Shown one piece after another: positions 1 through 64,000 of a stretch of 64,000 nt of DNA. This DNA comes from Clostridia bacterium (GTDB lineage: Bacteria; Bacillota; Clostridia; Oscillospirales; CAG-272). Under the pieces are notes generated by a model. The model ran no database searches and had not been told where the DNA came from. It saw only the letters and a program-made list of their open reading frames with translations. The position numbers and the translations under genes are program-made. Location of the stretch: assembly GCA_017455185.1 (NCBI GenBank), contig JAFTBN010000021.1:21897-85896 (forward strand). Reading direction: 5' to 3'. Numbering within the stretch: the first letter of the stretch is position 1; each line of letters begins with the position of its first letter.

Positions 1-10
1 GTACAAAAAC

Positions 11-1105
11 ATGGGAATTGGTCCGAATGACATTGTTCGAATCGGTATTATCGGCTGCGGCGGCATTGCCAACGGAAAGCATATGCCTTCCTTGAAGCGG
101 CTCCCGAATGTAAAAATGGTCGCATTCTGCGATCTGATTGAGGAGCGCGCCCTGAAGGCCCGCGCGGATTACGGCACACCGGATTGCGCCGTCTATACGG
201 ATTATAAAAAACTGCTGGAGGACAAGACCATTGACGTCGTGCATGTCTGCACTCCGAACCGTTCCCACAGTTTTATCACGGTTGACGCTCTCGAGGCAGG
301 CAAACACGTCATGTGCGAGAAGCCGATGGCCATCAACTCCGAGGAAGCCAAGAAAATGCTGGACGCCGCAAAACGCACCGGCAAGAAGCTGACCATCGGA
401 TATCAGTCCCGTCAGAGAGATGACGCTCAATACATGAAGAAGGAATGCCTGGCCGGCACCTTCGGCGAGATTTATTACGCTAAGGCCCTGGCTCTGCGCC
501 GCCGGGCGGTTCCGACCTGGGGCGTATTCCTGAACGAATACGAGCAGGGCGGCGGTCCGCTGATTGACATCGGCACCCACGCTCTGGACCTGACCCTTTG
601 GATGATGGACAACTTCAAGCCCAAGTACTGCATCGGCACCACCTACAAAAAGCTCGGCAAACAGACCGAACAGGGCAATGCCTGGGGCAACTGGGACATC
701 AATAAGTTCACCGTGGAAGACAGCGCATTCGGCATGATCGTCATGGAGAACGGCGCGACCATCAACCTTGAATCCTCCTGGGCTCTGAATATGCTGGATA
801 CACGCGAAGCCATCACCACCATCTGCGGCACCCTGGGCGGCGCGGATATGCTCGACGGACTCCGCATCAACGGCATCCGCAACAACCTGCAATACGTCCT
901 GAAGCCGAACTTCCATGCGGCAGGCGCGGCATTCTACGACGGCAACGCAGGCGAGGCGCCCGAACACAGAGAGGCCTACCAGTGGATTCAGTCCCTGATC
1001 AACGACACCACTCCGTGCGTAACGCCCGAGCAGGCCTACACCGTCACCCGGATCCTGGAAGGCATTTACACCTCCTCCAAGACCGGCGACATCTTCCGTT
1101 TCTGA
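11..1105 (+). CDS. Gfo/Idh/MocA family NAD(P)-dependent oxidoreductase
   Basis: 364-aa ORF with ATG at 11. Has the N-terminal Rossmann motif IGIIGCGGIANGKH and the family EKP motif (VMCEKPMA). Confidence 0.9.
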   Translation: MGIGPNDIVRIGIIGCGGIANGKHMPSLKRLPNVKMVAFCDLIEERALKARADYGTPDCAVYTDYKKLLEDKTIDVVHVCTPNRSHSFITVDALEAGKHVMCEKPMAINSEEAKKMLDAAKRTGKKLTIGYQSRQRDDAQYMKKECLAGTFGEIYYAKALALRRRAVPTWGVFLNEYEQGGGPLIDIGTHALDLTLWMMDNFKPKYCIGTTYKKLGKQTEQGNAWGNWDINKFTVEDSAFGMIVMENGATINLESSWALNMLDTREAITTICGTLGGADMLDGLRINGIRNNLQYVLKPNFHAAGAAFYDGNAGEAPEHREAYQWIQSLINDTTPCVTPEQAYTVTRILEGIYTSSKTGDIFRF

Positions 1106-1118
1106 TCAGAACAACAGC

Positions 1119-1148
1119 AATGGGTTGGCTCAAGGCCAACCCATTTTA
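1119..1148 (+). terminator. intercistronic stem-loop / weak terminator
   Basis: 11-bp perfect stem AATGGGTTGGC/GCCAACCCATT (1119-1129 with 1135-1145), 5-nt loop, then TTTTA. Lies between the oxidoreductase stop and the isomerase start. Confidence 0.5.
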
Positions 1149-1161
1149 GAAAGGATTATCT

Positions 1162-2130
1162 ATGGAACTTAGCGTTTTAGCCAATCTTTACGGGTCCAAG
1201 ACTTTGGATGAAACCCTGCAGATCCTGACCGATCTAGGCGTGCACGTCGTCGAACTCGGAGCCGGCGGTTATCCCGGCAAAGCCCATTGCAACCCCGAGC
1301 AGCTTCTGGCCGACCCGAAGGCCTATGCCGCTTTCACCGATACGCTCAAAAAACACGACACCCGCGTCTGTGCGCTTGCCGCACACGGCAATCCGGTTCA
1401 TCCCCGGAAAGATATTGCCGCACAGTACGACCGGGATTTCCGGAACGCTATTCTTTTGGCTGAAAAGATGGGCGTTGATACCATCATCGGGTTCTCCGGC
1501 TGTCCGGGCGACAGCGAGGGCAGTCTGTATCCGAACTGGGTAACCTGCCCCTGGCCCGAAGATTATCTGGCTGTCCTGAAGTGGCAATGGGAAAAGAAAC
1601 TCATTCCCTACTGGAAGGAAATGACCGCTTTTGCCCAAGCTCACAACGTCCCCCGCATCGCGCTGGAAATGCATCCGGGCTTCTGTGTGTACAACCCCGA
1701 AACTCTGCTCCGCCTGCGCAATGAGGTTGGAAACACCATCGGGGCCAACTTCGATCCGTCCCACCTGATCTGGCAAGGCATTGAACCCCCCGCCGCCATC
1801 CGCGCGCTGGAGGGCGCCATCTACCACGTGCACGCCAAAGACACGAAAGTGGATGCCATCAACACCGCCAAATTCGGCGTACTGGACACCAAGCATTACA
1901 GCGACGAGCTGCACCGCTCCTGGGTATTCCGCACCGTCGGATACGGAAACGGGGAGACCTATTGGAGGGATCTGGTTTCCAATCTCCGCCTTTGCGGGTA
2001 CGACCGGGTGCTTTCCATTGAGCACGAGGACAGCCTGATGTCCATCGACGAAGGATTGAAGAAAGCCGTTGCTTTCCTCAATCCGATCCTGATGAGGGAT
2101 CCCAAGCCCGGCACCATGGGCTGGGCGTAA
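1162..2130 (+). CDS. sugar phosphate isomerase/epimerase (xylose-isomerase-like TIM barrel)
   Basis: 322-aa ORF with an AGAAAGGA SD about 6 nt before the ATG. Carries TIM-barrel family patterns (IALEMHPG, LSIEHED). Sits directly after the oxidoreductase gene. Confidence 0.8.
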   Translation: MELSVLANLYGSKTLDETLQILTDLGVHVVELGAGGYPGKAHCNPEQLLADPKAYAAFTDTLKKHDTRVCALAAHGNPVHPRKDIAAQYDRDFRNAILLAEKMGVDTIIGFSGCPGDSEGSLYPNWVTCPWPEDYLAVLKWQWEKKLIPYWKEMTAFAQAHNVPRIALEMHPGFCVYNPETLLRLRNEVGNTIGANFDPSHLIWQGIEPPAAIRALEGAIYHVHAKDTKVDAINTAKFGVLDTKHYSDELHRSWVFRTVGYGNGETYWRDLVSNLRLCGYDRVLSIEHEDSLMSIDEGLKKAVAFLNPILMRDPKPGTMGWA

Positions 2131-2142
2131 AAACCTGAATTC

Positions 2143-2184
2143 AAAAAGCCGGAGGGCATAAGAGGCTCTCCGGCTTTCTTTTTG
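2143..2184. terminator. bidirectional intrinsic terminator between convergent genes
   Basis: AGCCGGAG (2147-2154) pairs with CTCCGGCT (2168-2175). An A-run lies upstream and TTCTTTTT downstream. Confidence 0.8.
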
Positions 2185-2190
2185 GGCCAT

Positions 2191-3471
2191 TCATTTGACA
2201 AAATCGAATTCGAAATCGTATATTTCCACGGTATCGCCGTCTTCGCATCCGGCTTCCGTCAATGCGTCCACCACTCCGCTGCGCTGCAGAACACGCTGGA
2301 AATAATTGAGCGACTCGTAATCATCGAAATTGATCTGCCCGAGCAGATTGAACAACCATTCCCCTTCGACGATGTACTTGCCGTTCTCCTTGCGGATGCT
2401 GGTCTCTTTTCCTCCGCCCACATACGCGTCCTCAGGTTCGTATTCCTCCTTGTAAACGCGAAGCGGGGGCAATTCCCGCAGCGTCTCCACCGCCAGATTG
2501 ACCATTTCCTTCATGCCTTCCCCGGTCATGGCAGAAACATAGACTACAGGCCACCCATTCTCCTTGCAATAGGCTTCGAACGCGTCGGTATCCACCCGCT
2601 CGCGGTCCAGAAGGTCCGCCTTGTTGGCGACGACAATCTGGGGTCTTTGCGCCAGGTCCGGGCTGTACCGCTCCAATTCCGAATTGATTTGCTTCAGATC
2701 CTCAATCGGGTCCCTTTCTTCCAGGCACGCAATATCCACCACATGAAGCAGCAGTCTGCACCGGTCGATGTGCCGCAGGAAAGCATGTCCCAACCCGGCA
2801 CCGTCCGCGGCTCCCTCGATGAGTCCCGGAATATCCGCTGCGACAAACCCGCTCTCTCCGCCCGTATGAACGACGCCCAGATTGGGGGAAAGCGTCGTAA
2901 AATGATAGTCTGCGATTTTCGGACGGGCCGCTGATATTTTGGCCAGGATAGAGGATTTTCCCACACTGGGATATCCGATCAGACCCACGTCGGCCAGCAT
3001 CTTCAATTCAAGTTCCAGTTCCCTGCCCTCTCCCCGCGTCCCGTTCTTGGCGAACATCGGGACCTGTCTGGTCGGCGTGGCGAAATGCCGGTTGCCCCAG
3101 CCTCCGCGCCCTCCCCGGCAGGCGATGTAATCCGCCTCATCGTTCTCGGACATATCGTGCAGTATTTTATGGGTCTGTGCGTCCTTGATCAACGTCCCGG
3201 GAGGAACGAGAATGACCACGTCCTGCCCGTTCGGACCATGAAATTTGGACCCCGAACCGTCGCCGCCCCGCTCAGCCTCAAACTTCCTTTTATACCGGAA
3301 AGCCAGCAGCGTATTGGAACCGTGGTCCACCCGGAACACAATGTTTCCTCCGTGTCCTCCGTCTCCGCCGTCCGGACCTCCTGCCGCCACGTATTTCTCG
3401 CGGCGGAACGAAATGGCGCCGTTGCCGCCGTCCCCGGCCTTCACCGTAATTTTAACCTGATCCACAAACAT
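2191..3471 (-). CDS. obg: GTPase Obg/CgtA
   Basis: 426 aa. Glycine-rich Obg fold N-terminus MFVDQVKITVKAGDGGNGAISFRREK, G1 GYPSVGKSS, G3 DIPGLIEGA, G4 NKADL, plus a C-terminal extension domain. Confidence 0.97.
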   Translation of the reverse strand: MFVDQVKITVKAGDGGNGAISFRREKYVAAGGPDGGDGGHGGNIVFRVDHGSNTLLAFRYKRKFEAERGGDGSGSKFHGPNGQDVVILVPPGTLIKDAQTHKILHDMSENDEADYIACRGGRGGWGNRHFATPTRQVPMFAKNGTRGEGRELELELKMLADVGLIGYPSVGKSSILAKISAARPKIADYHFTTLSPNLGVVHTGGESGFVAADIPGLIEGAADGAGLGHAFLRHIDRCRLLLHVVDIACLEERDPIEDLKQINSELERYSPDLAQRPQIVVANKADLLDRERVDTDAFEAYCKENGWPVVYVSAMTGEGMKEMVNLAVETLRELPPLRVYKEEYEPEDAYVGGGKETSIRKENGKYIVEGEWLFNLLGQINFDDYESLNYFQRVLQRSGVVDALTEAGCEDGDTVEIYDFEFDFVK

Positions 3472-3483
3472 ATCCGTTTTTCC

Positions 3484-4203
3484 TCAATAGATTTCCCATT
3501 TCAAATCCGCCAGGTGTGCCTGCACATAGGTCAGCATCCCCTGCTCGATTTTTCCTTTGCGAATCAGGATGAACTCGCGCACGCCGGTCATGTCGTCCCG
3601 ATCCGCATTTGCAATCAGATACTGCAGCTGCCTTGCTTCCTCCAGAGCGAGAATCCTTTGCTCCTCGTCCTGTGCGACGGACGGGTAATACAGGCTGAAC
3701 AGGTCTGCGAAGTCCTTGCCCCAACGGACTGCCTCCAGCCACATCTGCTCGTCGTCGTTGACAATCCAATAGTCCAAAAGGAACAAAAACAAAAGCGGCT
3801 TGTCCGAGTCCTCAAACACGGTCTCTTCCAGGAAGACCTGCTCGGGATGTTTGCCCTGCATCAGAAGCATGGTTGCGATATGGTCGTAAACACTTTTGAT
3901 GGTCAGCTCGGACGGTTCCATCGTCTTTCTTGCCTTGAAATCATACAAAAAATAGGAATCAACCTGCAAAGTCTCTCCCTTCCGGTCGTACGACTTGGAA
4001 ACAAGAACCGAAAAAAGGAGCAAAAGTCCCATGGCAGCCATGGCACCGGCCGCGACAAATACCATCACGCGGTCAAACGTGCGCCCGTCCCGCAACCAGA
4101 TGGCGCCCCCGACGGCCACAGCCACGGCCCCCACCAGAAGCGCCGCGCCTAGTCCGAGGGATTTGGCGCTGTTCTGGGTTATTTTCACTTTACGGCTTTT
4201 CAT
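3484..4203 (-). CDS. hypothetical membrane protein (two N-terminal TM helices plus about 150-aa soluble domain)
   Basis: The ORF track gives 3484..4311. I prefer the ATG at 4203 (MKSRKVKITQ...), which is preceded by GGGAG 7 nt upstream and overlaps the der 3' end by 14 nt. Two hydrophobic helices are present (LGLGAALLVGAVAVAVGGAIW and VMVFVAAGAMAAMGLLLLFSVLV). No family recognised. Confidence 0.6.
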   Translation of the reverse strand: MKSRKVKITQNSAKSLGLGAALLVGAVAVAVGGAIWLRDGRTFDRVMVFVAAGAMAAMGLLLLFSVLVSKSYDRKGETLQVDSYFLYDFKARKTMEPSELTIKSVYDHIATMLLMQGKHPEQVFLEETVFEDSDKPLLFLFLLDYWIVNDDEQMWLEAVRWGKDFADLFSLYYPSVAQDEEQRILALEEARQLQYLIANADRDDMTGVREFILIRKGKIEQGMLTYVQAHLADLKWEIY

Positions 4204-5521
4204 CGGTTTTCTCCCGGATTTCAATCTTGATCGGAGTTCCGCTGAACCCGAACGTGTTCCGTATGCAATTCTCCAGATATCTCTGATAAGAGAAATGGAA
4301 CAACTTGGCACTGTTGCAGAAAACGACGAAGGTAGGCTGCGCCACCGAAGTCTGGGTCATATAATAAATCTTCAGTCTTCTTCCCTTGTCGGTCGGAGGC
4401 TGCGTGCGCATGGTTGCCTCGTTGAGCACATCGTTCAGCATACCGGTGGAAATCCGCAGATTCGCCTGTCCGAACACATACTTGATCCGCTCATACAGTT
4501 TTTCGGTTCTCTGCCCGGTTTTGGCCGACACATAGACGATCGGCGCATAAGACATATACGCCAGGGCCGTCTCAATCTTACGGTTGAATTCGTTGACCGT
4601 GGAATTGTCCTTTTCAATCAGATCCCACTTGTTGACAACGATGATCGAGGCTTTTCCCGCCTCGTGCGCAATACCGGCAATCTTCTCATCCTGCTCGGTA
4701 ATGCCCGTCACCGCGTCAATCATGATCAGACATACGTCCGCTCTCTCCACCGCCATGTGGGCCCGTAATACGCTGTACTTCTCGATTTTATCGTTGACCT
4801 TCGCGCTGCGGCGGATTCCGGCCGTATCTATGAAGATGAAAGAACCCGAATCGTTGACCACCTTGGTGTCAATCGCGTCGCGCGTCGTTCCCGCAATATC
4901 GGACACAATGCATCTGTCCTCTCCGCACAGACGGTTGATCAGGGAGGATTTTCCGGCGTTCGGCTTTCCGATGACAGCCACCTTGATGGAGTCGTCCTCT
5001 TCCTCCTCATTCTGTCCCTGCGGCAGAAGATTCACCACTTTGTCCAATATGTCCCCGGTTCCGCTTCCGTGGACCGAAGACAGGAGCATCGGTTCGATTT
5101 CGAACCCCAACTCGTAAAATTCATAAAAGACCAGCGGCGGTTCCCCGACCGAATCGCATTTGTTGATGCAGGGAATAACGGGCTTTCCGCTCTTCTTGAG
5201 CATAACGGAAATATCCCGGTCGTCTGCCGTCAGGCCGGTCTGTACGTCACACATAAACAGAATGACGTCCGCGGTATCGATGGCAATCTGGGCCTGCACG
5301 CGCATCTGGGACAGAATCACGTCTCCGGCATTGGGTTCAATTCCTCCCGTGTCGATGACCACAAGAGCCCGGCCGTTCCACTCGGTTTCCCCGTAGATCC
5401 GGTCCCGTGTCACACCCGGAGTATCCTCCACAATGGAGCGTCTTTCTCCTATGAGCCGGTTGAACAGAGTGCTCTTCCCCACGTTCGGCCGGCCAACTAT
5501 CGCTATAATCGGTTTTGCCAT
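4190..5521 (-). CDS. der: ribosome biogenesis GTPase Der (EngA)
   Basis: Two tandem G domains (GRPNVGKSTLFNRL and GKPNAGKSSLINRL) plus a KH-like C-terminus. I chose the ATG at 5521 (MAKPIIAIVG), with GAGGAG 8 nt upstream, over the GTG at 5527. Confidence 0.96.
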   Translation of the reverse strand: MAKPIIAIVGRPNVGKSTLFNRLIGERRSIVEDTPGVTRDRIYGETEWNGRALVVIDTGGIEPNAGDVILSQMRVQAQIAIDTADVILFMCDVQTGLTADDRDISVMLKKSGKPVIPCINKCDSVGEPPLVFYEFYELGFEIEPMLLSSVHGSGTGDILDKVVNLLPQGQNEEEEDDSIKVAVIGKPNAGKSSLINRLCGEDRCIVSDIAGTTRDAIDTKVVNDSGSFIFIDTAGIRRSAKVNDKIEKYSVLRAHMAVERADVCLIMIDAVTGITEQDEKIAGIAHEAGKASIIVVNKWDLIEKDNSTVNEFNRKIETALAYMSYAPIVYVSAKTGQRTEKLYERIKYVFGQANLRISTGMLNDVLNEATMRTQPPTDKGRRLKIYYMTQTSVAQPTFVVFCNSAKLFHFSYQRYLENCIRNTFGFSGTPIKIEIREKTDEKP

Positions 5522-5526
5522 ATCCA

Positions 5527-6843
5527 CTACTCCTCACATCCCAGAACCATGTCCACGAAGGACATGCCGTTATTCGGGCATATACGAACCTGCACACCCA
5601 ACCTCTGTTCCAGATCTTGGGGCGTCAAATCATCCAAAAACAAATCCTTCTGCGCACGAAGCGCATTTTCAGGCAGCAGCAGCTGCCCCTGCACGTTTCC
5701 TTTGAGCTGCAGAATCAGATCCTGCCCCGTCATCAATCCGGAAACCGTGATGCTCTCCCCGAAAAAGTGATTGACGATGCAATGCACCTCCACCCGCGAA
5801 TCGGGAAAAGCCTCCCGGATCCGCCCGGTTAAGTCCTGCATCATCTCATACGCGGCCTGCCCGCAGGCAATATGCACGGGAACATCCGGCAGATGAACCC
5901 TGTCCGGGTTCTCTTTCAGATAGACCAGTTCGTCAGCCGCCTCATCCACAAACGAACGGATCATGCCCACGCCGTTTTCGATTTGAGGATATCCGTCATA
6001 ATAATCCGCGCCGGGGAGCGGCATCCCGGCCGTAATGTAAAACTCGTCCGAGCACATGAATATCGGCGTACCGTACCGTTTGATGCATTCGCCCCGGAAC
6101 CAGTCTACATGCTCAATGACGCCTTTGCATTCCTCGGGGGTAAACGCGTCCAGATGATACAGCCCGTCCCGGTATTTCGTCAGGCCCGCCGGCACGATGG
6201 AAACGCTGCTCATAGCGGGATACAGAGCCGACAGGTCCTTGATGGTACGGAACAGTTCCTCTCCGTCGTTCAACCCCTTGCACAAAACAATTTGCCCGCA
6301 CAGATCGATCCCCGCGTCGGCAAGCCTGCGCAGATACTTCAACACCTCACCGGCCCGTTTGTTTTTCATCATCCTGACGCGCAATTCAGGGTTGGTCGTA
6401 TGAACCGACACATTGATCGGGGAAATATGCATTTCGATGATCCGGTCTATATCCTCATCCTTGAGGTTGGTCAGAGTGATATAGTTGCCGTGAAGGAAGG
6501 AGAGCCTTGAATCGTCATCCTTGAAGTAGAGCGTCTCTCTCATCCCCCGGGGAAGCTGATCGATGAAACAGAAAACACATTTGTTTTCACAATGGTTCTT
6601 CTTATCCATCAAGGCAGTCTCAAAATCCAGTCCGATGTCGTCGTATTGATGCTTGTGAATGGTGCAGGTGATGGTCTCCCTGCCCCGCAGCACCACAAGT
6701 CTGACCGTGGACTCAGCCAGATAGAACCGGTAATCCAGCACGTCCCGAATGGGGTGGTCGTTGATGGAAATCAAAACGTCGTTTTCCCGCAGCCCCGCAT
6801 GCGCCGCATGGCTGTGCGAAGAAATCCCGGTAATCCGAACCAT
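5527..6843 (-). CDS. DUF512-type radical-SAM-like protein with N-terminal PDZ domain
   Basis: 438 aa. PDZ-like N-terminus (AHAGLRENDVLISINDHPI) and a CX3CX2C motif (CENKCVFC). GGGGGAGG SD. The stop codon abuts the der start. Confidence 0.85.
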   Translation of the reverse strand: MVRITGISSHSHAAHAGLRENDVLISINDHPIRDVLDYRFYLAESTVRLVVLRGRETITCTIHKHQYDDIGLDFETALMDKKNHCENKCVFCFIDQLPRGMRETLYFKDDDSRLSFLHGNYITLTNLKDEDIDRIIEMHISPINVSVHTTNPELRVRMMKNKRAGEVLKYLRRLADAGIDLCGQIVLCKGLNDGEELFRTIKDLSALYPAMSSVSIVPAGLTKYRDGLYHLDAFTPEECKGVIEHVDWFRGECIKRYGTPIFMCSDEFYITAGMPLPGADYYDGYPQIENGVGMIRSFVDEAADELVYLKENPDRVHLPDVPVHIACGQAAYEMMQDLTGRIREAFPDSRVEVHCIVNHFFGESITVSGLMTGQDLILQLKGNVQGQLLLPENALRAQKDLFLDDLTPQDLEQRLGVQVRICPNNGMSFVDMVLGCEE

Positions 6844-6989
6844 ACAATCCTCCCCCTTTCCCAGACTTTAGCGATATTTCCGCATTATCGATTATACCAT
6901 ACGAAACCGTTTTTTTCAACGCTTGGAGATTTCGAACCGAACGAACCTCATGAAGGCCGCAAGGGTTTTTGGTATGAAACGCGCCGCAA

Positions 6990-7018
6990 TTGACAAAAAC
7001 GGGTGCAATTGCTATAAT
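6990..7018 (+). promoter_or_regulatory. sigma-A consensus promoter of the 7054-9111 operon
   Basis: TTGACA (6990-6995), 17-nt spacer, TATAAT (7013-7018). Lies 36 nt upstream of the ATG. Confidence 0.7.
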
Positions 7019-7053
7019 GGACAGGCTGAAAACGAATTAAAGGAGACCCTTCC

Positions 7054-7761
7054 ATGGAGCAGATCTACACCATTCCCGTAAACGAAGCCTTTGAAGCAGC
7101 TCTGGATCACCCGGAATGCGGGTGCCCCTTGTGCACGTTGTTCCGCAAGTTGGAGAACAATGAACTGGATCTGATTCTGGGTGCTTCCATGATGGAACCG
7201 GATGTGCGCATCCAGACCAACAAAGAAGGGTTTTGTAAAACTCATTACGATCTGATGTTCACGCGGAAAAACCGCCTGGGCATGGCCCTGACCATGGAAA
7301 GCCACCTGCAGTTGCTTCAAAAAGAACTCAAGGACGACGGATTGGGCGGCGGATACGGACGCAAGCCCGTCAAGCGGATCGCCGAACTCGAAGCCTCCTG
7401 CTATGTATGCAGACGGATTGAATATCACTTCTCCCGCATGCTTCTGACCGCGCTTGAACTTTGGAACACGGATGAGGCATTCCGCGCAAAAGTCAAAAAG
7501 CAACCCTATTTCTGCCTGCCCCATTACCGCAGGCTCATGGCGCTGGCACAGGAAAAGATGAGCAAGAAACAACTGCACGATTTTGCTTCTGCCCTTTCCT
7601 CTGTACAGGACGCCTATCTTGCCGCCCTGAACGAGGACATCAGCTGGTTTTGCAAAAAATTTGACTATCGGTATGACGCAGAGCCCTGGTACAACAGCCG
7701 GGACGCAGTAGAACGTGCCATCAAATTTTTAAGTTCGGACATTCACAGAAACGAGAAATAA
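7054..7761 (+). CDS. Cys-rich hypothetical protein (DUF6062-like, from memory)
   Basis: 235 aa with an AAAGGAGA SD. Four Cys pairs or motifs (CGCPLC, CKTHY, CYVCRR, CLPHY) suggest metal binding. Consensus promoter upstream. Confidence 0.7.
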   Translation: MEQIYTIPVNEAFEAALDHPECGCPLCTLFRKLENNELDLILGASMMEPDVRIQTNKEGFCKTHYDLMFTRKNRLGMALTMESHLQLLQKELKDDGLGGGYGRKPVKRIAELEASCYVCRRIEYHFSRMLLTALELWNTDEAFRAKVKKQPYFCLPHYRRLMALAQEKMSKKQLHDFASALSSVQDAYLAALNEDISWFCKKFDYRYDAEPWYNSRDAVERAIKFLSSDIHRNEK

Positions 7762-7762
7762 C

Positions 7763-8353
7763 ATGATTGATTTGCTGGAACTGCATAAAATGTTTATCCT
7801 GCGGCATCTGAAGCCCGGAGATGTCGCCATCGACTTTACCATGGGCAACGGGCATGACACCGAGTTCCTTTCCAAGGCCGTAGGACCCCGGGGACATGTT
7901 TACGCATTTGACATTCAACAGGCCGCCGTTGACTCTACCCGTGAACGGTTGGAGAAATCGGACTGCCCGCCCAATTATACTCTTATCCACGCCTCCCACC
8001 ATCTTGTTCTGGATTATGTAAAAACGCCTATCCGCGCAGGCATGTTCAACCTCGGCTGGCTTCCCGGAGGGGACAAAAGCATCACGACAATGCGGGAAAC
8101 CACCATGCCTGCCATAGAAGCGGCTATCAGCCTGCTGGACCGGGACGGCATTCTCATCATCGCCATTTATCCCGGGCATCACGAAGGCGACGCGGAAGGC
8201 GAAATGATCCGAAACTACCTGCCCTCCCTGCCCCGCTATAAATATTGCGCGACCATACTGCGCATTCTCAATTCCCCGGATTCCCCTTACTTTTTCATGA
8301 TTGAAAAACGAAACAAACCGGATGCTCCCTCCAAGGAGGCTCCGAGTCAATGA
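7763..8353 (+). CDS. class I SAM-dependent methyltransferase, YtqB/MnmM-like
   Basis: 196 aa. The SAM-binding motif DFTMGNGHDT matches the YtqB-type putative rRNA/tRNA methylase family. Starts 2 nt after the upstream stop. Confidence 0.8.
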   Translation: MIDLLELHKMFILRHLKPGDVAIDFTMGNGHDTEFLSKAVGPRGHVYAFDIQQAAVDSTRERLEKSDCPPNYTLIHASHHLVLDYVKTPIRAGMFNLGWLPGGDKSITTMRETTMPAIEAAISLLDRDGILIIAIYPGHHEGDAEGEMIRNYLPSLPRYKYCATILRILNSPDSPYFFMIEKRNKPDAPSKEAPSQ

Positions 8354-9111
8354 AACGACTTTTTTGCTTCCTTTTGTCCCTGTTTCTTCCCTGCCTGTGC
8401 CTTTTCGGCTGCGCAGGTCCCTCCCCCTCGGAAACCGAAACAAGCCCTGAGACGACGCAAGGAGAAACAGAGACATACGCCTATAAAATTGATATCAGTC
8501 CCTATTGGGAAGCGTTGAACCGGACCAATCTGCTTCTGGCCAACAAAACCCACCCCACAGGACCCGATTATGAACCGGAACAAATCCAGAACATACCGGA
8601 AGAATACCTCATCAACCACAAGGAACTGACCGGCGAGAAGACCATGGTTCTGGCCCTGACCGCCATGATGATGGAAATGCGGGCCGACGGCATCAGGGAC
8701 AATTATGTAACCAGTGCCTACCGTTCCTACTCCTATCAGGAAAATCTATACCGCTACTATATCAATCTTGAGATGAGCCGACACTCCGGCTGGACCGAGG
8801 AGCAGGCCGAAGAATTGGTTCTGACTTATTCGGCCAAACCGGGGACAAGCGAACATCAGACCGGTCTGTGCATTGACTTCATGACCACGTCCATGACCGA
8901 TCTGGATGAAAGTTATGAGCAAACCGCAGCTTTTGACTGGCTGGCAGAAAACGCGTTCCGCTTCGGCTTTATTCTCCGCTATCCGAAAGGAAAGGAAAAC
9001 ATAACCGGATATGCCTATGAACCCTGGCATTACCGTTTCGTCGGTCTGAATGCGGCTTCTGCCATTCACGAAGGCCGAATGACCCTGGAAGAATATCTTG
9101 AACAAAACTGA
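8350..9111 (+). CDS. VanY/M15B-type D-alanyl-D-alanine carboxypeptidase lipoprotein
   Basis: 253 aa with lipobox LFGC. Zinc-ligand motifs SEHQTGLCIDF and EPWHYRF. ATGA start/stop overlap with the methyltransferase gene. Confidence 0.85.
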   Translation: MKRLFCFLLSLFLPCLCLFGCAGPSPSETETSPETTQGETETYAYKIDISPYWEALNRTNLLLANKTHPTGPDYEPEQIQNIPEEYLINHKELTGEKTMVLALTAMMMEMRADGIRDNYVTSAYRSYSYQENLYRYYINLEMSRHSGWTEEQAEELVLTYSAKPGTSEHQTGLCIDFMTTSMTDLDESYEQTAAFDWLAENAFRFGFILRYPKGKENITGYAYEPWHYRFVGLNAASAIHEGRMTLEEYLEQN

Positions 9112-9142
9112 GCCACAGACACGCGCCTGATGATTCGGCGCG

Positions 9143-9179
9143 AAAAAGCCCGGAGGCAGCCAATGCCTCCGGGCTTTTT
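9143..9179. terminator. bidirectional intrinsic terminator (end of the VanY operon and of the 13.5-kb ABC operon)
   Basis: AAAAAGCCCGGAGGC / GCCTCCGGGCTTTTT forms an 11-bp GC-rich stem (9147-9157 with 9165-9175), flanked by A5 and T5. Confidence 0.88.
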
Positions 9180-9207
9180 CTGTTTGCTCCGGCCAAGAGC
9201 GCAGAAC

Positions 9208-10362
9208 TTAGTCTGCCGTCAAGCCGGAACGCTCTATGCCTTCTACCAGGAAATTCTGCAGGAACACATACAGAATCACCAAAGGCATAATAATGGTAAT
9301 ACCACACGTATTACGGATTGCCGCGTAATACAAATCCTGTCCGGCGTATTCCAACTTCAACGAATCCGGTATGCCAACCAAAGTGGTCATCAGCGAGGTC
9401 TTCGATGAAGTAAAGAACAGGCCTGTGTAGAAATCATCCGTCCACTGCCAGCTGAAGGCAAACAGGAAGACCGTGATCATCATCGGAACGGACAGCGGAA
9501 GAATAATCGTCAGGAACGTATGGAACGTATTGGAACCATCCAGATAGGCGGACTCTTCCAATTCATCCGGAATAGAGCGGAAGAACTGCCGCAACAGGAA
9601 GATATACAAACCGTTTTTGAATCCGAGTCCGGTTGCGGACATCAGAATCAGCGGCCAATACGTATTACACAGGTTCAGACCTGTATTCGTCCAAATTCCG
9701 TCGTAAACCATCTTCCCTGCTTCGGTTACATGATGCGGTGCGATGTTCAACCCCGTCAGGATTTTCACCGCCTCGCCCGTCACCTCGTCGGTTCCGACCG
9801 TAATTCCGTTACCGCCGAGCAGACTCAGCAATCCGTACAGATCGAAATAACGGAAGTGCATGAACATGGAAAGCTGAATGGTTTGGTGCGGCACAACCAT
9901 GGTCACCATGACCAACAGGAAGATAATGCCGCGGCCTTTGAATTTGAACTTCGCAAATCCATATCCGATCATGCAGCATACGAACACCTGCAGCACGGCG
10001 CTTGCGCCCGAAAGGAACAATGTGTTCGTAAAGGCCTGCCAGTATCCCAACTCGGTAAAGATGGCCTTGTAGATATCCAAAGTGAAATGCTTCGGAATCA
10101 AACGGACCGTTACGTCCACGAAGTCTTCGGGGCTCATAAAAGAACCGGCGATCTTCGAGATAAAGGGATACAAGACAACGTAGGAAATACCGATTAACAG
10201 AATCAGGCGGAAAATGTACCAGATGATTTTGCCAAGGAAGTATCCGTTCAGGAAACGGGCTTTTAACCGTTCCTTCAGAGGAGCACGTTCAAAATCTACG
10301 CGGATGCGATTCTTGCTTTCCCGTTTGACGCGGGGTGCATTCATATTATCAGACGCATTCAT
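9208..10362 (-). CDS. carbohydrate ABC transporter permease (MalG-like) with about 70-aa N-terminal extension
   Basis: 384 aa. EAA-loop region ESAYLDGSNTFHTFLTIILPLSVP and 6 predicted TM segments. AAGGGGG SD. Confidence 0.9.
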   Translation of the reverse strand: MNASDNMNAPRVKRESKNRIRVDFERAPLKERLKARFLNGYFLGKIIWYIFRLILLIGISYVVLYPFISKIAGSFMSPEDFVDVTVRLIPKHFTLDIYKAIFTELGYWQAFTNTLFLSGASAVLQVFVCCMIGYGFAKFKFKGRGIIFLLVMVTMVVPHQTIQLSMFMHFRYFDLYGLLSLLGGNGITVGTDEVTGEAVKILTGLNIAPHHVTEAGKMVYDGIWTNTGLNLCNTYWPLILMSATGLGFKNGLYIFLLRQFFRSIPDELEESAYLDGSNTFHTFLTIILPLSVPMMITVFLFAFSWQWTDDFYTGLFFTSSKTSLMTTLVGIPDSLKLEYAGQDLYYAAIRNTCGITIIMPLVILYVFLQNFLVEGIERSGLTAD

Positions 10363-10379
10363 GAGCGATACCCCCTTTC

Positions 10380-11360
10380 TCAGTCATTCTTCCGCTGATA
10401 GAAGACGAAGGCGGAAACAATTCCGGCGATTACGCCCACGATCAGGAAAATCAACAGGAAGTACATCCAGGACATGGCCGAACTGATCACCTGACCGTCT
10501 GTCTTTTCGTAGACGGTATCAATGTAAGCCATAACCACGTTTTTGGATGTGGTAAAGGAGTCGATGACCGTATATACGGCATTAACCAAAATCATCGGTG
10601 AAATCATCGGGAACGTAATCTTCCAGAAGGTTTCCCATGCGGTAGCGCCGTCCATCTTACAGGATTCGTAAATCGCAGGAGAGATGGACTGCAAGCCGGA
10701 CAGGAAGATCAGCATCTGAACACCCGAGCGGTTCACAATATCGAAGATGTTGTTTACCATCGTGGATACGTACGTCGCGAGTTCTGCGCCGACTTTCATC
10801 GACGAGAACAGGTACTGTACGTCCACGGCACTGACAATTTCAGCCGCGGCACTGGTTCCTTCGCCGGTATCAATACCGCTGGACGATTCCATGTAAGTAG
10901 ATAGGATGTTGCTTGCCTCAATGCTTTCCATGATACCGGTTGAAAGAATAACCGGGATAAAGAAGATTGCACGGAATGCCGCACGGCCTACCATCTTCTG
11001 GTTCAGCAGAACCGCCATAAACAGCGAGAACAGAAGAATCGCGGGAATATCAAACGCGAGATTCTTCAGACCGCTGATCAAAGACGGGATGAACCCTGTA
11101 TCCGTGAACAGAGCCTCGGAATAGTTTTCAAATCCAACCCACTCCAGTGTATAACCACCGCCGGCCAGGATATGAATCTTGTTGAAACTCAATTTGATTG
11201 AGTCAAAAATCATCGGCAGGTAAATCAATACAAACCCAATGATGAAAGGAAGTACAAACAACCAGCCTGCACGCGCCTTCTTCCGATCAAGGGAAACGAT
11301 TTTCCTTCTTTTGGAAGTCTTTGCACTGGCAGCCGTTGAAATATTCTGTTCGCTAGTCAA
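10380..11360 (-). CDS. sugar ABC transporter permease (MalF-like)
   Basis: 326 aa. EAA-loop region KMDGATAWETFWKITFPMISP. The first in-frame start is TTG at 11360, with GAGAGG 9 nt upstream. Confidence 0.85.
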   Translation of the reverse strand: MTSEQNISTAASAKTSKRRKIVSLDRKKARAGWLFVLPFIIGFVLIYLPMIFDSIKLSFNKIHILAGGGYTLEWVGFENYSEALFTDTGFIPSLISGLKNLAFDIPAILLFSLFMAVLLNQKMVGRAAFRAIFFIPVILSTGIMESIEASNILSTYMESSSGIDTGEGTSAAAEIVSAVDVQYLFSSMKVGAELATYVSTMVNNIFDIVNRSGVQMLIFLSGLQSISPAIYESCKMDGATAWETFWKITFPMISPMILVNAVYTVIDSFTTSKNVVMAYIDTVYEKTDGQVISSAMSWMYFLLIFLIVGVIAGIVSAFVFYQRKND

Positions 11361-11385
11361 TGTCAGTTACCTCTCTTTCCCTTAA

Positions 11386-14300
11386 TCAGTGATAAATCAT
11401 AACATACTCACCGCTCGGAATGGTGTATTCCACTGAGTTGTATGTTACATGCACGGTATAGGCGTTATAGTTCAGGATGAACGTCTTGTACGCCGTCTGG
11501 TCAATTCCGCCCTTGCCGCCGTATGTCACAGCCACAATGTTTCCGTTGTTGACCAGATATTTGTTTTCTTCCTCTGTCTCGGTTTTGACTTCTTCACTCT
11601 GATTATCCTTGTCGCGCTTCTTGCGGGCTTCGTCAATCAGTTCTTCCAGCTTGCTTACCGTATACATAGGCTGGCCGTTTTCATCCGTAACCTGCTCGGC
11701 TACGTCATTTTTAACGCCGGTATATGCAGAGGATTTTTCAAGCAGATCATTGAACGTGATGACTTCTTCCGAACTGGAATCATCCATCAGCTCGCTGACC
11801 GCAAGGCCGTTTTCGAAGATTGCCTTGGCAGCCTCCAGATAATCCCTCATTTCGGTTACCATGATGGTTTCCCCACCCTCAACCTCAATGAGCATTTCGA
11901 TGTTCTCGGCAATGGTGTCGAGCACTTCCTGCGCATCCTCAATCAGTTTGGTGATGGTTTCCGCGGCCAGGGCCGAATTGATAACCACATTCTCAAGCTG
12001 ACCGACGCGGGCCGTATACGTACGATACATGACCTTTACAGCCGATGCATTCTCGTTATATCCGGCGGAAGCCAGAGCTTTCTGATAGTTGGAATAAGCC
12101 ACATCCACGTTTTTGATATACGTCTGAAGGTTTTCAACCGATTCGTCGATATCCAGGATCGTGGTATAAGCCTCAGCCAGGATATCCGTCAGGGTCTCTT
12201 CCGAATTCTTCGCATACAGACGGGCCGCGCCGACCTTGGAAATCAATTCCATTGCGGCGTTCTTATCGTTCTCGACTTCCTGCTCGTGCGTAGCGTCAAG
12301 GACCTGCTTGATATCCGCCTGCAGCTCATCCAGGTCAAGCACACGAACTCCGGGCAGGAATTGATGCGCAATGATCGGCTTGGTCTGCAGATCCTTCAGG
12401 GCCGCATTCAATTCGGAATACATGGAAATGACGTCGTCCTTCCAGATATCATACCGAATCGAATAATACCGGCTGAGCTGGTAATCTTCCTTCAACTCCT
12501 CCGTGTTCTGGTAGGAGAGCACGAAATACACGCCCGCACCGTTTTCAATGGTCTTCAGCATGCTGTAGCCCGTATCGCCTTCCATATTCAGCGGAGAACC
12601 TGCAAACTGGATGTATCCATGCAGTACAACGCCGAGGAAAGGAACCACGTTGGAAGCCTTCACATACTTACTGGACTCGAGGTACGCATCGACGATATGA
12701 TCCGCATACTGCCATGTGTATACATTACCGCCTGACAGCATCACGCTCGGAACCTTTTCCTCAATGTAAGCCAGCGCTTTCTTGGTAAAGGCCTTTGCGT
12801 CCTCGCGGTTGTACGGATCGTCCTCATCGAAGTCGGAGTTCAACTCGGTACCCAGTGTTGAAACCGAGATACCCTGCACGTCATACTTCAGATACTTTTC
12901 GAGGAACTTCGTATAGAACCGTGAATATTGCGATGCAGAAATCGCCAATTCGAAGAAGTTGAGATATTTCTGCTGGGAAGCAGAATACGTTCTGCGTCCT
13001 GTATAACGGTTGTCAATCGTACGAATGGCATCCCGCTTCAGGGACAAACCGTCAAATGACTTCTGAGCATTCACGTATACAAAATCAAAGTCGGGATACA
13101 GCCCCATATGAGCGGTTTTGGTTCCGTCCTCCAGATTCTGTGCGTAATCCAGCAGTTCCTTGAAGTTGTACTCGCCTTTCTGTACCGCTCTTTCCCACTT
13201 CAGTTTGTAAGGAACACGGGAGTACATGCCTCCGTTTGCATATCCTACCATCTGGAAGTTTACATTGTTGATGCCGGCAGCCGAAAGGTCTTCATACATC
13301 GTTACCAGGTTTTCAAACGTGGTCAAAGGCTTCATCACATTTACCGGGAACGACAGAATCTGTTCGGTCACCTGCAGTGCACCGAATGTTTCAATGTACA
13401 GCGGGATATTTTCGTAAACGTCGGAATAGTTGAGACGGTTCAGAACGCCCTTCTTGACCAGATAGTTCCTGTATGCCTGAGCCATACCCAGCCATGTACA
13501 GGGATAATAATCGGTCAGACCGGCACTCTTTGCCAGATTGTCATCCGCCAGCATGATGTAGCGGATCTTGTAGTCCCCGGTGTATTTCCGGTTGGACACA
13601 ACCGTCCAGGTGCTGCTTGTCGTAACCGAAATGGAATCCGACAAGTCGTACGAGTCTTTCGGCCGAGGATTGAAATACGTCATGATCGTATTGTAATCAC
13701 TCAGGGAGCCGGCATGATAGGTTGCGATATCCGCAAGGGATTCACCCTCTTCCAGAATGCCTACGAAACCGACATCGGTCACCGACGAGGTAATGTCCTC
13801 ATCGTACAAATCCGCAACTTCCTCGGTCAATTCTTCCCGGGTCTTGATGGTAACGGATGTGGTCACATCCTCCTCCGTCTTCGGATCCGTATAACTCAAA
13901 AATTCCGAATTCTGCACAATTCCGAAAACCGGATACCGGACCGTCTTCTGATACGTACCGGAAATCACATGATACGCATAGTCGGTTCCGTATACCTTTC
14001 TGGAAATCGTGGTCGTCGTCTTATTGTTCAGATCCTCAAAGCGGAACAATGCACCCGATCCGTCCGGATAGAACGTATAGCCGGTATTGTCCGAGTGACC
14101 TGCGCCCATATAAGGCAGAATGCTGATGTACTCGATGGCATATGCACTGGAGTCGAACCGGATGCCGTTGGTAGGCAGACGAACCACCATGCCATCCTCA
14201 TCCAGCGTATACTCCAGAGACAGACGGAACACGGGAGACTTGTCGTCTTCGCTGACGTAACCGGTCATTTCGTGGTCTTCGTCCATCATATCGAAGGTAT

Positions 14301-15162
14301 ACAGCGGTGCGTAGGTTTTGATCATATCCTCGCACAGGTTGACTTCCACCGCACGGGCATCCGGGTCGAAGACGTAAATCGGACCGTTGGCCAGCGCAGG
14401 GAATTTCCTGAGTGCCGCAGCCTTGGATTTTTCAGAGCTCATCTCATCCAAATCGTACAAGGAATAGTACACTTTGAATTTGGAATACGAGAACTCACTG
14501 AGCAAACCCGCGTCTCTGCTCTCAGTCAGAGGTTCGAGGATCAGCGTATCAAACCGTTCCTTTGTAATCAGTCTGGGAACCAGTTTTCTCTGAGCCTGGT
14601 CGCCGATGATGTATTCAACGCGTACACCGTTTTTGATTTTACGGGTTGTAATCTGACCGTTCATCGCAGCCTGCGAAAAACTGTACATGAACTTCTGCGT
14701 GTCGTTGTCCGTATAACGGATGACAACCTGCGAGAACAATGCATTCTTCGTCGAATCGGAAGCGATGGAAGTCGATGCATCGTACGGATTCGTGAACAGG
14801 ATCTGACCCGTCAGCGTATTGCGCAACGCGATTTCCCCGTTGTACTTGAACACATACATTTCATAAACACCGTCGGAACTCACAAAATAGGGATCTCCGA
14901 AGAGAGCCAGTTTTTCATCCGGCGTATTATAAATGAAGGTTTCGGTTGCGAACGGATTGGCGGTCGAGTTCTTTTCCGTACGGGTCTTATAACCCGCGTA
15001 AGCCTCCAGATAGTTGACCAGGTCGCTTCCCGTGAGGTTCGAAACATCGATCTCCGTTTCTTCGGCCGCGGCCACCTGGAAGACGCTCAAAACGGCGAAA
15101 GCCGTCAAAAGCATTACAGCACTCAGAAGGAATGAAATAATTCTAATCATTTTTTGATTCAT
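11386..15162 (-). CDS. large secreted protein of unknown function (DUF5696-like, from memory)
   Basis: The ORF track gives a TTG at 15177. I prefer the ATG at 15162, with GGGAGG (15170-15175) 7 nt upstream, giving 1258 aa. Signal peptide ...FQVAAA/EE. No characterised catalytic motif recognised. The C-terminal roughly 330 aa look helical or coiled. Confidence 0.75.
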   Translation of the reverse strand: MNQKMIRIISFLLSAVMLLTAFAVLSVFQVAAAEETEIDVSNLTGSDLVNYLEAYAGYKTRTEKNSTANPFATETFIYNTPDEKLALFGDPYFVSSDGVYEMYVFKYNGEIALRNTLTGQILFTNPYDASTSIASDSTKNALFSQVVIRYTDNDTQKFMYSFSQAAMNGQITTRKIKNGVRVEYIIGDQAQRKLVPRLITKERFDTLILEPLTESRDAGLLSEFSYSKFKVYYSLYDLDEMSSEKSKAAALRKFPALANGPIYVFDPDARAVEVNLCEDMIKTYAPLYTFDMMDEDHEMTGYVSEDDKSPVFRLSLEYTLDEDGMVVRLPTNGIRFDSSAYAIEYISILPYMGAGHSDNTGYTFYPDGSGALFRFEDLNNKTTTTISRKVYGTDYAYHVISGTYQKTVRYPVFGIVQNSEFLSYTDPKTEEDVTTSVTIKTREELTEEVADLYDEDITSSVTDVGFVGILEEGESLADIATYHAGSLSDYNTIMTYFNPRPKDSYDLSDSISVTTSSTWTVVSNRKYTGDYKIRYIMLADDNLAKSAGLTDYYPCTWLGMAQAYRNYLVKKGVLNRLNYSDVYENIPLYIETFGALQVTEQILSFPVNVMKPLTTFENLVTMYEDLSAAGINNVNFQMVGYANGGMYSRVPYKLKWERAVQKGEYNFKELLDYAQNLEDGTKTAHMGLYPDFDFVYVNAQKSFDGLSLKRDAIRTIDNRYTGRRTYSASQQKYLNFFELAISASQYSRFYTKFLEKYLKYDVQGISVSTLGTELNSDFDEDDPYNREDAKAFTKKALAYIEEKVPSVMLSGGNVYTWQYADHIVDAYLESSKYVKASNVVPFLGVVLHGYIQFAGSPLNMEGDTGYSMLKTIENGAGVYFVLSYQNTEELKEDYQLSRYYSIRYDIWKDDVISMYSELNAALKDLQTKPIIAHQFLPGVRVLDLDELQADIKQVLDATHEQEVENDKNAAMELISKVGAARLYAKNSEETLTDILAEAYTTILDIDESVENLQTYIKNVDVAYSNYQKALASAGYNENASAVKVMYRTYTARVGQLENVVINSALAAETITKLIEDAQEVLDTIAENIEMLIEVEGGETIMVTEMRDYLEAAKAIFENGLAVSELMDDSSSEEVITFNDLLEKSSAYTGVKNDVAEQVTDENGQPMYTVSKLEELIDEARKKRDKDNQSEEVKTETEEENKYLVNNGNIVAVTYGGKGGIDQTAYKTFILNYNAYTVHVTYNSVEYTIPSGEYVMIYH

Positions 15163-15177
15163 TTTCACACCTCCCAA

Positions 15178-17316
15178 CTACGCCCTGTATTGCAGCTCGA
15201 CCACAATATTTGTAATCAAGCTGATCAATTTTGCAACGAGAGTGGAGAACAGTACAGCCACAAACATGATAAATACAATTCCCACAATCGTTCCGAGGAA
15301 CGTAATAAAGTTCTTGCCCAGCGAATAATCGTGTGTCACCATCGTGCCGAAGAAGAGCAAAATGCCCATCCAGACAAACGCAAGCGTTGTGAACAGGGAG
15401 ATAAGTCCTGCTTCGCTGGAAGTTGTGAAGTTCGACACAATCGTCGCCGGAATAACAAGCAGCGGAATCGGTACCAGACAATAGGAAGCCGCGATGTAAA
15501 CATCTTTGAAACTTCCTTCGCCGTCAAACAAGGTGGTCAGACACCAGTTCGCTACGACAAACAGGAACAGCGGCACCAGAACGCTGAGCGCCTGTCCCCA
15601 GATGGTCATATAGGATCTTCTCGGATTGAAGACATATCCCTGACCGATACTTTGATAGAAGAATGACAGAATGGCCAGGACGTTGAAGGTAACGGCTGCC
15701 CGGACAGAACCGCGGTGTTCGTGTTTCAGATCCCAGAAGCCGTCAAACGGATGCAAGATCAGATGCAATCCGTACCACAGTTCCTGCGCATAGGTCTTTC
15801 TTGCCTTTCCATTAATGGCAGCCGCTGCATTGACCTTTCCTGCCTTCTTGAACAGCAGAACAAATCCGACAATTGTGGCGGCAATAATGACAATGAGGAT
15901 AAAGAAGAACGTGGACATCCAGTTCTTACGAACTTCCTTGTACGCGTCGGACCAGTTGGACGTGTCATATGCGCGTTCAAAGTATTCCAGCGATTCCTTG
16001 TACTCACCCCGTCGGTACATGGCCTGGCCGATACCGACGTAAGCAGCGTCAAAATTGGAGTTTCTCTGCAGCACTTCTCTCCAGCATGCGATTGCGTAAT
16101 CGTAATCCAGAGAGTTTTCCGCCTCAATGGCCTGAATCAGAAGGTTACCGTATTCGGTACGGTTGAAGACAACCACACAGTTGTTGCCCTTATCCAGAAC
16201 CAGAATTCTGTCACCCTGATAGGTAATGGCCTCGATGTTGGAAATGGAGCCCAGCATGGAGCCTGTATCGCCGAAGGCAAACAGCAGGTTTCCGTCAAAG
16301 TCATACGTATAAATCTTTCCTCGTTTTTCATCGATGATGGACCAGGTCTTGGCCGGACCGACGGCCACGTCGATGATAGAGGAAACACCGCTGTAGGTGT
16401 CCTTGGTTATACGTGAATAGTTGATTTCACCGGCGGGCGGCCAGAAGCCGTTCCGTCTCATGATTTCCGCGCCCTTTGAGTTAAGGAGCTTGACCGGCAA
16501 ATAATCTCCGCTGGTCGCCTTGCCCGTAATCGCAGCTGCAACCCTGGATTCATCGATGCTGTTTGTCGTTACATAGATGAAACCGTCGGATGTGATCGAG
16601 ATGTTGTTGAACTCAGTCGATACGTTTTTCCTGGACTGCTTTTGCTGTTCTTTGGTCTGGAATCTGCGGACAATCGCTTCCCAGGCACTCACGCTAACCG
16701 CCTGCGCACCGATGAAGGAAGTGAATTCTCCTTCCTCAGTCAGGACGATGATTCCCTGGTAGGTTGTAGAGGATACAACGAACACGCGGTTGTTGGCGTC
16801 GACTGCAACCGCAACCGGCTTGTACACGGCGTTTGCATCAAACAGAGCACTCTTCGGCTGAGTCAGGATCCGAAGGAATTTGCCTTCCCGGTCAAACGTA
16901 ACGATCCGGTTGTTACCGGTGTCACATACCCAGATCCGATCCTTGGACACGAATACACCCTGCGGTTCCTTCAACGCGTCGTCAATACCTTGTTCATTAA
17001 TAAAGGTAGAGAGAGAGTATTTGAATTTGAAATACCGGTCGAGAATGACAACACGGTTGTTGCCCTTGTCGGCTATGTATACATTTTCATACTCATCGGT
17101 CAAAAGATCCTGCGGGTTGCTCAAATCCAAATCCAGCCCCATATCAACCGAAGACACCGACATGGTTGCCGAGTATGCGTCGGGGGAATAGAGCGCGTTG
17201 CCGCTGATGGAGTACGTGTATGTCTGATAAGCGGAAGATGCTCCGGCCGGAATGGCCAGGACCGTCAGAAGGGCAAGCGCAATGACAATCACTTTTGTAA
17301 GAATATTCTTTTTCAT
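15178..17316 (-). CDS. NHL-repeat beta-propeller / TPR / Yip1-domain membrane protein
   Basis: 712 aa with a signal peptide. Repeated NHL-type blades (KGNNRVVILD, TGNNRIVTFD, ANNRVFVV, KGNNCVVVF) and a TPR-like segment (AAYVGIGQAMYRRGEYKESLEYFERAY). The C-terminal roughly 240 aa hold 5-6 hydrophobic helices of Yip1 type. Confidence 0.8.
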   Translation of the reverse strand: MKKNILTKVIVIALALLTVLAIPAGASSAYQTYTYSISGNALYSPDAYSATMSVSSVDMGLDLDLSNPQDLLTDEYENVYIADKGNNRVVILDRYFKFKYSLSTFINEQGIDDALKEPQGVFVSKDRIWVCDTGNNRIVTFDREGKFLRILTQPKSALFDANAVYKPVAVAVDANNRVFVVSSTTYQGIIVLTEEGEFTSFIGAQAVSVSAWEAIVRRFQTKEQQKQSRKNVSTEFNNISITSDGFIYVTTNSIDESRVAAAITGKATSGDYLPVKLLNSKGAEIMRRNGFWPPAGEINYSRITKDTYSGVSSIIDVAVGPAKTWSIIDEKRGKIYTYDFDGNLLFAFGDTGSMLGSISNIEAITYQGDRILVLDKGNNCVVVFNRTEYGNLLIQAIEAENSLDYDYAIACWREVLQRNSNFDAAYVGIGQAMYRRGEYKESLEYFERAYDTSNWSDAYKEVRKNWMSTFFFILIVIIAATIVGFVLLFKKAGKVNAAAAINGKARKTYAQELWYGLHLILHPFDGFWDLKHEHRGSVRAAVTFNVLAILSFFYQSIGQGYVFNPRRSYMTIWGQALSVLVPLFLFVVANWCLTTLFDGEGSFKDVYIAASYCLVPIPLLVIPATIVSNFTTSSEAGLISLFTTLAFVWMGILLFFGTMVTHDYSLGKNFITFLGTIVGIVFIMFVAVLFSTLVAKLISLITNIVVELQYRA

Positions 17317-17325
17317 GACGCCCCC

Positions 17326-18198
17326 TTAATCTTTCATACCGGACGAACCCATCGTTTCAATGATGTTCGACTGAGAAATGACGAATACGATAATCGGGAC
17401 AGCCATCATCAGCACGGTGGAAGCCGCAGATGCGCCCGCACGCCGAATACCGCCTGCGGTAATCTGTCCGATTGCGTAGTTGAACGACTTCAGCTGTTCG
17501 GAATAGATATAAATGGATGCGCCTGCATTCCACAATCCCTGGAAGCTGTAAATGATCAACGTCAGCCATGCCGGTTTAACCATCGGCATTGCAATCGTCC
17601 AGAACGTTCTGAATTCGTTTGCACCGTCAAGCCGGGCACTTTCCAGAATTGCGTCGGCCACGTTGGTATCCATGAACTGCTTCATCAGATAAAGGCCCAG
17701 AGTGGACCCCCACGCAGGAATGATGATAGCCCAGTAGGTATCAATCATTTTGAAAGCGCTCATTAATATAAAGGAAGTAACCGTGGTGACCGTCGCGTGG
17801 AACATCAGGGATGTCTGGATGGTCTTGAACATGAACCTTCCGCCCGGGAACTTGATCTTTGCCAGGGCGTAAGCGCACATGGAAGCAATCAGCAAATGTC
17901 CGAATGTTCCGGCTATGGTAGTAAAGACGGTGTTAAAAATGTACCGGGAAAACGGAACCCAGGATGTATTCATCAAAGAAAACAGGTCTTTGAAGTTCCG
18001 GAACGTCGGCTTCAAAACGAAGAAACGAGGCGGATACATCCAGAGTTCATCCAGAGGCTTCAGGGACTGCATCAACGTATAAAGCATCGGCAGGAACATG
18101 AAAGCGCCCAGGATTACCATGATGACCGTAATGCCGGCATCGCCTCCCGCGGAACGGGAAAGGACGACTCTATGATTTCTTGTTCTCATTTTAGCCAT
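17326..18198 (-). CDS. carbohydrate ABC transporter permease (MalG-like)
   Basis: 290 aa. EAA-loop region SARLDGANEFRTFWTIAMPMVKP and 6 TM segments. Confidence 0.9.
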   Translation of the reverse strand: MAKMRTRNHRVVLSRSAGGDAGITVIMVILGAFMFLPMLYTLMQSLKPLDELWMYPPRFFVLKPTFRNFKDLFSLMNTSWVPFSRYIFNTVFTTIAGTFGHLLIASMCAYALAKIKFPGGRFMFKTIQTSLMFHATVTTVTSFILMSAFKMIDTYWAIIIPAWGSTLGLYLMKQFMDTNVADAILESARLDGANEFRTFWTIAMPMVKPAWLTLIIYSFQGLWNAGASIYIYSEQLKSFNYAIGQITAGGIRRAGASAASTVLMMAVPIIVFVISQSNIIETMGSSGMKD

Positions 18199-18204
18199 AC
18201 GTCA

Positions 18205-19143
18205 TCACCTACCCAGTTTCGCAATGATATTCTTGACCAGCATGTTCGCCCCGATCATGATCAGGAACAGGATCACGGCGATAGCGGAAGAGTAACCGAT
18301 TTCATAACGCTGATTTGCGTAGTCCTCCAAATGGTGCACAATGGTATGCGCCGCATAGTCGACCGACGGGAATCCGCACAGGGCCGTAACAATGCCGCCG
18401 AAGCCAAAGGAACCGGTAATGGACATAATCGCACCGAACATCAACTGCGGGCCCATGGAAGGAAGCGTAATGTAATACAATTCCTGCCAGCGGTTCTTAA
18501 CACCGTCAACCGCCCCCGCTTCATACAGTGACTTGTCCACGCCCTGCAAACCTGCGATAAAGGAAAGGAACGCGGTACCAAGTGAAGTCCACAAGGCAAC
18601 GATGATACACAACGGCATAACGTATTTGGCATTCTGGAAGAACGCAATCGGTTTGACGATAACGCCCAGCTCAATCAGCATGGCGTTGGCCCAGCCGTAA
18701 GCATCCGATGAGAACAGGGTTGCCCAAATCAAATACACCTGACCGGAGATGGACGGCGCATAGAAAATCAATGTGACCAGCGCGCGTACCTTCGGAGGCA
18801 GCTCATTGATGAACCATGCAACCAGGAACGAGAGCAAATAGGAAGCAGGTCCGACAATGGCCGCGAAGATGAATGTGTTCTTGACCGCAATCAAGAAAAT
18901 ATCATCATCAAAGAAAAGTGAAATGTAGTTGCTGACGCCCACAAAATGAGGCCATTGCAACATGTTGAAATCCGTAAAGCTGATAACAGCAGACAGAACA
19001 ACGGGCAGGACGGTGAAGAGAGTGAACACAATCATGTAAGGTGCCACCATTACATAGGCAACCTTGTTCTTCTTCATCTCTTTCCAGATCCATTGACGGC
19101 GGGTGATATCTGTCCGGCGTACAGCTTTCAATTCTTTAGACAT
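18205..19143 (-). CDS. sugar ABC transporter permease (MalF-like)
   Basis: 312 aa. EAA-loop region AGAVDGVKNRWQELYYITLPSMGP. AAGGAG SD. Confidence 0.9.
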   Translation of the reverse strand: MSKELKAVRRTDITRRQWIWKEMKKNKVAYVMVAPYMIVFTLFTVLPVVLSAVISFTDFNMLQWPHFVGVSNYISLFFDDDIFLIAVKNTFIFAAIVGPASYLLSFLVAWFINELPPKVRALVTLIFYAPSISGQVYLIWATLFSSDAYGWANAMLIELGVIVKPIAFFQNAKYVMPLCIIVALWTSLGTAFLSFIAGLQGVDKSLYEAGAVDGVKNRWQELYYITLPSMGPQLMFGAIMSITGSFGFGGIVTALCGFPSVDYAAHTIVHHLEDYANQRYEIGYSSAIAVILFLIMIGANMLVKNIIAKLGR

Positions 19144-19180
19144 AAAGTATACTCCTTATCTAAGATCTCACACGAAAGAC

Positions 19181-22100
19181 TCAATACGTCTTCAGTGCAT
19201 CAGCTGCATCCTGCAGATACTTTCCGATTCGTGCAACAATGGTTGCCTCGTTCTTCACGTTTCCATCCGCAACATCCGCTTCGCCCGCGGCAATGGAACC
19301 GGTCGGATCCAACCGCGACGCATGAGCCAGGAACTGTTTGGAATAATCCTCGAGGCTGACGATGTACTTGGCCTCGACTTTGGAACGCAAATCATGGGCA
19401 TTGGCCATTGCCAACGATGCTTCCTCAATCAGATTGTCGTAGTTGGAGGATTTCTTTGCCAGCAACTCGAACAAACTGCTTACCATATCGATTCTCTTGG
19501 AGGCAAGCGTCTGACCGATTTCCAGTGTTTCAAGGTCAAACTCTTTTCTCTTACGGGAGATTTCCTTATTAATGGTATTGATGTAACTCAACAATTCGGA
19601 TACGGGGTTCGCATCCTTGTTGTAAGCGGCAAGGAACGCAAATCCGGTATAACGGTCAATGATATAGGTGCCGGGATAGTTCGGCACGGACGCCAGATTG
19701 TTGAACTGTGCGAACACTTCCTCATACTCATCCACGGTCCAAGGCATGCTGAACAGCGCATTCTTGTTCGCAGTGTTGTGTTTTGCGGAGTCGCCCATGA
19801 TGGCAACCATCTCATTCGCGTATTTGGTCTGGCAGCTCGGGCCCGTGTACCACTGGAGATACTTCCAGGCGGAATCCTTATCCCGTGAGCCGGTTACGAT
19901 AACGTCTGCCGTAACACCCGAAATGGAGCAGTTGTTGATGTTTCCGTTCTCGTCCTCAATGCCCGGCAGCGGAGCAAACGTCCACAGACCGTCGATTTCG
20001 GTTGCGAAGACCTTCAACTGGTTGTACATTCCGGTATAGTCCTGAATGCAAATCGGCATTTCACCGGTACGGAAACGGTTCGCCGCGTTGTAGGAATACG
20101 GGAACGAGTACATGGTGAACATGTTGCACATGGTTTCAAATGCGTCCAGACCGACCTGACTGTCCAGGTTGATGCGCATTCCGTTGTCGGCAAAGAGTTC
20201 ACCGCCGTTCTGATACAGGAAAATCTTATAGTCCGTCGTAACACCGATTTCCATCTTGTTCGCATCCAGAACCACCAGCGCGTCGTAGATATCGGTCCAG
20301 GTTTTCGGAATCTCGATTCCCAGGTTGGCCAGAATATCCACGCGGACAAACATCATCGGGAATCCCTGTACTTCGGGAAGTCCGTAATAATGCTGAACGT
20401 TCTTGGAATCCGCGACTCCCAGGACCAGCATGGCCGCATCGGTAAACTGGGTGATGACTTCGTTAAAGCCTTCCATATTTTCAATGGATTCGAGCGCGCC
20501 GCGGATTGCGTAGTTGATTACGTCGCCCTGACCCAGGCCCAGATAGACATCCGGTCCTTTTCCGGCCAGGATGGACGGAAGCAGCGTACCGCCGCTGACG
20601 AGCTTCAGATCCGCCGCGATGTTGCTCTCGGGCGTGAATTCATTGGTAATCAGGTTGCGGATAACCTGAGACTGGTCACGGCCGTAAGCCACCCACACTT
20701 CGATGGAGGCATCGGTACCGGCTGCGTCCACGCTTCCCATGTTGTTGTAGTCACGGACAAAGGACTGGAAGAAGCTCTTCAGTTCGTGGCCCAGGCTCTT
20801 GAAGAATCCGGCCTTGCCAACCAACTTGTAATAGTTTTCCTTGTCGTTCGGGTCGGTGCGGTTCGTACCGCAGATGACCAGATAATCCAGCATCAAGGGT
20901 TGTGTCTTTGCATCGGAAAGGAATGTACCCATATTACCGATGTAAGTCTTCAGCGTTTCAAGGCTCTTTGCGATTTCATCCTCGTCCTTGCCCATACGGT
21001 CCAGAACGATGGAAACTTTCTCCAGCGTTGCCGTGTTGGAGGAAGCCGTTCCTGCCGTCTCCTCCATGAAGGCAATCAACTCGGTCAGCCGTCTGGACTG
21101 AATGATCATATCAATCAGCGTATCCGGCATAACGCGGGAGAAGTTGTAATCACGGTATGTATCCGGATTGGAACCGGTCAGTTTGATGATGTTCAGGTAA
21201 TCGGCGTTGATGCTGTTCATCGTCTTCTCGATTTCCTGAATGACCTCGCCCATGGCGCCCAGGGTTACTTCAAAGCGGACGGTATACGTTACGCCTTTCT
21301 CGAAATAGAATTCGTACGTATTGTCAACCTTATGGTCTCCGTCATTGTCCCGGCCGTTCGTCAGGCCCTGTGCCTGCCAATCCGTGCTGTAATTGAATCT
21401 GAGTTCGGTTGCTTCCTTGAAAGGAATGCCGTTGTAGTATCCGGCAGTTCCCTCTGCGGCTCCGTCACTGAAGATGTACAGGTTGCGGCTGGTGAAAATA
21501 CCGTCTAGGATGGACTGCTTGAAGCGGGCAAGAATCTGATACATACCGCTTTCTTTCACCCGGAATTTGTATTCAATCCACTGACCGGAAGTCTGCCACT
21601 TTTCGCCGCCGATGGTGTTGAGCACCATGCGGGTGACGTCTGTCGGGGAGTTGGCAGCGGAGCTGCGCTCCTCCACCGGATAAATCGTATTGGTGGAAGT
21701 GGCCGAAGGATATTCGGCTTCAATCTTCACCACGTCGGACGCCTTGTTCTTCGAGCCCAGGCCGTTCAGATACTCCTCGTAGGATTGCAGGAATGCATGC
21801 GGAACCAGGCGGATGGATTTGATGGCCATCGGCTCGTTCACACCTTCCAGCGAGAATGTAATCATGCCCTGCTCGTCCGGCTCAATCGCAAAAATGAACG
21901 TTTCGGAATAGTATCCGCTGTTGTCGCGGAACTCAAACGATGTCCATTCAGGCGCCTGCAGAGCGGTCGGTCTCAACTCGTTGTTGTCCCCGTCCGTCCT
22001 GAAGAACCGCAAAGCGATTTCGTCGTTCAGATATTTGTCGATATCCGAATTCCAGTATTCAGGCATCTCATACGTAATCCTGGTACCGTTTTCAAGGTCC

Positions 22101-22714
22101 TTCGTGGTATATTTCAGGCCAAGCTCGGCCGCCTTGCTCGTATACTCGGATACGTTCTCCCCTTTCACTAGGTCCAGATTCCCGCCGATGTAATCAAATC
22201 TCCAGATTTTCGGCATCGTAAGGGAATATGCCTCGGAAAAAGGAGGTACTCCGTTGATGTAGAACTCACGCTCGATGGAAGCGGATTTTCCCTCTTCCGG
22301 ATAATAATCCACAACGATACTGTACAGCGTCGTCTCGGTCACGCCTTTCTCGGCGAGATTGATGACCCATGAAACCGAGCCGTTTGCAGGTGTATGCAAA
22401 GCGGTAACCCCGTCATAGGTGACCTCGCTCACTTCGGCGTCCGTTTTTTCGGGATCGTAATCCAAAGCGTTAATCTCGATTGAACTGGTCGCATGCTTGC
22501 AGTTCGCATACTTCTCCAGATACTCTTCGTACGAAATGGCATTGAGTCGCGCGGCATAATCGGCCACAGAGATATTGGTGGTCGTATCCACGCGATCGTC
22601 ATCCGTCTGCGTATCGGTTCCGTCGTCCGCTGACGCAACGAATGTGCCTCCGCACAAAAGCATCACTAGAGCAAGTATCAAAGCTGCAAGTCTTTGACCC
22701 ATCGTGATCTTCAT
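19181..22714 (-). CDS. giant extracellular solute-binding-type protein (N-terminal beta-sandwich/CBM-like and helical regions fused to an SBP fold)
   Basis: 1177 aa with an AGGAGG SD and signal peptide (...FVASA/DD). The C-terminal roughly 440 aa resemble family-1 sugar-binding proteins (LKLVSGGTLLPSILAGKGPDVYLGLGQGD ... YKIFLYQNGGELF ... WKYLQWYTG). The N-terminal roughly 600 aa are unrelated to SBPs. Confidence 0.85.
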   Translation of the reverse strand: MKITMGQRLAALILALVMLLCGGTFVASADDGTDTQTDDDRVDTTTNISVADYAARLNAISYEEYLEKYANCKHATSSIEINALDYDPEKTDAEVSEVTYDGVTALHTPANGSVSWVINLAEKGVTETTLYSIVVDYYPEEGKSASIEREFYINGVPPFSEAYSLTMPKIWRFDYIGGNLDLVKGENVSEYTSKAAELGLKYTTKDLENGTRITYEMPEYWNSDIDKYLNDEIALRFFRTDGDNNELRPTALQAPEWTSFEFRDNSGYYSETFIFAIEPDEQGMITFSLEGVNEPMAIKSIRLVPHAFLQSYEEYLNGLGSKNKASDVVKIEAEYPSATSTNTIYPVEERSSAANSPTDVTRMVLNTIGGEKWQTSGQWIEYKFRVKESGMYQILARFKQSILDGIFTSRNLYIFSDGAAEGTAGYYNGIPFKEATELRFNYSTDWQAQGLTNGRDNDGDHKVDNTYEFYFEKGVTYTVRFEVTLGAMGEVIQEIEKTMNSINADYLNIIKLTGSNPDTYRDYNFSRVMPDTLIDMIIQSRRLTELIAFMEETAGTASSNTATLEKVSIVLDRMGKDEDEIAKSLETLKTYIGNMGTFLSDAKTQPLMLDYLVICGTNRTDPNDKENYYKLVGKAGFFKSLGHELKSFFQSFVRDYNNMGSVDAAGTDASIEVWVAYGRDQSQVIRNLITNEFTPESNIAADLKLVSGGTLLPSILAGKGPDVYLGLGQGDVINYAIRGALESIENMEGFNEVITQFTDAAMLVLGVADSKNVQHYYGLPEVQGFPMMFVRVDILANLGIEIPKTWTDIYDALVVLDANKMEIGVTTDYKIFLYQNGGELFADNGMRINLDSQVGLDAFETMCNMFTMYSFPYSYNAANRFRTGEMPICIQDYTGMYNQLKVFATEIDGLWTFAPLPGIEDENGNINNCSISGVTADVIVTGSRDKDSAWKYLQWYTGPSCQTKYANEMVAIMGDSAKHNTANKNALFSMPWTVDEYEEVFAQFNNLASVPNYPGTYIIDRYTGFAFLAAYNKDANPVSELLSYINTINKEISRKRKEFDLETLEIGQTLASKRIDMVSSLFELLAKKSSNYDNLIEEASLAMANAHDLRSKVEAKYIVSLEDYSKQFLAHASRLDPTGSIAAGEADVADGNVKNEATIVARIGKYLQDAADALKTY

Positions 22715-22795
22715 GCTCGTTCCTCCTAAAAAAATTGCTCAAACTAATACATAATCGGCCCTCAGACCGCAAGCATCTGAGGTCCCTCGCGCACG

Positions 22796-22807
22796 CGTAT
22801 GCATACG
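22796..22807. promoter_or_regulatory. perfect 12-bp palindrome CGTATGCATACG just downstream of the candidate -10 (operator candidate)
   Basis: The sequence is self-complementary and lies at about +4 to +15 of the predicted transcript. Confidence 0.35.
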
Positions 22808-22817
22808 TTGTTTCTAT

Positions 22818-22846
22818 ATCTTACCAAAAAGCGAAAATCGTTTCAA
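22818..22846 (-). promoter_or_regulatory. candidate promoter of the 13.5-kb ABC operon
   Basis: Minus strand reads TTGAAA (22846-22841), 17-nt spacer, TGg-TAAGAT extended -10 (22823-22818). The predicted leader is about 95 nt. Confidence 0.5.
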
Positions 22847-22950
22847 TATGAAAAAAAGAATGTTTACAAACGCACAAAAACCAGAGGAGAAAAACAGTCC
22901 TCAATCGGGCTCGTCCCGGAATTTTTTCAGCCGTAACGGAAAGCAATGAA

Positions 22951-22965
22951 GTAATTTTCAGTTAC
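22951..22965. promoter_or_regulatory. operator-like inverted repeat GTAAT-N5-GTTAC, copy 1
   Basis: GTAATTTTCAGTTAC. The same half-sites and spacing recur 105 bp away. Confidence 0.3.
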
Positions 22966-23055
22966 TATTTAGCGAGTCAAAATTCAATGAAACGGCGCCG
23001 GCAGACGCAATGAAAGGCCGAATTATTCCAAGAATTCAAGGTTTCGATTTTGAAA

Positions 23056-23070
23056 GTAATTAAAAGTTAC
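23056..23070. promoter_or_regulatory. operator-like inverted repeat GTAAT-N5-GTTAC, copy 2
   Basis: GTAATTAAAAGTTAC. Lies 105 bp (about ten helical turns) from copy 1. Confidence 0.3.
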
Positions 23071-23210
23071 CGTCAAAAGGAGCAAATCTTTCAGAATTGT
23101 TGACCTTGACGTGAAAAATGAAACGGCGGGATGAAACATTTCGTTACACATCAGTCAAAAAGGGTTATTTTTAAAAAAGAAAGCTCGTTTTTCCGGTTCA
23201 GAAAGTGCAG

Positions 23211-23250
23211 TCAAATAAAAATCGGGGACGGATTTCCATTCGTCCCCAAA
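23211..23250 (-). terminator. intrinsic terminator after the cysteine desulfurase gene
   Basis: Stem GGGGACG (23224-23230) with CGTCCCC (23241-23247). On the minus strand it is followed by GATTTTTATTT. Confidence 0.7.
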
Positions 23251-23268
23251 ATTTACATTAATTTCCAA

Positions 23269-24417
23269 TTATTTGATTTCCAGAATGGAGCGGATTTCCT
23301 TGCCCAGACGCACGGCTTCGTCCTCCGTGCTGCCAAAGCCGAACGATATGCGGAGCGCGTCCCGAATCTCCTCCTGAGCCAGCCCCATGGCAGCAAGCGT
23401 ATGAGAGCCAGCCCGGCGCTGCCCGTCACAGGCGCTTCCCCTGGAGACGCAAATGCCCCGGTGCGCAAGCCTTTCCTGCAGCATCACCCTGTCGGCTCCC
23501 GGAAGAATCAGGCACAAATAACCCGGAATTCTTTGGGTATCCTGCGGCAAGACGCACCGGATGCCGCCCGAATCGTTTTCAAAAAGAGTCTTCAGGAAAA
23601 CCTGTTCGCAGTTTGCAACCCGGGCTCTTTCCTTCGGCAGGCAGGCGTTCCAGGCTTTTGCCAGTCCGACCGCGTGAGCAACCGGAACCGTTCCGCAAAG
23701 CAACCCGTGCTGCTGCCCTCCTCCCGGTCTGTAAAAAGGCAAATGATCCGTGTGACGCAAATACAGCGCCCCGATTCCCTTTCCGGCCCCGAGTTTGCTG
23801 CCCGCAACCGACGCCCCGTCGGCGTGCCAGGCATCCACAGCCAGCGGTCCGTCCACAGCCAGTGCGACCGCGTCGACGAAGAAACAGCTATTGCATCCGT
23901 GCGCGAGTTCCCCAATCTGCAAAAGAGGCTGACGCGCTCCCGTTTCGTTGTTTGCGCCCATGACGGCGGTAAGAGCTACCGTCCCGTCCAGGATGCTCTT
24001 ATAATGTTCGATTGAAATTTTTCCGTTAGAGTCGCAATTTATATGCGAAACAAAAAATCCGTTTTCTTCCAGTTGCTCCCTCATTTCCAAAACGGAAGCA
24101 TGTTCGACGGCTGACAGAAGAATCCTCTTGCGTGCCGGGTCTTTTGCCCGGATCCGGCGGGCCAGGGTCAGGATTCCGGCATGATTTGCTTCGGTTCCCG
24201 AGCCGGTCAGCAGCACGTCTCCGTCTGTTCCCCCGAAAAGGTTCATCAGTTCCCCTTTGGCTTTTTCAAGCGCTATCGCCGCCTCCCTCCCGGCGGGATG
24301 GGCCGAATCCGGATTTCCGAAAGCAGAAAACCAGTACGGCCGCATGGCATCCGCCACCTCGGGCCGCATCGGAGCGGCCGCCGCATAGTCCGCATAAAGC
24401 ATGGGATAATCCGCCAT
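23269..24417 (-). CDS. cysteine desulfurase / class V aminotransferase (NifS-like)
   Basis: The ORF track starts at 24459. I prefer the ATG at 24417 (MADYPMLYADYAA), giving 382 aa. PLP-lysine region AGSKLGAGKGIGALYLR and the C-terminal active-site motif RGSACDG. Confidence 0.85.
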   Translation of the reverse strand: MADYPMLYADYAAAAPMRPEVADAMRPYWFSAFGNPDSAHPAGREAAIALEKAKGELMNLFGGTDGDVLLTGSGTEANHAGILTLARRIRAKDPARKRILLSAVEHASVLEMREQLEENGFFVSHINCDSNGKISIEHYKSILDGTVALTAVMGANNETGARQPLLQIGELAHGCNSCFFVDAVALAVDGPLAVDAWHADGASVAGSKLGAGKGIGALYLRHTDHLPFYRPGGGQQHGLLCGTVPVAHAVGLAKAWNACLPKERARVANCEQVFLKTLFENDSGGIRCVLPQDTQRIPGYLCLILPGADRVMLQERLAHRGICVSRGSACDGQRRAGSHTLAAMGLAQEEIRDALRISFGFGSTEDEAVRLGKEIRSILEIK

Positions 24418-24492
24418 CTCTTCTCTCCTTTTCTTCTCTTCTGTTGTATCGTAGCACACAATTCCTTCCGGCGCAAGGGAGGTTCTTCCTTA

Positions 24493-24521
24493 TGGACAAA
24501 CCCGTTCAAATATGGTACAAT
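24493..24521 (+). promoter_or_regulatory. candidate promoter of the rRNA methyltransferase gene
   Basis: TGGACA (24493-24498), 17-nt spacer, TGg-TACAAT (24516-24521). Confidence 0.55.
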
Positions 24522-24545
24522 GGGCCAAACGAAACGGAGAGTGCC

Positions 24546-25772
24546 ATGAGACCTTATTCACGCGTTACCATCACAAAAAAGAACGAGGAATCCATCAAAG
24601 GAGGACACGTCTGGGTGTTCCGGGACGAAATCACCGGTTCGGAAGGACCTCTTAAGGACGGAGACCTGGTAGACGTAGTCAACTCTTCAAACCGGTATCT
24701 CGGAACCGGTTTTTACAACAGCAAAAGCGTTATGACGGTCCGGATTCTATCCAAAAACAGCAACGACCTGTTTGATGAAGCTTTCTGGCTGCGGCGTCTG
24801 ACCTGGGTCATCCGCTACCGCATGGACACCATGGGACCGGAAGACTTCCGGTGCTGCCGGCTGATTTTCGGAGAGGCGGATCAGTTTCCGGGGCTTACGG
24901 TAGACCGCTACGAAGACGTGCTGGTCGTACAGATTGTCTCACTGGGATTCGAATTGCGTAAGGAAACGATCCTTTCGCTTCTGATCCGGGTCCTGAAAGA
25001 AGAGTTTTCCGTTGCAATCCGGGTTGTCTACCTTCGAAACGAGCACAAACTCCGGGTTCCGGAGGGATTGACGCAGGAAAAAGGATACTACTGTGGAGAG
25101 GAAAACGACCGGGAACATCCAGGGACCGTTGAAATAACCGAAAACGGCTTGCGTTACACCGTGGATTTCATGAACGGGCAGAAAACAGGTTTCTTCCTGG
25201 ATCAGAAATACAACCGCCTGTCCATCCGAAAGATCTGTCGGGGCAAAGCCGTTCTGGACTGCTTTACGCACACCGGCTCCTTCGCCCTGAACGCCGCAGC
25301 GGCCGGCGCAACGCACGTTACGGCGGTCGATATCTCCGAAGAAGCCCTTCGGCGCGCCCGGGAAAATGCCGCAATCAACGGATTGGAATCCCGGATCGAG
25401 TTCATGCAGGCCGATGTATTCGACTATCTGAAATCCATGGAGGGCCGCCACGACTCGGCCTACGACGTCATCATACTGGATCCGCCGGCCTTTACCAAAG
25501 GGCATGAAAGTTTCCGGAACGCATTCGAGGGATACAAGAAAATCAACGCTCAGGCCATGCGCCTGCTCAGGCGAGGTTCCTACCTGGTAACCTGTTCCTG
25601 CTCCAACTTTATGTCCGAGCCCAATTTCAAAATGGCCATCCATCATGCGGCAGAACTTGCGCACGTATCGCTCAGGCAGATCGAAGGGCGCAAGCAGAGC
25701 CCGGATCATCCCATCCTCTGGAATGTGCCCGAAACCGACTACCTTAAGTTCTTTCTCTTTCAGGTCGTATGA
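24546..25772 (+). CDS. class I SAM-dependent rRNA methyltransferase (RlmI/PUA-type)
   Basis: The real start is the ATG at 24546 (MRPYSRVTITKK), with GGAGA 6 nt upstream. The longer 24132 ORF is an unsupported extension. Has a PUA-like N-terminus, the SAM motif VLDCFTHTGSFAL and ILDPPAF. Confidence 0.85.
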   Translation: MRPYSRVTITKKNEESIKGGHVWVFRDEITGSEGPLKDGDLVDVVNSSNRYLGTGFYNSKSVMTVRILSKNSNDLFDEAFWLRRLTWVIRYRMDTMGPEDFRCCRLIFGEADQFPGLTVDRYEDVLVVQIVSLGFELRKETILSLLIRVLKEEFSVAIRVVYLRNEHKLRVPEGLTQEKGYYCGEENDREHPGTVEITENGLRYTVDFMNGQKTGFFLDQKYNRLSIRKICRGKAVLDCFTHTGSFALNAAAAGATHVTAVDISEEALRRARENAAINGLESRIEFMQADVFDYLKSMEGRHDSAYDVIILDPPAFTKGHESFRNAFEGYKKINAQAMRLLRRGSYLVTCSCSNFMSEPNFKMAIHHAAELAHVSLRQIEGRKQSPDHPILWNVPETDYLKFFLFQVV

Positions 25773-25832
25773 TGTTAGAATATCAAAAAATATGTTTAAA
25801 GCCCGGATAAATTCGTTTAGCCTGGCTTTTGT

Positions 25833-25870
25833 AAAAAAGTCCGCCGTGAAAACGGCGGACTCTTCATCTT
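25833..25870. terminator. bidirectional intrinsic terminator
   Basis: GTCCGCCG (25839-25846) pairs with CGGCGGAC (25853-25860). A6 upstream gives a T6 run for the minus-strand murC-GH78-hypothetical transcript, and TCTTCATCTT lies downstream for rlmI. Confidence 0.75.
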
Positions 25871-25952
25871 GTATGGATTGCTCCTGATCGGTCAGCACAA
25901 ATGGTTCCGACATCCGCTTTTCTGCATTTGCCCCGCAGAACGGACACCGGCC

Positions 25953-26495
25953 TCAAAGCTGCCTGATAATCTTTCCGCTTTCCTTTGCCGACATATATTC
26001 GTCCCTGAGCAATTCCCTCGAATTCGAGCCGAAAGCAACATCGAAAAAACGGAGCAGCCCATCCGGTATGATGACATTCTCAAAAGGAATCAGTGTTGCT
26101 TCAATGATAGCCGGGCAGCGACCAAAAGGAAGCAATTCATCCCATGACGAAATGATTCCGGATACCTGGTATACCTTATCATCCGATAACAGAATCGCGC
26201 CTTTTTTCAGTATCCGTTCCACAATGAACCGTCCGCTCACGCGCCGCTTCCAACTCCTTATGAGTTCTCTGTCCCTTTCCGATATTTCATCCCGGGTGTT
26301 CTTCAGATAGTCATCAATGACACTGGGATCCGCCCACAAAACCTCAGCCACTTTTGCGACTTCATTTGGATCCAGATTTTTCTTCAGCCGGATATTCCGA
26401 AGTCTGGTAGTGATCCCTTTTTGCTTATTCACATAATCCAGTAAAGGGAGAAATAAATTGTAAAATCTTTCCGAGTCTTCACTTGACAATACCAT
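25953..26495 (-). CDS. hypothetical protein
   Basis: 180 aa with a strong GGAGG SD 8 nt upstream of the ATG. Sits 54 nt downstream of the GH78 gene on the same strand and is followed by a terminator. No family recognised. Confidence 0.6.
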   Translation of the reverse strand: MVLSSEDSERFYNLFLPLLDYVNKQKGITTRLRNIRLKKNLDPNEVAKVAEVLWADPSVIDDYLKNTRDEISERDRELIRSWKRRVSGRFIVERILKKGAILLSDDKVYQVSGIISSWDELLPFGRCPAIIEATLIPFENVIIPDGLLRFFDVAFGSNSRELLRDEYMSAKESGKIIRQL

Positions 26496-26549
26496 ACCGT
26501 GTTCCTCCTTTTTGTATGTTTATCCTTCTTGCTTTCACCCGGGAACGGT

Positions 26550-28772
26550 TCATTCCTCAAGGGCAGTTTCGACCTCGATGTGATTATCTCCTCCGTGCAG
26601 TTTCCACTCCCTGCCCTCATAACGCAGCACCGCGTTGGCGGCCTGAGGAACGTCAATGTGGAACTGGATGCCGGATCCTTCCCGGGTCCACTTAACTTTG
26701 ATCATTCCGGTCGGGACATTGATGGCTCCCTCGGCGAAATCCATGGCTTCGGGCAGACACGGGCTGATGATGACCGAGGTATACCCGCAGGTTCCGGGTG
26801 TTTGGGCGATACCCAGAATTCCCTGGAACAGATATTTGGCACAGGCGCCGAACATCGGATGGTCATTGGAAAATCCCGGCTCGGCCATGTACTCCCAGAA
26901 AGTCGTGGCGCCATGATTCTTCTGATACAGGAATGTTCCTTTTTCGTCGTTGTTCAGAATCCGGTAAGCCAGATCCCACTGCCCGTATCGGAACAGCACG
27001 TTCAGAAGCAGATTTGTACCCAGAAAACCGGCGTCAATAACCGGATTTTTCGTATACTTCGCCACCAGATTTTCCAGAGTCCTCCCATCCGGGGCAATAT
27101 TCAGGTCCAGCGCGAACGCGTCCGCGGCATGAAACCCGTCGCAGAAACTCCCGCTTTGCGGATCGTAATACTTTTCAAGAATGGCGGCGTGTATTTTTGC
27201 GGTCAGATCTTCATAGTAGCGCGCATCCTCCTCCTTGCCCAGCACCCGGGCCATACCGGTCAGATGCCTGAGCTCGCGCGCGAAAAGGCAGGAATTGACA
27301 TAAGGTTCGGGGAGTTCCACGTGTTTTCCCTGCTCGTTGGGCATGCCGGCCCAGTCTCCCAGGCACCAGCCGCCCTCTTCCTCCGAAACAACCAGATCAT
27401 CCCGGCTGTGATGGACCATATATTGGACGAACAGTTTCATTTTCGGATAGGCTTTTTTCAGCATATCCCGGTCGCCATAGCGCCGCCAATACCGATAGGA
27501 TACCTCCACGATGGCTCCGCCCCAGCCGGCAGGTCCTCCGCCTCCGCCCTGATACGGCGCGGTATGCGGAACGTGTCCGGTAACGGGATCCTGGGCGTCC
27601 AGAATATCCTGAAGCCACTTTTTATAGAAGTATTTTCCCTCGAAGAGGAGCATGGCCGCCTCGCAGCTGACCTGCCCGTCTCCGGTGTAACCGAGCCGCT
27701 CGCGGTGCGGACAGTCCGAAGGCACTCCGGCGTGCATGTTGTTCAGTTGAGTCCGCTGGAATGTCTGATACAGATAGTTCAGTCCCTCGCTGTCGCTCCG
27801 GAAGTACGCGTTGCGCGGCATCTGCGCGTGAACGATGGCCACCAGAGGCTTTCCTTCGCCTTCCACACTGAAATACCGGAACGCGTGCCAGACAAACCGG
27901 GGAATAAAGGTGCGGGCCGTTCCGTCGCAGATAAAGACATCCTCCTGAATCTGCTTACGCCCCGACGAACAGGTATGATTCCCGCCCGACGAGCCGAAGG
28001 ACAGGGTCTTGTCCTCGTTGATGTTTTCCGCAAACTGCAGCTTGATCACCGTTCCGGCCGGAGCGGTTGTGTGAATGATGGGGATGGCGGAGACATTTTC
28101 TCCCACATCGTAAATGGTGCGGTCTTCCAGCTCGGCCACTTTATCCGGCAGGATGGTTTGCTGGATACGGTCGGCGGGACACGTCTGTCTGGTCAGTTCC
28201 CCGTCCGGTTTTTTACACAGTTTCACAGGATAATAGTCCGGCTTTTCATGAGAAATCCTCGCGTCGTGCACCTCGCCCACGAACAGCTGGCTGTACGTGA
28301 TGAAACTGCGGCGATAACGCTCGGTTCCGTCCGAATGGACTTCCATGTCCCCATTCTCGCTCTGCACTTCGACCGAGAAAAGCGTCATCAGCCTGTCTCC
28401 GTACATCAGTACGCCCTCGGCAATTCTCTCCTTCTGGCGGAACCACCCGTCGCCCAGCATAACCTCAAGCAGATTTCGGCCCTCCCTGATGTAAGGAAGC
28501 AGATCGTATTCAAGATAATACACTCTGTGGTGGGCGTGATCCCGCACAGGAAAGACGGCCCGGCTGAAATCCCGGTCCATATAGTCCGAATAACAGGGGA
28601 TCATCATATCCTCTGTAATCAGATGCCCGTTGAGATAGCACTGGAAGAAACCCAGACCGGTTATCTCGATTTTCGCCTTTTTGATTTTTCCGCCCTCGCA
28701 GAAAAACTCCTTTTCCACAATCGGCAGTTCGGGTTCCGGTCCGCAGCAGATCCACTTTGCTTTTTTTATCAT
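26550..28772 (-). CDS. glycoside hydrolase family 78 (alpha-L-rhamnosidase-like), no signal peptide
   Basis: 740 aa with the GH78-type motif GVPSDCPHRERLGYTGDGQV and a six-hairpin C-terminal region. Its ATG overlaps the murC stop (ATGA at 28769-28772). Confidence 0.85.
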   Translation of the reverse strand: MIKKAKWICCGPEPELPIVEKEFFCEGGKIKKAKIEITGLGFFQCYLNGHLITEDMMIPCYSDYMDRDFSRAVFPVRDHAHHRVYYLEYDLLPYIREGRNLLEVMLGDGWFRQKERIAEGVLMYGDRLMTLFSVEVQSENGDMEVHSDGTERYRRSFITYSQLFVGEVHDARISHEKPDYYPVKLCKKPDGELTRQTCPADRIQQTILPDKVAELEDRTIYDVGENVSAIPIIHTTAPAGTVIKLQFAENINEDKTLSFGSSGGNHTCSSGRKQIQEDVFICDGTARTFIPRFVWHAFRYFSVEGEGKPLVAIVHAQMPRNAYFRSDSEGLNYLYQTFQRTQLNNMHAGVPSDCPHRERLGYTGDGQVSCEAAMLLFEGKYFYKKWLQDILDAQDPVTGHVPHTAPYQGGGGGPAGWGGAIVEVSYRYWRRYGDRDMLKKAYPKMKLFVQYMVHHSRDDLVVSEEEGGWCLGDWAGMPNEQGKHVELPEPYVNSCLFARELRHLTGMARVLGKEEDARYYEDLTAKIHAAILEKYYDPQSGSFCDGFHAADAFALDLNIAPDGRTLENLVAKYTKNPVIDAGFLGTNLLLNVLFRYGQWDLAYRILNNDEKGTFLYQKNHGATTFWEYMAEPGFSNDHPMFGACAKYLFQGILGIAQTPGTCGYTSVIISPCLPEAMDFAEGAINVPTGMIKVKWTREGSGIQFHIDVPQAANAVLRYEGREWKLHGGDNHIEVETALEE

Positions 28773-30211
28773 GTCCCTATTCCTCCCGGTTCCTGTTCCT
28801 TCTCATCCAAAGGCAGTATTTTGAAAATGTCCTCAATGTTTCCGGCGCCCATGATGACAATGACATCCCCCTTTGAAGGAAGGGTGGACAGACACTCCGC
28901 GATCTTGTCCCTGGTTCCGGGATACATTCCCTTCTGACCCAGCGACCGGGCCACCATTTCGGACGTTACCCCGTATACGTTGTCCTCCCTGGCCGCGTAC
29001 ACGTCGTCCATCATCACCACGTCGGCCACAGACAGCGCATCCACGAAATCCGGATACAGCTGATGGAGCCGGCTGTATGTATGAGGCTGGAATACGCAAA
29101 AGATCCGATTGAATCCCATCTGGGAAATGCCGTTCAGTGTGGCCCTGATCTCGGTCGGATGATGACCGTAATCGTCGTATACCGGGATGCCCCGCAGAGT
29201 TCCTTTGTATTCCATTCTGCGCACGGCACCGCTGAATCGCTCAAGAGCCTGCACGATCGGTTCCTTGTCTATTCCGCAGCTGTCCGCGACCGCATAGGCC
29301 GCCAGGGCGTTGTAGATGTTGTGTCTCCCCGGGACCGAGAGCTGCACATGAGCGACCACTCCGCCGTGCTTTTCAACGTCGAAAGCCGGATACCCCCCGA
29401 CGAATCGGTCCCCAACGGCCCGGTAATCCAGGTCCGGTCCGAATCCGAAGCGGAGCACCGTCCCCGGAAAGTCCGCTGCGCTCTCGTTGACGTCCTCGTC
29501 GTCCCCGTTGATTACGGCAATGCCTTTTCGTCCTTCCCGGCAGGTCAGATGCATGAAGGAGCGAAAACTCTGTCTGACCTGTTCCATATCCCTGAAGAAA
29601 TCAACGTGCTCGTATTCCTCGTTGAGCACGACCGCCACGGTCGGGGAAAAGTCCAGGAACGAATCGTAATACTCGCATGCCTCAAACACGAAATGCTCCT
29701 CGTTTTTCCCGATGTGGCAGGCTCCGTCCATCCGCTTGAATTCCGCCCCGGAAATGATGGTCGGATCCTCGCCGGCGTCTATGAAAATCTGGGAAATCAT
29801 CGACGTGCACGTACTCTTTCCGTGGGTTCCGGAAACGCCGATACGGGACCGGAATGAACTCATCAGATACCCCAGATAGTCCGCCCGGCTGATCAGCGGA
29901 ATGCCCCGGCGGACGGCCTCTTCGTATTCCGGATTGTCCTCGGGAATCGCCACCGTATAGACGGCGGCTTCGTATCCCCTCAGATGCTCCTTTGCGTGTC
30001 CGATAAACACTTCGATTCCCTCTTCACTCAGACGGCGGGTCATTTCGGACGAGACACGGTCGGATCCTCCTACCTTCAGCCCCTTCCGATGCGCCAGTCT
30101 GGCAAGAGAAGACATACTGATGCCGCCTATTCCGATAAAGAAGATGCTGCCAACGTCACATAGCATTTTACGGATTGCTTCACTGCCAAAATGCGTATTT
30201 GGTGTAGCCAT
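28769..30211 (-). CDS. murC: UDP-N-acetylmuramate--L-alanine ligase
   Basis: 480 aa. N-terminal Rossmann motif FIGIGGISMSSLA and Mur ligase P-loop GTHGKSTCTSM. AGGAG SD. Confidence 0.95.
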   Translation of the reverse strand: MATPNTHFGSEAIRKMLCDVGSIFFIGIGGISMSSLARLAHRKGLKVGGSDRVSSEMTRRLSEEGIEVFIGHAKEHLRGYEAAVYTVAIPEDNPEYEEAVRRGIPLISRADYLGYLMSSFRSRIGVSGTHGKSTCTSMISQIFIDAGEDPTIISGAEFKRMDGACHIGKNEEHFVFEACEYYDSFLDFSPTVAVVLNEEYEHVDFFRDMEQVRQSFRSFMHLTCREGRKGIAVINGDDEDVNESAADFPGTVLRFGFGPDLDYRAVGDRFVGGYPAFDVEKHGGVVAHVQLSVPGRHNIYNALAAYAVADSCGIDKEPIVQALERFSGAVRRMEYKGTLRGIPVYDDYGHHPTEIRATLNGISQMGFNRIFCVFQPHTYSRLHQLYPDFVDALSVADVVMMDDVYAAREDNVYGVTSEMVARSLGQKGMYPGTRDKIAECLSTLPSKGDVIVIMGAGNIEDIFKILPLDEKEQEPGGIGT

Positions 30212-30328
30212 ACTATCTCCTTTCTGTATTTTATGCTAAAATTCACACATTCAACACATATCTTTTTATATTTGCACACATTTTTTCGCTACATTAATAC
30301 CATCCAAAAGAAAACGGAGATTCCGAAA

Positions 30329-30730
30329 GTGAAAATCACATCTATCAAAATCAGAAAATTCTTTGCAGAAGGAACCATGCGTGCCATTCTATCCGTCACG
30401 TTTGACGATGAACTGGTTATCCATGATATCAAAATCATTCAGCCCCGCGGAAAATGCTTTTTGGTGATGCCCGTTCACAAAGACAAGACCAACGCCTACC
30501 GCGACATTGTTCACCCGGTCAATTCGGATTTCAGGAACTACCTCGAGAATGTGGTGCTGCACGCAGTCAACCGTGCCGTTGCCGAATTCGACACCGAGCA
30601 AACCATTGAACCGCTTCCGGTAGAAGCCCCGCTGTCCTACTCGCTGGACGGCATTCAGGTAGATTGCAGCCAGGCTGTCATCTCCCATTTCTCAGGCTCG
30701 TCCGAAGACAGCACCGATACGGATTTCTGA
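30329..30730 (+). CDS. spoVG: SpoVG family septation/RNA-binding protein with acidic C-terminal extension
   Basis: GTG start at 30329 (VKITSIKIRKF...), with ACGGAGA 8 nt upstream. The SpoVG core is MRAILSVTFDDELVIHDIKII...FLVMPVHKDKTNAYRDIVHPVNSDFR. The longer ORF from 30191 overlaps the murC start and has no SD. Confidence 0.85.
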   Translation: MKITSIKIRKFFAEGTMRAILSVTFDDELVIHDIKIIQPRGKCFLVMPVHKDKTNAYRDIVHPVNSDFRNYLENVVLHAVNRAVAEFDTEQTIEPLPVEAPLSYSLDGIQVDCSQAVISHFSGSSEDSTDTDF

Positions 30731-30758
30731 TCCGGAACAGGCTCCGAAAGGGGCCTTT

Positions 30759-31268
30759 TTACAATTTACCCAATCCGATGAGCGGCACCCCGTCCCGGAT
30801 GGTCAGAGTAGCAAAACTGCCGTCATCCCCGATGCTGCCCGGATTGCACAGCCAAACCGATCCTCCGTCCTGCCGCTGCAGCCTGAACTCGTTCTGTATA
30901 TGCGTATGTCCGTACAGGACGATGTCCGCCCGCTCTCTTTCCGCTTCGCGCACCAGTGCCCCGGTTCCGCCCTTGACACCGAACCGATGACCGTGCGTCA
31001 TCCAGACCGAAAGGCCGCCCAGCCGATGGCATCTTTCCTCGGGCGCCAAGGATCCGTCGGGCAGCAGCCGATGAAAATCACAGTTGCCGCTCACCGCATA
31101 GATGGTCACATACGGAAACTCGGCCGAAAACGCAAACAGGTCGGAAAGACCGTCTCCCAGAAAGAGCAGCGCGTCAGGCGTGCGGATTTGCCGTTTCCAG
31201 ACCTGAATCAGGGCAGTCGGGTGCCGGTGCGAATCGGAAGCAATCAAAAAGAACAATTCATCTGCCAT
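30759..31268 (-). CDS. YfcE/MJ0936-type metallophosphoesterase
   Basis: 169 aa with the ordered phosphoesterase motifs SDSHRH, GDGLSD, GNCD, THGH and GHTH. Confidence 0.85.
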   Translation of the reverse strand: MADELFFLIASDSHRHPTALIQVWKRQIRTPDALLFLGDGLSDLFAFSAEFPYVTIYAVSGNCDFHRLLPDGSLAPEERCHRLGGLSVWMTHGHRFGVKGGTGALVREAERERADIVLYGHTHIQNEFRLQRQDGGSVWLCNPGSIGDDGSFATLTIRDGVPLIGLGKL

Positions 31269-31338
31269 TGACCTGTTTCCGTCCGCTTTCCGCCGGGTTT
31301 CCCCGGCTTTTTTATTGATAGGAAAAACCGGCGGTTCC

Positions 31339-31367
31339 TTGACAAGAACCCTGCCGGAGAATAAAAT
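31339..31367 (+). promoter_or_regulatory. candidate promoter of the nitroreductase-FtsX-ABC operon
   Basis: TTGACA (31339-31344), 17-nt spacer, TAAAAT (31362-31367). Confidence 0.6.
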
Positions 31368-31370
31368 TAA

Positions 31371-31386
31371 TCTTGTAATCTTGTAA
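31371..31386 (+). repeat. perfect tandem 8-mer TCTTGTAA x2 at the predicted transcription start
   Basis: TCTTGTAATCTTGTAA read directly. Sits immediately 3' of the -10 element. Confidence 0.9.
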
Positions 31387-31462
31387 AGAGTATATCACAC
31401 TTTTCAAACATTGTCCACGATTTCAGGGACAAAAGCCGAGCAAAAAAAGAGAGGATCGACCT

Positions 31463-31975
31463 ATGGATTTTTTGAGTCTTTGCCGCAATCGATATTCCGC
31501 GCGTCAGCTGTCTCCCGAGCCCGTGCCCGAGGAAATGGTCAACCGGATTCTGGAGGCCGGAAGGCTTGCCCCTTCCGCCATGAATTACCAGCCGGTCCGG
31601 ATTCTTTGCATCCGTTCCGAGGAAAAAATGAATCTGTTCCGTCAGACCGTGCATCCCTGCTTCGGCGCGTCCATGGTTCTGGTGGTCTGTGCCGACAAGG
31701 AAGTGGCCTGCCATTCGGAGAGGGTTCATCACAATCTGGCCGAAATGGACGCAACCATCGCGGCCACCCACATGATGCTGGAAGCAACCTCGCTCGGGCT
31801 CGGATGCACCTGGGTCTGTGCCTTTCAGTATGAGGGACTTCGTCAGTCTTTTCCTTTGCCCGACAGCTGGGAACCCTATATGATTCTTCCCATCGGATAC
31901 AAAGACGCCTCCTGCGCACCGTCGCCCAGGCACGAACAGCGCAACCCCATCTCCTCGATGGTCACATTTCTGTAA
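31463..31975 (+). CDS. nitroreductase family protein
   Basis: 170 aa with the family N-terminus CRNRYSARQLSPEPVPEEMVNRILEAGRLAPSAMNYQP. Confidence 0.9.
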   Translation: MDFLSLCRNRYSARQLSPEPVPEEMVNRILEAGRLAPSAMNYQPVRILCIRSEEKMNLFRQTVHPCFGASMVLVVCADKEVACHSERVHHNLAEMDATIAATHMMLEATSLGLGCTWVCAFQYEGLRQSFPLPDSWEPYMILPIGYKDASCAPSPRHEQRNPISSMVTFL

Positions 31976-31986
31976 ACCGAACCTGT

Positions 31987-34287
31987 ATGATTTCCCAACT
32001 TATCTCGCGGCTGAAAGTATCCCTTCGGACCGTCATTCTGGAATGGAAAGGCTTTTTGTTTTTCTACATTGCCCTGTTCCTGATCCAACTGGTCCTCGGA
32101 TTCACCCTCTATACCGTTCACATCCGGAAAAACTACGCCAAAGAGGTCATCGAAGCCAATTACAACTACCATCTGACCGTAGAAGGGCTGAACTCCCTTC
32201 AGGCCAATGAGCTTGAAAATCTTCTGATTGTCGGCAAGACAACAGGCGACAAAATGTTTTCGGACTATACGGTTCAGACCTGGGCGGACGGAAGTTCGGT
32301 GTTCCGGGTCCGGCTCAATGCCCCGCTCAAGACCTCCTTTTCCAATTTCCGTTACAAATATCTCAGGGACTTTTCGGACGCAACCATTACGCCCTCTCCG
32401 CTTTATAACTACAAATCCGTTTACGCCTTTTCCATCGTGCGCTCCGGCGTCGGGCTGTCTTTGCTGATCGGCGCCTTCTCTTTCCTCGTTTTATGGCAGC
32501 TGTTCCGAAACGATTTGCAGCACAGGCGGTACCAATACGCCCTGTATATGTCCTGCGGCGCGGGATTCCCGCGGCTGTTTTCCATCGCGGTATCCCACCT
32601 GCTGGCCGTTTCCCTGATCACGTTCCTGCCCGCCCTGGCAGGCTCCACGTTCCTGGCGCTGACCGTATTCCGCATCACCGAGCACTATTTTTCCTTCTCC
32701 CTGTGGATTGTCCTTTGGATGTTTGTCCTGAGCATGGCCATCATCTGTCCCGCGGTTCTGCTCCCGGTCAGGCGGCTCTCCAAAAAACCGCCGATTGAAT
32801 TGATGCGCAGCCAGAACAACGCCGGCTGGGTCACTCCTCCGCGCCGTTCCTCCCGAGCCTTTTTGCGAAAGAAAATCCGTTTCGCCTCTTTTACGAAGCT
32901 GTCTATGTGGCGCTTCCGGAAATATTTCATCTCGCTTCTGCTCTCCGCCATTCTGTTCAGTTCCGCCTTTCTGGCCGGTCTGACGGCAACCGAACTCAAA
33001 GCCGTGGCGGACAGCACCACGGGACCTGACGTATCCCTTTCCCTTTCGGCGGATCCGACCAGAAAAATGTCTCAAACCACCGCAAAAGGCTACCGGGAAG
33101 CCGTAGACGAAATTACAACCGCCATTCTTTCCTATGACCACGTCCGGGACGTGGACTGGAACGCGGAGACCTTCGCTTCTTCCACAATGGCCCATCTGAA
33201 TCTTCCGTCCGGGCACGCCGTATACGCGGACGGCCTGATTTCTCCTTCTGAGGAAGCGGCCGGTTACCCCATCGCCTTCAACCGGTTCCGCATGATCGGA
33301 GCCTCCGAGGCCTGGATTTCCCGTCTGAGCCGGACCGCAGGGGAAAAACTGCAGGGAGATCCCTCAACAGTCCTGAGCGAACCCTTGGACGTGATCATCA
33401 CCGAATCCATAGCGGGAAAACAGGCCCTGTCCTTCCGACCGGGCGATACGCTGGTTCTGGCTTACGTCCAGCTGGACAAAAAAGGCAATCCGATTCTCAA
33501 AGAAGGGGCGGATAAGATTTCCACCGACACCATACTCTTCACGGGCGAGTCCGAACTTTTGCAGCTGCAGATGGAAACGTACGAGTTCTTTTATCTGACT
33601 CTGCGCGTGGCTGCCGTGATTCATGACCATTCCACGGATCAGTATATTTCCCTTGCGATGCATCCCGATACGTACCTGACCGTCACCGGGGCACAGCCGT
33701 TTGCCACATCCGTCTCGGTTTACATGGACGAAAGTTCAAATCTGTCGGATGTGGATCTTCTTCAATCCGAAATCCGCAACCTGCTTTCCTATTACAACAA
33801 CTGGAGCGTAGACGAGACCAACGCAGGACTGGAACGCGTTCTGGCCAATCCGACCGGGACAAGGCTTCTGCTCCTGACCGTCTGCATCGTTCTGCTCCTT
33901 TTCACCCCGCTTGTCTGGTTCTTCTCCCAATGGCTTTTCCACAAGAACCGTGTCCTGGAGTGGTCGCTTCTGCACGCTCAGGGTGTACAGGTCAAAGCCA
34001 TCCGGACGAATCACATCAAGGAAGGAATCATCCTGGCCCTTGTATCCACCCTGTTTTCTCTCGGGCTGGGCATCGGCCTGAGTTATCTGATGTTCTGGCT
34101 GCAGACCGTCGTCCTTCCCGCCTGGAACTTTACCGAAAAAATTCAAGTGGAATTCAGCCTTTCCTGGCCCTATGTTCTGCTTTGCGTCCTTCTCTCGGTC
34201 GTATGCGCCGTCCTTTCCACCTACATCCCGTTCCGGTTCAATCGGAGCAAATGGCAGAAGATCCGCATCCGCGACGACCAGCACTGA
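31987..34287 (+). CDS. FtsX-like ABC transporter permease (two FtsX modules)
   Basis: 766 aa. Multiple TM clusters are separated by large extracytoplasmic loops. Sits immediately upstream of a MacB/LolD-type ATPase gene. Confidence 0.8.
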   Translation: MISQLISRLKVSLRTVILEWKGFLFFYIALFLIQLVLGFTLYTVHIRKNYAKEVIEANYNYHLTVEGLNSLQANELENLLIVGKTTGDKMFSDYTVQTWADGSSVFRVRLNAPLKTSFSNFRYKYLRDFSDATITPSPLYNYKSVYAFSIVRSGVGLSLLIGAFSFLVLWQLFRNDLQHRRYQYALYMSCGAGFPRLFSIAVSHLLAVSLITFLPALAGSTFLALTVFRITEHYFSFSLWIVLWMFVLSMAIICPAVLLPVRRLSKKPPIELMRSQNNAGWVTPPRRSSRAFLRKKIRFASFTKLSMWRFRKYFISLLLSAILFSSAFLAGLTATELKAVADSTTGPDVSLSLSADPTRKMSQTTAKGYREAVDEITTAILSYDHVRDVDWNAETFASSTMAHLNLPSGHAVYADGLISPSEEAAGYPIAFNRFRMIGASEAWISRLSRTAGEKLQGDPSTVLSEPLDVIITESIAGKQALSFRPGDTLVLAYVQLDKKGNPILKEGADKISTDTILFTGESELLQLQMETYEFFYLTLRVAAVIHDHSTDQYISLAMHPDTYLTVTGAQPFATSVSVYMDESSNLSDVDLLQSEIRNLLSYYNNWSVDETNAGLERVLANPTGTRLLLLTVCIVLLLFTPLVWFFSQWLFHKNRVLEWSLLHAQGVQVKAIRTNHIKEGIILALVSTLFSLGLGIGLSYLMFWLQTVVLPAWNFTEKIQVEFSLSWPYVLLCVLLSVVCAVLSTYIPFRFNRSKWQKIRIRDDQH

Positions 34288-34299
34288 CAAGGAGTCTCT

Positions 34300-34995
34300 A
34301 TGGAAACCAACAACAACGAAAGACTATTGCTTGAAACCGTAAACGTCATCAAGCAGTTCCGCCAGTCCGACACGGTCGTCACGGCGGTCAACCGAGCCAA
34401 CCTGAAAGTATACGAGGGACAGTTCACCTGTATCATCGGAGCTTCCGGTTCAGGGAAAAGCACCCTTTTGCACATGTGCGCCGGGCTGGATACGCCGAAC
34501 AACGGCCAGATTATCATCCGCGGTCATAATCTGACCAACATGAAGCCAGACGAATTGGCCCGCTTCCGTGGGGAGCACATCGGCATTGTGTTTCAGAGTC
34601 ACAATCTGCTGCCTCAGCTGACCGCCCTGGAAAACATCCTTCTTCCCATGACCATCCAGCGCAAGAGCCGCTCCTCCTATGAGAACCTTCTGGACAAACT
34701 GGTCACCACCCTGGGTCTTACAGACCGGCTCAATCACCTGCCCAGCGAACTCTCGGGCGGCCAGCAGCAGCGCGTCGCCATCGCCAGAGCCCTGATCAAC
34801 CTGCCGCAGATCGTATTCGCGGACGAGCCGACCGGAAATCTGGATAGGGCCAACGCGGACGAAGTCATGCGGTTGCTCCTGCAGACCCGGAAGGAAATCG
34901 GGATGATGCTGGTCATGGTCACCCACGACACATCCCTGGTGCAGCACGCCGATTCGGTTTTCCGCATGGAAAACGGCGAGCTGACTCCCGTATAA
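34300..34995 (+). CDS. ABC transporter ATP-binding protein (MacB/LolD-type)
   Basis: 231 aa. Walker A GASGSGKST, signature LSGGQQQRVAIARAL and Walker B VFADEPTGNLD. Confidence 0.95.
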   Translation: METNNNERLLLETVNVIKQFRQSDTVVTAVNRANLKVYEGQFTCIIGASGSGKSTLLHMCAGLDTPNNGQIIIRGHNLTNMKPDELARFRGEHIGIVFQSHNLLPQLTALENILLPMTIQRKSRSSYENLLDKLVTTLGLTDRLNHLPSELSGGQQQRVAIARALINLPQIVFADEPTGNLDRANADEVMRLLLQTRKEIGMMLVMVTHDTSLVQHADSVFRMENGELTPV

Positions 34996-35009
34996 CAAAA
35001 AAGCATAGC

Positions 35010-35046
35010 AAAAGCAGGGCTGATTGTTTTGGCTCTGCTTTTTTAC
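35010..35046 (+). terminator. intrinsic terminator after the ABC ATPase gene
   Basis: AGCAGGGC (35013-35020) pairs with GCTCTGCT (35032-35039) with one G-U pair, followed by a T6 run. Confidence 0.7.
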
Positions 35047-35159
35047 TCCAAGCCGCAGGATTCCCCCGTTTTTTCCCTCTGCCCGCCCCCCTTTTCCGGG
35101 TCTTGCTTTTTCTTTTCCGTTTTCTTTCACTTTTTCTCTCCGAAAGCCCATTTTTTGTA

Positions 35160-35188
35160 TTGAAAAATGACAAAAAAGGAAGTATAAT
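35160..35188 (+). promoter_or_regulatory. candidate pckG promoter
   Basis: TTGAAA (35160-35165), 17-nt spacer, TATAAT (35183-35188). Confidence 0.7.
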
Positions 35189-35255
35189 GTATAAGGCGAA
35201 AGATGTGCTCGCCCTATAATTTGTATAAAAAATGGTTCATAATAAGGAGAAAAGT

Positions 35256-37040
35256 ATGACGTCGAACAAGTATGTCCTTAATTGGATTGACGAAATGGCC
35301 GCTATGACCAAACCGGACAAAATTGTCTGGATTGACGGCTCTGAAGAGCAAGCCGACCGCCTTCGCGACGAAGCCTGCAAAACGGGAGAAATGATTAAGC
35401 TGAACGAAGAAAAGCTTCCCGGCTGCTATCTCCACCGCACCGCCGTAAACGATGTGGCCCGTGTCGAGGACCGCACCTTCATCTGCACCCCCACCAAGGA
35501 AGAGGCAGGAAACATCAACAACTGGATTGCTCCGGATGAAATGTATGCCCGTCTGAAGAAACTGTACACCGGTTCCATGAAGGGAAAAACCATGTACGTC
35601 ATCCCCTATTCCATGTCTGTGATCGGTTCCCCCTTCGCCAAATACGGCATTGAACTGACCGACTCCATCTACGTCGTCCTCAACATGCTCATCATGACCC
35701 GGGTCGGCACAAAGGTAATGGAAGCGCTGGGCGACAGCCCGGACTATGTCAAAGGCCTGCATGCAACCGCAGACTGCGACCCGGAAAACCGCTACATCGT
35801 TCAGTTCCCGCAGGACAACACCATCATGTCCGTCAACTCGGCTTACGGCGGAAACGTTCTGCTCGGAAAGAAGTGCTTCGCTCTCCGTATCGCGTCCTAT
35901 CTGGGCCGCAAGGAAAACTGGATGGCCGAGCACATGCTCATCCTGGGCGTAACCTATCCCGACGGCTCCAAGCATTACGTGACGGCCGCATTCCCGTCCG
36001 CCTGCGGAAAGACGAATCTGGCTATGCTGATTCCGCCCAAGCAGTACCTGGAAAAAGGATACAAGATTGAAACCGTCGGCGACGACATCGCATGGCTCCG
36101 GATCGGCCAGGACGGCCGCCTGTGGGCCGTGAATCCCGAAAACGGTTTCTTCGGCGTAGCTCCGGGCACCAACGAGAAATCCAACCCGAACGCGCTGGCC
36201 TCGACCCGCAAAGACACCATTTTCACCAACGTCTGCCACAATCTGGATGACAATACGGTATGGTGGGAAGGACTGAACGACAATCCTCCTCACAACGCCA
36301 TCAACTGGAAGGGCGAAAAGTGGGATTACACCAAATACGACAAAGCCGACAAGATCAATACGTCCGGCGCTCATCCCAACTCCCGCTTCACTGCGAAAGC
36401 AGAGAACTGCCCCTGCCTGTCTGACGAATTCTACAAAGGCGCCGGCGTACCGGTTGAAGCCATCATCTTCGGCGGCCGCCGTGCCAAAACGGCTCCGCTG
36501 GTTTACCAGTCCACTTCCTGGCAGAACGGTACCTTCGTCGGTTCCATCATGGCATCCGAAACGACCGCTGCCGCTGCCGGCGCAATCGGCGTGGTCCGCA
36601 GAGACCCGATGGCCATGCGTCCCTTTGTCGGATACAACATGGGCGACTACTGGGCACACTGGCTCAAGATGGGCAACCTGATTCCCAATCCTCCCAAGAT
36701 TTTCCATGTAAACTGGTTCCGCACCGACGCGGAAGGCCATTTCATCTGGCCCGGATTCGGTGACAACATGCGCGTCCTGATGTGGATTCTGGGCCGCTGC
36801 GAAGGCAAATATGACGCGGATCTTTCCCCGATCGGCTACCTGCCCAAAGCGGAAGACATCAACATCGAGGGTCTGAACGGCATCACCCGTGACACCATCC
36901 GCGAACTGCTCACCATCGACAAACAGAGCTGGCTGGATGATGTGGCGCACATCCGTGAATTCTACGCATTCGTGGGACAGGCCGTTCCTCATGCGCTCTA
37001 CGATGAGCTGGATGCACTCGAAGCACGCCTGAAGAACTGA
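35256..37040 (+). CDS. pckG: phosphoenolpyruvate carboxykinase (GTP)
   Basis: The kinase-1a P-loop FPSACGKTNLAML and overall GTP-PEPCK pattern are present. I prefer the ATG at 35256 (MTSNKYVLNWIDE), with AAGGAG 6 nt upstream, over the SD-less ATG at 35232. Confidence 0.95.
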   Translation: MTSNKYVLNWIDEMAAMTKPDKIVWIDGSEEQADRLRDEACKTGEMIKLNEEKLPGCYLHRTAVNDVARVEDRTFICTPTKEEAGNINNWIAPDEMYARLKKLYTGSMKGKTMYVIPYSMSVIGSPFAKYGIELTDSIYVVLNMLIMTRVGTKVMEALGDSPDYVKGLHATADCDPENRYIVQFPQDNTIMSVNSAYGGNVLLGKKCFALRIASYLGRKENWMAEHMLILGVTYPDGSKHYVTAAFPSACGKTNLAMLIPPKQYLEKGYKIETVGDDIAWLRIGQDGRLWAVNPENGFFGVAPGTNEKSNPNALASTRKDTIFTNVCHNLDDNTVWWEGLNDNPPHNAINWKGEKWDYTKYDKADKINTSGAHPNSRFTAKAENCPCLSDEFYKGAGVPVEAIIFGGRRAKTAPLVYQSTSWQNGTFVGSIMASETTAAAAGAIGVVRRDPMAMRPFVGYNMGDYWAHWLKMGNLIPNPPKIFHVNWFRTDAEGHFIWPGFGDNMRVLMWILGRCEGKYDADLSPIGYLPKAEDINIEGLNGITRDTIRELLTIDKQSWLDDVAHIREFYAFVGQAVPHALYDELDALEARLKN

Positions 37041-37057
37041 ATCTGAACTTCTTATCT

Positions 37058-37097
37058 CCCGCGCAGTCCGGTTTTCCGGATTGCGCGGGTTTTCTTT
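37058..37097 (+). terminator. intrinsic terminator after pckG
   Basis: CCCGCGCA (37058-37065) pairs with TGCGCGGG (37082-37089), followed by TTTTCTTT. Confidence 0.85.
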
Positions 37098-37149
37098 CCG
37101 AAAAGAGCCCCGGAGTGCAAAAATCTTGATTCGGACTCCTCTTGTTTTC

Positions 37150-37178
37150 TTGACGAAGCAAGTCCCGTGTTGTATAAT
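37150..37178 (+). promoter_or_regulatory. candidate promoter of the PfkB kinase gene
   Basis: TTGACG (37150-37155), 17-nt spacer ending in TG, TATAAT (37173-37178). Confidence 0.7.
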
Positions 37179-37207
37179 GAAGGCGAAAACACAGGAGGTG
37201 TACTCAT

Positions 37208-38152
37208 ATGAAAAAAGTACTCTGCATCGGCTCAATTACCGTAGATGTCATGATCAAACCCGTCAACGAACTGCCCAAGGCAGGCACGCTGGTTGCGGTG
37301 GATTCGGTTTCCACCCACATCGGAGGCTGCGCGTCCAACGCGGCTGCGGACCTCGCGAAAATCGGCGTTCCCGTCGTCATGTCCGCCCTGGTCGGCGACG
37401 ATATGATGGGCGATTTCTTCAAGAAGACCATCTCTTCCTACGGCGTGGACATCCGCGGCGTCAAGACGTCCAAAGAAGTCGGAACCACCATTTCCACCGT
37501 TCTGATTTCGGACAACGGCGAACGTTCCTTCCTTTATAATCCCGCTTCCGCAGCCGTGTTCACCGATACGGACATCCCGGACGAACTGATTCAGGAATGC
37601 GACATTCTGTTCATCGGCGGCGCTCTTTTGCTCACCTCCTTTGACGGTGCACCGGCCGCCCGCGTCATGAAACGCGCACGGGAACTCGGAAAGATTACCG
37701 TTATGGACACCGCATGGGATTTCGACGACATCTGGCTTCCCAAGATCCGCGAAGTCCTTCCCTATCTGGATTATTTCATTCCTTCGGTTGAGGAAGCCGA
37801 AAAACTGACCGGCGAAACCGAACCCGAAAAGATTGCGGATAAACTTCACGACCTGGGCTCGACCCACATCGCGGTCAAAGTCGGAAAGAGAGGCTCCATG
37901 ATTTCTCCCGTCAAGGGCGAGTACAAGTATCTGCCCACCTATTCCGGCATCAAGCGCGTAGACACCACCGGTGCCGGCGACAGCTTCTGCGCAGGATTTC
38001 TGACCGGTCTTGCCAACGACTGGGATATGGAAAAATCCGCCCAGTTCGGAAATGCGGTTGCTTCCCACTGCATCCAGGCCATCGGTGCAACGACCTGCAT
38101 CCCGCCTATGAACGAAGTGCTGAAATTCATGGAAACCCATACGGCCGGCTGA
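37208..38152 (+). CDS. PfkB-family carbohydrate kinase
   Basis: 314 aa with an AGGAGG SD. Has the PfkB signature DTTGAGDSFCAGFL and an N-terminal GG-containing sugar-binding motif. Confidence 0.9.
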   Translation: MKKVLCIGSITVDVMIKPVNELPKAGTLVAVDSVSTHIGGCASNAAADLAKIGVPVVMSALVGDDMMGDFFKKTISSYGVDIRGVKTSKEVGTTISTVLISDNGERSFLYNPASAAVFTDTDIPDELIQECDILFIGGALLLTSFDGAPAARVMKRARELGKITVMDTAWDFDDIWLPKIREVLPYLDYFIPSVEEAEKLTGETEPEKIADKLHDLGSTHIAVKVGKRGSMISPVKGEYKYLPTYSGIKRVDTTGAGDSFCAGFLTGLANDWDMEKSAQFGNAVASHCIQAIGATTCIPPMNEVLKFMETHTAG

Positions 38153-38167
38153 TTCCGCCCCATTCGG

Positions 38168-38200
38168 GAAAAGGCCCGTGCGACTCCGCACGGGCCTTTT
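38168..38200. terminator. bidirectional intrinsic terminator between the PfkB kinase and GH2 genes
   Basis: GGCCCGTGC (38173-38181) pairs with GCACGGGCC (38188-38196). AAAA lies upstream and TTTT downstream. Confidence 0.85.
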
Positions 38201-38212
38201 CTGTATCTTTTT

Positions 38213-41200
38213 TTACTTTTCCCCGGCCGGTGCTGGGACCTTGATCACAACCGGGGACAGATTGAATCCGTCGAGCCGGACCGATTCCGGCACCGAAGAA
38301 ACCGATTTGGGCACGCAAGCCTTCACGACGGTCTCCTCGCCCGGCATCATAACCAGGTAGTTTTCGGACCAGAAGGCCGGCAGAATCCGCTCGCCCTCCC
38401 GGTCGAGCAAAGTCAGATGGGCCATCAGGAACGGAATACGTCCGTTCCGGACACGCATGGAATAGACGCGGTCCTTTTCGTTTTCCCCGCTCTTCTCCCA
38501 GTATACCTGTGCCTGTGCCTGCGGCAGGGAGGCAAAATCCCGGCTGTCAAAAGCCCTTGTCGGATTGCGCCAATAATCCTCGCGCGCCAGACGCGTTCCT
38601 TCCCTGTCATAAACCGAGAGCCGGATAAAATGCAACCGTTTCAGCTCGGGCGGCATCGGTGCGGCGCTTTCGGCTCCGTCCGCTCCCGCCAGAAACTCGG
38701 TCACGACCGGCCCCTTGGCACCGGGCAGTTTTTCCATCAGCTCGCAACTGTCCGCCTTTGCGTCCATGACGCGGGTTCTGGTCAGGATCCGGATGCCTTT
38801 GAGGCTGTAAGCCTCCAGGACAACCCTAAGCCCGGACAGATTCTTTCCGGTCTCGTTGAGCAGATAGACCGCGTCCTGGGAACTGTTCCAAAGGGCATGC
38901 ACCGGAATATTCCCGGCCCGGCAGCCCTCGTATCCGCCGTTGATGTCGTAACACCAATCGTACGTCTGCCAGGTCATGGATAGCTGACAGGGCGAACTCA
39001 TCCACATCAGAAGCCCTTCTCCCCTGACCGCATGTTCGGCTTCGAACATCGCGCGATGCGCCTCAAAGTCCACAATCTGCGCAACCCGGACAAACTCTTC
39101 CAGGGAATTGAAATCCGGGTCATACCCCTCTTTCATCCTTTCCAGCGTTTGTTCCGCCTTCTGATGACTGCGATTCATGCAGAAGTCATGATGGGCCCAG
39201 ACTTCATCCGGCGGCCATGCATGCGCCGGAGTGAGCATCCGCTTCATGGTATCCAATTCCGGAATGTTCAGCAGTCCCCGTTCGGAGTGCAGCGTCTCCT
39301 TCGTGTTTTCAAAATACCAAGAAGGCAGCTGGATGCAATACGGGCCTAATCCGCTGACCCCGCAGGACGCGGAATGCGGGATATACAGCCTTGTCCCGTC
39401 CTCCCGCTCCACCAGCGCACGGAGTCCCCGGTCCAAAGTTTCGGGCGGCATCCCTTCGTTCCGGCCGCAATACAGCGCCAGGCTCGGATGAATCCGGTAA
39501 TGACGGATTTTGTCCAGGGCATTCTCCAAAAACATCTCCTCGTCATCCGGTTCGGGACCGTCTACCGGATTGGCCAGCCAGAAATCGTCCCAGATCAGGA
39601 TTCCGTAGCGGTCACAGGCCCTGTAAAACTCCTCGTCGTTCGTCATACCGACCCAGTTGCGGATCATCGTAAAATTCGCGTGGGCATGGAACCGGACCTT
39701 GGTTTCATAATCAAACGCGTCCGCCCGCAGATTCGCGTCGGGCATACCCCAGTTTCCTCCGCGGCACACGATCCGCACTCCGTTGCAGAAAAGACGCACA
39801 TGCGGCTCGGTTTCATACCGGATTTCACGCAGTCCTATTTCCAGTTCCTTTTGTGCCTCCACCCTTCCGTCGTCGGTCAGGGCACGGATCTGTCCCCGGT
39901 ACAGATACGGCTCTCCGTACGTGTTGGGCCACCAGAGTCTGGGGCCTGAAACCGAAACCGTTCCGAGATTCACTTCGGTCTCCTGCCCCGGTTCCAGGCG
40001 GAGCATTTCGCTTTTCAGAGTCGGGATATCCCTCTCAAAGGATGCCTGAAGGAAAACCTGCCGGACAGAGACACCGTAGTTTTTGACCCGGGCCTTCAGC
40101 GTCAGCTCGGCGACGCCGTCCTTCAGCCTGACATCCGACGCCGGATCGTCCACCCAAAGATCGGTTCCGAAAGAAATCCACACATTTCCGTACAGACCCA
40201 CATTCCGGCCTTTGACCGTGTTGATCCAGTCCCAGCCTGCGCTGGCGTGAATGGTGGGATTGTCCGCTCCCAGAACGCCGCCGTTCGGTCCCGAGGCATC
40301 CAGCCTGTGGCATTTTACGGGGCCTGGCGTCGCATTGGTTCTGACCAGAACCGCCAGAGCATTCTCCTCGCCCGGCAGCGCAAGGTCGGTCAGATCGAAG
40401 ACACCGCGTTTGAATGCGCCGGCCATGGCGCCGGCTTTTTTTCCGTTGAAATAGATTTCCCCTTTCCAGTTCAGGGCATCCAGATGAAGCAGAATCCGCT
40501 TCCCTGAGACTGTCTTCGGAAGGGTAAAAGCTGCCCGATACCAGTAATCGCACAGGAAATAGCGGTCTGAGAGTTGGAGATGGTGATCGGCCGGATCCGG
40601 ATCCGGAATCATTCCGCCTTCCAGATAGGAACAAAGCGCCGTTCCGGGCACGACCGCATCGATCCACGCCCCGTCGTCGTATCCGGACTTTGAAAGCGTC
40701 TCTCCGCCCTCCGAAACTTCGGGCGCCCGGAGCAGTTTCCAGTTTCCGCCCTTCAGGTCCGCCCGTTCAGAAGAGGGCTCCGGCCATGCCCGGGCCGGTT
40801 TCGGGCAGGGGTGTTCCGCCTGCCCGTACAGGGACAGTCTGCCGATGGAAAAACAGTCTCCCCCGGCCCCGGTCAGAACCACTTTCACCCGTTCGCAGCG
40901 AACGGGTTCGGACAGGCGACCGGACCAGACGGGCTGTTTGGCGCTCCGGGAACCGCGGACGGGTTTCTCCACCCAGTCCGTATCCTTCCCGGCCCCGACA
41001 AACACCCGGACCTTTTCGGGAAGTCCGGCTGCCGTGTCAGCCTCAAGTTCCAGTTCCTCCACAAAGGACGGTCCCTCCAGGAAAATGGTCAGGGACTCCT
41101 CCTCCCGGCCGGCACTCTGCCAAAGATAGCCGTCTTTGCCGCACAGCCCGCTGGTCACCAGATGACCGCAATGGTCCACGTCCCGGGCCGAGCTGTGCAA

Positions 41201-41242
41201 TACCGCACGCCGGAATGCCAAATCGACTCCTCTGTCTTTCAT
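38213..41242 (-). CDS. glycoside hydrolase family 2 protein with N-terminal discoidin-like domain, no signal peptide
   Basis: 1009 aa. GH2-type sugar-binding, Ig and TIM-barrel order (NGKKAGAMAGAFKRGVFDLT, GGNWGMPD, IRNWVGMTNDEEFY). AGGGAGG SD. Confidence 0.8.
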   Translation of the reverse strand: MKDRGVDLAFRRAVLHSSARDVDHCGHLVTSGLCGKDGYLWQSAGREEESLTIFLEGPSFVEELELEADTAAGLPEKVRVFVGAGKDTDWVEKPVRGSRSAKQPVWSGRLSEPVRCERVKVVLTGAGGDCFSIGRLSLYGQAEHPCPKPARAWPEPSSERADLKGGNWKLLRAPEVSEGGETLSKSGYDDGAWIDAVVPGTALCSYLEGGMIPDPDPADHHLQLSDRYFLCDYWYRAAFTLPKTVSGKRILLHLDALNWKGEIYFNGKKAGAMAGAFKRGVFDLTDLALPGEENALAVLVRTNATPGPVKCHRLDASGPNGGVLGADNPTIHASAGWDWINTVKGRNVGLYGNVWISFGTDLWVDDPASDVRLKDGVAELTLKARVKNYGVSVRQVFLQASFERDIPTLKSEMLRLEPGQETEVNLGTVSVSGPRLWWPNTYGEPYLYRGQIRALTDDGRVEAQKELEIGLREIRYETEPHVRLFCNGVRIVCRGGNWGMPDANLRADAFDYETKVRFHAHANFTMIRNWVGMTNDEEFYRACDRYGILIWDDFWLANPVDGPEPDDEEMFLENALDKIRHYRIHPSLALYCGRNEGMPPETLDRGLRALVEREDGTRLYIPHSASCGVSGLGPYCIQLPSWYFENTKETLHSERGLLNIPELDTMKRMLTPAHAWPPDEVWAHHDFCMNRSHQKAEQTLERMKEGYDPDFNSLEEFVRVAQIVDFEAHRAMFEAEHAVRGEGLLMWMSSPCQLSMTWQTYDWCYDINGGYEGCRAGNIPVHALWNSSQDAVYLLNETGKNLSGLRVVLEAYSLKGIRILTRTRVMDAKADSCELMEKLPGAKGPVVTEFLAGADGAESAAPMPPELKRLHFIRLSVYDREGTRLAREDYWRNPTRAFDSRDFASLPQAQAQVYWEKSGENEKDRVYSMRVRNGRIPFLMAHLTLLDREGERILPAFWSENYLVMMPGEETVVKACVPKSVSSVPESVRLDGFNLSPVVIKVPAPAGEK

Positions 41243-41331
41243 CTTTCACCCTCCCTGTCTGACTGCCGCTGAAGAAAAGGCCCCGCCCGGTTCCGAAAAG
41301 GACCGGCCAAAAGGCCTTTGTTTTTTTGCTG

Positions 41332-42702
41332 TTAATCCCGGCAAATATGGTCTCCCACATACAGGCCCATGGCACCGCTCTGTGAAAGTCCGCGCGTGAT
41401 GCCCGATCCGTCTCCGATCAGATACACGCCGTCGAAAATGGAAAAGTTTCCGTCGTGCTGCGGACGGATGGAATAATACTTGTTTTCGCATCCGTAAAGC
41501 AGGGTGTCGTCGTTGGCCGTTCCGGGCGCCACCTTGTCGAGCGCATAAATCGTCTCGATGATGTTGGTCAGGGCGCGGTAGGGCATCACGATGGACAGAT
41601 CCCCCGGAAACGCCTGCATGGTCGGGATAACGCTGTTGGCCGCAAGCCGGTGCGCGTTGGTGCGTCTTCCCCGCTTCAGGTCTCCGAACCGCTGTACGAT
41701 GATGTTGCCTTCGCCCGCGAAGTTCATGTTGCGCGCGATGTTCTCGGCGTACTCGGTCGGCTTATCGAAGTCCCCTTCAAAATGGATGGAGTTCAGAATT
41801 GCGAAATTGCAATTGTCGGTTTTCTTTTCAGGCTCGGCAAACGAATGGCCGTTGGCCGTAATCACGCCGTGATTGTTTTCCGCCGAAACCAGTCCTCCCT
41901 GATTGAAGCAGAACATACGCGTCCGGTCCTCGAACGTCTTGGTCCGGTACAGAATCTTCGGCTCGTAAATCTTGGAGGAAAACTCGCGCCAGATGGCATC
42001 CTTCATTTCCACACGGACGCCGATGTCGACCGAGTTCGCAAAGATGTGCACGCCGAACTTCAGGCAGATCTTCTTTACGAAATCCGCGCCGCTGCGTCCC
42101 GTGGCAATGATAATCTTGCGTGCTTCAATGGTGCCCGGCTCCTCCCGGTGCTTCACCTGCAAGACGTATCCCCCGTCGCTTTTCTCGATGTCGACGCATT
42201 CCGTACGGGAAACCATTTCCACCTGCTCGGAGCGCAAATGCTCGATCAGACGCAGCATCGTCTTGTAATTCTTGTCGGTTCCGAGATGCCGCACGTTCAT
42301 ATCCAGAAGGCGCAGATTATTCTGCAGGCATTTCAGTTTCAGTTCCTCGCTGGAGCGGTACAAAGGGGGATAGTCATCCGAAAAGCTTTCGAGCACATGG
42401 TCCACCTGGTTGATGTACTTCATGGCCACGTCTTCGCCCAGTTCGTCCCCAATCATACCGCCGTATGCGGTTCCCAGATTGAATTTGCCGTCCGAAAAAG
42501 CGCCGGCGCCCGCAAATCCGCCCGAAATGGAGCAGACCTTACAGTGCAGGCATTTCTGCCCGGCTCCCGCGGGGCAGGAACGCTTTTCCTGCTCATAGCC
42601 CCGCTCAAGGATTATGACCTTCAGATCTGGATTGTTCTGCTTGATGCGGTAAGCCGCCATCAGGCCTCCGATGCCTCCTCCTATAATCGCTATATCATAC
42701 AT
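41332..42702 (-). CDS. FAD-dependent oxidoreductase (COG2509-like)
   Basis: 456 aa with the dinucleotide-binding N-terminus MYDIAIIGGGIGGLMAAY and the C-terminal motif YLIGDGSGITRG. Confidence 0.85.
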   Translation of the reverse strand: MYDIAIIGGGIGGLMAAYRIKQNNPDLKVIILERGYEQEKRSCPAGAGQKCLHCKVCSISGGFAGAGAFSDGKFNLGTAYGGMIGDELGEDVAMKYINQVDHVLESFSDDYPPLYRSSEELKLKCLQNNLRLLDMNVRHLGTDKNYKTMLRLIEHLRSEQVEMVSRTECVDIEKSDGGYVLQVKHREEPGTIEARKIIIATGRSGADFVKKICLKFGVHIFANSVDIGVRVEMKDAIWREFSSKIYEPKILYRTKTFEDRTRMFCFNQGGLVSAENNHGVITANGHSFAEPEKKTDNCNFAILNSIHFEGDFDKPTEYAENIARNMNFAGEGNIIVQRFGDLKRGRRTNAHRLAANSVIPTMQAFPGDLSIVMPYRALTNIIETIYALDKVAPGTANDDTLLYGCENKYYSIRPQHDGNFSIFDGVYLIGDGSGITRGLSQSGAMGLYVGDHICRD

Positions 42703-42772
42703 ACTATCACCTTTTTTCTTTTGCTTCTTTCCGTCTCACAGGCGAGCAAATGGTATTCTTTTTCTTGTTTTA

Positions 42773-42801
42773 ATTGTATCACACAGACGCGGCAAAGTCA
42801 A
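42773..42801 (-). promoter_or_regulatory. candidate promoter of the FAD-oxidoreductase/GH2 transcription unit
   Basis: Minus strand reads TTGACT (42801-42796), 17-nt spacer, TACAAT (42778-42773). Confidence 0.6.
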
Positions 42802-42843
42802 TTTTCTGCCGCGGCAAAGGCCCGTTCCTTCCCTGCTCCGGCC

Positions 42844-44025
42844 TCAGTTCAGACCGAACGCAATCTTCGTGAAATGCAAATCCGTCAGCAGATTTCCCGT
42901 CTCGTACAGAATCAGCACCCGGTCCACCGGATGTGCGGACAGATACTCCGCCAGAGACTCCGAAAAATAACGCAGATCGATGACGTGAATCGTCTCAAAG
43001 TCGGACAGAAGAAAGGGCAGAAACGCATTGGCAAAGGAATCCTTGACCACCAGGACGGACCCCTGCCCTTTTCCGTGCAGTTCCATCTGCGCGTGATTTC
43101 CGTCGAAGAAGAACAGATAATGATCCTTCCCCTCAAGCCGCTCCGGATGGTAAACGGCAATCTCCTTCCCGTCCGCCGTTGCGGTGCATCCTTCGGGCAG
43201 AAGAGAATATTGCAAACGGTCCGGGTCGACCGGAAGCATGGACTTGGATGCCAGCGTTCCGTAAAAATCCCCGTCCTCGCTCACCGGAAGGGCATCCCCG
43301 GCCGCAGGCGTGCGGCCCAGCTGTTCCAGATACGCACAGTACGCCGCCCTGGCCCCGTAAAAGGTCCAGTGATGGTCGGTCCGGTAGTACAGATTCTGCC
43401 CCTGCTCCTTTGCGTTTTGCAAGGCGCTTTCCACCTCAATCAGGTTCAGATTGTCCTTTGTCCGGGCGAACGCCCGCGCCTGCCCGATGCGGGCCGGATA
43501 GTCGAACGTATACGCAAAGGCGGGAAGCTCCCCTGCATACAGCGCAGAGGCCGGCGGAACCAGAATCAGATCGGTCTGCAGTTCCGGAAAGGCATCCAGA
43601 AATGCATTCAGGGCCGCTTCCCTGTCTTCCCATTTTCCGGCCGACGCGTCCTTCTCGGTCACCTGCAGAAACAGCCGGCCGTTCCGGCCTGCATAAACCC
43701 CTCCGATGTCCCGTGTCCCGGTTGCGTATTTCAACCCGGAACTCAGCCGCACCAGATTCTCCCGTCCGGGGAACTGATCGGTCAGGAAAGATTCAAAATC
43801 CTCCTGGAAATGTTCGTCTCCGAGCCCCGAAAAATCCGAAGGGCGGAAAGTCGAAAGAACCCTGTTCTCGTTTTCGGAAAACGTTTCCTGGGGCAGAATG
43901 AAGCACAAAAGCCCCACTGTCAGCAAGACAAGGAAAAATACAAGGGAGAACCAGAAACTCACTCTTTTCAGGTTAGGCTCCTTTGCCTGCACGTTTTCCG
44001 TTTTTTCAAGTTTCGTATGGTCCAT
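42844..44025 (-). CDS. DHHW family protein (membrane-anchored, extracytoplasmic; acyl-transfer partner of MBOAT)
   Basis: The real start is the ATG at 44025 (MDHTKLEKTEN...), with GGGGAGG upstream. The 44298 ORF start is an extension through the MBOAT gene. One N-terminal TM helix and the eponymous motif YYRTDHHWTFYGA. Confidence 0.85.
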   Translation of the reverse strand: MDHTKLEKTENVQAKEPNLKRVSFWFSLVFFLVLLTVGLLCFILPQETFSENENRVLSTFRPSDFSGLGDEHFQEDFESFLTDQFPGRENLVRLSSGLKYATGTRDIGGVYAGRNGRLFLQVTEKDASAGKWEDREAALNAFLDAFPELQTDLILVPPASALYAGELPAFAYTFDYPARIGQARAFARTKDNLNLIEVESALQNAKEQGQNLYYRTDHHWTFYGARAAYCAYLEQLGRTPAAGDALPVSEDGDFYGTLASKSMLPVDPDRLQYSLLPEGCTATADGKEIAVYHPERLEGKDHYLFFFDGNHAQMELHGKGQGSVLVVKDSFANAFLPFLLSDFETIHVIDLRYFSESLAEYLSAHPVDRVLILYETGNLLTDLHFTKIAFGLN

Positions 44026-44036
44026 AATCCCCTCCC

Positions 44037-45449
44037 CTAAAAACGGAAATACAGGAAGGGATTGAACGTATCCGCTTCCAGAAACGCCACGGACAAAAGC
44101 AGAAGGCCCACCGTGCCCAGCGCGCAAAGCGCAAAGCCGCCCCGGACGCCGCACTTCTCCTTTACCTTTCCGAACAAAAGCCTGGGCAGGTGCGTCGAAC
44201 CGACCGCCATAGCAAGCAGCGGCAGCGCGTGCGTCAGGGCAAAATAGAGGCCCTGCGTCCCCACGCCCGCTCCGGCTCCCGCCAGAGCCGCTAGCCACTG
44301 TCCAAGGGAAGGCAGATCCTCGGCAAAGAAAATCACCCAGCCGATGACAATGAAAAACAACGCGTACAGATGACCCACAAATGCGGGAGCCTTATCCAGA
44401 AAGCGCCCCCAGACGAACTTTTCCAGAACGAGTAATACGAAGAAATACAGCCCCCACAGGATGAACGTCCACCCCGCTCCGTGCCACAGTCCCGTCAGGA
44501 ACCAGACCAGGAACAGATTGAACACCTGGCGCGCCTTCCCATGCCGGTTCCCACCCAGCGGAATGTATACGTACTCCCGGAACCAGCCCGACAGCGTCAT
44601 ATGCCAGCGCCGCCAGAAGTCCGTAATGCTCCGGGCCTCGTAGGGATAGTGGAAGTTTTCCGGAAAATCGAATCCGAGCATATGTCCGAGTCCGATGGCC
44701 ATGTCCGAGTACCCCGAAAAATCGAAGTAGATCTGGAAGGTCACCATCAGCGCCGCAAGCCAGGCCAGCAGCACGTCGTCCTGCACCGAGCGGAGTTCCT
44801 GCACCTGAGAGGCCCAGAGCCCGACCTGATTGGCCAGAAGAACCTTCTTGGCCAGTCCCACGCAGAAGCGGAAAATGCCCTGCGCCATCTTTTCGGGATC
44901 CACCCGTCTTGCAACGAGCTGCTCCTCCACCTCGACGTACCGCACGATCGGTCCCGCAATCAGCTGGGGAAAGAGCGCGACGTAGGTAGCGAAGCGGATG
45001 AAATTCTTCTGCGCCCGGGTACGACCCGCATAGACGTCCAGCACATAGGAAAGATTCTGGAATGTATAAAAGGAAATGCCGATTGGCATCGCCACCTTCA
45101 AAAGCGAGACGGTATACCCGAAGACATCCGAAACCGTCTGAAGCAGAAAATTCGTATATTTGAAAAAGCACAGCGAACCGAGATTCAGAATCACGGTCCC
45201 GATGAGCACCGCCCGGCGCAGTCCCTGCCTGTCGGGCCGCTGTTCCAGCGCCCCGATCCAAAGCCCGGCCAGGTAATCCACCCCGATGGTCACAAGCATG
45301 ACCACCGTGTAGATCTGCTCTCCATAAGCATAAAAGATCAGACTGACCAGAAGCAGGAAGGGATTGCGCCATTTGGCAGGCAGAACCCAGTGCAAAAGCA
45401 CGGTTATGCTCATGAACAGCAACAGAAAGGCAAAACTGCTGAAGACCAT
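44037..45449 (-). CDS. MBOAT family O-acyltransferase (AlgI/DltB-like)
   Basis: 470 aa, polytopic. Conserved His region FWRRWHMTLSGWFREYVYIPLGGNR. AAGGAGG SD. Confidence 0.92.
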   Translation of the reverse strand: MVFSSFAFLLLFMSITVLLHWVLPAKWRNPFLLLVSLIFYAYGEQIYTVVMLVTIGVDYLAGLWIGALEQRPDRQGLRRAVLIGTVILNLGSLCFFKYTNFLLQTVSDVFGYTVSLLKVAMPIGISFYTFQNLSYVLDVYAGRTRAQKNFIRFATYVALFPQLIAGPIVRYVEVEEQLVARRVDPEKMAQGIFRFCVGLAKKVLLANQVGLWASQVQELRSVQDDVLLAWLAALMVTFQIYFDFSGYSDMAIGLGHMLGFDFPENFHYPYEARSITDFWRRWHMTLSGWFREYVYIPLGGNRHGKARQVFNLFLVWFLTGLWHGAGWTFILWGLYFFVLLVLEKFVWGRFLDKAPAFVGHLYALFFIVIGWVIFFAEDLPSLGQWLAALAGAGAGVGTQGLYFALTHALPLLAMAVGSTHLPRLLFGKVKEKCGVRGGFALCALGTVGLLLLSVAFLEADTFNPFLYFRF

Positions 45450-45458
45450 AACCCCTCC

Positions 45459-47558
45459 TTAATCCGGCCGGTCGAACACCGCGCACAGCCAGCACACCAC
45501 GTGAGCCGTGAACCCGTGGCACAGGCTGGCATGAGGCGTGTCGTTTTCCCAGAGCGTGCCGGTCTGCTCGCTCATGGAGGCAAAATACCCCTTGATGTCC
45601 GCCAGCAGCGCCTCCCGGCAGCCGTAGCGGAACAGCAGTTCGAGACGCAGATAATCCCCTACGAACGTATTGGCCTTTGCCACGTCGGGATGCAGCGCTT
45701 CCCTGCCCGGCCCGAACCGGGTCTGCAGAAGATTCCAGAGATCCGGCGCCGTCCGGGGCGAAACGAGACCGGTGAAGAATGCGAAATACTGACACACCTC
45801 GCTCTTGTCCTGCGCGACCTTCAGCCGTCCCTCTGCGTCCCGCAGCGCGTGATCCCTGAAATAGGTTCCGTCAAAGGACTGGGCGGTAATGGTGCGGCGC
45901 ATCCGCTCCGCCCGTTCCGGATATCCGGGCTCCCCGTACAGCCGCCCGTAGGTTTCCAACACCTTGGCATACAGCATATTGGACGGATAATGGACGTCCT
46001 GAACCCATTCGTTGGCCCGGGACCACTCGACAAAGACCCAGGAGCCCAGATGCTCCAGCAGACCGTCCTCGTTGAGGAACGTATCCAGAAAGGCAATCAG
46101 CGCGTCCAGTCTGGGACGGAACGCAGCGATCAGTTCCGCGTCGCCGCTTCTCTGCGCATACTCGCCGATCTGAAGCACAAGCCACATAGCCCAGTTCGGA
46201 ATGTACACCGAATTGGGATGAGCCGCGGGATAGCACATGGGGAGCATGCCCGGGGGAAGCGGACTCTCTCCCCGGTAAAGCAAATAATTCTCCAGAAAGG
46301 CCTTTTCCACCCGGCTCTCCCCGGTCAGGCAGCGCTCAGCCCGCGCGGCAAAGAAGCTGTCGCACAGCCATCCGGCCCGTTCGCGCGACGGACAGTCCAT
46401 AAAGATGTCCAGGGCGTTCTGGCGGAATGTTTCCACCGCCGCATCCCAGATCCGGACCAGTTCCGGGTCGTTCTTCATCCCTTCGGGCATCGGACGGATC
46501 CAGGCGGAGGATTCCACCTCAACAAGGCCCGCTTCGCTTATGCGGGCCTGTCCCTGCGTGACCACCATCTTGAGGCCCTGCGTCGTAAAAGTCTCCATCG
46601 TAAGGACCCGGGTCGTACCGGGCTCAAGATCGAAACGGGCGATATTGCACACATCCCCCATACGGAACGGGTCCACGTCCCCTTCCCTAAGCAGCTCGTC
46701 CATCAGGACGTAAACCGTTGTCCGGACCGGACAGACGGCGACGAAGGACACCAGCCCCGTCCGGTTGCCCGGAAGTGCGAACGTACGGAATTCTCCGGCA
46801 TACAGTTCGGTCCCGTCCTGCGTTTTCTGCCGGACAAACGCCATTTTCCCGACCTCGTCGGTCAGGCAGACTTCCAACTCTTCTTTCGAATACCCTTTGA
46901 TGCCCGGACTGATGCCCAAAAGGCTCCGGTCTGTATAAACGTACAGGGGCTGTTCCGAAAGGGACACCTTCCCCTCAGAGCTCACCCGGGCCGCCGCAAG
47001 GAAGCGCAGCGTCGGCGGGAGCGTTTCTGTGGGCAAAAGGTCCGGCAGGTGCGCCGGAACCGTTATGACCGGTTCCTCCTTTTTCCCCTGGTCGTTCCAA
47101 TATTCCGAAAAGCCCCGCTGGTAGCTGTACCGCTGGGTCTTCTGAACCCTTTGGCGCATCCAAAAGGCAGACCAGCCGCCCTCCGGGTCGCCGGTGTATA
47201 CCTGCACCCTGCCGTCGATCTCTATCTCGGCCGCAAAAAAAGGCTCCTGCTCCACGCAGGCGTACTGGTTGATGCCGTAGGAAAGCACATCCACGCAAAT
47301 GCGTCCGCCGGCGCGATCCAGCGGAATTCTCAGTACGCGGGCAAACCCATATGCGGCCCTTGCCGGGCCGCAGGAAATCAGCCGGCCGTTCTGAAACACC
47401 CGGAACAGATCCGCCGCGCACATGGAAAGAGACGCCTTCTCTCCGCCCGGAATTTCGGCGGTGTAGCGAATCAGCCGGTTCCTGTTCTCGCCGCCCTTTG
47501 CCCAGACGGCTTTTGCCTGCCGGAAAAAAGGCGCTGTCGTTTGCCTTTCCTGATTCAT
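45459..47558 (-). CDS. GH78-related six-hairpin glycosidase-like protein, no signal peptide
   Basis: 699 aa. The motif FMDCPSRERAGWLCDS parallels the GH78 DCP.RER.G..GD motif. Has an (alpha/alpha)6-like C-terminal half. The stop lies 9 nt before the MBOAT start. Confidence 0.7.
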   Translation of the reverse strand: MNQERQTTAPFFRQAKAVWAKGGENRNRLIRYTAEIPGGEKASLSMCAADLFRVFQNGRLISCGPARAAYGFARVLRIPLDRAGGRICVDVLSYGINQYACVEQEPFFAAEIEIDGRVQVYTGDPEGGWSAFWMRQRVQKTQRYSYQRGFSEYWNDQGKKEEPVITVPAHLPDLLPTETLPPTLRFLAAARVSSEGKVSLSEQPLYVYTDRSLLGISPGIKGYSKEELEVCLTDEVGKMAFVRQKTQDGTELYAGEFRTFALPGNRTGLVSFVAVCPVRTTVYVLMDELLREGDVDPFRMGDVCNIARFDLEPGTTRVLTMETFTTQGLKMVVTQGQARISEAGLVEVESSAWIRPMPEGMKNDPELVRIWDAAVETFRQNALDIFMDCPSRERAGWLCDSFFAARAERCLTGESRVEKAFLENYLLYRGESPLPPGMLPMCYPAAHPNSVYIPNWAMWLVLQIGEYAQRSGDAELIAAFRPRLDALIAFLDTFLNEDGLLEHLGSWVFVEWSRANEWVQDVHYPSNMLYAKVLETYGRLYGEPGYPERAERMRRTITAQSFDGTYFRDHALRDAEGRLKVAQDKSEVCQYFAFFTGLVSPRTAPDLWNLLQTRFGPGREALHPDVAKANTFVGDYLRLELLFRYGCREALLADIKGYFASMSEQTGTLWENDTPHASLCHGFTAHVVCWLCAVFDRPD

Positions 47559-47605
47559 CCTTTGCCTCTTTCCGCACGCCCGAAGACGGCTTTTTTCTCC
47601 CTTTT

Positions 47606-47634
47606 ATTATACTATTCCGGGGCAGTAAAAACAA
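47606..47634 (-). promoter_or_regulatory. candidate promoter of the GH78-like/MBOAT/DHHW operon
   Basis: Minus strand reads TTGTTT (47634-47629), 17-nt spacer, TATAAT (47611-47606). Confidence 0.5.
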
Positions 47635-47779
47635 GGGACGCGGAGGGAAACTCATTCTTTTTCCGACTTGTCTTTCCAACCGGCGACGCCGACCCGAAGC
47701 CGAAGAAAGGAGTGGGTTGTTAATGGTTTGTTCATCTATATATGGTAAAATTTTTTATCTGTCGATATAGGAGGCCCCT

Positions 47780-50146
47780 ATGAGAAACAATCTTTCTTTA
47801 CGAATGATTCTGGCAGTCGTTCTTTGTCTTGTCATTCTCTGTCTTTTGCCTGCCTGCGCAAACCATACGCAGACCGATGAAACGGCGGGAAATACACAGA
47901 GCGAAACCGAAACAAATGCGGAAACCGACAACGAAAGTCCGAAGATTGTCTTCAGTTCCCCCGAAGGAACGGGATACACCGTCATCCGCTCGGATACGTC
48001 CTCGCAGTTCATCACAACCGCTTCCACGACCCTTCGTAAGGCACTGAATGCGGCCGCGGGCAACAACGACATCGGAATTACGACCGACTGGGACGGTCCT
48101 GATGCGCAAGTGGCGGAAGACGCGCTTGAAATCGTCGTCGGCAATACCAACCGTCTGACTCTTTCGGATACGGGACTGAGTCTGGAAAAAGATCAGTTTG
48201 TCCTTTTCGTCAAGGGCAGCCGCCTGTTCATCCTCTCTCCGACCGACCCGGGCGTATGCGCCGGCGTTGACTACCTCATCGCCGAACTTCTCGGATACAA
48301 CGAAGAAGCCGGGACCTACTCCGAAACCGGGCTTTCCCTCCCTTCGGATTACCGGTATACCGGTGAATATGAACCCAACCCGGACCTGGTCCTTCTGCAG
48401 CCCGAGGTTTATCTGAAATCCCCCTACGACGCCAACGACACAACCCGTCTGGTCGTCTGCCTGCAGGGATTGCTGAACGCCCGTGCCAGTGAGACAAACA
48501 CCTACTTCTATCTGCTCAACGATTCCACGGATACGTTCTGGCTGAATTACCTCTCCGAAAAAGGAAAGATGTTCAACAATTCTTCGCGAACCACCGTTTC
48601 CAATTTCACCGAGTTCTGGAAACTGGTCAAGGACTACGCAACGCAATACGGCATGGTTCTTTGGGATACCGATGTTCCCGCCACGGCCAACGTCGCCTCG
48701 ACCATCTGCTCGGTCAACCATTACCTGCCGGTCAAGTACGACACGGCGGAAAAATCCCTTTACAATTTCCTTAAATCCGAAGGCGTAGAGGTCAAGCAGA
48801 ATCTGGTCGGACTGTTCGAAGGCGCAGCCCCTGGCTCCATAATCGCCGACACGAACCTTGCCTCATCGGGTTCCTCCAAATGCGACGCCTATCTCTGGGC
48901 CATGGACAAATACCTGGACCAGACCAACGACCGCATGATCGCCTACGTACTGGACGGAGCAAGTTCCGTACCGACCAACGTCATCTATCAGACCTACGGA
49001 AATCCGGGACCTGACATGAACCAGCTGTTCAATCACGACTATCTGATTATGAACCGGTGCTTCTTCTTTGACCTTTCCGTGGTCGGCGATGAAAAGCCCT
49101 GCGACGATCCCGACCAGCCCATGGGCACGGATCTCAAGACGGCGAAAGCCATCCTCCAGCGCACATACGAACGCTCGGGCGGAGAAATCGTGGAATGCCT
49201 CGGATTCCCGATGTGGTGGATGAAATACACCCAGTTCCACAACAACGGAAAAACCGAGCCGGTCACCCTGGAATGGATGTTTGCCGAACTGATCACCACT
49301 TACAACTGCGCCATGGAAGCCGATGCGGCATCCCCGGCCTATCTGACGAACGCTTCGGTCTATTCCCAGTACAAGCTGGCTAAGACGACTTACGAGAACA
49401 ACCATCAGATGCAGAATCCGGACAAAAAATTCGATTCCAAGACCAAGTACTTTACCATTTACATCGGAGACTACGACTCCTCCGCATGGCTCAAATACCA
49501 CATTCCGAAAGTCTGGAACGACAAGGCACGCGGAACCGTTCCCCTGATGTGGGGCTTCAACCCCAATCTGTCCAACCGCGTCCCCATGGTGTTTGATTAC
49601 ATCTACGAGACCATGACCGACATGGACTATATCGTCACGGGCGACTCCGGCGCCGGCTATGCCAACCCGTCCGCCATCCTGAAGGAAAACATGCGGGAAG
49701 GACGCAAGAGCGGAGAAAACGAATGGATTGAGTACAATATGCCCTTCAACCAGCGGTTCGACCTGGACATCTGCGGCTTCCTGCTCAACGGAAGCAACAC
49801 CATCACCACGGATGTGCGCGACATGTACAACGAGATGTTCCCGGCCGGTTCCTTCACCAACGGGGGAGGCGTAACCGTCTACAAAGGTGTGCCTTATATC
49901 GGCATGAATCTGGACGTATATTCCTATACCGAATACAAGGACATGTATACGGCCTTCCGCAACTCCGGCACCAACTTCTGCGTTTACCGCACCATCTGCT
50001 GGACTGCGACCGACCTCAAAGCCCTGATCGAAAACTACACCGAATTCCTCAACGGCAAAAACGACGGCTATACTTATGAATACGTAGATCCCTACACCAT
50101 GTTCGAATTGATCCATCAATCCGGTCAGGGCCGGATCATCAACTGA
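47780..50146 (+). CDS. lipoprotein, GxGYxYP-like putative glycoside hydrolase (paralog 1)
   Basis: 788 aa with an AGGAGG SD and lipobox LLPAC. Motif GDSGAGYANP. Shares long identical blocks with the next gene. Confidence 0.7.
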   Translation: MRNNLSLRMILAVVLCLVILCLLPACANHTQTDETAGNTQSETETNAETDNESPKIVFSSPEGTGYTVIRSDTSSQFITTASTTLRKALNAAAGNNDIGITTDWDGPDAQVAEDALEIVVGNTNRLTLSDTGLSLEKDQFVLFVKGSRLFILSPTDPGVCAGVDYLIAELLGYNEEAGTYSETGLSLPSDYRYTGEYEPNPDLVLLQPEVYLKSPYDANDTTRLVVCLQGLLNARASETNTYFYLLNDSTDTFWLNYLSEKGKMFNNSSRTTVSNFTEFWKLVKDYATQYGMVLWDTDVPATANVASTICSVNHYLPVKYDTAEKSLYNFLKSEGVEVKQNLVGLFEGAAPGSIIADTNLASSGSSKCDAYLWAMDKYLDQTNDRMIAYVLDGASSVPTNVIYQTYGNPGPDMNQLFNHDYLIMNRCFFFDLSVVGDEKPCDDPDQPMGTDLKTAKAILQRTYERSGGEIVECLGFPMWWMKYTQFHNNGKTEPVTLEWMFAELITTYNCAMEADAASPAYLTNASVYSQYKLAKTTYENNHQMQNPDKKFDSKTKYFTIYIGDYDSSAWLKYHIPKVWNDKARGTVPLMWGFNPNLSNRVPMVFDYIYETMTDMDYIVTGDSGAGYANPSAILKENMREGRKSGENEWIEYNMPFNQRFDLDICGFLLNGSNTITTDVRDMYNEMFPAGSFTNGGGVTVYKGVPYIGMNLDVYSYTEYKDMYTAFRNSGTNFCVYRTICWTATDLKALIENYTEFLNGKNDGYTYEYVDPYTMFELIHQSGQGRIIN

Positions 50147-50185
50147 TCTTACAAAAGCGAAACACGTGCAAGAAAGGATTCCTCT

Positions 50186-52594
50186 ATGACACAAAGCAAA
50201 CAATACGGAATCAGAATCATTCTGTTTCTGCTCATTCTTTCCATGGTCGGCTCTTTGCTGGCCGCCTGCGGAAACACTCCGGACGTTCCGGATGAAAGCA
50301 AGCAAGGCACAACACCCGACGAAACATCGGGCCAGAATCAGGAGACCGAGCCTGCGGGCGACGTCAAGGTGTTTTCAGCCGAAGACCTGAATGATTTCAA
50401 AATCGTCCGTTCGGACCTGATCACCTCCTCTTCCGACCCGGTGATTCAGGCAGCCACCTCCCTTCGCAAGGCAATCAAGACCGCAACCGGCGCCAACGTC
50501 GGCATCGGCGTGGACTGGCTGGCAAACAAGGAGGAAGACACGACCCAGTACAAGGAAATTCTGATCGGAGAAACCAACCGGGCGGAAACCGCCGCGGCAA
50601 AGGCGCTCCTCGGCGAGAACCAGTACCTCATCATGATCAGCGAATCCGGAACCAAAATTGTCATTATCGGTTCGGATTCCTTCGGTACAATTGCGGCGGT
50701 GAATTACGTCATCAACACCCTGCTCGGATATGACGAAGCAGCCGGCACCTACGCAAAGAACTCTCTGGCCGTTCCGGAAAAGCTGATCGTCACCTACCAG
50801 CCTCCGACGGATTTCTACAACATCGATGCAAGCGCCCTGCGGAATTCGTTCAACAACGAAAACGACCAGACCCGGTTCATCGTCTCCTTCCAGGGCATTT
50901 ACAACCGTGACGCCAAGGAAAAGAACAAATACCTGTTTGTCGGAACCGACAGTACGGACGACTTCTGGCGGGATTTCATGCAAAGCGAAGGACATTATTT
51001 CGAGTACTCGCGCAACATCCCCGTCACTTCATTCCGGGATTTCTATTTACTGTTCGAAGATCAGATCAAGGAACTCGGAGTCGTCCTGTGGGATACGGAC
51101 GTTCCCTCCACGGCCAACGTAGCAGCGACCATCTGCGGAGTTGAGGGATGCCTGCCGGTCCGGTACGACGAATCCTCCTCTTCCCTTTACACCTATCTTG
51201 TCACGCAGAACAAAATTGAAGTCAAGCACAATTTGGTCGGCATGTTCGAAAACGCAAAGATCGGCTCGCTCATCGCCGACACCAACCTGGCTTCCACCGG
51301 TTCCTCCAAATGCGATGCTTACATCTGGGCGCTGGACCAGTATATGAGCAAGACCAACGACCGGATGATTGCTTACACGCTGGACGGCGCGGGCACCATC
51401 CCGACCAACCAGGTATACCTCGACTCATCCGGACACGGTCCCGACTGGAACCAGATTTTCAGCCATGACTACCTGATCATGAACCGCTGTTTCTTCTTCG
51501 ACCTCACCATTACGGGAGACGAAGCTCCGAACGACGACCCGACCCAGCCTCTGGGGACCGACCGTGCCACATGCGTCAAAATCATGCAGACCATGTATGA
51601 ACGCGCAGGCGGCAATATGATTGAGCTGATGGGCTTCCCTCCCTGGTACATGAAATATACTACGACCGGCGGCCACGGCAAAGTTGCGCCGACCGTGCTG
51701 GAATGGCAGTTCGTTGAATTCATTACATCCTACAATGCGTTCAAGGAAGCGGACGCCGCTCACCCCGCCTGGATGACCAATGGCTCGGTCTACTCCCAGT
51801 ATGAACTGAAGCAGACAAGTTATGAAAACCACAACAGAAGCGCGATGCCGGACGTTACCTACGACTCCAACACCCGCTACTTTACCATTTACCTGGGCGA
51901 CTATGACTCCTCGGCCTGGATGAAGGCGCATATCCCGGGTTTCTTCCAGGATAAGGCCAGAGGCACTCTTCCCCTGATGTGGGCCTTCAACCCCAACCTT
52001 TCCCGCCGTGTTCCGATGGTATTTGAATATGTATTCGAAAATCTGACCGACTACGATTTCGTCGTGGCCGGGGACAGCGGAGCCGGATACGTCATCCCGA
52101 GCGCATTGATTGAACCTTCCCTGCGCGGAGGCAGACCGAGTGGAGCCCAGGCATGGATTGACTGGTGCAAGCCTTATATGGAAAAATTCAACATGGACAT
52201 CGTCGGTTTCATCATCAACGGAAACAACCGGGTCAACAAAGCCATCTTCGAAATGTACAACAAGATCGCTCCCGTCGGTTCGTTCCATAACGATTCCAGC
52301 AAACGTCTTTACAAGTATGACGGAACCCTTTACCTGCATCTTCAGAACGGCATCGACCCGGACGGCGGCGAGAAAACCTATCAGACCATGCTGGACTATA
52401 TGAACAACGGAAAAATCAATTTCGCAGCCTATCGGACGGTCTGCAAATCCCCGTCCCAGATCAAGGCTTGCGTGGAAGGATTCATTGAATACGCCGAGGC
52501 GCATTCCGATTATACCTATGTATATGTGGATCCCTACACCCTGTTCGATATGATTGAAGATTCCCGTACCGCACAGGAATACACGGGAAGCTGA
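50186..52594 (+). CDS. lipoprotein, GxGYxYP-like putative glycoside hydrolase (paralog 2)
   Basis: 802 aa with lipobox LLAAC. Motif GDSGAGYVIP. Shared blocks include WDTDVP(A/S)TANVA, SSKCDAY(L/I)WA, NDRMIAY, HDYLIMNRCFFFDL and YFTIY(I/L)GDYDSSAW. Confidence 0.7.
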   Translation: MTQSKQYGIRIILFLLILSMVGSLLAACGNTPDVPDESKQGTTPDETSGQNQETEPAGDVKVFSAEDLNDFKIVRSDLITSSSDPVIQAATSLRKAIKTATGANVGIGVDWLANKEEDTTQYKEILIGETNRAETAAAKALLGENQYLIMISESGTKIVIIGSDSFGTIAAVNYVINTLLGYDEAAGTYAKNSLAVPEKLIVTYQPPTDFYNIDASALRNSFNNENDQTRFIVSFQGIYNRDAKEKNKYLFVGTDSTDDFWRDFMQSEGHYFEYSRNIPVTSFRDFYLLFEDQIKELGVVLWDTDVPSTANVAATICGVEGCLPVRYDESSSSLYTYLVTQNKIEVKHNLVGMFENAKIGSLIADTNLASTGSSKCDAYIWALDQYMSKTNDRMIAYTLDGAGTIPTNQVYLDSSGHGPDWNQIFSHDYLIMNRCFFFDLTITGDEAPNDDPTQPLGTDRATCVKIMQTMYERAGGNMIELMGFPPWYMKYTTTGGHGKVAPTVLEWQFVEFITSYNAFKEADAAHPAWMTNGSVYSQYELKQTSYENHNRSAMPDVTYDSNTRYFTIYLGDYDSSAWMKAHIPGFFQDKARGTLPLMWAFNPNLSRRVPMVFEYVFENLTDYDFVVAGDSGAGYVIPSALIEPSLRGGRPSGAQAWIDWCKPYMEKFNMDIVGFIINGNNRVNKAIFEMYNKIAPVGSFHNDSSKRLYKYDGTLYLHLQNGIDPDGGEKTYQTMLDYMNNGKINFAAYRTVCKSPSQIKACVEGFIEYAEAHSDYTYVYVDPYTLFDMIEDSRTAQEYTGS

Positions 52595-52647
52595 CGGATT
52601 CATTCTTCCCTATCCTTCATCCGCCAGGCCGGAAGGCCAAGGCGGAA

Positions 52648-52688
52648 AGAGGACCGGCAAACCATTTGCCGGTCCTCTTTGTCTTTTT
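52648..52688 (+). terminator. intrinsic terminator after GxGYxYP-like paralog 2
   Basis: 14-bp stem AGAGGACCGGCAAA/TTTGCCGGTCCTCT (52648-52661 with 52665-52678), followed by TTGTCTTTTT. Confidence 0.85.
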
Positions 52689-52766
52689 CATGCCCGGCCC
52701 ATGCGGTCGGCCTGTTCGCCATTCCTTTTTGCACAGGGCTTCAGGGCCCGATTCACATCGGCGCAT

Positions 52767-52795
52767 CATAAAACCCGGGGCAAAAATGCCCCGGG
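52767..52795 (-). terminator. intrinsic terminator after the M3-like peptidase gene
   Basis: CCCGGGGCA (52774-52782) pairs with TGCCCCGGG (52787-52795). On the minus strand it is followed by TTTTAT. Confidence 0.7.
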
Positions 52796-52847
52796 CAATA
52801 CGGTATTGTTTTCAGATGAAATTGGACGGATACCCGTCTTAAGCCGT

Positions 52848-54593
52848 TCATCCCAACAATGCTTTGAAGGTGTCCGACAATTCCTTATACAGGGATTCTT
52901 CAAACGGAGAGTGCATTCCGTAATCGTTCAGCATTTCGAGGTAATCCACCTCAGCCGGAACGCGGGCTACTTTCATATACGTGTCAATTCCCAGCTGACG
53001 ATCCGAAGCCGAAATGGCAAAGATGTCCAGGGCCGAAATGGCAGACATTCCATAGCTGATGTAATAGAAAGGAGTGGCGAAATGGTGGGGATACAACGCC
53101 CAGTAAGCACCGGCCGGAACAACACTCTCCTTAGGCAGACCATAAGAATTATCGATAGACTGATACAGCTCGCAAAGCGACTCGTACGTCGGATTTTCCT
53201 GGGCAAACGCCTTCTGCTGGAATTCATCCTGGCGCGCTGCATCAATAATGGAGTACAGCATATTTCCCAGCTGCATCTTCAGCAGTACGTTGTATTCTTT
53301 TTCGCTGTAATTGTTTTTGATGACATCCAGGAACAGCAACTCGTTTGCCTGAGACTGGATTTCATTGATATCCAGCACCTGGGTCGCTTCGTACCCGCCC
53401 AGATAGAACGCGAAGAAATGGCCGAATTCATGGATTAAGGTGCCGATGTAGTCATACCCCTTGGTGGAAACATTCAAAAAGACATAGGGCTCATTGTATT
53501 CCATAAGGCGGGTGGTAAAGGAACCGGGATACCGCTTGGTCGAATATCCGCTGCTGATCAGCTCGTATTCATTCATATAGTTGTATGCCTCAAGCATTTT
53601 GGGAGAAATGCTTGCAAAATACTCCTCCATCGGAGTCTGCAGTTTATTGAGCAGAGCGCTCTTGCTCTCCCATATCTGCTGGAGTTTCTGTTCTTCAGAA
53701 GACAGCAGCGTAATGGACTGATAGAGCGGACATACATAGGACTTGACAAAAGCCCAATATTGCTCCGCTTCTTTCGGGGTATAGTCCCGCCCCAGATCTT
53801 TATATTGCAATTCGGCAACCGAATTGAATCCGGCCAGTTCCGCCATCTGCTTGTACAGAGGCATCAGCTTCAAATAGAGTTTCCCGGATTCCTCACACAG
53901 TTTAACGTAGTATTCGTCCTGATACTGCATGATCCGGTCGTATGTCATTTTCCCTTTGTAATACTGATCGACCAATTCGTCCATGGTGTACTCGGCCCCT
54001 TCAAAGGTCAGGGTCAGCGTTGCCTGAAGATTCTGCTCCTCATGCGCAATCTTGTCGGCCGCATCCCGAAGCGCCATATACTCATCCGTATAGGTCTTAT
54101 ACCCTTCCATAATGTCCTGAATGTCTTCCTCGGTCAGATCCTTCTTGAACTTTTCGGACATGGGACTGTCGGTCAGCACCTTGTAACAGATCTGATAATA
54201 CGCAACAATCATGTCACTCGTGTACTCATCCATCAGTTCGGACTCTTTGCTGTAGGTGTCATCCGAAACGTCCTCGTTGTACTTCAGGTTGGCCAATGTC
54301 GACATCGTCATGACATGTGCGAAATAATCATTGTACTCTTCATAGATTTTGGAAAACTTTTTGTAATTGCTTCCTTCTCCCGCCTGACGAAGTGCTTCAA
54401 TCTTCTCCTGAACCTGGCTTTCCTCCACCAGTTCATACTGCATTTCCGAGAATTTAACTGTCCCGGGTTCATTCGATGCTTCCCGCGCAAATCCGCAGGC
54501 AGCCATGCTGAAAAGCATGGCCAGCAGCAACACCCATACGATTGCCGTCTTCAAGAAGCCGTTTTTCCTGATCATAGTCATCATCACACCCAT
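52848..54593 (-). CDS. M3-like zinc metallopeptidase lipoprotein
   Basis: 581 aa with lipobox SMAAC. HEXXH zinc motif LIHEFGHFF in the C-terminal third, as in oligoendopeptidase-F-type enzymes. Confidence 0.65.
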   Translation of the reverse strand: MGVMMTMIRKNGFLKTAIVWVLLLAMLFSMAACGFAREASNEPGTVKFSEMQYELVEESQVQEKIEALRQAGEGSNYKKFSKIYEEYNDYFAHVMTMSTLANLKYNEDVSDDTYSKESELMDEYTSDMIVAYYQICYKVLTDSPMSEKFKKDLTEEDIQDIMEGYKTYTDEYMALRDAADKIAHEEQNLQATLTLTFEGAEYTMDELVDQYYKGKMTYDRIMQYQDEYYVKLCEESGKLYLKLMPLYKQMAELAGFNSVAELQYKDLGRDYTPKEAEQYWAFVKSYVCPLYQSITLLSSEEQKLQQIWESKSALLNKLQTPMEEYFASISPKMLEAYNYMNEYELISSGYSTKRYPGSFTTRLMEYNEPYVFLNVSTKGYDYIGTLIHEFGHFFAFYLGGYEATQVLDINEIQSQANELLFLDVIKNNYSEKEYNVLLKMQLGNMLYSIIDAARQDEFQQKAFAQENPTYESLCELYQSIDNSYGLPKESVVPAGAYWALYPHHFATPFYYISYGMSAISALDIFAISASDRQLGIDTYMKVARVPAEVDYLEMLNDYGMHSPFEESLYKELSDTFKALLG

Positions 54594-54654
54594 CCTTTCC
54601 TTTGCTCAATTCTGCTTTTCGATTTCATTGTCCGCTGATATTCTGTCATTCCCG

Positions 54655-55863
54655 TTATGCCGCCCGGAAAAAGCGGATCAGCGCAGGCCATAAATCCCTG
54701 TTCTGGGATGCGATCACCTGAAGCTGTTCACCCGGCAGGGGGGCCGAGCCTTTCCCGACCTCTACCGTCACGGCCGGAATGCCCATTTCCAGAACGCACC
54801 AGTCCGAAAAGGATGCGTCGTTCTCGGGTTCCATATCCACCGCGTATTTTGTCGTGTCCGCAATCAGCTGAGCCAAATGCAAATGCAATTCCTTTGACTC
54901 TCCGCTCTGTCCGCAATTCCAGTAAATCACTTCGCCCTGGGCATGCATGCACAAAGAAAACAGGATTTCTTTTCCCGCTCCGACTTTCTCCTTTACCCAT
55001 CCGGTCAGAATCCGGGTCTCGGGTTCGGATGCGGGTTCCGTTCCCTTGAAATTGGCCATACTGGGCGCCTGCATACCGCGGTACTGCTCCCAGAGCGCAT
55101 CGCAATTGCGGTTGAGGTCCACTCCGTTGGCATTGGCCTTCCAATAAGGAAGATAGCGTTCCAGAGGAAGGTTCATCACACCCGCGGCATAATCAGACGC
55201 ATAGATGGATTGAATCTTTTTTCTCAAAGTCTCGGACCGGATTCCTTCAAGCCCTTTCTGAGACAGGGTCACTCCGTCCGGGTTGACCATAGGGAACACG
55301 CAAATGCTCAACTCACTCAGAGCCCCGGCATACTCCTGTGCCCCCTCTTTTGCCAACGTCAGGAAGCGATGGGTCTGCTGGAGCACCAAAGGCGTCGTCA
55401 GATATTCGCGCCCGTGCATCGAAGCCGTGACCAGCAGAATTCGCTTTGAATCGGGCGACCCGACGGTATAGACATACAATTCCCTGCCGTCCGCGCTGAG
55501 GCCTGCGGATGCATACGAAAAAAGATCGGGAAAGTCGCTCTCCAGTTTTGCCAGATCACTTTGCAGGTCCTCATACGAATAAACGCCCCTCTCGAAGCGG
55601 TAGTCTCCGCTCTCCTGCCCGGTTTCGGTTTCGGTTTCGGCCCGTTCCGTCTCCGTGTCCGGGCTTTTGCTCTCTGCCCCCTCGGTCTCCGTCGGGGATT
55701 CGAGGTCCCTTGTCTGCTCCTCCGTGTCCCGCGTCAAAGTTTCAGTCCCGGACTCCGGGCCGGTCTCCTGAACGGCTTGTGCGACACAGGAAGAAAGGAG
55801 AAGCGCGCAAAGAAGAAGAACCCACAGCAAATAGGGTTTTATTGTGTTTTGTTTTTTCGTCAT
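54655..55863 (-). CDS. M14 family zinc carboxypeptidase lipoprotein
   Basis: 402 aa with lipobox LLSSC and an acidic TE-rich linker. HxxE zinc motif SMHGREY and a second His in MHAQGEVIYW. Confidence 0.85.
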   Translation of the reverse strand: MTKKQNTIKPYLLWVLLLCALLLSSCVAQAVQETGPESGTETLTRDTEEQTRDLESPTETEGAESKSPDTETERAETETETGQESGDYRFERGVYSYEDLQSDLAKLESDFPDLFSYASAGLSADGRELYVYTVGSPDSKRILLVTASMHGREYLTTPLVLQQTHRFLTLAKEGAQEYAGALSELSICVFPMVNPDGVTLSQKGLEGIRSETLRKKIQSIYASDYAAGVMNLPLERYLPYWKANANGVDLNRNCDALWEQYRGMQAPSMANFKGTEPASEPETRILTGWVKEKVGAGKEILFSLCMHAQGEVIYWNCGQSGESKELHLHLAQLIADTTKYAVDMEPENDASFSDWCVLEMGIPAVTVEVGKGSAPLPGEQLQVIASQNRDLWPALIRFFRAA

Positions 55864-55900
55864 GCCGCAGGCTCCGCTTTCACTTCAATGATCGTTCTCC

Positions 55901-55929
55901 ATTATACTACAGAGCCGGGAAAGTTGCAA
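55901..55929 (-). promoter_or_regulatory. candidate promoter of the M14 carboxypeptidase gene
   Basis: Minus strand reads TTGCAA (55929-55924), 17-nt spacer, TATAAT (55906-55901). Lies about 38 nt upstream of the ATG. Confidence 0.65.
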
Positions 55930-56170
55930 GAAAAAGCCACCGAAATTAACCACAGGTCCGCTGAGTGATCCACCTACCTGTCTGCAAAGCGTTTGACTGC
56001 CGGGTGAACCGGGAGATTACTGCGGTTCATAGCCCAAAAGAAAACCGGAGCCGCAGAGTATCGTCATACAGCAGCTCTGCTTTTTCTTGGTTCGGTTTCT
56101 TTTTCGGCAATTATCGCAAAGGAACGGCCAACAGAAGAATGAACGCTATAATAATACCGATATTCTCCGT

Positions 56171-56209
56171 TCGGAACAAAAAGGATTTGGAAGTCAAATC
56201 CAAATCCTT
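56171..56209 (-). terminator. probable terminator after the hybrid kinase gene
   Basis: 10-bp stem AAGGATTTGG (56181-56190) with CCAAATCCTT (56200-56209). The minus strand continues TTTGTT. A second interrupted 14-bp hairpin lies at 56221-56258. Confidence 0.55.
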
Positions 56210-56337
56210 GTTTATTTCTGTTGCTTGTCGCATAAATGCGTCATTTATGCAATAGCAAGATCCCTGTATATTCAGCCATTGAGAGCTTTTGCCCAAATTT
56301 GACCTGGTTTACCCGTTAGAACCAGACAGCGAATCTC

Positions 56338-59001
56338 TCAATTCTTGATTAGGTTTTCCAAAGTTTCAAACAACACGTCCGGTTGTACCGGCTTGGTAAG
56401 ATGCGCATTCAAACCCGCCTGTAAACTGCGCTGAACATCCTCATCGAAAGCGTTTGCCGTGAGCGCGATGACAGGGATATCCTTCGCATCCGTGCGGTCC
56501 AGTTTGCGGATCTCCCGCGTTGCGGTCAAACCATCCATCTCCGGCATCCGCATATCCATCAAGATCGCGTCGTAATACCCGACAGGGCTTTGCGTAAACT
56601 TTTCCAGAGCGATTTTGCCGTTTTCAGCGAGATCCACTTCCATTTTTCGGGATTGTAGCACCATTTTCATGATATCTGCATTGATCTCCACATCCTCGGC
56701 GAGCAGAACTCTGCGTCCTTCAAGCATTGCTTTCTTTTCCCGTTTCAGAATGTCGACGCCTTTACGCTTGACGGCATTTTCGAATTCGTCCAGCACGTTG
56801 GCGGCAAACAGAGGCTTGGAAAGAAAACTGTCAACGCCAGCCTGCGTCGCCTCTTCCAGCACGTCGTCCCAACGGTAAGCCGTCAAGATGACGATGGCGG
56901 ATTCGCCGCCTGTAATCTCCCGGATTCGTCTCGTTGTTTCCACGCCGTCCATTTCCGGCATCTTCCAATCTACAAGAATCAGATTATACGGTTCCCTGCG
57001 GGCATGACGTAATTTAACCATTTCAATCGCATCCGCGCCGGAAGCCGCGGTCTCGGAAGAGATCCCCGCTTTTCCCAGCACAAGTTTCGCGTGTTCGCAC
57101 GCCACGGGATCGTCATCGACGACCAGAACCGTCATATCCTTCGGGTTGATTTCACGATTATCATTTTCTTCATGATGGCTTTCGTCATCAAGCAGGGTGA
57201 CCGCGATTGTGAACGTGGTTCCGACACCTTTTTCGCTTTCGACTTGAATGGTCCCGCTCATCAGTTCCACCATGTTTTTGGTGATTGCCAGTCCGAGTCC
57301 GGAACTGCCGTATTTGCTCGTTGCAGACGAATCTTCCTGTGTGAAGGTATCAAAGATGTGCGGCAAGAACTCACGGCTTATGCCGATACCGGTATCCGCC
57401 ATCCGAAAGGTGAGCGTGCTTTTCCCATTATATTGTGCCGTCCGCTCAACGTCAAGCACAACCTTTCCCCCCTCGGGCGTGAATTTAACGGCATTTCCTA
57501 GAATGTTGATCAGCACCTGCCGGAGTTTCATATTGTCCCCGATGTAATAATCGTCAACCTGACCGTTGATCCGGCATTGATATTCCAATCCCTTTTCCTG
57601 GCATTGACCGCTGATCATGGTATTGACAGACTCCAGCAGTTTAGAGAATGAGAATTCCTCGTTTTTCAGGATCATACGCCCCGACTCGATGCGCGACATA
57701 TCCAGAATATCGTTGATCAGGTTCAGAAGGTGTTCCGCCGCGGTTCCGATCTTTGTCAGGTAGTCCTTTGTCTTTTCCGGCGTTTCCGGGTCATTCAGAG
57801 CAATGTTGTCAAGCCCGATGATTGCGTTCATCGGAGTGCGGATCTCATGACTCATATTGGAGAGAAACACGGTTTTGGCTTTGTTCGCCTGTTCCGCCGC
57901 GGCGAGCGCGTCGCTGAGGGCATGACTTTGCTCTTCCAGTTGATTTTGCAGGGCGATGCGCTGTTCCAGTTCCTGCTGCTTCCCGCGCACTTCGGCGTCC
58001 GCCGTCTCTTTTTCCAACAACAATTTGGTGTTCCGCCGGTTCTGCAAGATGATGATAGCAAAAACGATCAGCATCAGAACGGCGATCAGCACCGACTGGA
58101 TCACACTTTGCACCACGATCCGGTTGGAAATATCTCCCACCTTTTCACTGATCACGCTTTCGCGAATCAGGTAGGTGAGCAGCCAATCGGTCCCTTCCAC
58201 GGGTATATAACTCAACGTTTCGCGGACGCCATTGTAGGAAAAAGACGCAACGCCGCTTTTCAGGTTTTCAAAATCCCGCTTCACTTTTTCATAGGAATAA
58301 CCCTGTTCATATTCAGCCTGCGAAAGAGCGTCCAGCAGATTGTCCTCTACAGCAAGTCCACCGAGAACGGTGTTACTGAGTGCAACACCGCCGCTGGTAT
58401 AGATGTTGGTGAAGGTAGAACCGCTCTCCTGCGCCTGCATTGAAACGCCGGCAAGCATATCCTTCATGTCGATCTCCATGAAACAGACCACCAAATTCTC
58501 TCCGGCAAAAGAAATATGTTCCACCGGCAGAGCAATGATAACAGTCTTGTCTGCGTTATTCAGATTTTTAATTGATATCTCAGGCTTTTCAAGAGAACGA
58601 TACTCGATTTTGTATTCGTCAATGTTCGTTTGCGTACCGAGAGAAGTATAGATCAGCCCGTTCTCATCGATAAAGGCAAACTTCTGAAGTGTAAACAGCC
58701 GTTTCATTTTTGCCTGATACGCCCGCAGATGCTCCTGGTCGCTCAGGTCGTCGTCCGTCATCAGTTCAAGGGCAACCCGCATATCCGAAATACGCCCCCG
58801 CAAATTGTCAGCCACCACCTGCTCGCGACGGTCGGCAAGTTCGTCCAGATACAAAAGACTGACCGTTCTGACCGCATCATTCGACGCCTTTTTCGCCCGC
58901 TGTCCCATCCACATTGTACCAACAACAAGAACCAGCATGACGACAATCATACCAACAATCGCAATCGGAACCGATTTGCTATTTCTGATCTGTTCGTTCA
59001 T
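56338..59001 (-). CDS. hybrid sensor histidine kinase with extracytoplasmic Cache-like domain and two receiver domains
   Basis: 887 aa. Two TM helices flank a roughly 270-aa sensor domain. H-box SHEIRTPMNAIIG; N and G boxes NAVKFTPEGG, DTGIGIS and GSSGLGLAI. Two REC domains (VLVVDDD...DWKMPEMDG and VLLAEDVEIN...DMRMPEMDG). Confidence 0.92.
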   Translation of the reverse strand: MNEQIRNSKSVPIAIVGMIVVMLVLVVGTMWMGQRAKKASNDAVRTVSLLYLDELADRREQVVADNLRGRISDMRVALELMTDDDLSDQEHLRAYQAKMKRLFTLQKFAFIDENGLIYTSLGTQTNIDEYKIEYRSLEKPEISIKNLNNADKTVIIALPVEHISFAGENLVVCFMEIDMKDMLAGVSMQAQESGSTFTNIYTSGGVALSNTVLGGLAVEDNLLDALSQAEYEQGYSYEKVKRDFENLKSGVASFSYNGVRETLSYIPVEGTDWLLTYLIRESVISEKVGDISNRIVVQSVIQSVLIAVLMLIVFAIIILQNRRNTKLLLEKETADAEVRGKQQELEQRIALQNQLEEQSHALSDALAAAEQANKAKTVFLSNMSHEIRTPMNAIIGLDNIALNDPETPEKTKDYLTKIGTAAEHLLNLINDILDMSRIESGRMILKNEEFSFSKLLESVNTMISGQCQEKGLEYQCRINGQVDDYYIGDNMKLRQVLINILGNAVKFTPEGGKVVLDVERTAQYNGKSTLTFRMADTGIGISREFLPHIFDTFTQEDSSATSKYGSSGLGLAITKNMVELMSGTIQVESEKGVGTTFTIAVTLLDDESHHEENDNREINPKDMTVLVVDDDPVACEHAKLVLGKAGISSETAASGADAIEMVKLRHARREPYNLILVDWKMPEMDGVETTRRIREITGGESAIVILTAYRWDDVLEEATQAGVDSFLSKPLFAANVLDEFENAVKRKGVDILKREKKAMLEGRRVLLAEDVEINADIMKMVLQSRKMEVDLAENGKIALEKFTQSPVGYYDAILMDMRMPEMDGLTATREIRKLDRTDAKDIPVIALTANAFDEDVQRSLQAGLNAHLTKPVQPDVLFETLENLIKN

Positions 59002-59299
59002 AGACGTATCTCCTGCTTTTTTGTGGGATTAATCGGGAACTTCCAATGGTTTCTTTATCTAGCCGTTGGTTTGGTTTTCATTGACGAAAAACACTTTTCA
59101 TCGTGCAGAACCATCGACTTTGCTTTATTCAGGATAAAGAAAAAGCCGTCTGGTACTTTTCCGTCTATTTCCCGTTCTACTCGTTCTATTCTTTCAAAAG
59201 CCCGACCAACTCGTCCCGCTTTGCCATTGTTTCCGCGAATAGCCGGGTTAGCCTCCCGGCTTTTGCAATGAAGCAACGGAACTATGTTGTTTATGTTTT

Positions 59300-59328
59300 A
59301 TTATACTATCATTTCCTCAATCAATCAA
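59300..59328 (-). promoter_or_regulatory. candidate promoter of the hybrid kinase gene (would give a leader of about 290 nt)
   Basis: Minus strand reads TTGATT (59328-59323), 17-nt spacer, TATAAT (59305-59300). Confidence 0.5.
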
Positions 59329-59759
59329 TGCCGTCTTGAAAAACGGCGAATTCCCACCCATTGTTTTTCATAGTGACCGGAAAACGGAACCCGATTTTTG
59401 TCAGCGCGGGACCTCTCATGGGTAGGTGTAAAATGACTGTATGTAAAAGGGAAAATAAAAAAAGGCACAGACCTCTCCAATGTGGTATACTGTAGAATCC
59501 AAAAAAACAAACACCAGGAGGGCCTATGCCATAGATATTGTAGCACAGATTTTTGCAAATGCAAGTGGACAAGCAGACAATTATGCTGAGGATTTCTTCA
59601 AGATCAGCAATTTGGAATCGTTATGCCAAAACATACTTGGAGTTTTGCTTTCGGCGGGAAAAGAACTGCTTGTTCGCACGTTGGAAATGCAAGACAAGAG
59701 AATTCAGGACAGCAAAGAGAGGAAGGACAAGTGACACATTCTCCGACATGACAAACAGA

Positions 59760-59788
59760 TTGACTTCCGCCGACATTTTTGCTATAAT
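59760..59788 (+). promoter_or_regulatory. candidate promoter of the ychF-trmB-truB unit
   Basis: TTGACT (59760-59765), 17-nt spacer, TATAAT (59783-59788). The leader is about 115 nt. Confidence 0.7.
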
Positions 59789-59909
59789 TTTTCAGCAAAA
59801 GTATAGAAAACGCGAAAGAATCGGGGCCATCCCAAAGGTTTTCACCCTGTCGCGGCCATTTTGCCGTACTTTGGCAAATACAATAAGACTTTCTGAAGGA
59901 GACAGAAAT

Positions 59910-61004
59910 ATGAAACTCGGAATCGTCGGACTCCCCAACGTCGGAAAAAGCACTCTTTTCAACGCCTTGACCAACGCGGGCGCCGAGTCTGCGAATTACC
60001 CTTTTTGCACCATTGAACCCAATGTAGGAGTCGTTCCGGTGCCGGACGCAAGACTGGACGTTCTGGCACGGATGTACAATCCCGAAAAATACACTCCCGC
60101 GGTCGTGGAATTTCTGGACATAGCCGGCCTTGTCAAAGGGGCGTCCAAGGGAGAAGGACTGGGAAACAAATTTCTGGCCAACATCCGGGAGGTCGATGCC
60201 ATTCTCCACGTCGTCCGCTGCTTTGAAGACGAGAACATCATCCATGTGGAAGGCTCCATTGACCCAATGCGGGATCTGGAAACCATCAACCTGGAACTGA
60301 TTTTCTCCGACATGGAAATGCTGGAGCGCCGGATTGACCGATGCAAAAAGGCCATGCGTCAGGACAAATCGCTCTCGGCCGAGCTGGAAGTATTTGAAAA
60401 AATCATGGCATGGCTGGAACAGGGAAAATGCGCCCGCTCGCTGCCTCTGACCGACGAGGAAAAAGCCTGCCTGTACGACACGCCGCTGCTGACGATGAAG
60501 CCGGTTCTCTATGTGGCCAACGTCAGCGAAGACTATGCCAATAAGGAACCGCTCGACCTGCCCGGATACGTCGCGCTGGCTGCCTATGCCAAAGAGGAAG
60601 GTTCGGAAATCATGTCCATCTGCTGCGGCATCGAAGCCGAAATCGCAGAACTGGACGCCGAGGAAAAAGCCATGTTCCTGGAGGATCTGGGAATTAAGCA
60701 AAGCGGCCTGGACCGGCTGATCCAGCGCAGTTATTCCCTGCTCGGCTACATCAGTTTCCTGACGGCAGGACCGCAGGAAGTGCGGGCCTGGACCATTACA
60801 AAAGGGACGAAAGCGCCTGCCGCGGCCGGAAAGATTCACTCGGATTTCGAGCGCGGATTCATCCGGGCCGAGATCGTCTCCTTTGACGACCTGGTCCGCT
60901 GCGGTTCGATTACCGCCGCCAAGGACGCCGGCCTGTACCGTTCCGAAGGCAAGGATTACGTTATGAAGGACGGCGACGTTGTGCTCTTCCGGTTCAACGT
61001 CTGA
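59910..61004 (+). CDS. ychF: redox-regulated ATPase YchF
   Basis: Real start at the ATG at 59910 (MKLGIVGLPNVGKSTLFNALT), with GAAGGAG upstream, giving 364 aa. The upstream part of the 59553 ORF has no homology-like features. Confidence 0.96.
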   Translation: MKLGIVGLPNVGKSTLFNALTNAGAESANYPFCTIEPNVGVVPVPDARLDVLARMYNPEKYTPAVVEFLDIAGLVKGASKGEGLGNKFLANIREVDAILHVVRCFEDENIIHVEGSIDPMRDLETINLELIFSDMEMLERRIDRCKKAMRQDKSLSAELEVFEKIMAWLEQGKCARSLPLTDEEKACLYDTPLLTMKPVLYVANVSEDYANKEPLDLPGYVALAAYAKEEGSEIMSICCGIEAEIAELDAEEKAMFLEDLGIKQSGLDRLIQRSYSLLGYISFLTAGPQEVRAWTITKGTKAPAAAGKIHSDFERGFIRAEIVSFDDLVRCGSITAAKDAGLYRSEGKDYVMKDGDVVLFRFNV

Positions 61005-61019
61005 CAGCGGGCAGAAATC

Positions 61020-61712
61020 ATGAGAATGCGACACAAGAAACACGAGCAGGAGCGTCTGCTTGCCTGCTCGCCTGTTCTGATCCGGAGCGAAGAGAAGGAA
61101 CGGCTTCTGGCCGATCCGCAATCTTTCTTCCCCGCACCGGCTCCTCTCCATCTGGAAATCGGATGCGGAAAAGGCCAATTTGCCTGCAAAATGGCGTCGG
61201 CCCACCCCGAATGCAATTTCATTGCCATGGAACGGGTGTCCAATGTGCTGTGCAACGCAGCCGAAAACGGCATGACGCGGTTAAACGGACACAATCCCGA
61301 CAATTTACGCTTTATGACCGCAAACGCGACCGACCTTTGCGAACTGCTGCCTCCCTCCAGCGTAGAGCGGATCTATCTCAATTTCAGCGATCCCTGGCCA
61401 AAGGCAAAGCACGAGCGCCGGCGGCTGACGGCCGCGCCCTTCCTGTCCCTGTACCGCGCCATCGTTGTGCCGGGCGGACTCCTTCAGTTCAAAACCGACA
61501 ACGAAGGACTGTTTGATTTCTCCCTTTCCCAGTTTGAATCCATGGGGCTTCCCCTGCTGTTTCTGACCCGGGATCTGCACCGGTGCCCGTCCGATTCTCC
61601 GTTTGTAACCGGCAACCAGACCACCGAATACGAGGACAAATTCACGGCCGCCGGCATGCCGATTCATATGGCCGTCGTCCGGCTGAAAGACGAGGTTTCC
61701 CATGGAGAATAA
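61020..61712 (+). CDS. trmB: tRNA (guanine-N7)-methyltransferase
   Basis: 230 aa with SAM motif LEIGCGKGQF and TrmB motif NFSDPWPKAKHERRRL. Confidence 0.93.
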   Translation: MRMRHKKHEQERLLACSPVLIRSEEKERLLADPQSFFPAPAPLHLEIGCGKGQFACKMASAHPECNFIAMERVSNVLCNAAENGMTRLNGHNPDNLRFMTANATDLCELLPPSSVERIYLNFSDPWPKAKHERRRLTAAPFLSLYRAIVVPGGLLQFKTDNEGLFDFSLSQFESMGLPLLFLTRDLHRCPSDSPFVTGNQTTEYEDKFTAAGMPIHMAVVRLKDEVSHGE

Positions 61713-62628
61713 TCCCGGATTCGAACCCGGAGGCGTCCTGCTTCTGGACAAGGCTGCGGGTTGGACCTCGTTTGACGTCGTGGCCCAGATCCGGAAACTC
61801 TTCGGAACCAAAAAAGTCGGACACGCGGGAACCCTGGATCCTATGGCAACCGGGGTGCTCCCCGTTCTGATCGGGCGGGCCACGAAGCTTGAACCTTTTC
61901 TGGTGGAGCACAGAAAGAAATACCGCGCCACTCTCCGGCTGGGTCTGACCACCGACACGGGGGATATCACCGGCACCGTCCTGCGTCAGTGCGACGCCCT
62001 GCCGTCCGCGGACGAAGTGATCCGAGTATCCCGGGCCTTTTCCGGAACCATCCTCCAGACGCCCCCGATGTACAGCGCTCTCAAGGTGAACGGGCAAAAG
62101 CTGGTCGATCTGGCAAGGGCGGGAAAAACCGTAGAGCGGAAACCAAGGCCGGTCGAAATCTACGACCTGGAAATCCGCCCGACCGAGCGGAAAGAAGCGT
62201 TTGAACTGACCGTATCCTGCGGAAAAGGCACCTACATCCGCACCCTGTGCGAAGATATAGGCAGCCGTCTGGGGTGCGGAGGAACCATGGAAGCGCTGCG
62301 CCGTCTGGAAGTAACGCCCTTCTCCATTGAAGAATGCGTCACATTGGACCGTCTGAAAGAAATGAGTCCCTCCGATCGCTCGGCCCGGCTGCTCTCCCCG
62401 CAGAAGTGCCTGCCCCATCTTCCCCTTGTCGAAGTCAACGACTTTCAGGCAGCACTGGCGCAAAACGGCGTCAGTCTGAGGCAGGAAAAAATCGGCGTCT
62501 CCTTGCATGAGGGGCAACAGGTGCTGGTCACTGACACGCACAAAAACCTCATCTGCATCAGCAAAGCCGCACAGGATGAGAGCGGACAGCCTCTGCTCAA
62601 GCCTCTTTGCATCTGGAAAGTCAAATAA
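61702..62628 (+). CDS. truB: tRNA pseudouridine(55) synthase
   Basis: 308 aa with the catalytic Asp motif GHAGTLDPMATGVLPV. Overlaps trmB by 11 nt. Confidence 0.95.
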   Translation: MENNPGFEPGGVLLLDKAAGWTSFDVVAQIRKLFGTKKVGHAGTLDPMATGVLPVLIGRATKLEPFLVEHRKKYRATLRLGLTTDTGDITGTVLRQCDALPSADEVIRVSRAFSGTILQTPPMYSALKVNGQKLVDLARAGKTVERKPRPVEIYDLEIRPTERKEAFELTVSCGKGTYIRTLCEDIGSRLGCGGTMEALRRLEVTPFSIEECVTLDRLKEMSPSDRSARLLSPQKCLPHLPLVEVNDFQAALAQNGVSLRQEKIGVSLHEGQQVLVTDTHKNLICISKAAQDESGQPLLKPLCIWKVK

Positions 62629-62661
62629 AAGTCCGCGGATGTTTTCTTCCGCGGACTTTTT
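62627..62661. terminator. bidirectional intrinsic terminator between truB and the O-antigen-ligase gene
   Basis: AGTCCGCGGA (62630-62639) pairs with TCCGCGGACT (62648-62657), flanked by AAAA and TTTT. Confidence 0.85.
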
Positions 62662-62677
62662 CATTCCTTTATCTGAC

Positions 62678-64000
62678 TCACTCGGGACCGGCCGAAGACT
62701 CTGTGACGGGCTCCGTTTCTCCGTCCTCCGGCAAGGGCTGACCGGGCTCTGAATCCCCGCCCTCTTTCTGCTCATCCGACGGGGCCGATGCGTCGTCGGC
62801 GGTCTTTTGCAATTCCTCCTGTTTTTCCCGGAGCATGGCCTCATCGTCCTTTTGCCTGAACCATCCGTTCAGAAGCCCCATGTACAAAAACAGCTGATAG
62901 GTCGCAACCGGTATGCTGATGCCTGTGAAGGCGGATGCGCAATACACAAAGACGGCAACCCCTGCAATCAGCGTACAATCCGAAAGATTCTTCGTATTCT
63001 TCAGGGCAAAGACAAACAGCACAATCAAGGCAAGCAGATACGCCGCAAGCCCGGGAAATCCCAGATTGGCTCCGATTTGCAAATATTCATTGTGTGGAAT
63101 ATCGTAGTTGATATACAACTGAACGTTATCCGTTCCCACTCCCATCAGAGGATGCTCGAGGATGACCTGAATCGTTTTCTTCCACAGTTTTCCGCGTCCG
63201 CTCCCCAGCTTATCCGTCACGGACTGGGCCTCTTCGGACGAAGCGGAATCCGAAGAGATGGCACTGCCTGCCTCCTTCGTTTCCCGGACCAGATAGCCTA
63301 TATCGTCCAGCATCTTGTGCTGATTGACGACAAAACTCAGAAGAATCAGAAGAGCGAACAGCGCAAGAATCGGCCAGGCCTTTTTTATCCCCTTGCGGAC
63401 GATGAAGAGGATGGCGTACAGAACAAATCCGAGCAGCAATGCAAAATACGCGCCGAGCGTCTGATTGTAGAGCATCATGACCGCGTTGATCGCAAAACAC
63501 AGGCCCCATGCCACCTTGGCCTGCCACTTCTGTGCATGCGTGAACAGTCCGACGAGAACCAGCATGGAAACGCACAGGTAGTATCCGTAATGATTGGAAT
63601 TGATGAAGGTCCCGCTGAAGGCTCCGACCATGGAACCGCGGTTCATCAGGAAGGTCGCATGCGCCAGTTCCCTGAGCAGCGTCAGCCCTGCGAGAACCGT
63701 CGAGAAGATGCCGACCGAAGCCAGCAGAATCTTTCTGTATTTCTCATCCCGGATCTGGGAGGCGCACATAAAAATTCCCGCATAAGCGACAAAGGAAACA
63801 AATCCCTCGTATCGGTACGCACCCCCGAAGAAAGCAAGATCGGTATCCAGGGAAATAAAGACGGCCGCGAAAGACCAAAGCAGAAGCCAGGTCAGAATTC
63901 CAACCCAGACCCGCCGGATGAATTCCCGCCGCAGCGCGGCTTTCCCGTGCACAACCACCCGGCAGTAAATATCCACCAGCCAGTTGAGCAACCCCAGAAA
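62678..64000 (-). CDS. O-antigen ligase (Wzy_C) family membrane protein, 5' end possibly outside window
   Basis: Polytopic, with the Wzy_C-type motif PLMGVGTDNV...HNEYLQIGANLGFPGL. The reading frame stays open from the TTG at 63991 to the window edge, so the true start is uncertain. Confidence 0.8.
   Translation of the reverse strand, partial: FLGLLNWLVDIYCRVVVHGKAALRREFIRRVWVGILTWLLLWSFAAVFISLDTDLAFFGGAYRYEGFVSFVAYAGIFMCASQIRDEKYRKILLASVGIFSTVLAGLTLLRELAHATFLMNRGSMVGAFSGTFINSNHYGYYLCVSMLVLVGLFTHAQKWQAKVAWGLCFAINAVMMLYNQTLGAYFALLLGFVLYAILFIVRKGIKKAWPILALFALLILLSFVVNQHKMLDDIGYLVRETKEAGSAISSDSASSEEAQSVTDKLGSGRGKLWKKTIQVILEHPLMGVGTDNVQLYINYDIPHNEYLQIGANLGFPGLAAYLLALIVLFVFALKNTKNLSDCTLIAGVAVFVYCASAFTGISIPVATYQLFLYMGLLNGWFRQKDDEAMLREKQEELQKTADDASAPSDEQKEGGDSEPGQPLPEDGETEPVTESSAGPE

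Follow-up and report, generated by a model that had tools for sequence, protein, structure and literature searches.

A probably exported DUF5696 protein with a predicted family-129 glycoside hydrolase fold is encoded between two permease pairs in a conserved seven-gene operon

Introduction

Glycoside hydrolases of clan GH-D and their relatives (GH31, GH36, GH97 and GH66) share an N-terminal beta-sandwich followed by a (beta/alpha)8 barrel, with an Asp nucleophile on the loop that follows strand 4 of the barrel; in clan GH-D (GH27, GH31 and GH36) the acid/base is an Asp on strand 6. A strand-4 nucleophile is established for GH31, GH36 and GH129, the last of which has a three-domain fold composed of a beta-sandwich, the barrel and a C-terminal beta domain. 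DagB (ZgGH129, ZGAL_3152), the exo-alpha-1,3-(3,6-anhydro)-D-galactosidase of Zobellia galactanivorans, is encoded in a Bacteroidota carrageenan locus and comprises a distorted beta-sandwich with protruding helices, a TIM barrel and a small, Ig-like C-terminal beta domain (PMC5698469). The GH129 alpha-N-acetylgalactosaminidase of Bifidobacterium bifidum, NagBb (5WZN, 5WZP, 5WZR), is a retaining alpha-glycosidase that lacks a signal peptide and is cytosolic (PMC7232152). D435, its catalytic nucleophile, is equivalent to D486 of DagB, whereas its acid/base Glu478 is conserved neither in DagB nor in the homologues of DagB, which uses a different acid/base and an Asp of its N-terminal domain, D202 (PMC5698469).

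Secreted GH-like proteins also occur in Gram-positive glycan utilisation loci of the CUT1 type, in one transcription unit with an SBP_bac_1 binding protein and MalF/MalG-type permeases, the ATPase being encoded elsewhere. Here we analyse a gene from a 64,000-nt stretch of the genome of a rumen or gut Clostridia bacterium (hereafter the window), whose product had been proposed from its sequence to be a secreted, novel glycan depolymerase or modifying enzyme feeding a transporter. The protein belongs to DUF5696, a family for which we know of no function, structure or publication; neither "DUF5696" nor "PF18952" is named in any searchable paper.

Results

A probably exported member of a large family

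The gene consists of an uninterrupted ORF that begins with an ATG at position 15162 and encodes 1258 aa (Table 1), preceded by a good ribosome-binding site (GGGAGGTG, 7 nt 5' of the ATG); the public gene call starts four codons downstream, yielding 1254 aa. No strand had been named earlier for this interval; the gene lies on the minus strand, and the plus strand over 11386-15162 is full of stops and contains shadow ORFs only. The family label given in the original prediction is correct: PF18952 matched with 457.6 bits (E = 9e-137; curated gathering threshold 25.6), in two stretches that cover profile positions 7-579 of 612. We found more than 1400 homologues of the protein, within a family of 4161 clusters at 50% identity. 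Among Clostridia of the gut and rumen the family occurs in at least 396 species, and many soil degraders of the genera Paenibacillus and Cohnella also carry it.

Table 1. Features of the DUF5696 gene and its operon, in window coordinates
Feature	Position (nt)	Strand	Description
DUF5696 protein ORF	11386..15162	-	complete; 1258 codons + TGA stop at 11386-11388
Signal peptide	15064..15162	-	residues 1-33; MNQKMIR / 21-residue hydrophobic core / QVAAA; predicted cleavage A33-E34
N-terminal beta-sandwich domain	13543..14949	-	residues ~72-540; from AlphaFold2 secondary structure
D367	14062-14064	-	invariant motif YPDGSG, N-terminal domain
D394	13981-13983	-	invariant motif YGxD, N-terminal domain
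Predicted (beta/alpha)8 barrel	12388..13494	-	residues ~557-925; from DSSP of the models, Foldseek and conservation
D777 codon	12832..12834	-	motif LNSDF, loop after barrel strand 4; candidate nucleophile
E873 codon	12544..12546	-	motif IE(N/Y)GA; family-wide conserved carboxylate
Helical bundle/stalk	11599..12333	-	residues 944-1188 (~245 aa); helices up to 67 residues
C-terminal beta tail	11389..11538	-	residues 1209-1258; IVAVTYGG...FILNYN...YTIP; pLDDT >90
Gene 1	19181..22714	-	1177-aa secreted solute-binding protein; SBP_bac_1 at residues 686-959
Genes 2 and 3	17326..19143 (18205-19143, 17326-18198)	-	first MalF/MalG-type permease pair; BPD_transp_1
Gene 4	15178..17316	-	712-aa membrane protein
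Genes 6 and 7	9208..11360 (10380-11360, 9208-10362)	-	second, divergent permease pair
Promoter-like site	22818..22846	-	TTGAAA, 17-nt spacer with TG, TAAGAT; consensus scan only
Terminator hairpin	9142..9180		strong, 17 pairs; directly 3' of last gene

The protein has a single hydrophobic segment, residues 4-34, which ends in QVAAA|EE; no transmembrane segment was found besides it. An Ala-x-Ala motif, "..VSAA(E/D)", is kept at the same position in 69 homologues. Because the sole hydrophobic segment is N-terminal and carries this conserved motif at its end, a cleavable Sec signal peptide, as originally predicted, is likely, and an extracytoplasmic location of the protein is supported.

A predicted three-domain architecture with a helical insertion

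Two independent AlphaFold2 models (pLDDT 80.1, pTM 0.79; pLDDT 82.2, pTM 0.70) both displayed the three-domain fold of GH129. The segments NIPLYIETFGA, NFQMVGYANGG and GLYPDFDFVYV, which had been likened to a sugar-processing barrel, indeed form strands of the predicted (beta/alpha)8 barrel in both models, as do VSTLG..NSDFDEDDPYN and VPFLGVVLHGY..NMEG. Two inserts interrupt the preceding beta-sandwich, namely a helical one of about 100 residues (~200-300) and an acidic one modelled with low confidence (~455-515).

The long helical region that follows the barrel is real but shorter than the ~330 residues first estimated, and rather than a separate module it is an insertion within the C-terminal beta domain, which AlphaFold2 assembles from residues 930-940 (nt 12343-12375) and the beta tail. 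In the second model the helices occupy residues 873-939, 941-961, 968-1024 and 1029-1047 (construct numbering), and PDB sequence matches to this region were coiled coils only. The insertion is absent from short homologues, in which the motif "IxxHxFL" (H933) runs straight into the tail. That tail, already noted in the original prediction as short and beta-rich, comprises five strands (residues 1209-1257) and is kept in all homologues, including forms of 750 aa. A coiled-coil surface protein anchored through LPXTG, SLH or CWB elements was rejected, as we detected no such Pfam domain and no C-terminal hydrophobic anchor; the structural coiled-coil class is also disfavoured because the helical part is an insertion without counterpart in the short family members.

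Structural neighbours are glycoside hydrolases

Foldseek searches with both models ranked GH129 structures first (target-normalised TM 0.63-0.68, E = 4e-21 to 8e-12). DagB (5OPQ/8RZK) was the best match, with E = 4e-21 and 4e-18 for the two models and a TM of 0.63, followed by NagBb (5WZN/5WZR) with E = 2e-17 and 6e-14 and a TM of 0.66-0.68. All further matches were to other glycosidases, namely GH31 (YihQ/YicI/MYORG), GH36, GH97 and GH66, at E = 1e-9 to 1e-5 and TM 0.3-0.5. The search for a TIM barrel suggested with the original prediction therefore returned an enzyme-like fold whose best neighbours are all glycoside hydrolases, and the DUF5696 protein is predicted to fold like those of family 129, at ~10% identity and ~7 A rmsd to its structural neighbours.

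At the sequence level we found no related CAZy family or PDB entry by Pfam, phmmer or profile searches, in agreement with the earlier statement that no signature of a defined CAZy family is recognisable. A Pfam scan that included segments at E <= 10 returned DUF5696 alone, with neither Glyco_hydro_129 nor any GH-D family, and neither 5WZN nor 5OPQ was among the matches when all PDB sequences were searched with phmmer and with two profiles.

The DUF5696 protein and DagB have the same domain order and are both extracytoplasmic, and an Asp after strand 4 combined with a carboxylate from the N-terminal domain would be a further likeness between them. However, the DUF5696 protein is twice as long, owing to additional helices (~100 aa) in its beta-sandwich domain, extra beta subdomains in barrel loops and the 245-aa helical insertion; E517 and E531 of DagB are without clear counterparts in it, and its gene resides in an ABC operon, unlike that of DagB. 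NagBb shares the predicted three-domain fold but is not secreted, and no equivalent of its Glu478 is evident. For clan GH-D and its relatives the matches are significant but the TM values much lower; their signature motifs are absent, and the acid after strand 6 is not family-wide.

Conserved carboxylates and a candidate nucleophile

Across 34 family sequences (22-62% identity), four carboxylates stood out: D394 (34/34), E873 (33/34), D367 (32/34) and D777 (31/34). N859 is likewise kept in all 34, and almost all strands of the barrel are followed by an invariant residue (G594, G640/G645, D777/R786, N813/Y815, P841/F842 and N859). The most conserved loop, 774-788, has a pLDDT below 50 in both models, and a few family members carry His or Asn at position 777. 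By its place after strand 4, D777 is a candidate catalytic nucleophile, equivalent to D486 of DagB and D435 of NagBb by topology and not by superposition. D821 and D/E829, which lie 44 and 52 residues past D777 at the usual acid/base positions, are present in 18/34 and 24/34 sequences, respectively, and no family-wide carboxylate occurs at the usual acid/base distance from D777 among the 34. Of the paired acidic residues that were to be sought, the family thus retains conserved carboxylates but no defined pair, D777 alone being rationalised topologically. A non-canonical second carboxylate would have a precedent, because DagB uses D202 and an acid/base other than that of NagBb. The DUF5696 pattern is of a kind typical of polyspecific GH families, which combine a fixed catalytic core with variable specificity residues.

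The gene is embedded in a seven-gene importer operon

The DUF5696 gene is the fifth of seven genes separated by gaps of 6-37 nt, in the order big binding protein, two permeases, NHL/Yip1 membrane protein, DUF5696, two permeases. Neither the 650-aa N-terminal nor the 200-aa C-terminal extension of the gene 1 product matched any family. Genes 2 and 3 are 70-88% identical across the clade, and gene 7 has an insertion within its BPD_transp_1 domain. The product of gene 4 has an extracellular NHL beta-propeller and a multi-pass Yip1 domain, in addition to a signal peptide, a TPR and a single transmembrane helix. The promoter-like site lies ~100 nt 5' of gene 1.

The module is transcribed in ruminant gut metatranscriptomes, in which a single RNA contig of 13,505 nt (window 9250-22754) spans all seven genes. 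RNA coverage stops at 22754 on the promoter side and ends at the operon boundary on the terminator side; flanking depth was 0 in all four runs on the promoter side and 0 to 1.7 in the terminator-end bin. SBP_bac_1 and BPD_transp_1 permeases are thus found in one transcription unit with the DUF5696 gene, as in CUT1-type importers. Pfam revealed no MalK/MsmX-type ATPase among the seven genes, akin to the Gram-positive glycan utilisation loci, from which the module differs in its two permease pairs, its binding protein of 1000-1200 aa, its NHL/Yip1 membrane protein and the fixed position of the GH-like gene between the permease pairs. We found no description of such a seven-gene module in the literature.

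Gene order is identical in 83/83 related loci and recurs in five distant Bacillota (Butyrivibrio, Paenibacillus, Cohnella, Neobacillus and one other genome). In these remote operons start and stop codons overlap, and an ATPase gene directly precedes the module in Paenibacillus (ugpC) and Neobacillus (ABC_tran/TOBE_2). The remote modules lie in a glycan-utilisation context: they adjoin GH26/GH113/GH9, GH30/GH35/GH42, GH2/GH38 or GH43 genes, together with two-component systems for sugar sensing or LacI regulators. Within the clade, the surroundings include obg, der and a VanY-like D-Ala-D-Ala carboxypeptidase gene in the window, and alaS in three loci (L001-L003). The rigid gene order, over a very large evolutionary distance and beside different GH sets, suggests that DUF5696 belongs to the import machine itself as one of its subunits.

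Discussion

We lean slightly towards the view that the DUF5696 protein is exported and works at the cell surface as a glycoside hydrolase from an uncharacterised family, with a GH129/GH-D-like three-domain core and a coupling to an unusual ABC importer. We infer that Sec export and cleavage of the signal peptide would come first, after which the C-terminal face of the barrel would bind an oligo- or polysaccharide. The reaction would be retaining and probably of the alpha-glycosidase type, with D777 as nucleophile and a second invariant carboxylate assisting, either E873 or one of the two on N-terminal domain loops, D394 and D367. The giant binding protein of gene 1 would capture the trimmed products for import through both pairs of permeases, with energy supplied by an ATPase whose gene lies elsewhere. 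The 245-residue helical hairpin would form a clade-specific stalk, for which the most plausible role is spacing or docking of the enzyme relative to the cell wall or the NHL/TPR/Yip1 membrane protein. For the novel extracellular glycan enzyme of the original prediction, the analysis supports an enzyme-like fold, conserved carboxylates, an extracytoplasmic location and, by sequence, a place outside the defined GH families, but it does not define a catalytic pair. Depolymerase activity is not established, the closest structural relatives being exo-acting alpha-glycosidases, and neither is a role of simply feeding the transporter: the genes are invariably co-operonic, but the fixed order suggests an integral subunit.

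An importer subunit need not be an enzyme, and the GH129-like fold could instead serve, after recruitment to a multi-component ABC importer, as a receptor that binds glycan, as a gate or as a scaffold. With no cleavage involved, it would retain substrate or position the big binding protein and the NHL/Yip1 protein above the two translocons. The rigid position between permease pairs from Clostridia to Bacilli, the overlapping start and stop codons of the remote operons and the occurrence of the module beside unrelated GH sets, as expected of a generic chassis, would all suit such a role, as would the His or Asn found at 777 in some members and a catalytic pair that is not definable as a whole among the 34 sequences. 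Lectin-like derivatives of enzymes, however, usually lose conserved residues of the kind retained here, where four carboxylates and Asn, Arg and His are kept at loops after barrel strands at 22-62% identity, and every significant structural neighbour is an active glycosidase; we therefore consider a non-catalytic subunit unlikely.

If the protein is an enzyme, it might act on the envelope or extracellular polysaccharide of the cell itself instead of on dietary glycan, with the importer salvaging sugars released during turnover or recycling. The housekeeping genes around the clade operon (obg, der, VanY-like, alaS), its presence in at least 396 species genomes and the unusual conservation of the permeases (70-88% identity) are in line with this, but plant-glycan hydrolases, LacI regulators or two-component systems for sugar sensing surround the five distant modules, and Pfam detected no cell-wall-binding, SLH or LPXTG module, which makes an envelope substrate improbable. 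To the idea that the same fold supports other chemistry, as an extracellular transglycosylase or glycan-modifying enzyme with no net hydrolysis, we likewise give little credence: retaining GH-D-like enzymes commonly transglycosylate, as established for GH31 and GH36, and the acid/base candidates D821 and D/E829 are not family-wide, but nothing speaks specifically in its favour, and Pfam revealed no motif for an acceptor site or a cofactor.

A more far-reaching version of the favoured glycoside hydrolase reading, which we put forward tentatively and regard as rather doubtful, is that DUF5696 proteins are founding members of a new GH family and the built-in ectoenzyme of a new class of multi-subunit Bacillota importer. 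Were this so, the importer would consist of a giant binding protein, two full permease pairs, an NHL-propeller/Yip1 scaffold and DUF5696, the variable coiled-coil insertion would be a docking or spacing stalk, and depolymerisation and uptake would be physically coupled, in a monoderm counterpart of Sus-like systems.

The structural placement of DUF5696 near GH129 and GH-D yields a concrete hypothesis, open to testing through mutation of D777, D394, D367 and E873, and cultured carriers (Butyrivibrio fibrisolvens D1, Paenibacillus cellulosilyticus and Cohnella luojiensis) make the system experimentally tractable. DUF5696 would be a candidate new CAZy family if activity is shown. Through the seven-gene module, Gram-positive fibre degraders may possess an abundant means of glycan capture that has escaped recognition, with relevance for carbohydrate turnover in rumen and gut and for enzyme discovery.

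The DUF5696 gene lies in a seven-gene transporter operon

Translation confirmed a real gene where the original prediction had placed one, reading on the minus strand through 1258 codons from an ATG at 15162 to a TGA at 11386-11388, with GGGAGGTG 7 nt upstream of the start codon; the public gene call (protein P0001 of our homologue list) begins 4 codons later and yields 1254 aa. A plus-strand reading of 11386-15162 was rejected, its frame being full of stops, and two long plus-strand ORFs opposite the gene are antisense shadows that could mislead a strand-blind reader. The sole hydrophobic stretch of the protein spans residues 4-34 and ends in QVAAA followed by EE, and the N-termini of homologues agree, with a '...VSAA(E/D)' motif at the same place in the 69-sequence alignment; a cleavable Sec signal peptide, as originally proposed, is therefore likely.

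The operon encodes two full MalF/MalG-type permease pairs, mutually only ~23-27% identical, and one binding protein, and none of its seven genes encodes an ATPase. Intergenic gaps measure 6-37 nt, with a promoter-like site upstream of gene 1 and a 17-bp hairpin downstream of gene 7; an Rfam scan of the whole window returned zero RNA families. The extensions of the binding protein (residues 1-650 and the helical ~970-1177) match no Pfam family, its hydrophobic segment is confined to the N-terminus, and its 'LLCGG' is not a canonical lipobox. Its closest PDB relative, the Listeria sophoro-oligosaccharide binder Lin1841 (E = 1e-10), was uninformative as a guide to the ligand. The gene 7 permease carries a long insertion in BPD_transp_1 (profile positions 4-180 spread across residues 132-374), which may form an extracytoplasmic loop docking a partner.

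Features of the window discussed in the text
Feature	Position	Strand	Description
Operon	9208-22714	-	seven genes
Gene 1	19181-22714	-	binding protein, 1177 aa, secreted, SBP_bac_1 at residues 686-959
Genes 2 and 3		-	first permease pair
Gene 4		-	712 aa: signal peptide, NHL propeller, TPR, one transmembrane helix, Yip1 multi-pass domain
Gene 5	11386-15162	-	DUF5696
Genes 6 and 7		-	second, divergent permease pair
Gene 7	9208-10362	-	permease, 384 aa
DFDEDDPYNRE	12802-12834	-	residues 777-787 of the DUF5696 protein
Antisense ORF	11449-12735	+	428 aa
Antisense ORF	13108-15135	+	675 aa
GH78	26550-28772	-	alpha-L-rhamnosidase
ORF	35214-37235	-	673 aa, zero Pfam matches at E <= 1e-3
GH2-type	38213-41242	-	1009 aa, exo-beta-D-glucosaminidase Ig domain
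Rhamnosidase-domain	45459-47558	-	second protein with rhamnosidase six-hairpin domain
GxGYxYP	47780-50146	+	788 aa, putative glycoside hydrolase family
GxGYxYP	50186-52594	+	802 aa, tandem paralogue of the preceding
ORF	52848-54593	-	581 aa, zero Pfam matches at E <= 1e-3

The DUF5696 gene was found in many ruminant gut metatranscriptomes, and a single 13,505-nt contig from one bovine run spans window 9250-22754, exactly the seven genes. In the four RNA runs examined, depth was 0 throughout on the promoter-side flank and 0 to 1.7 in the terminator-side flank bin, where the non-zero values came from contigs starting inside gene 7 at 9250-9270. Because the contig covers the operon only and its flanks are near zero, these data are consistent with in vivo expression of the operon as one polycistronic transcript, and argue against DNA carry-over. 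One contig of metatranscriptome run X8 skips 302 nt in the first permease gene (18770-19073) with only 26 nt on its shorter side, probably through misassembly or strain variation.

Elsewhere in the window, the presence of GH78, rhamnosidase-domain and GH2-type genes identifies the host as a glycan degrader. The tandem GxGYxYP paralogues belong to another uncharacterised GH-like family.

The module extends to distant Bacillota

When the seven proteins were searched by tblastn, the gene order was identical in 83/83 related loci (68 complete, the others interrupted by contig ends), with the permeases 70-88% identical and the DUF5696 protein only 41-59%. The same module occurs where DUF5696 proteins are only 22-28% identical, with the NHL and Yip1 parts there fused or split in two genes. 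It adjoins genes for GH43 and for a paired histidine kinase and response regulator on the Butyrivibrio fibrisolvens plasmid pNP243, directly follows a ugpC-type ATPase in Paenibacillus cellulosilyticus, and lies between a MalK-type ATPase and GH2 and GH38 genes in Neobacillus kokaensis; it precedes GH26, GH113 and GH9 in Cohnella luojiensis, and GH30 and GH35/GH42 in one further remote genome. The proposed coupling of the protein to a transporter was thus borne out both in the 83 loci and in five remote genomes, and the varied hydrolases beside the distant loci mark the module as an ancient and modular system for carbohydrate uptake in Bacillota, one that moves with different hydrolase sets. 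The four-permease layout and the NHL/Yip1 membrane protein are conserved from Clostridia to Bacilli, including the five remote loci (L084-L088). Literature searches (Yip1 with solute-binding; NHL repeat with permease) found no description of the module, and the layout appears undescribed.

DUF5696 (PF18952; 457.6 bits, E = 9e-137) is the sole Pfam match of the protein, so the label originally given was correct, as was the view that sequence places it in no defined CAZy family. Pfam scans of three protein segments at E <= 10 gave DUF5696 and noise, nothing else; no NCBIfam model matches the protein; and DUF5696 or PF18952 is mentioned in no paper in the searchable literature. A full HMMER search of 1.84 billion representatives found 4161 clusters at E <= 1e-3 and 1464 at E <= 1e-30, the best 150 matches all being close DUF5696 members, and pattern scanning, with each species represented by one genome, detected the family in at least 396 genomes. 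Nearly all of the 80 loci listed are from uncultured Clostridia, Eubacteriales or Oscillospiraceae of rumen, caecum, colon or faeces. Some Paenibacillus genomes, e.g. Paenibacillus sp. 32352 and P. hamazuiensis, carry two paralogues each (homologue pairs P0312/P0317 and P0325/P0331), which would be consistent with module copies that each serve their own substrate.

The predicted fold is closest to GH129 enzymes

Since phmmer and two profile searches against the full set of PDB sequences gave nothing beyond coiled-coil proteins, matching the helical region, and spurious interferon-gamma matches, we built two AlphaFold2 models: model 1 of residues 38-960 (69 sequences, pLDDT 80.1, pTM 0.79) and model 2 of residues 72-1258 (60 sequences, pLDDT 82.2, pTM 0.70). 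In the predicted fold, residues ~72-540 form a beta-sandwich into which helices are inserted, residues ~557-925 form a (beta/alpha)8 barrel, and a small C-terminal beta domain comes last, an order that matches the beta-sandwich, TIM barrel and Ig-like domain described for the GH129 enzyme DagB (PMC5698469); the segments originally quoted as alternating like a sugar-processing barrel are predicted barrel strands. Foldseek searches of the PDB, the check suggested for an enzyme-like TIM-barrel, returned GH129 at the top for both models: DagB/ZgGH129 (5opq, 8rzk; E = 4e-21 and 4e-18), followed by NagBb (5wzn, 5wzp, 5wzr; E = 2e-17 and 6e-14), with target-normalised TM-scores of 0.63-0.68 over ~900 alignment columns. 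Below these ranked other glycosidases only, of GH31 (YihQ, YicI, MYORG), GH36, GH97 and GH66.

Judged by these models, the protein would fold and work most like GH129 enzymes. Membership of GH129 was not found by Pfam, phmmer or profile searches of the PDB, and by sequence the protein is assigned to DUF5696 only. Its size, its insertions, its location and its context set it apart from GH129: NagBb is cytosolic (PMC7232152) and DagB periplasmic and encoded in a Bacteroidota locus (PMC5698469), whereas the DUF5696 protein is predicted to be exported and belongs to a Bacillota transporter operon. On the modelled structure, we rate it as a TIM-barrel protein of glycosidase type whose family is uncharacterised and whose gene belongs to an unusual transporter module.

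Members of the family reach 2545 aa, with short ones of 750-990 aa including Butyrivibrio and Paenibacillus proteins, and the length of the helical insertion varies widely. In model 2, helices of up to 67 residues lie between residues 944 and 1188, followed by an acidic low-confidence linker and five strands at 1209-1257 (pLDDT > 90). In short members, the conserved 'IxxHxFL' (H933 here) leads straight into the same 'VTYxNG...(L/V)NYN' strands, and the 245-residue helical bundle is therefore an insertion specific to this clade, placed within the C-terminal beta domain. The helices and beta tail of the original prediction thus held, but not the ~330-residue length or the separate module. That this stalk offsets the cleaved signal peptide, short forms being membrane- or lipid-anchored instead, is not a strict rule, since there are gut forms of 955 aa in which the signal peptide looks cleavable and the stalk is missing.

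Conserved residues outline a candidate active site

Many acids are invariant inside the clade, and four carboxylates were still kept once Butyrivibrio, Paenibacillus, Cohnella and Neobacillus proteins at 22-28% identity had been added (34 sequences in all): D394 (YGxD, 34/34) and D367 (PDGSG, 32/34) in the N-terminal domain, D777 ((S/T)D(F/Y), 31/34) in the loop after predicted barrel strand 4, and E873 (IExGA, 33/34). Other conserved residues are N859, P841 and G849 (34/34 each), R786 (29/34), N813, Y815 and H848. In the models, at least one conserved residue follows nearly every predicted barrel strand, as is usual for TIM-barrels with a pocket at their C-terminal face. The nucleophile of GH129, GH31 and GH36 enzymes is located in the loop after barrel strand 4, a place that D777 would match, by topology only; the loop holding it (774-788) has pLDDT < 50 in both models. 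In GH129 itself, DagB D486 is equivalent to NagBb D435 (PMC5698469).

The residues from D777 onwards (777-787) form a DxDxD calcium-loop-like stretch, modelled with very low confidence, that is clade-specific and absent in distant DUF5696 members. NagBb uses Ca2+. An EF-hand-like calcium loop, suggested by the clade motif DFDEDDPYNRED, was not retained as a trait of the family, since DYNSRYRASRGD or DYLEERYTDREA occupies that site in remote homologues.

A proposed surface glycosidase and its alternatives

The best-supported reading, which we hold to be somewhat better than an even bet, takes the protein to be a glycosidase at the cell surface, built on a GH129-like core and representing a new family. 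The candidate novel extracellular glycan enzyme originally envisaged is partly supported, by the enzyme-like fold, the conserved acids, the export and the coupling to a transporter, but not by a defined acid pair: four carboxylates are family-wide, whereas the acid/base candidates D821 and E829, 44 and 52 residues past D777, are kept in only 18/34 and 24/34 sequences. This missing acid/base, the fixed position of the DUF5696 gene and the generic association with differing GH sets favour the main rival, in which the fold has become non-catalytic and serves the importer as a receptor or scaffold, a reading we consider rather unlikely. By analogy, the lack of a family-wide acid/base would not speak strongly against catalysis, because the NagBb acid/base is not conserved in DagB either, where the N-terminal-domain Asp D202 is essential (PMC5698469). 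An enzyme whose substrate is an envelope polymer of the cell itself, in keeping with the housekeeping gene neighbourhood in this clade, seems improbable, and different chemistry on the same fold no less so.

For a surface glycosidase, D777 would serve as the nucleophile of a probably retaining mechanism, with alpha-linked sugars as substrates. Glycans trimmed by the DUF5696 protein, positioned by its stalk and the NHL/TPR/Yip1 protein, would then be captured by the giant binding protein and taken up through the two translocons.
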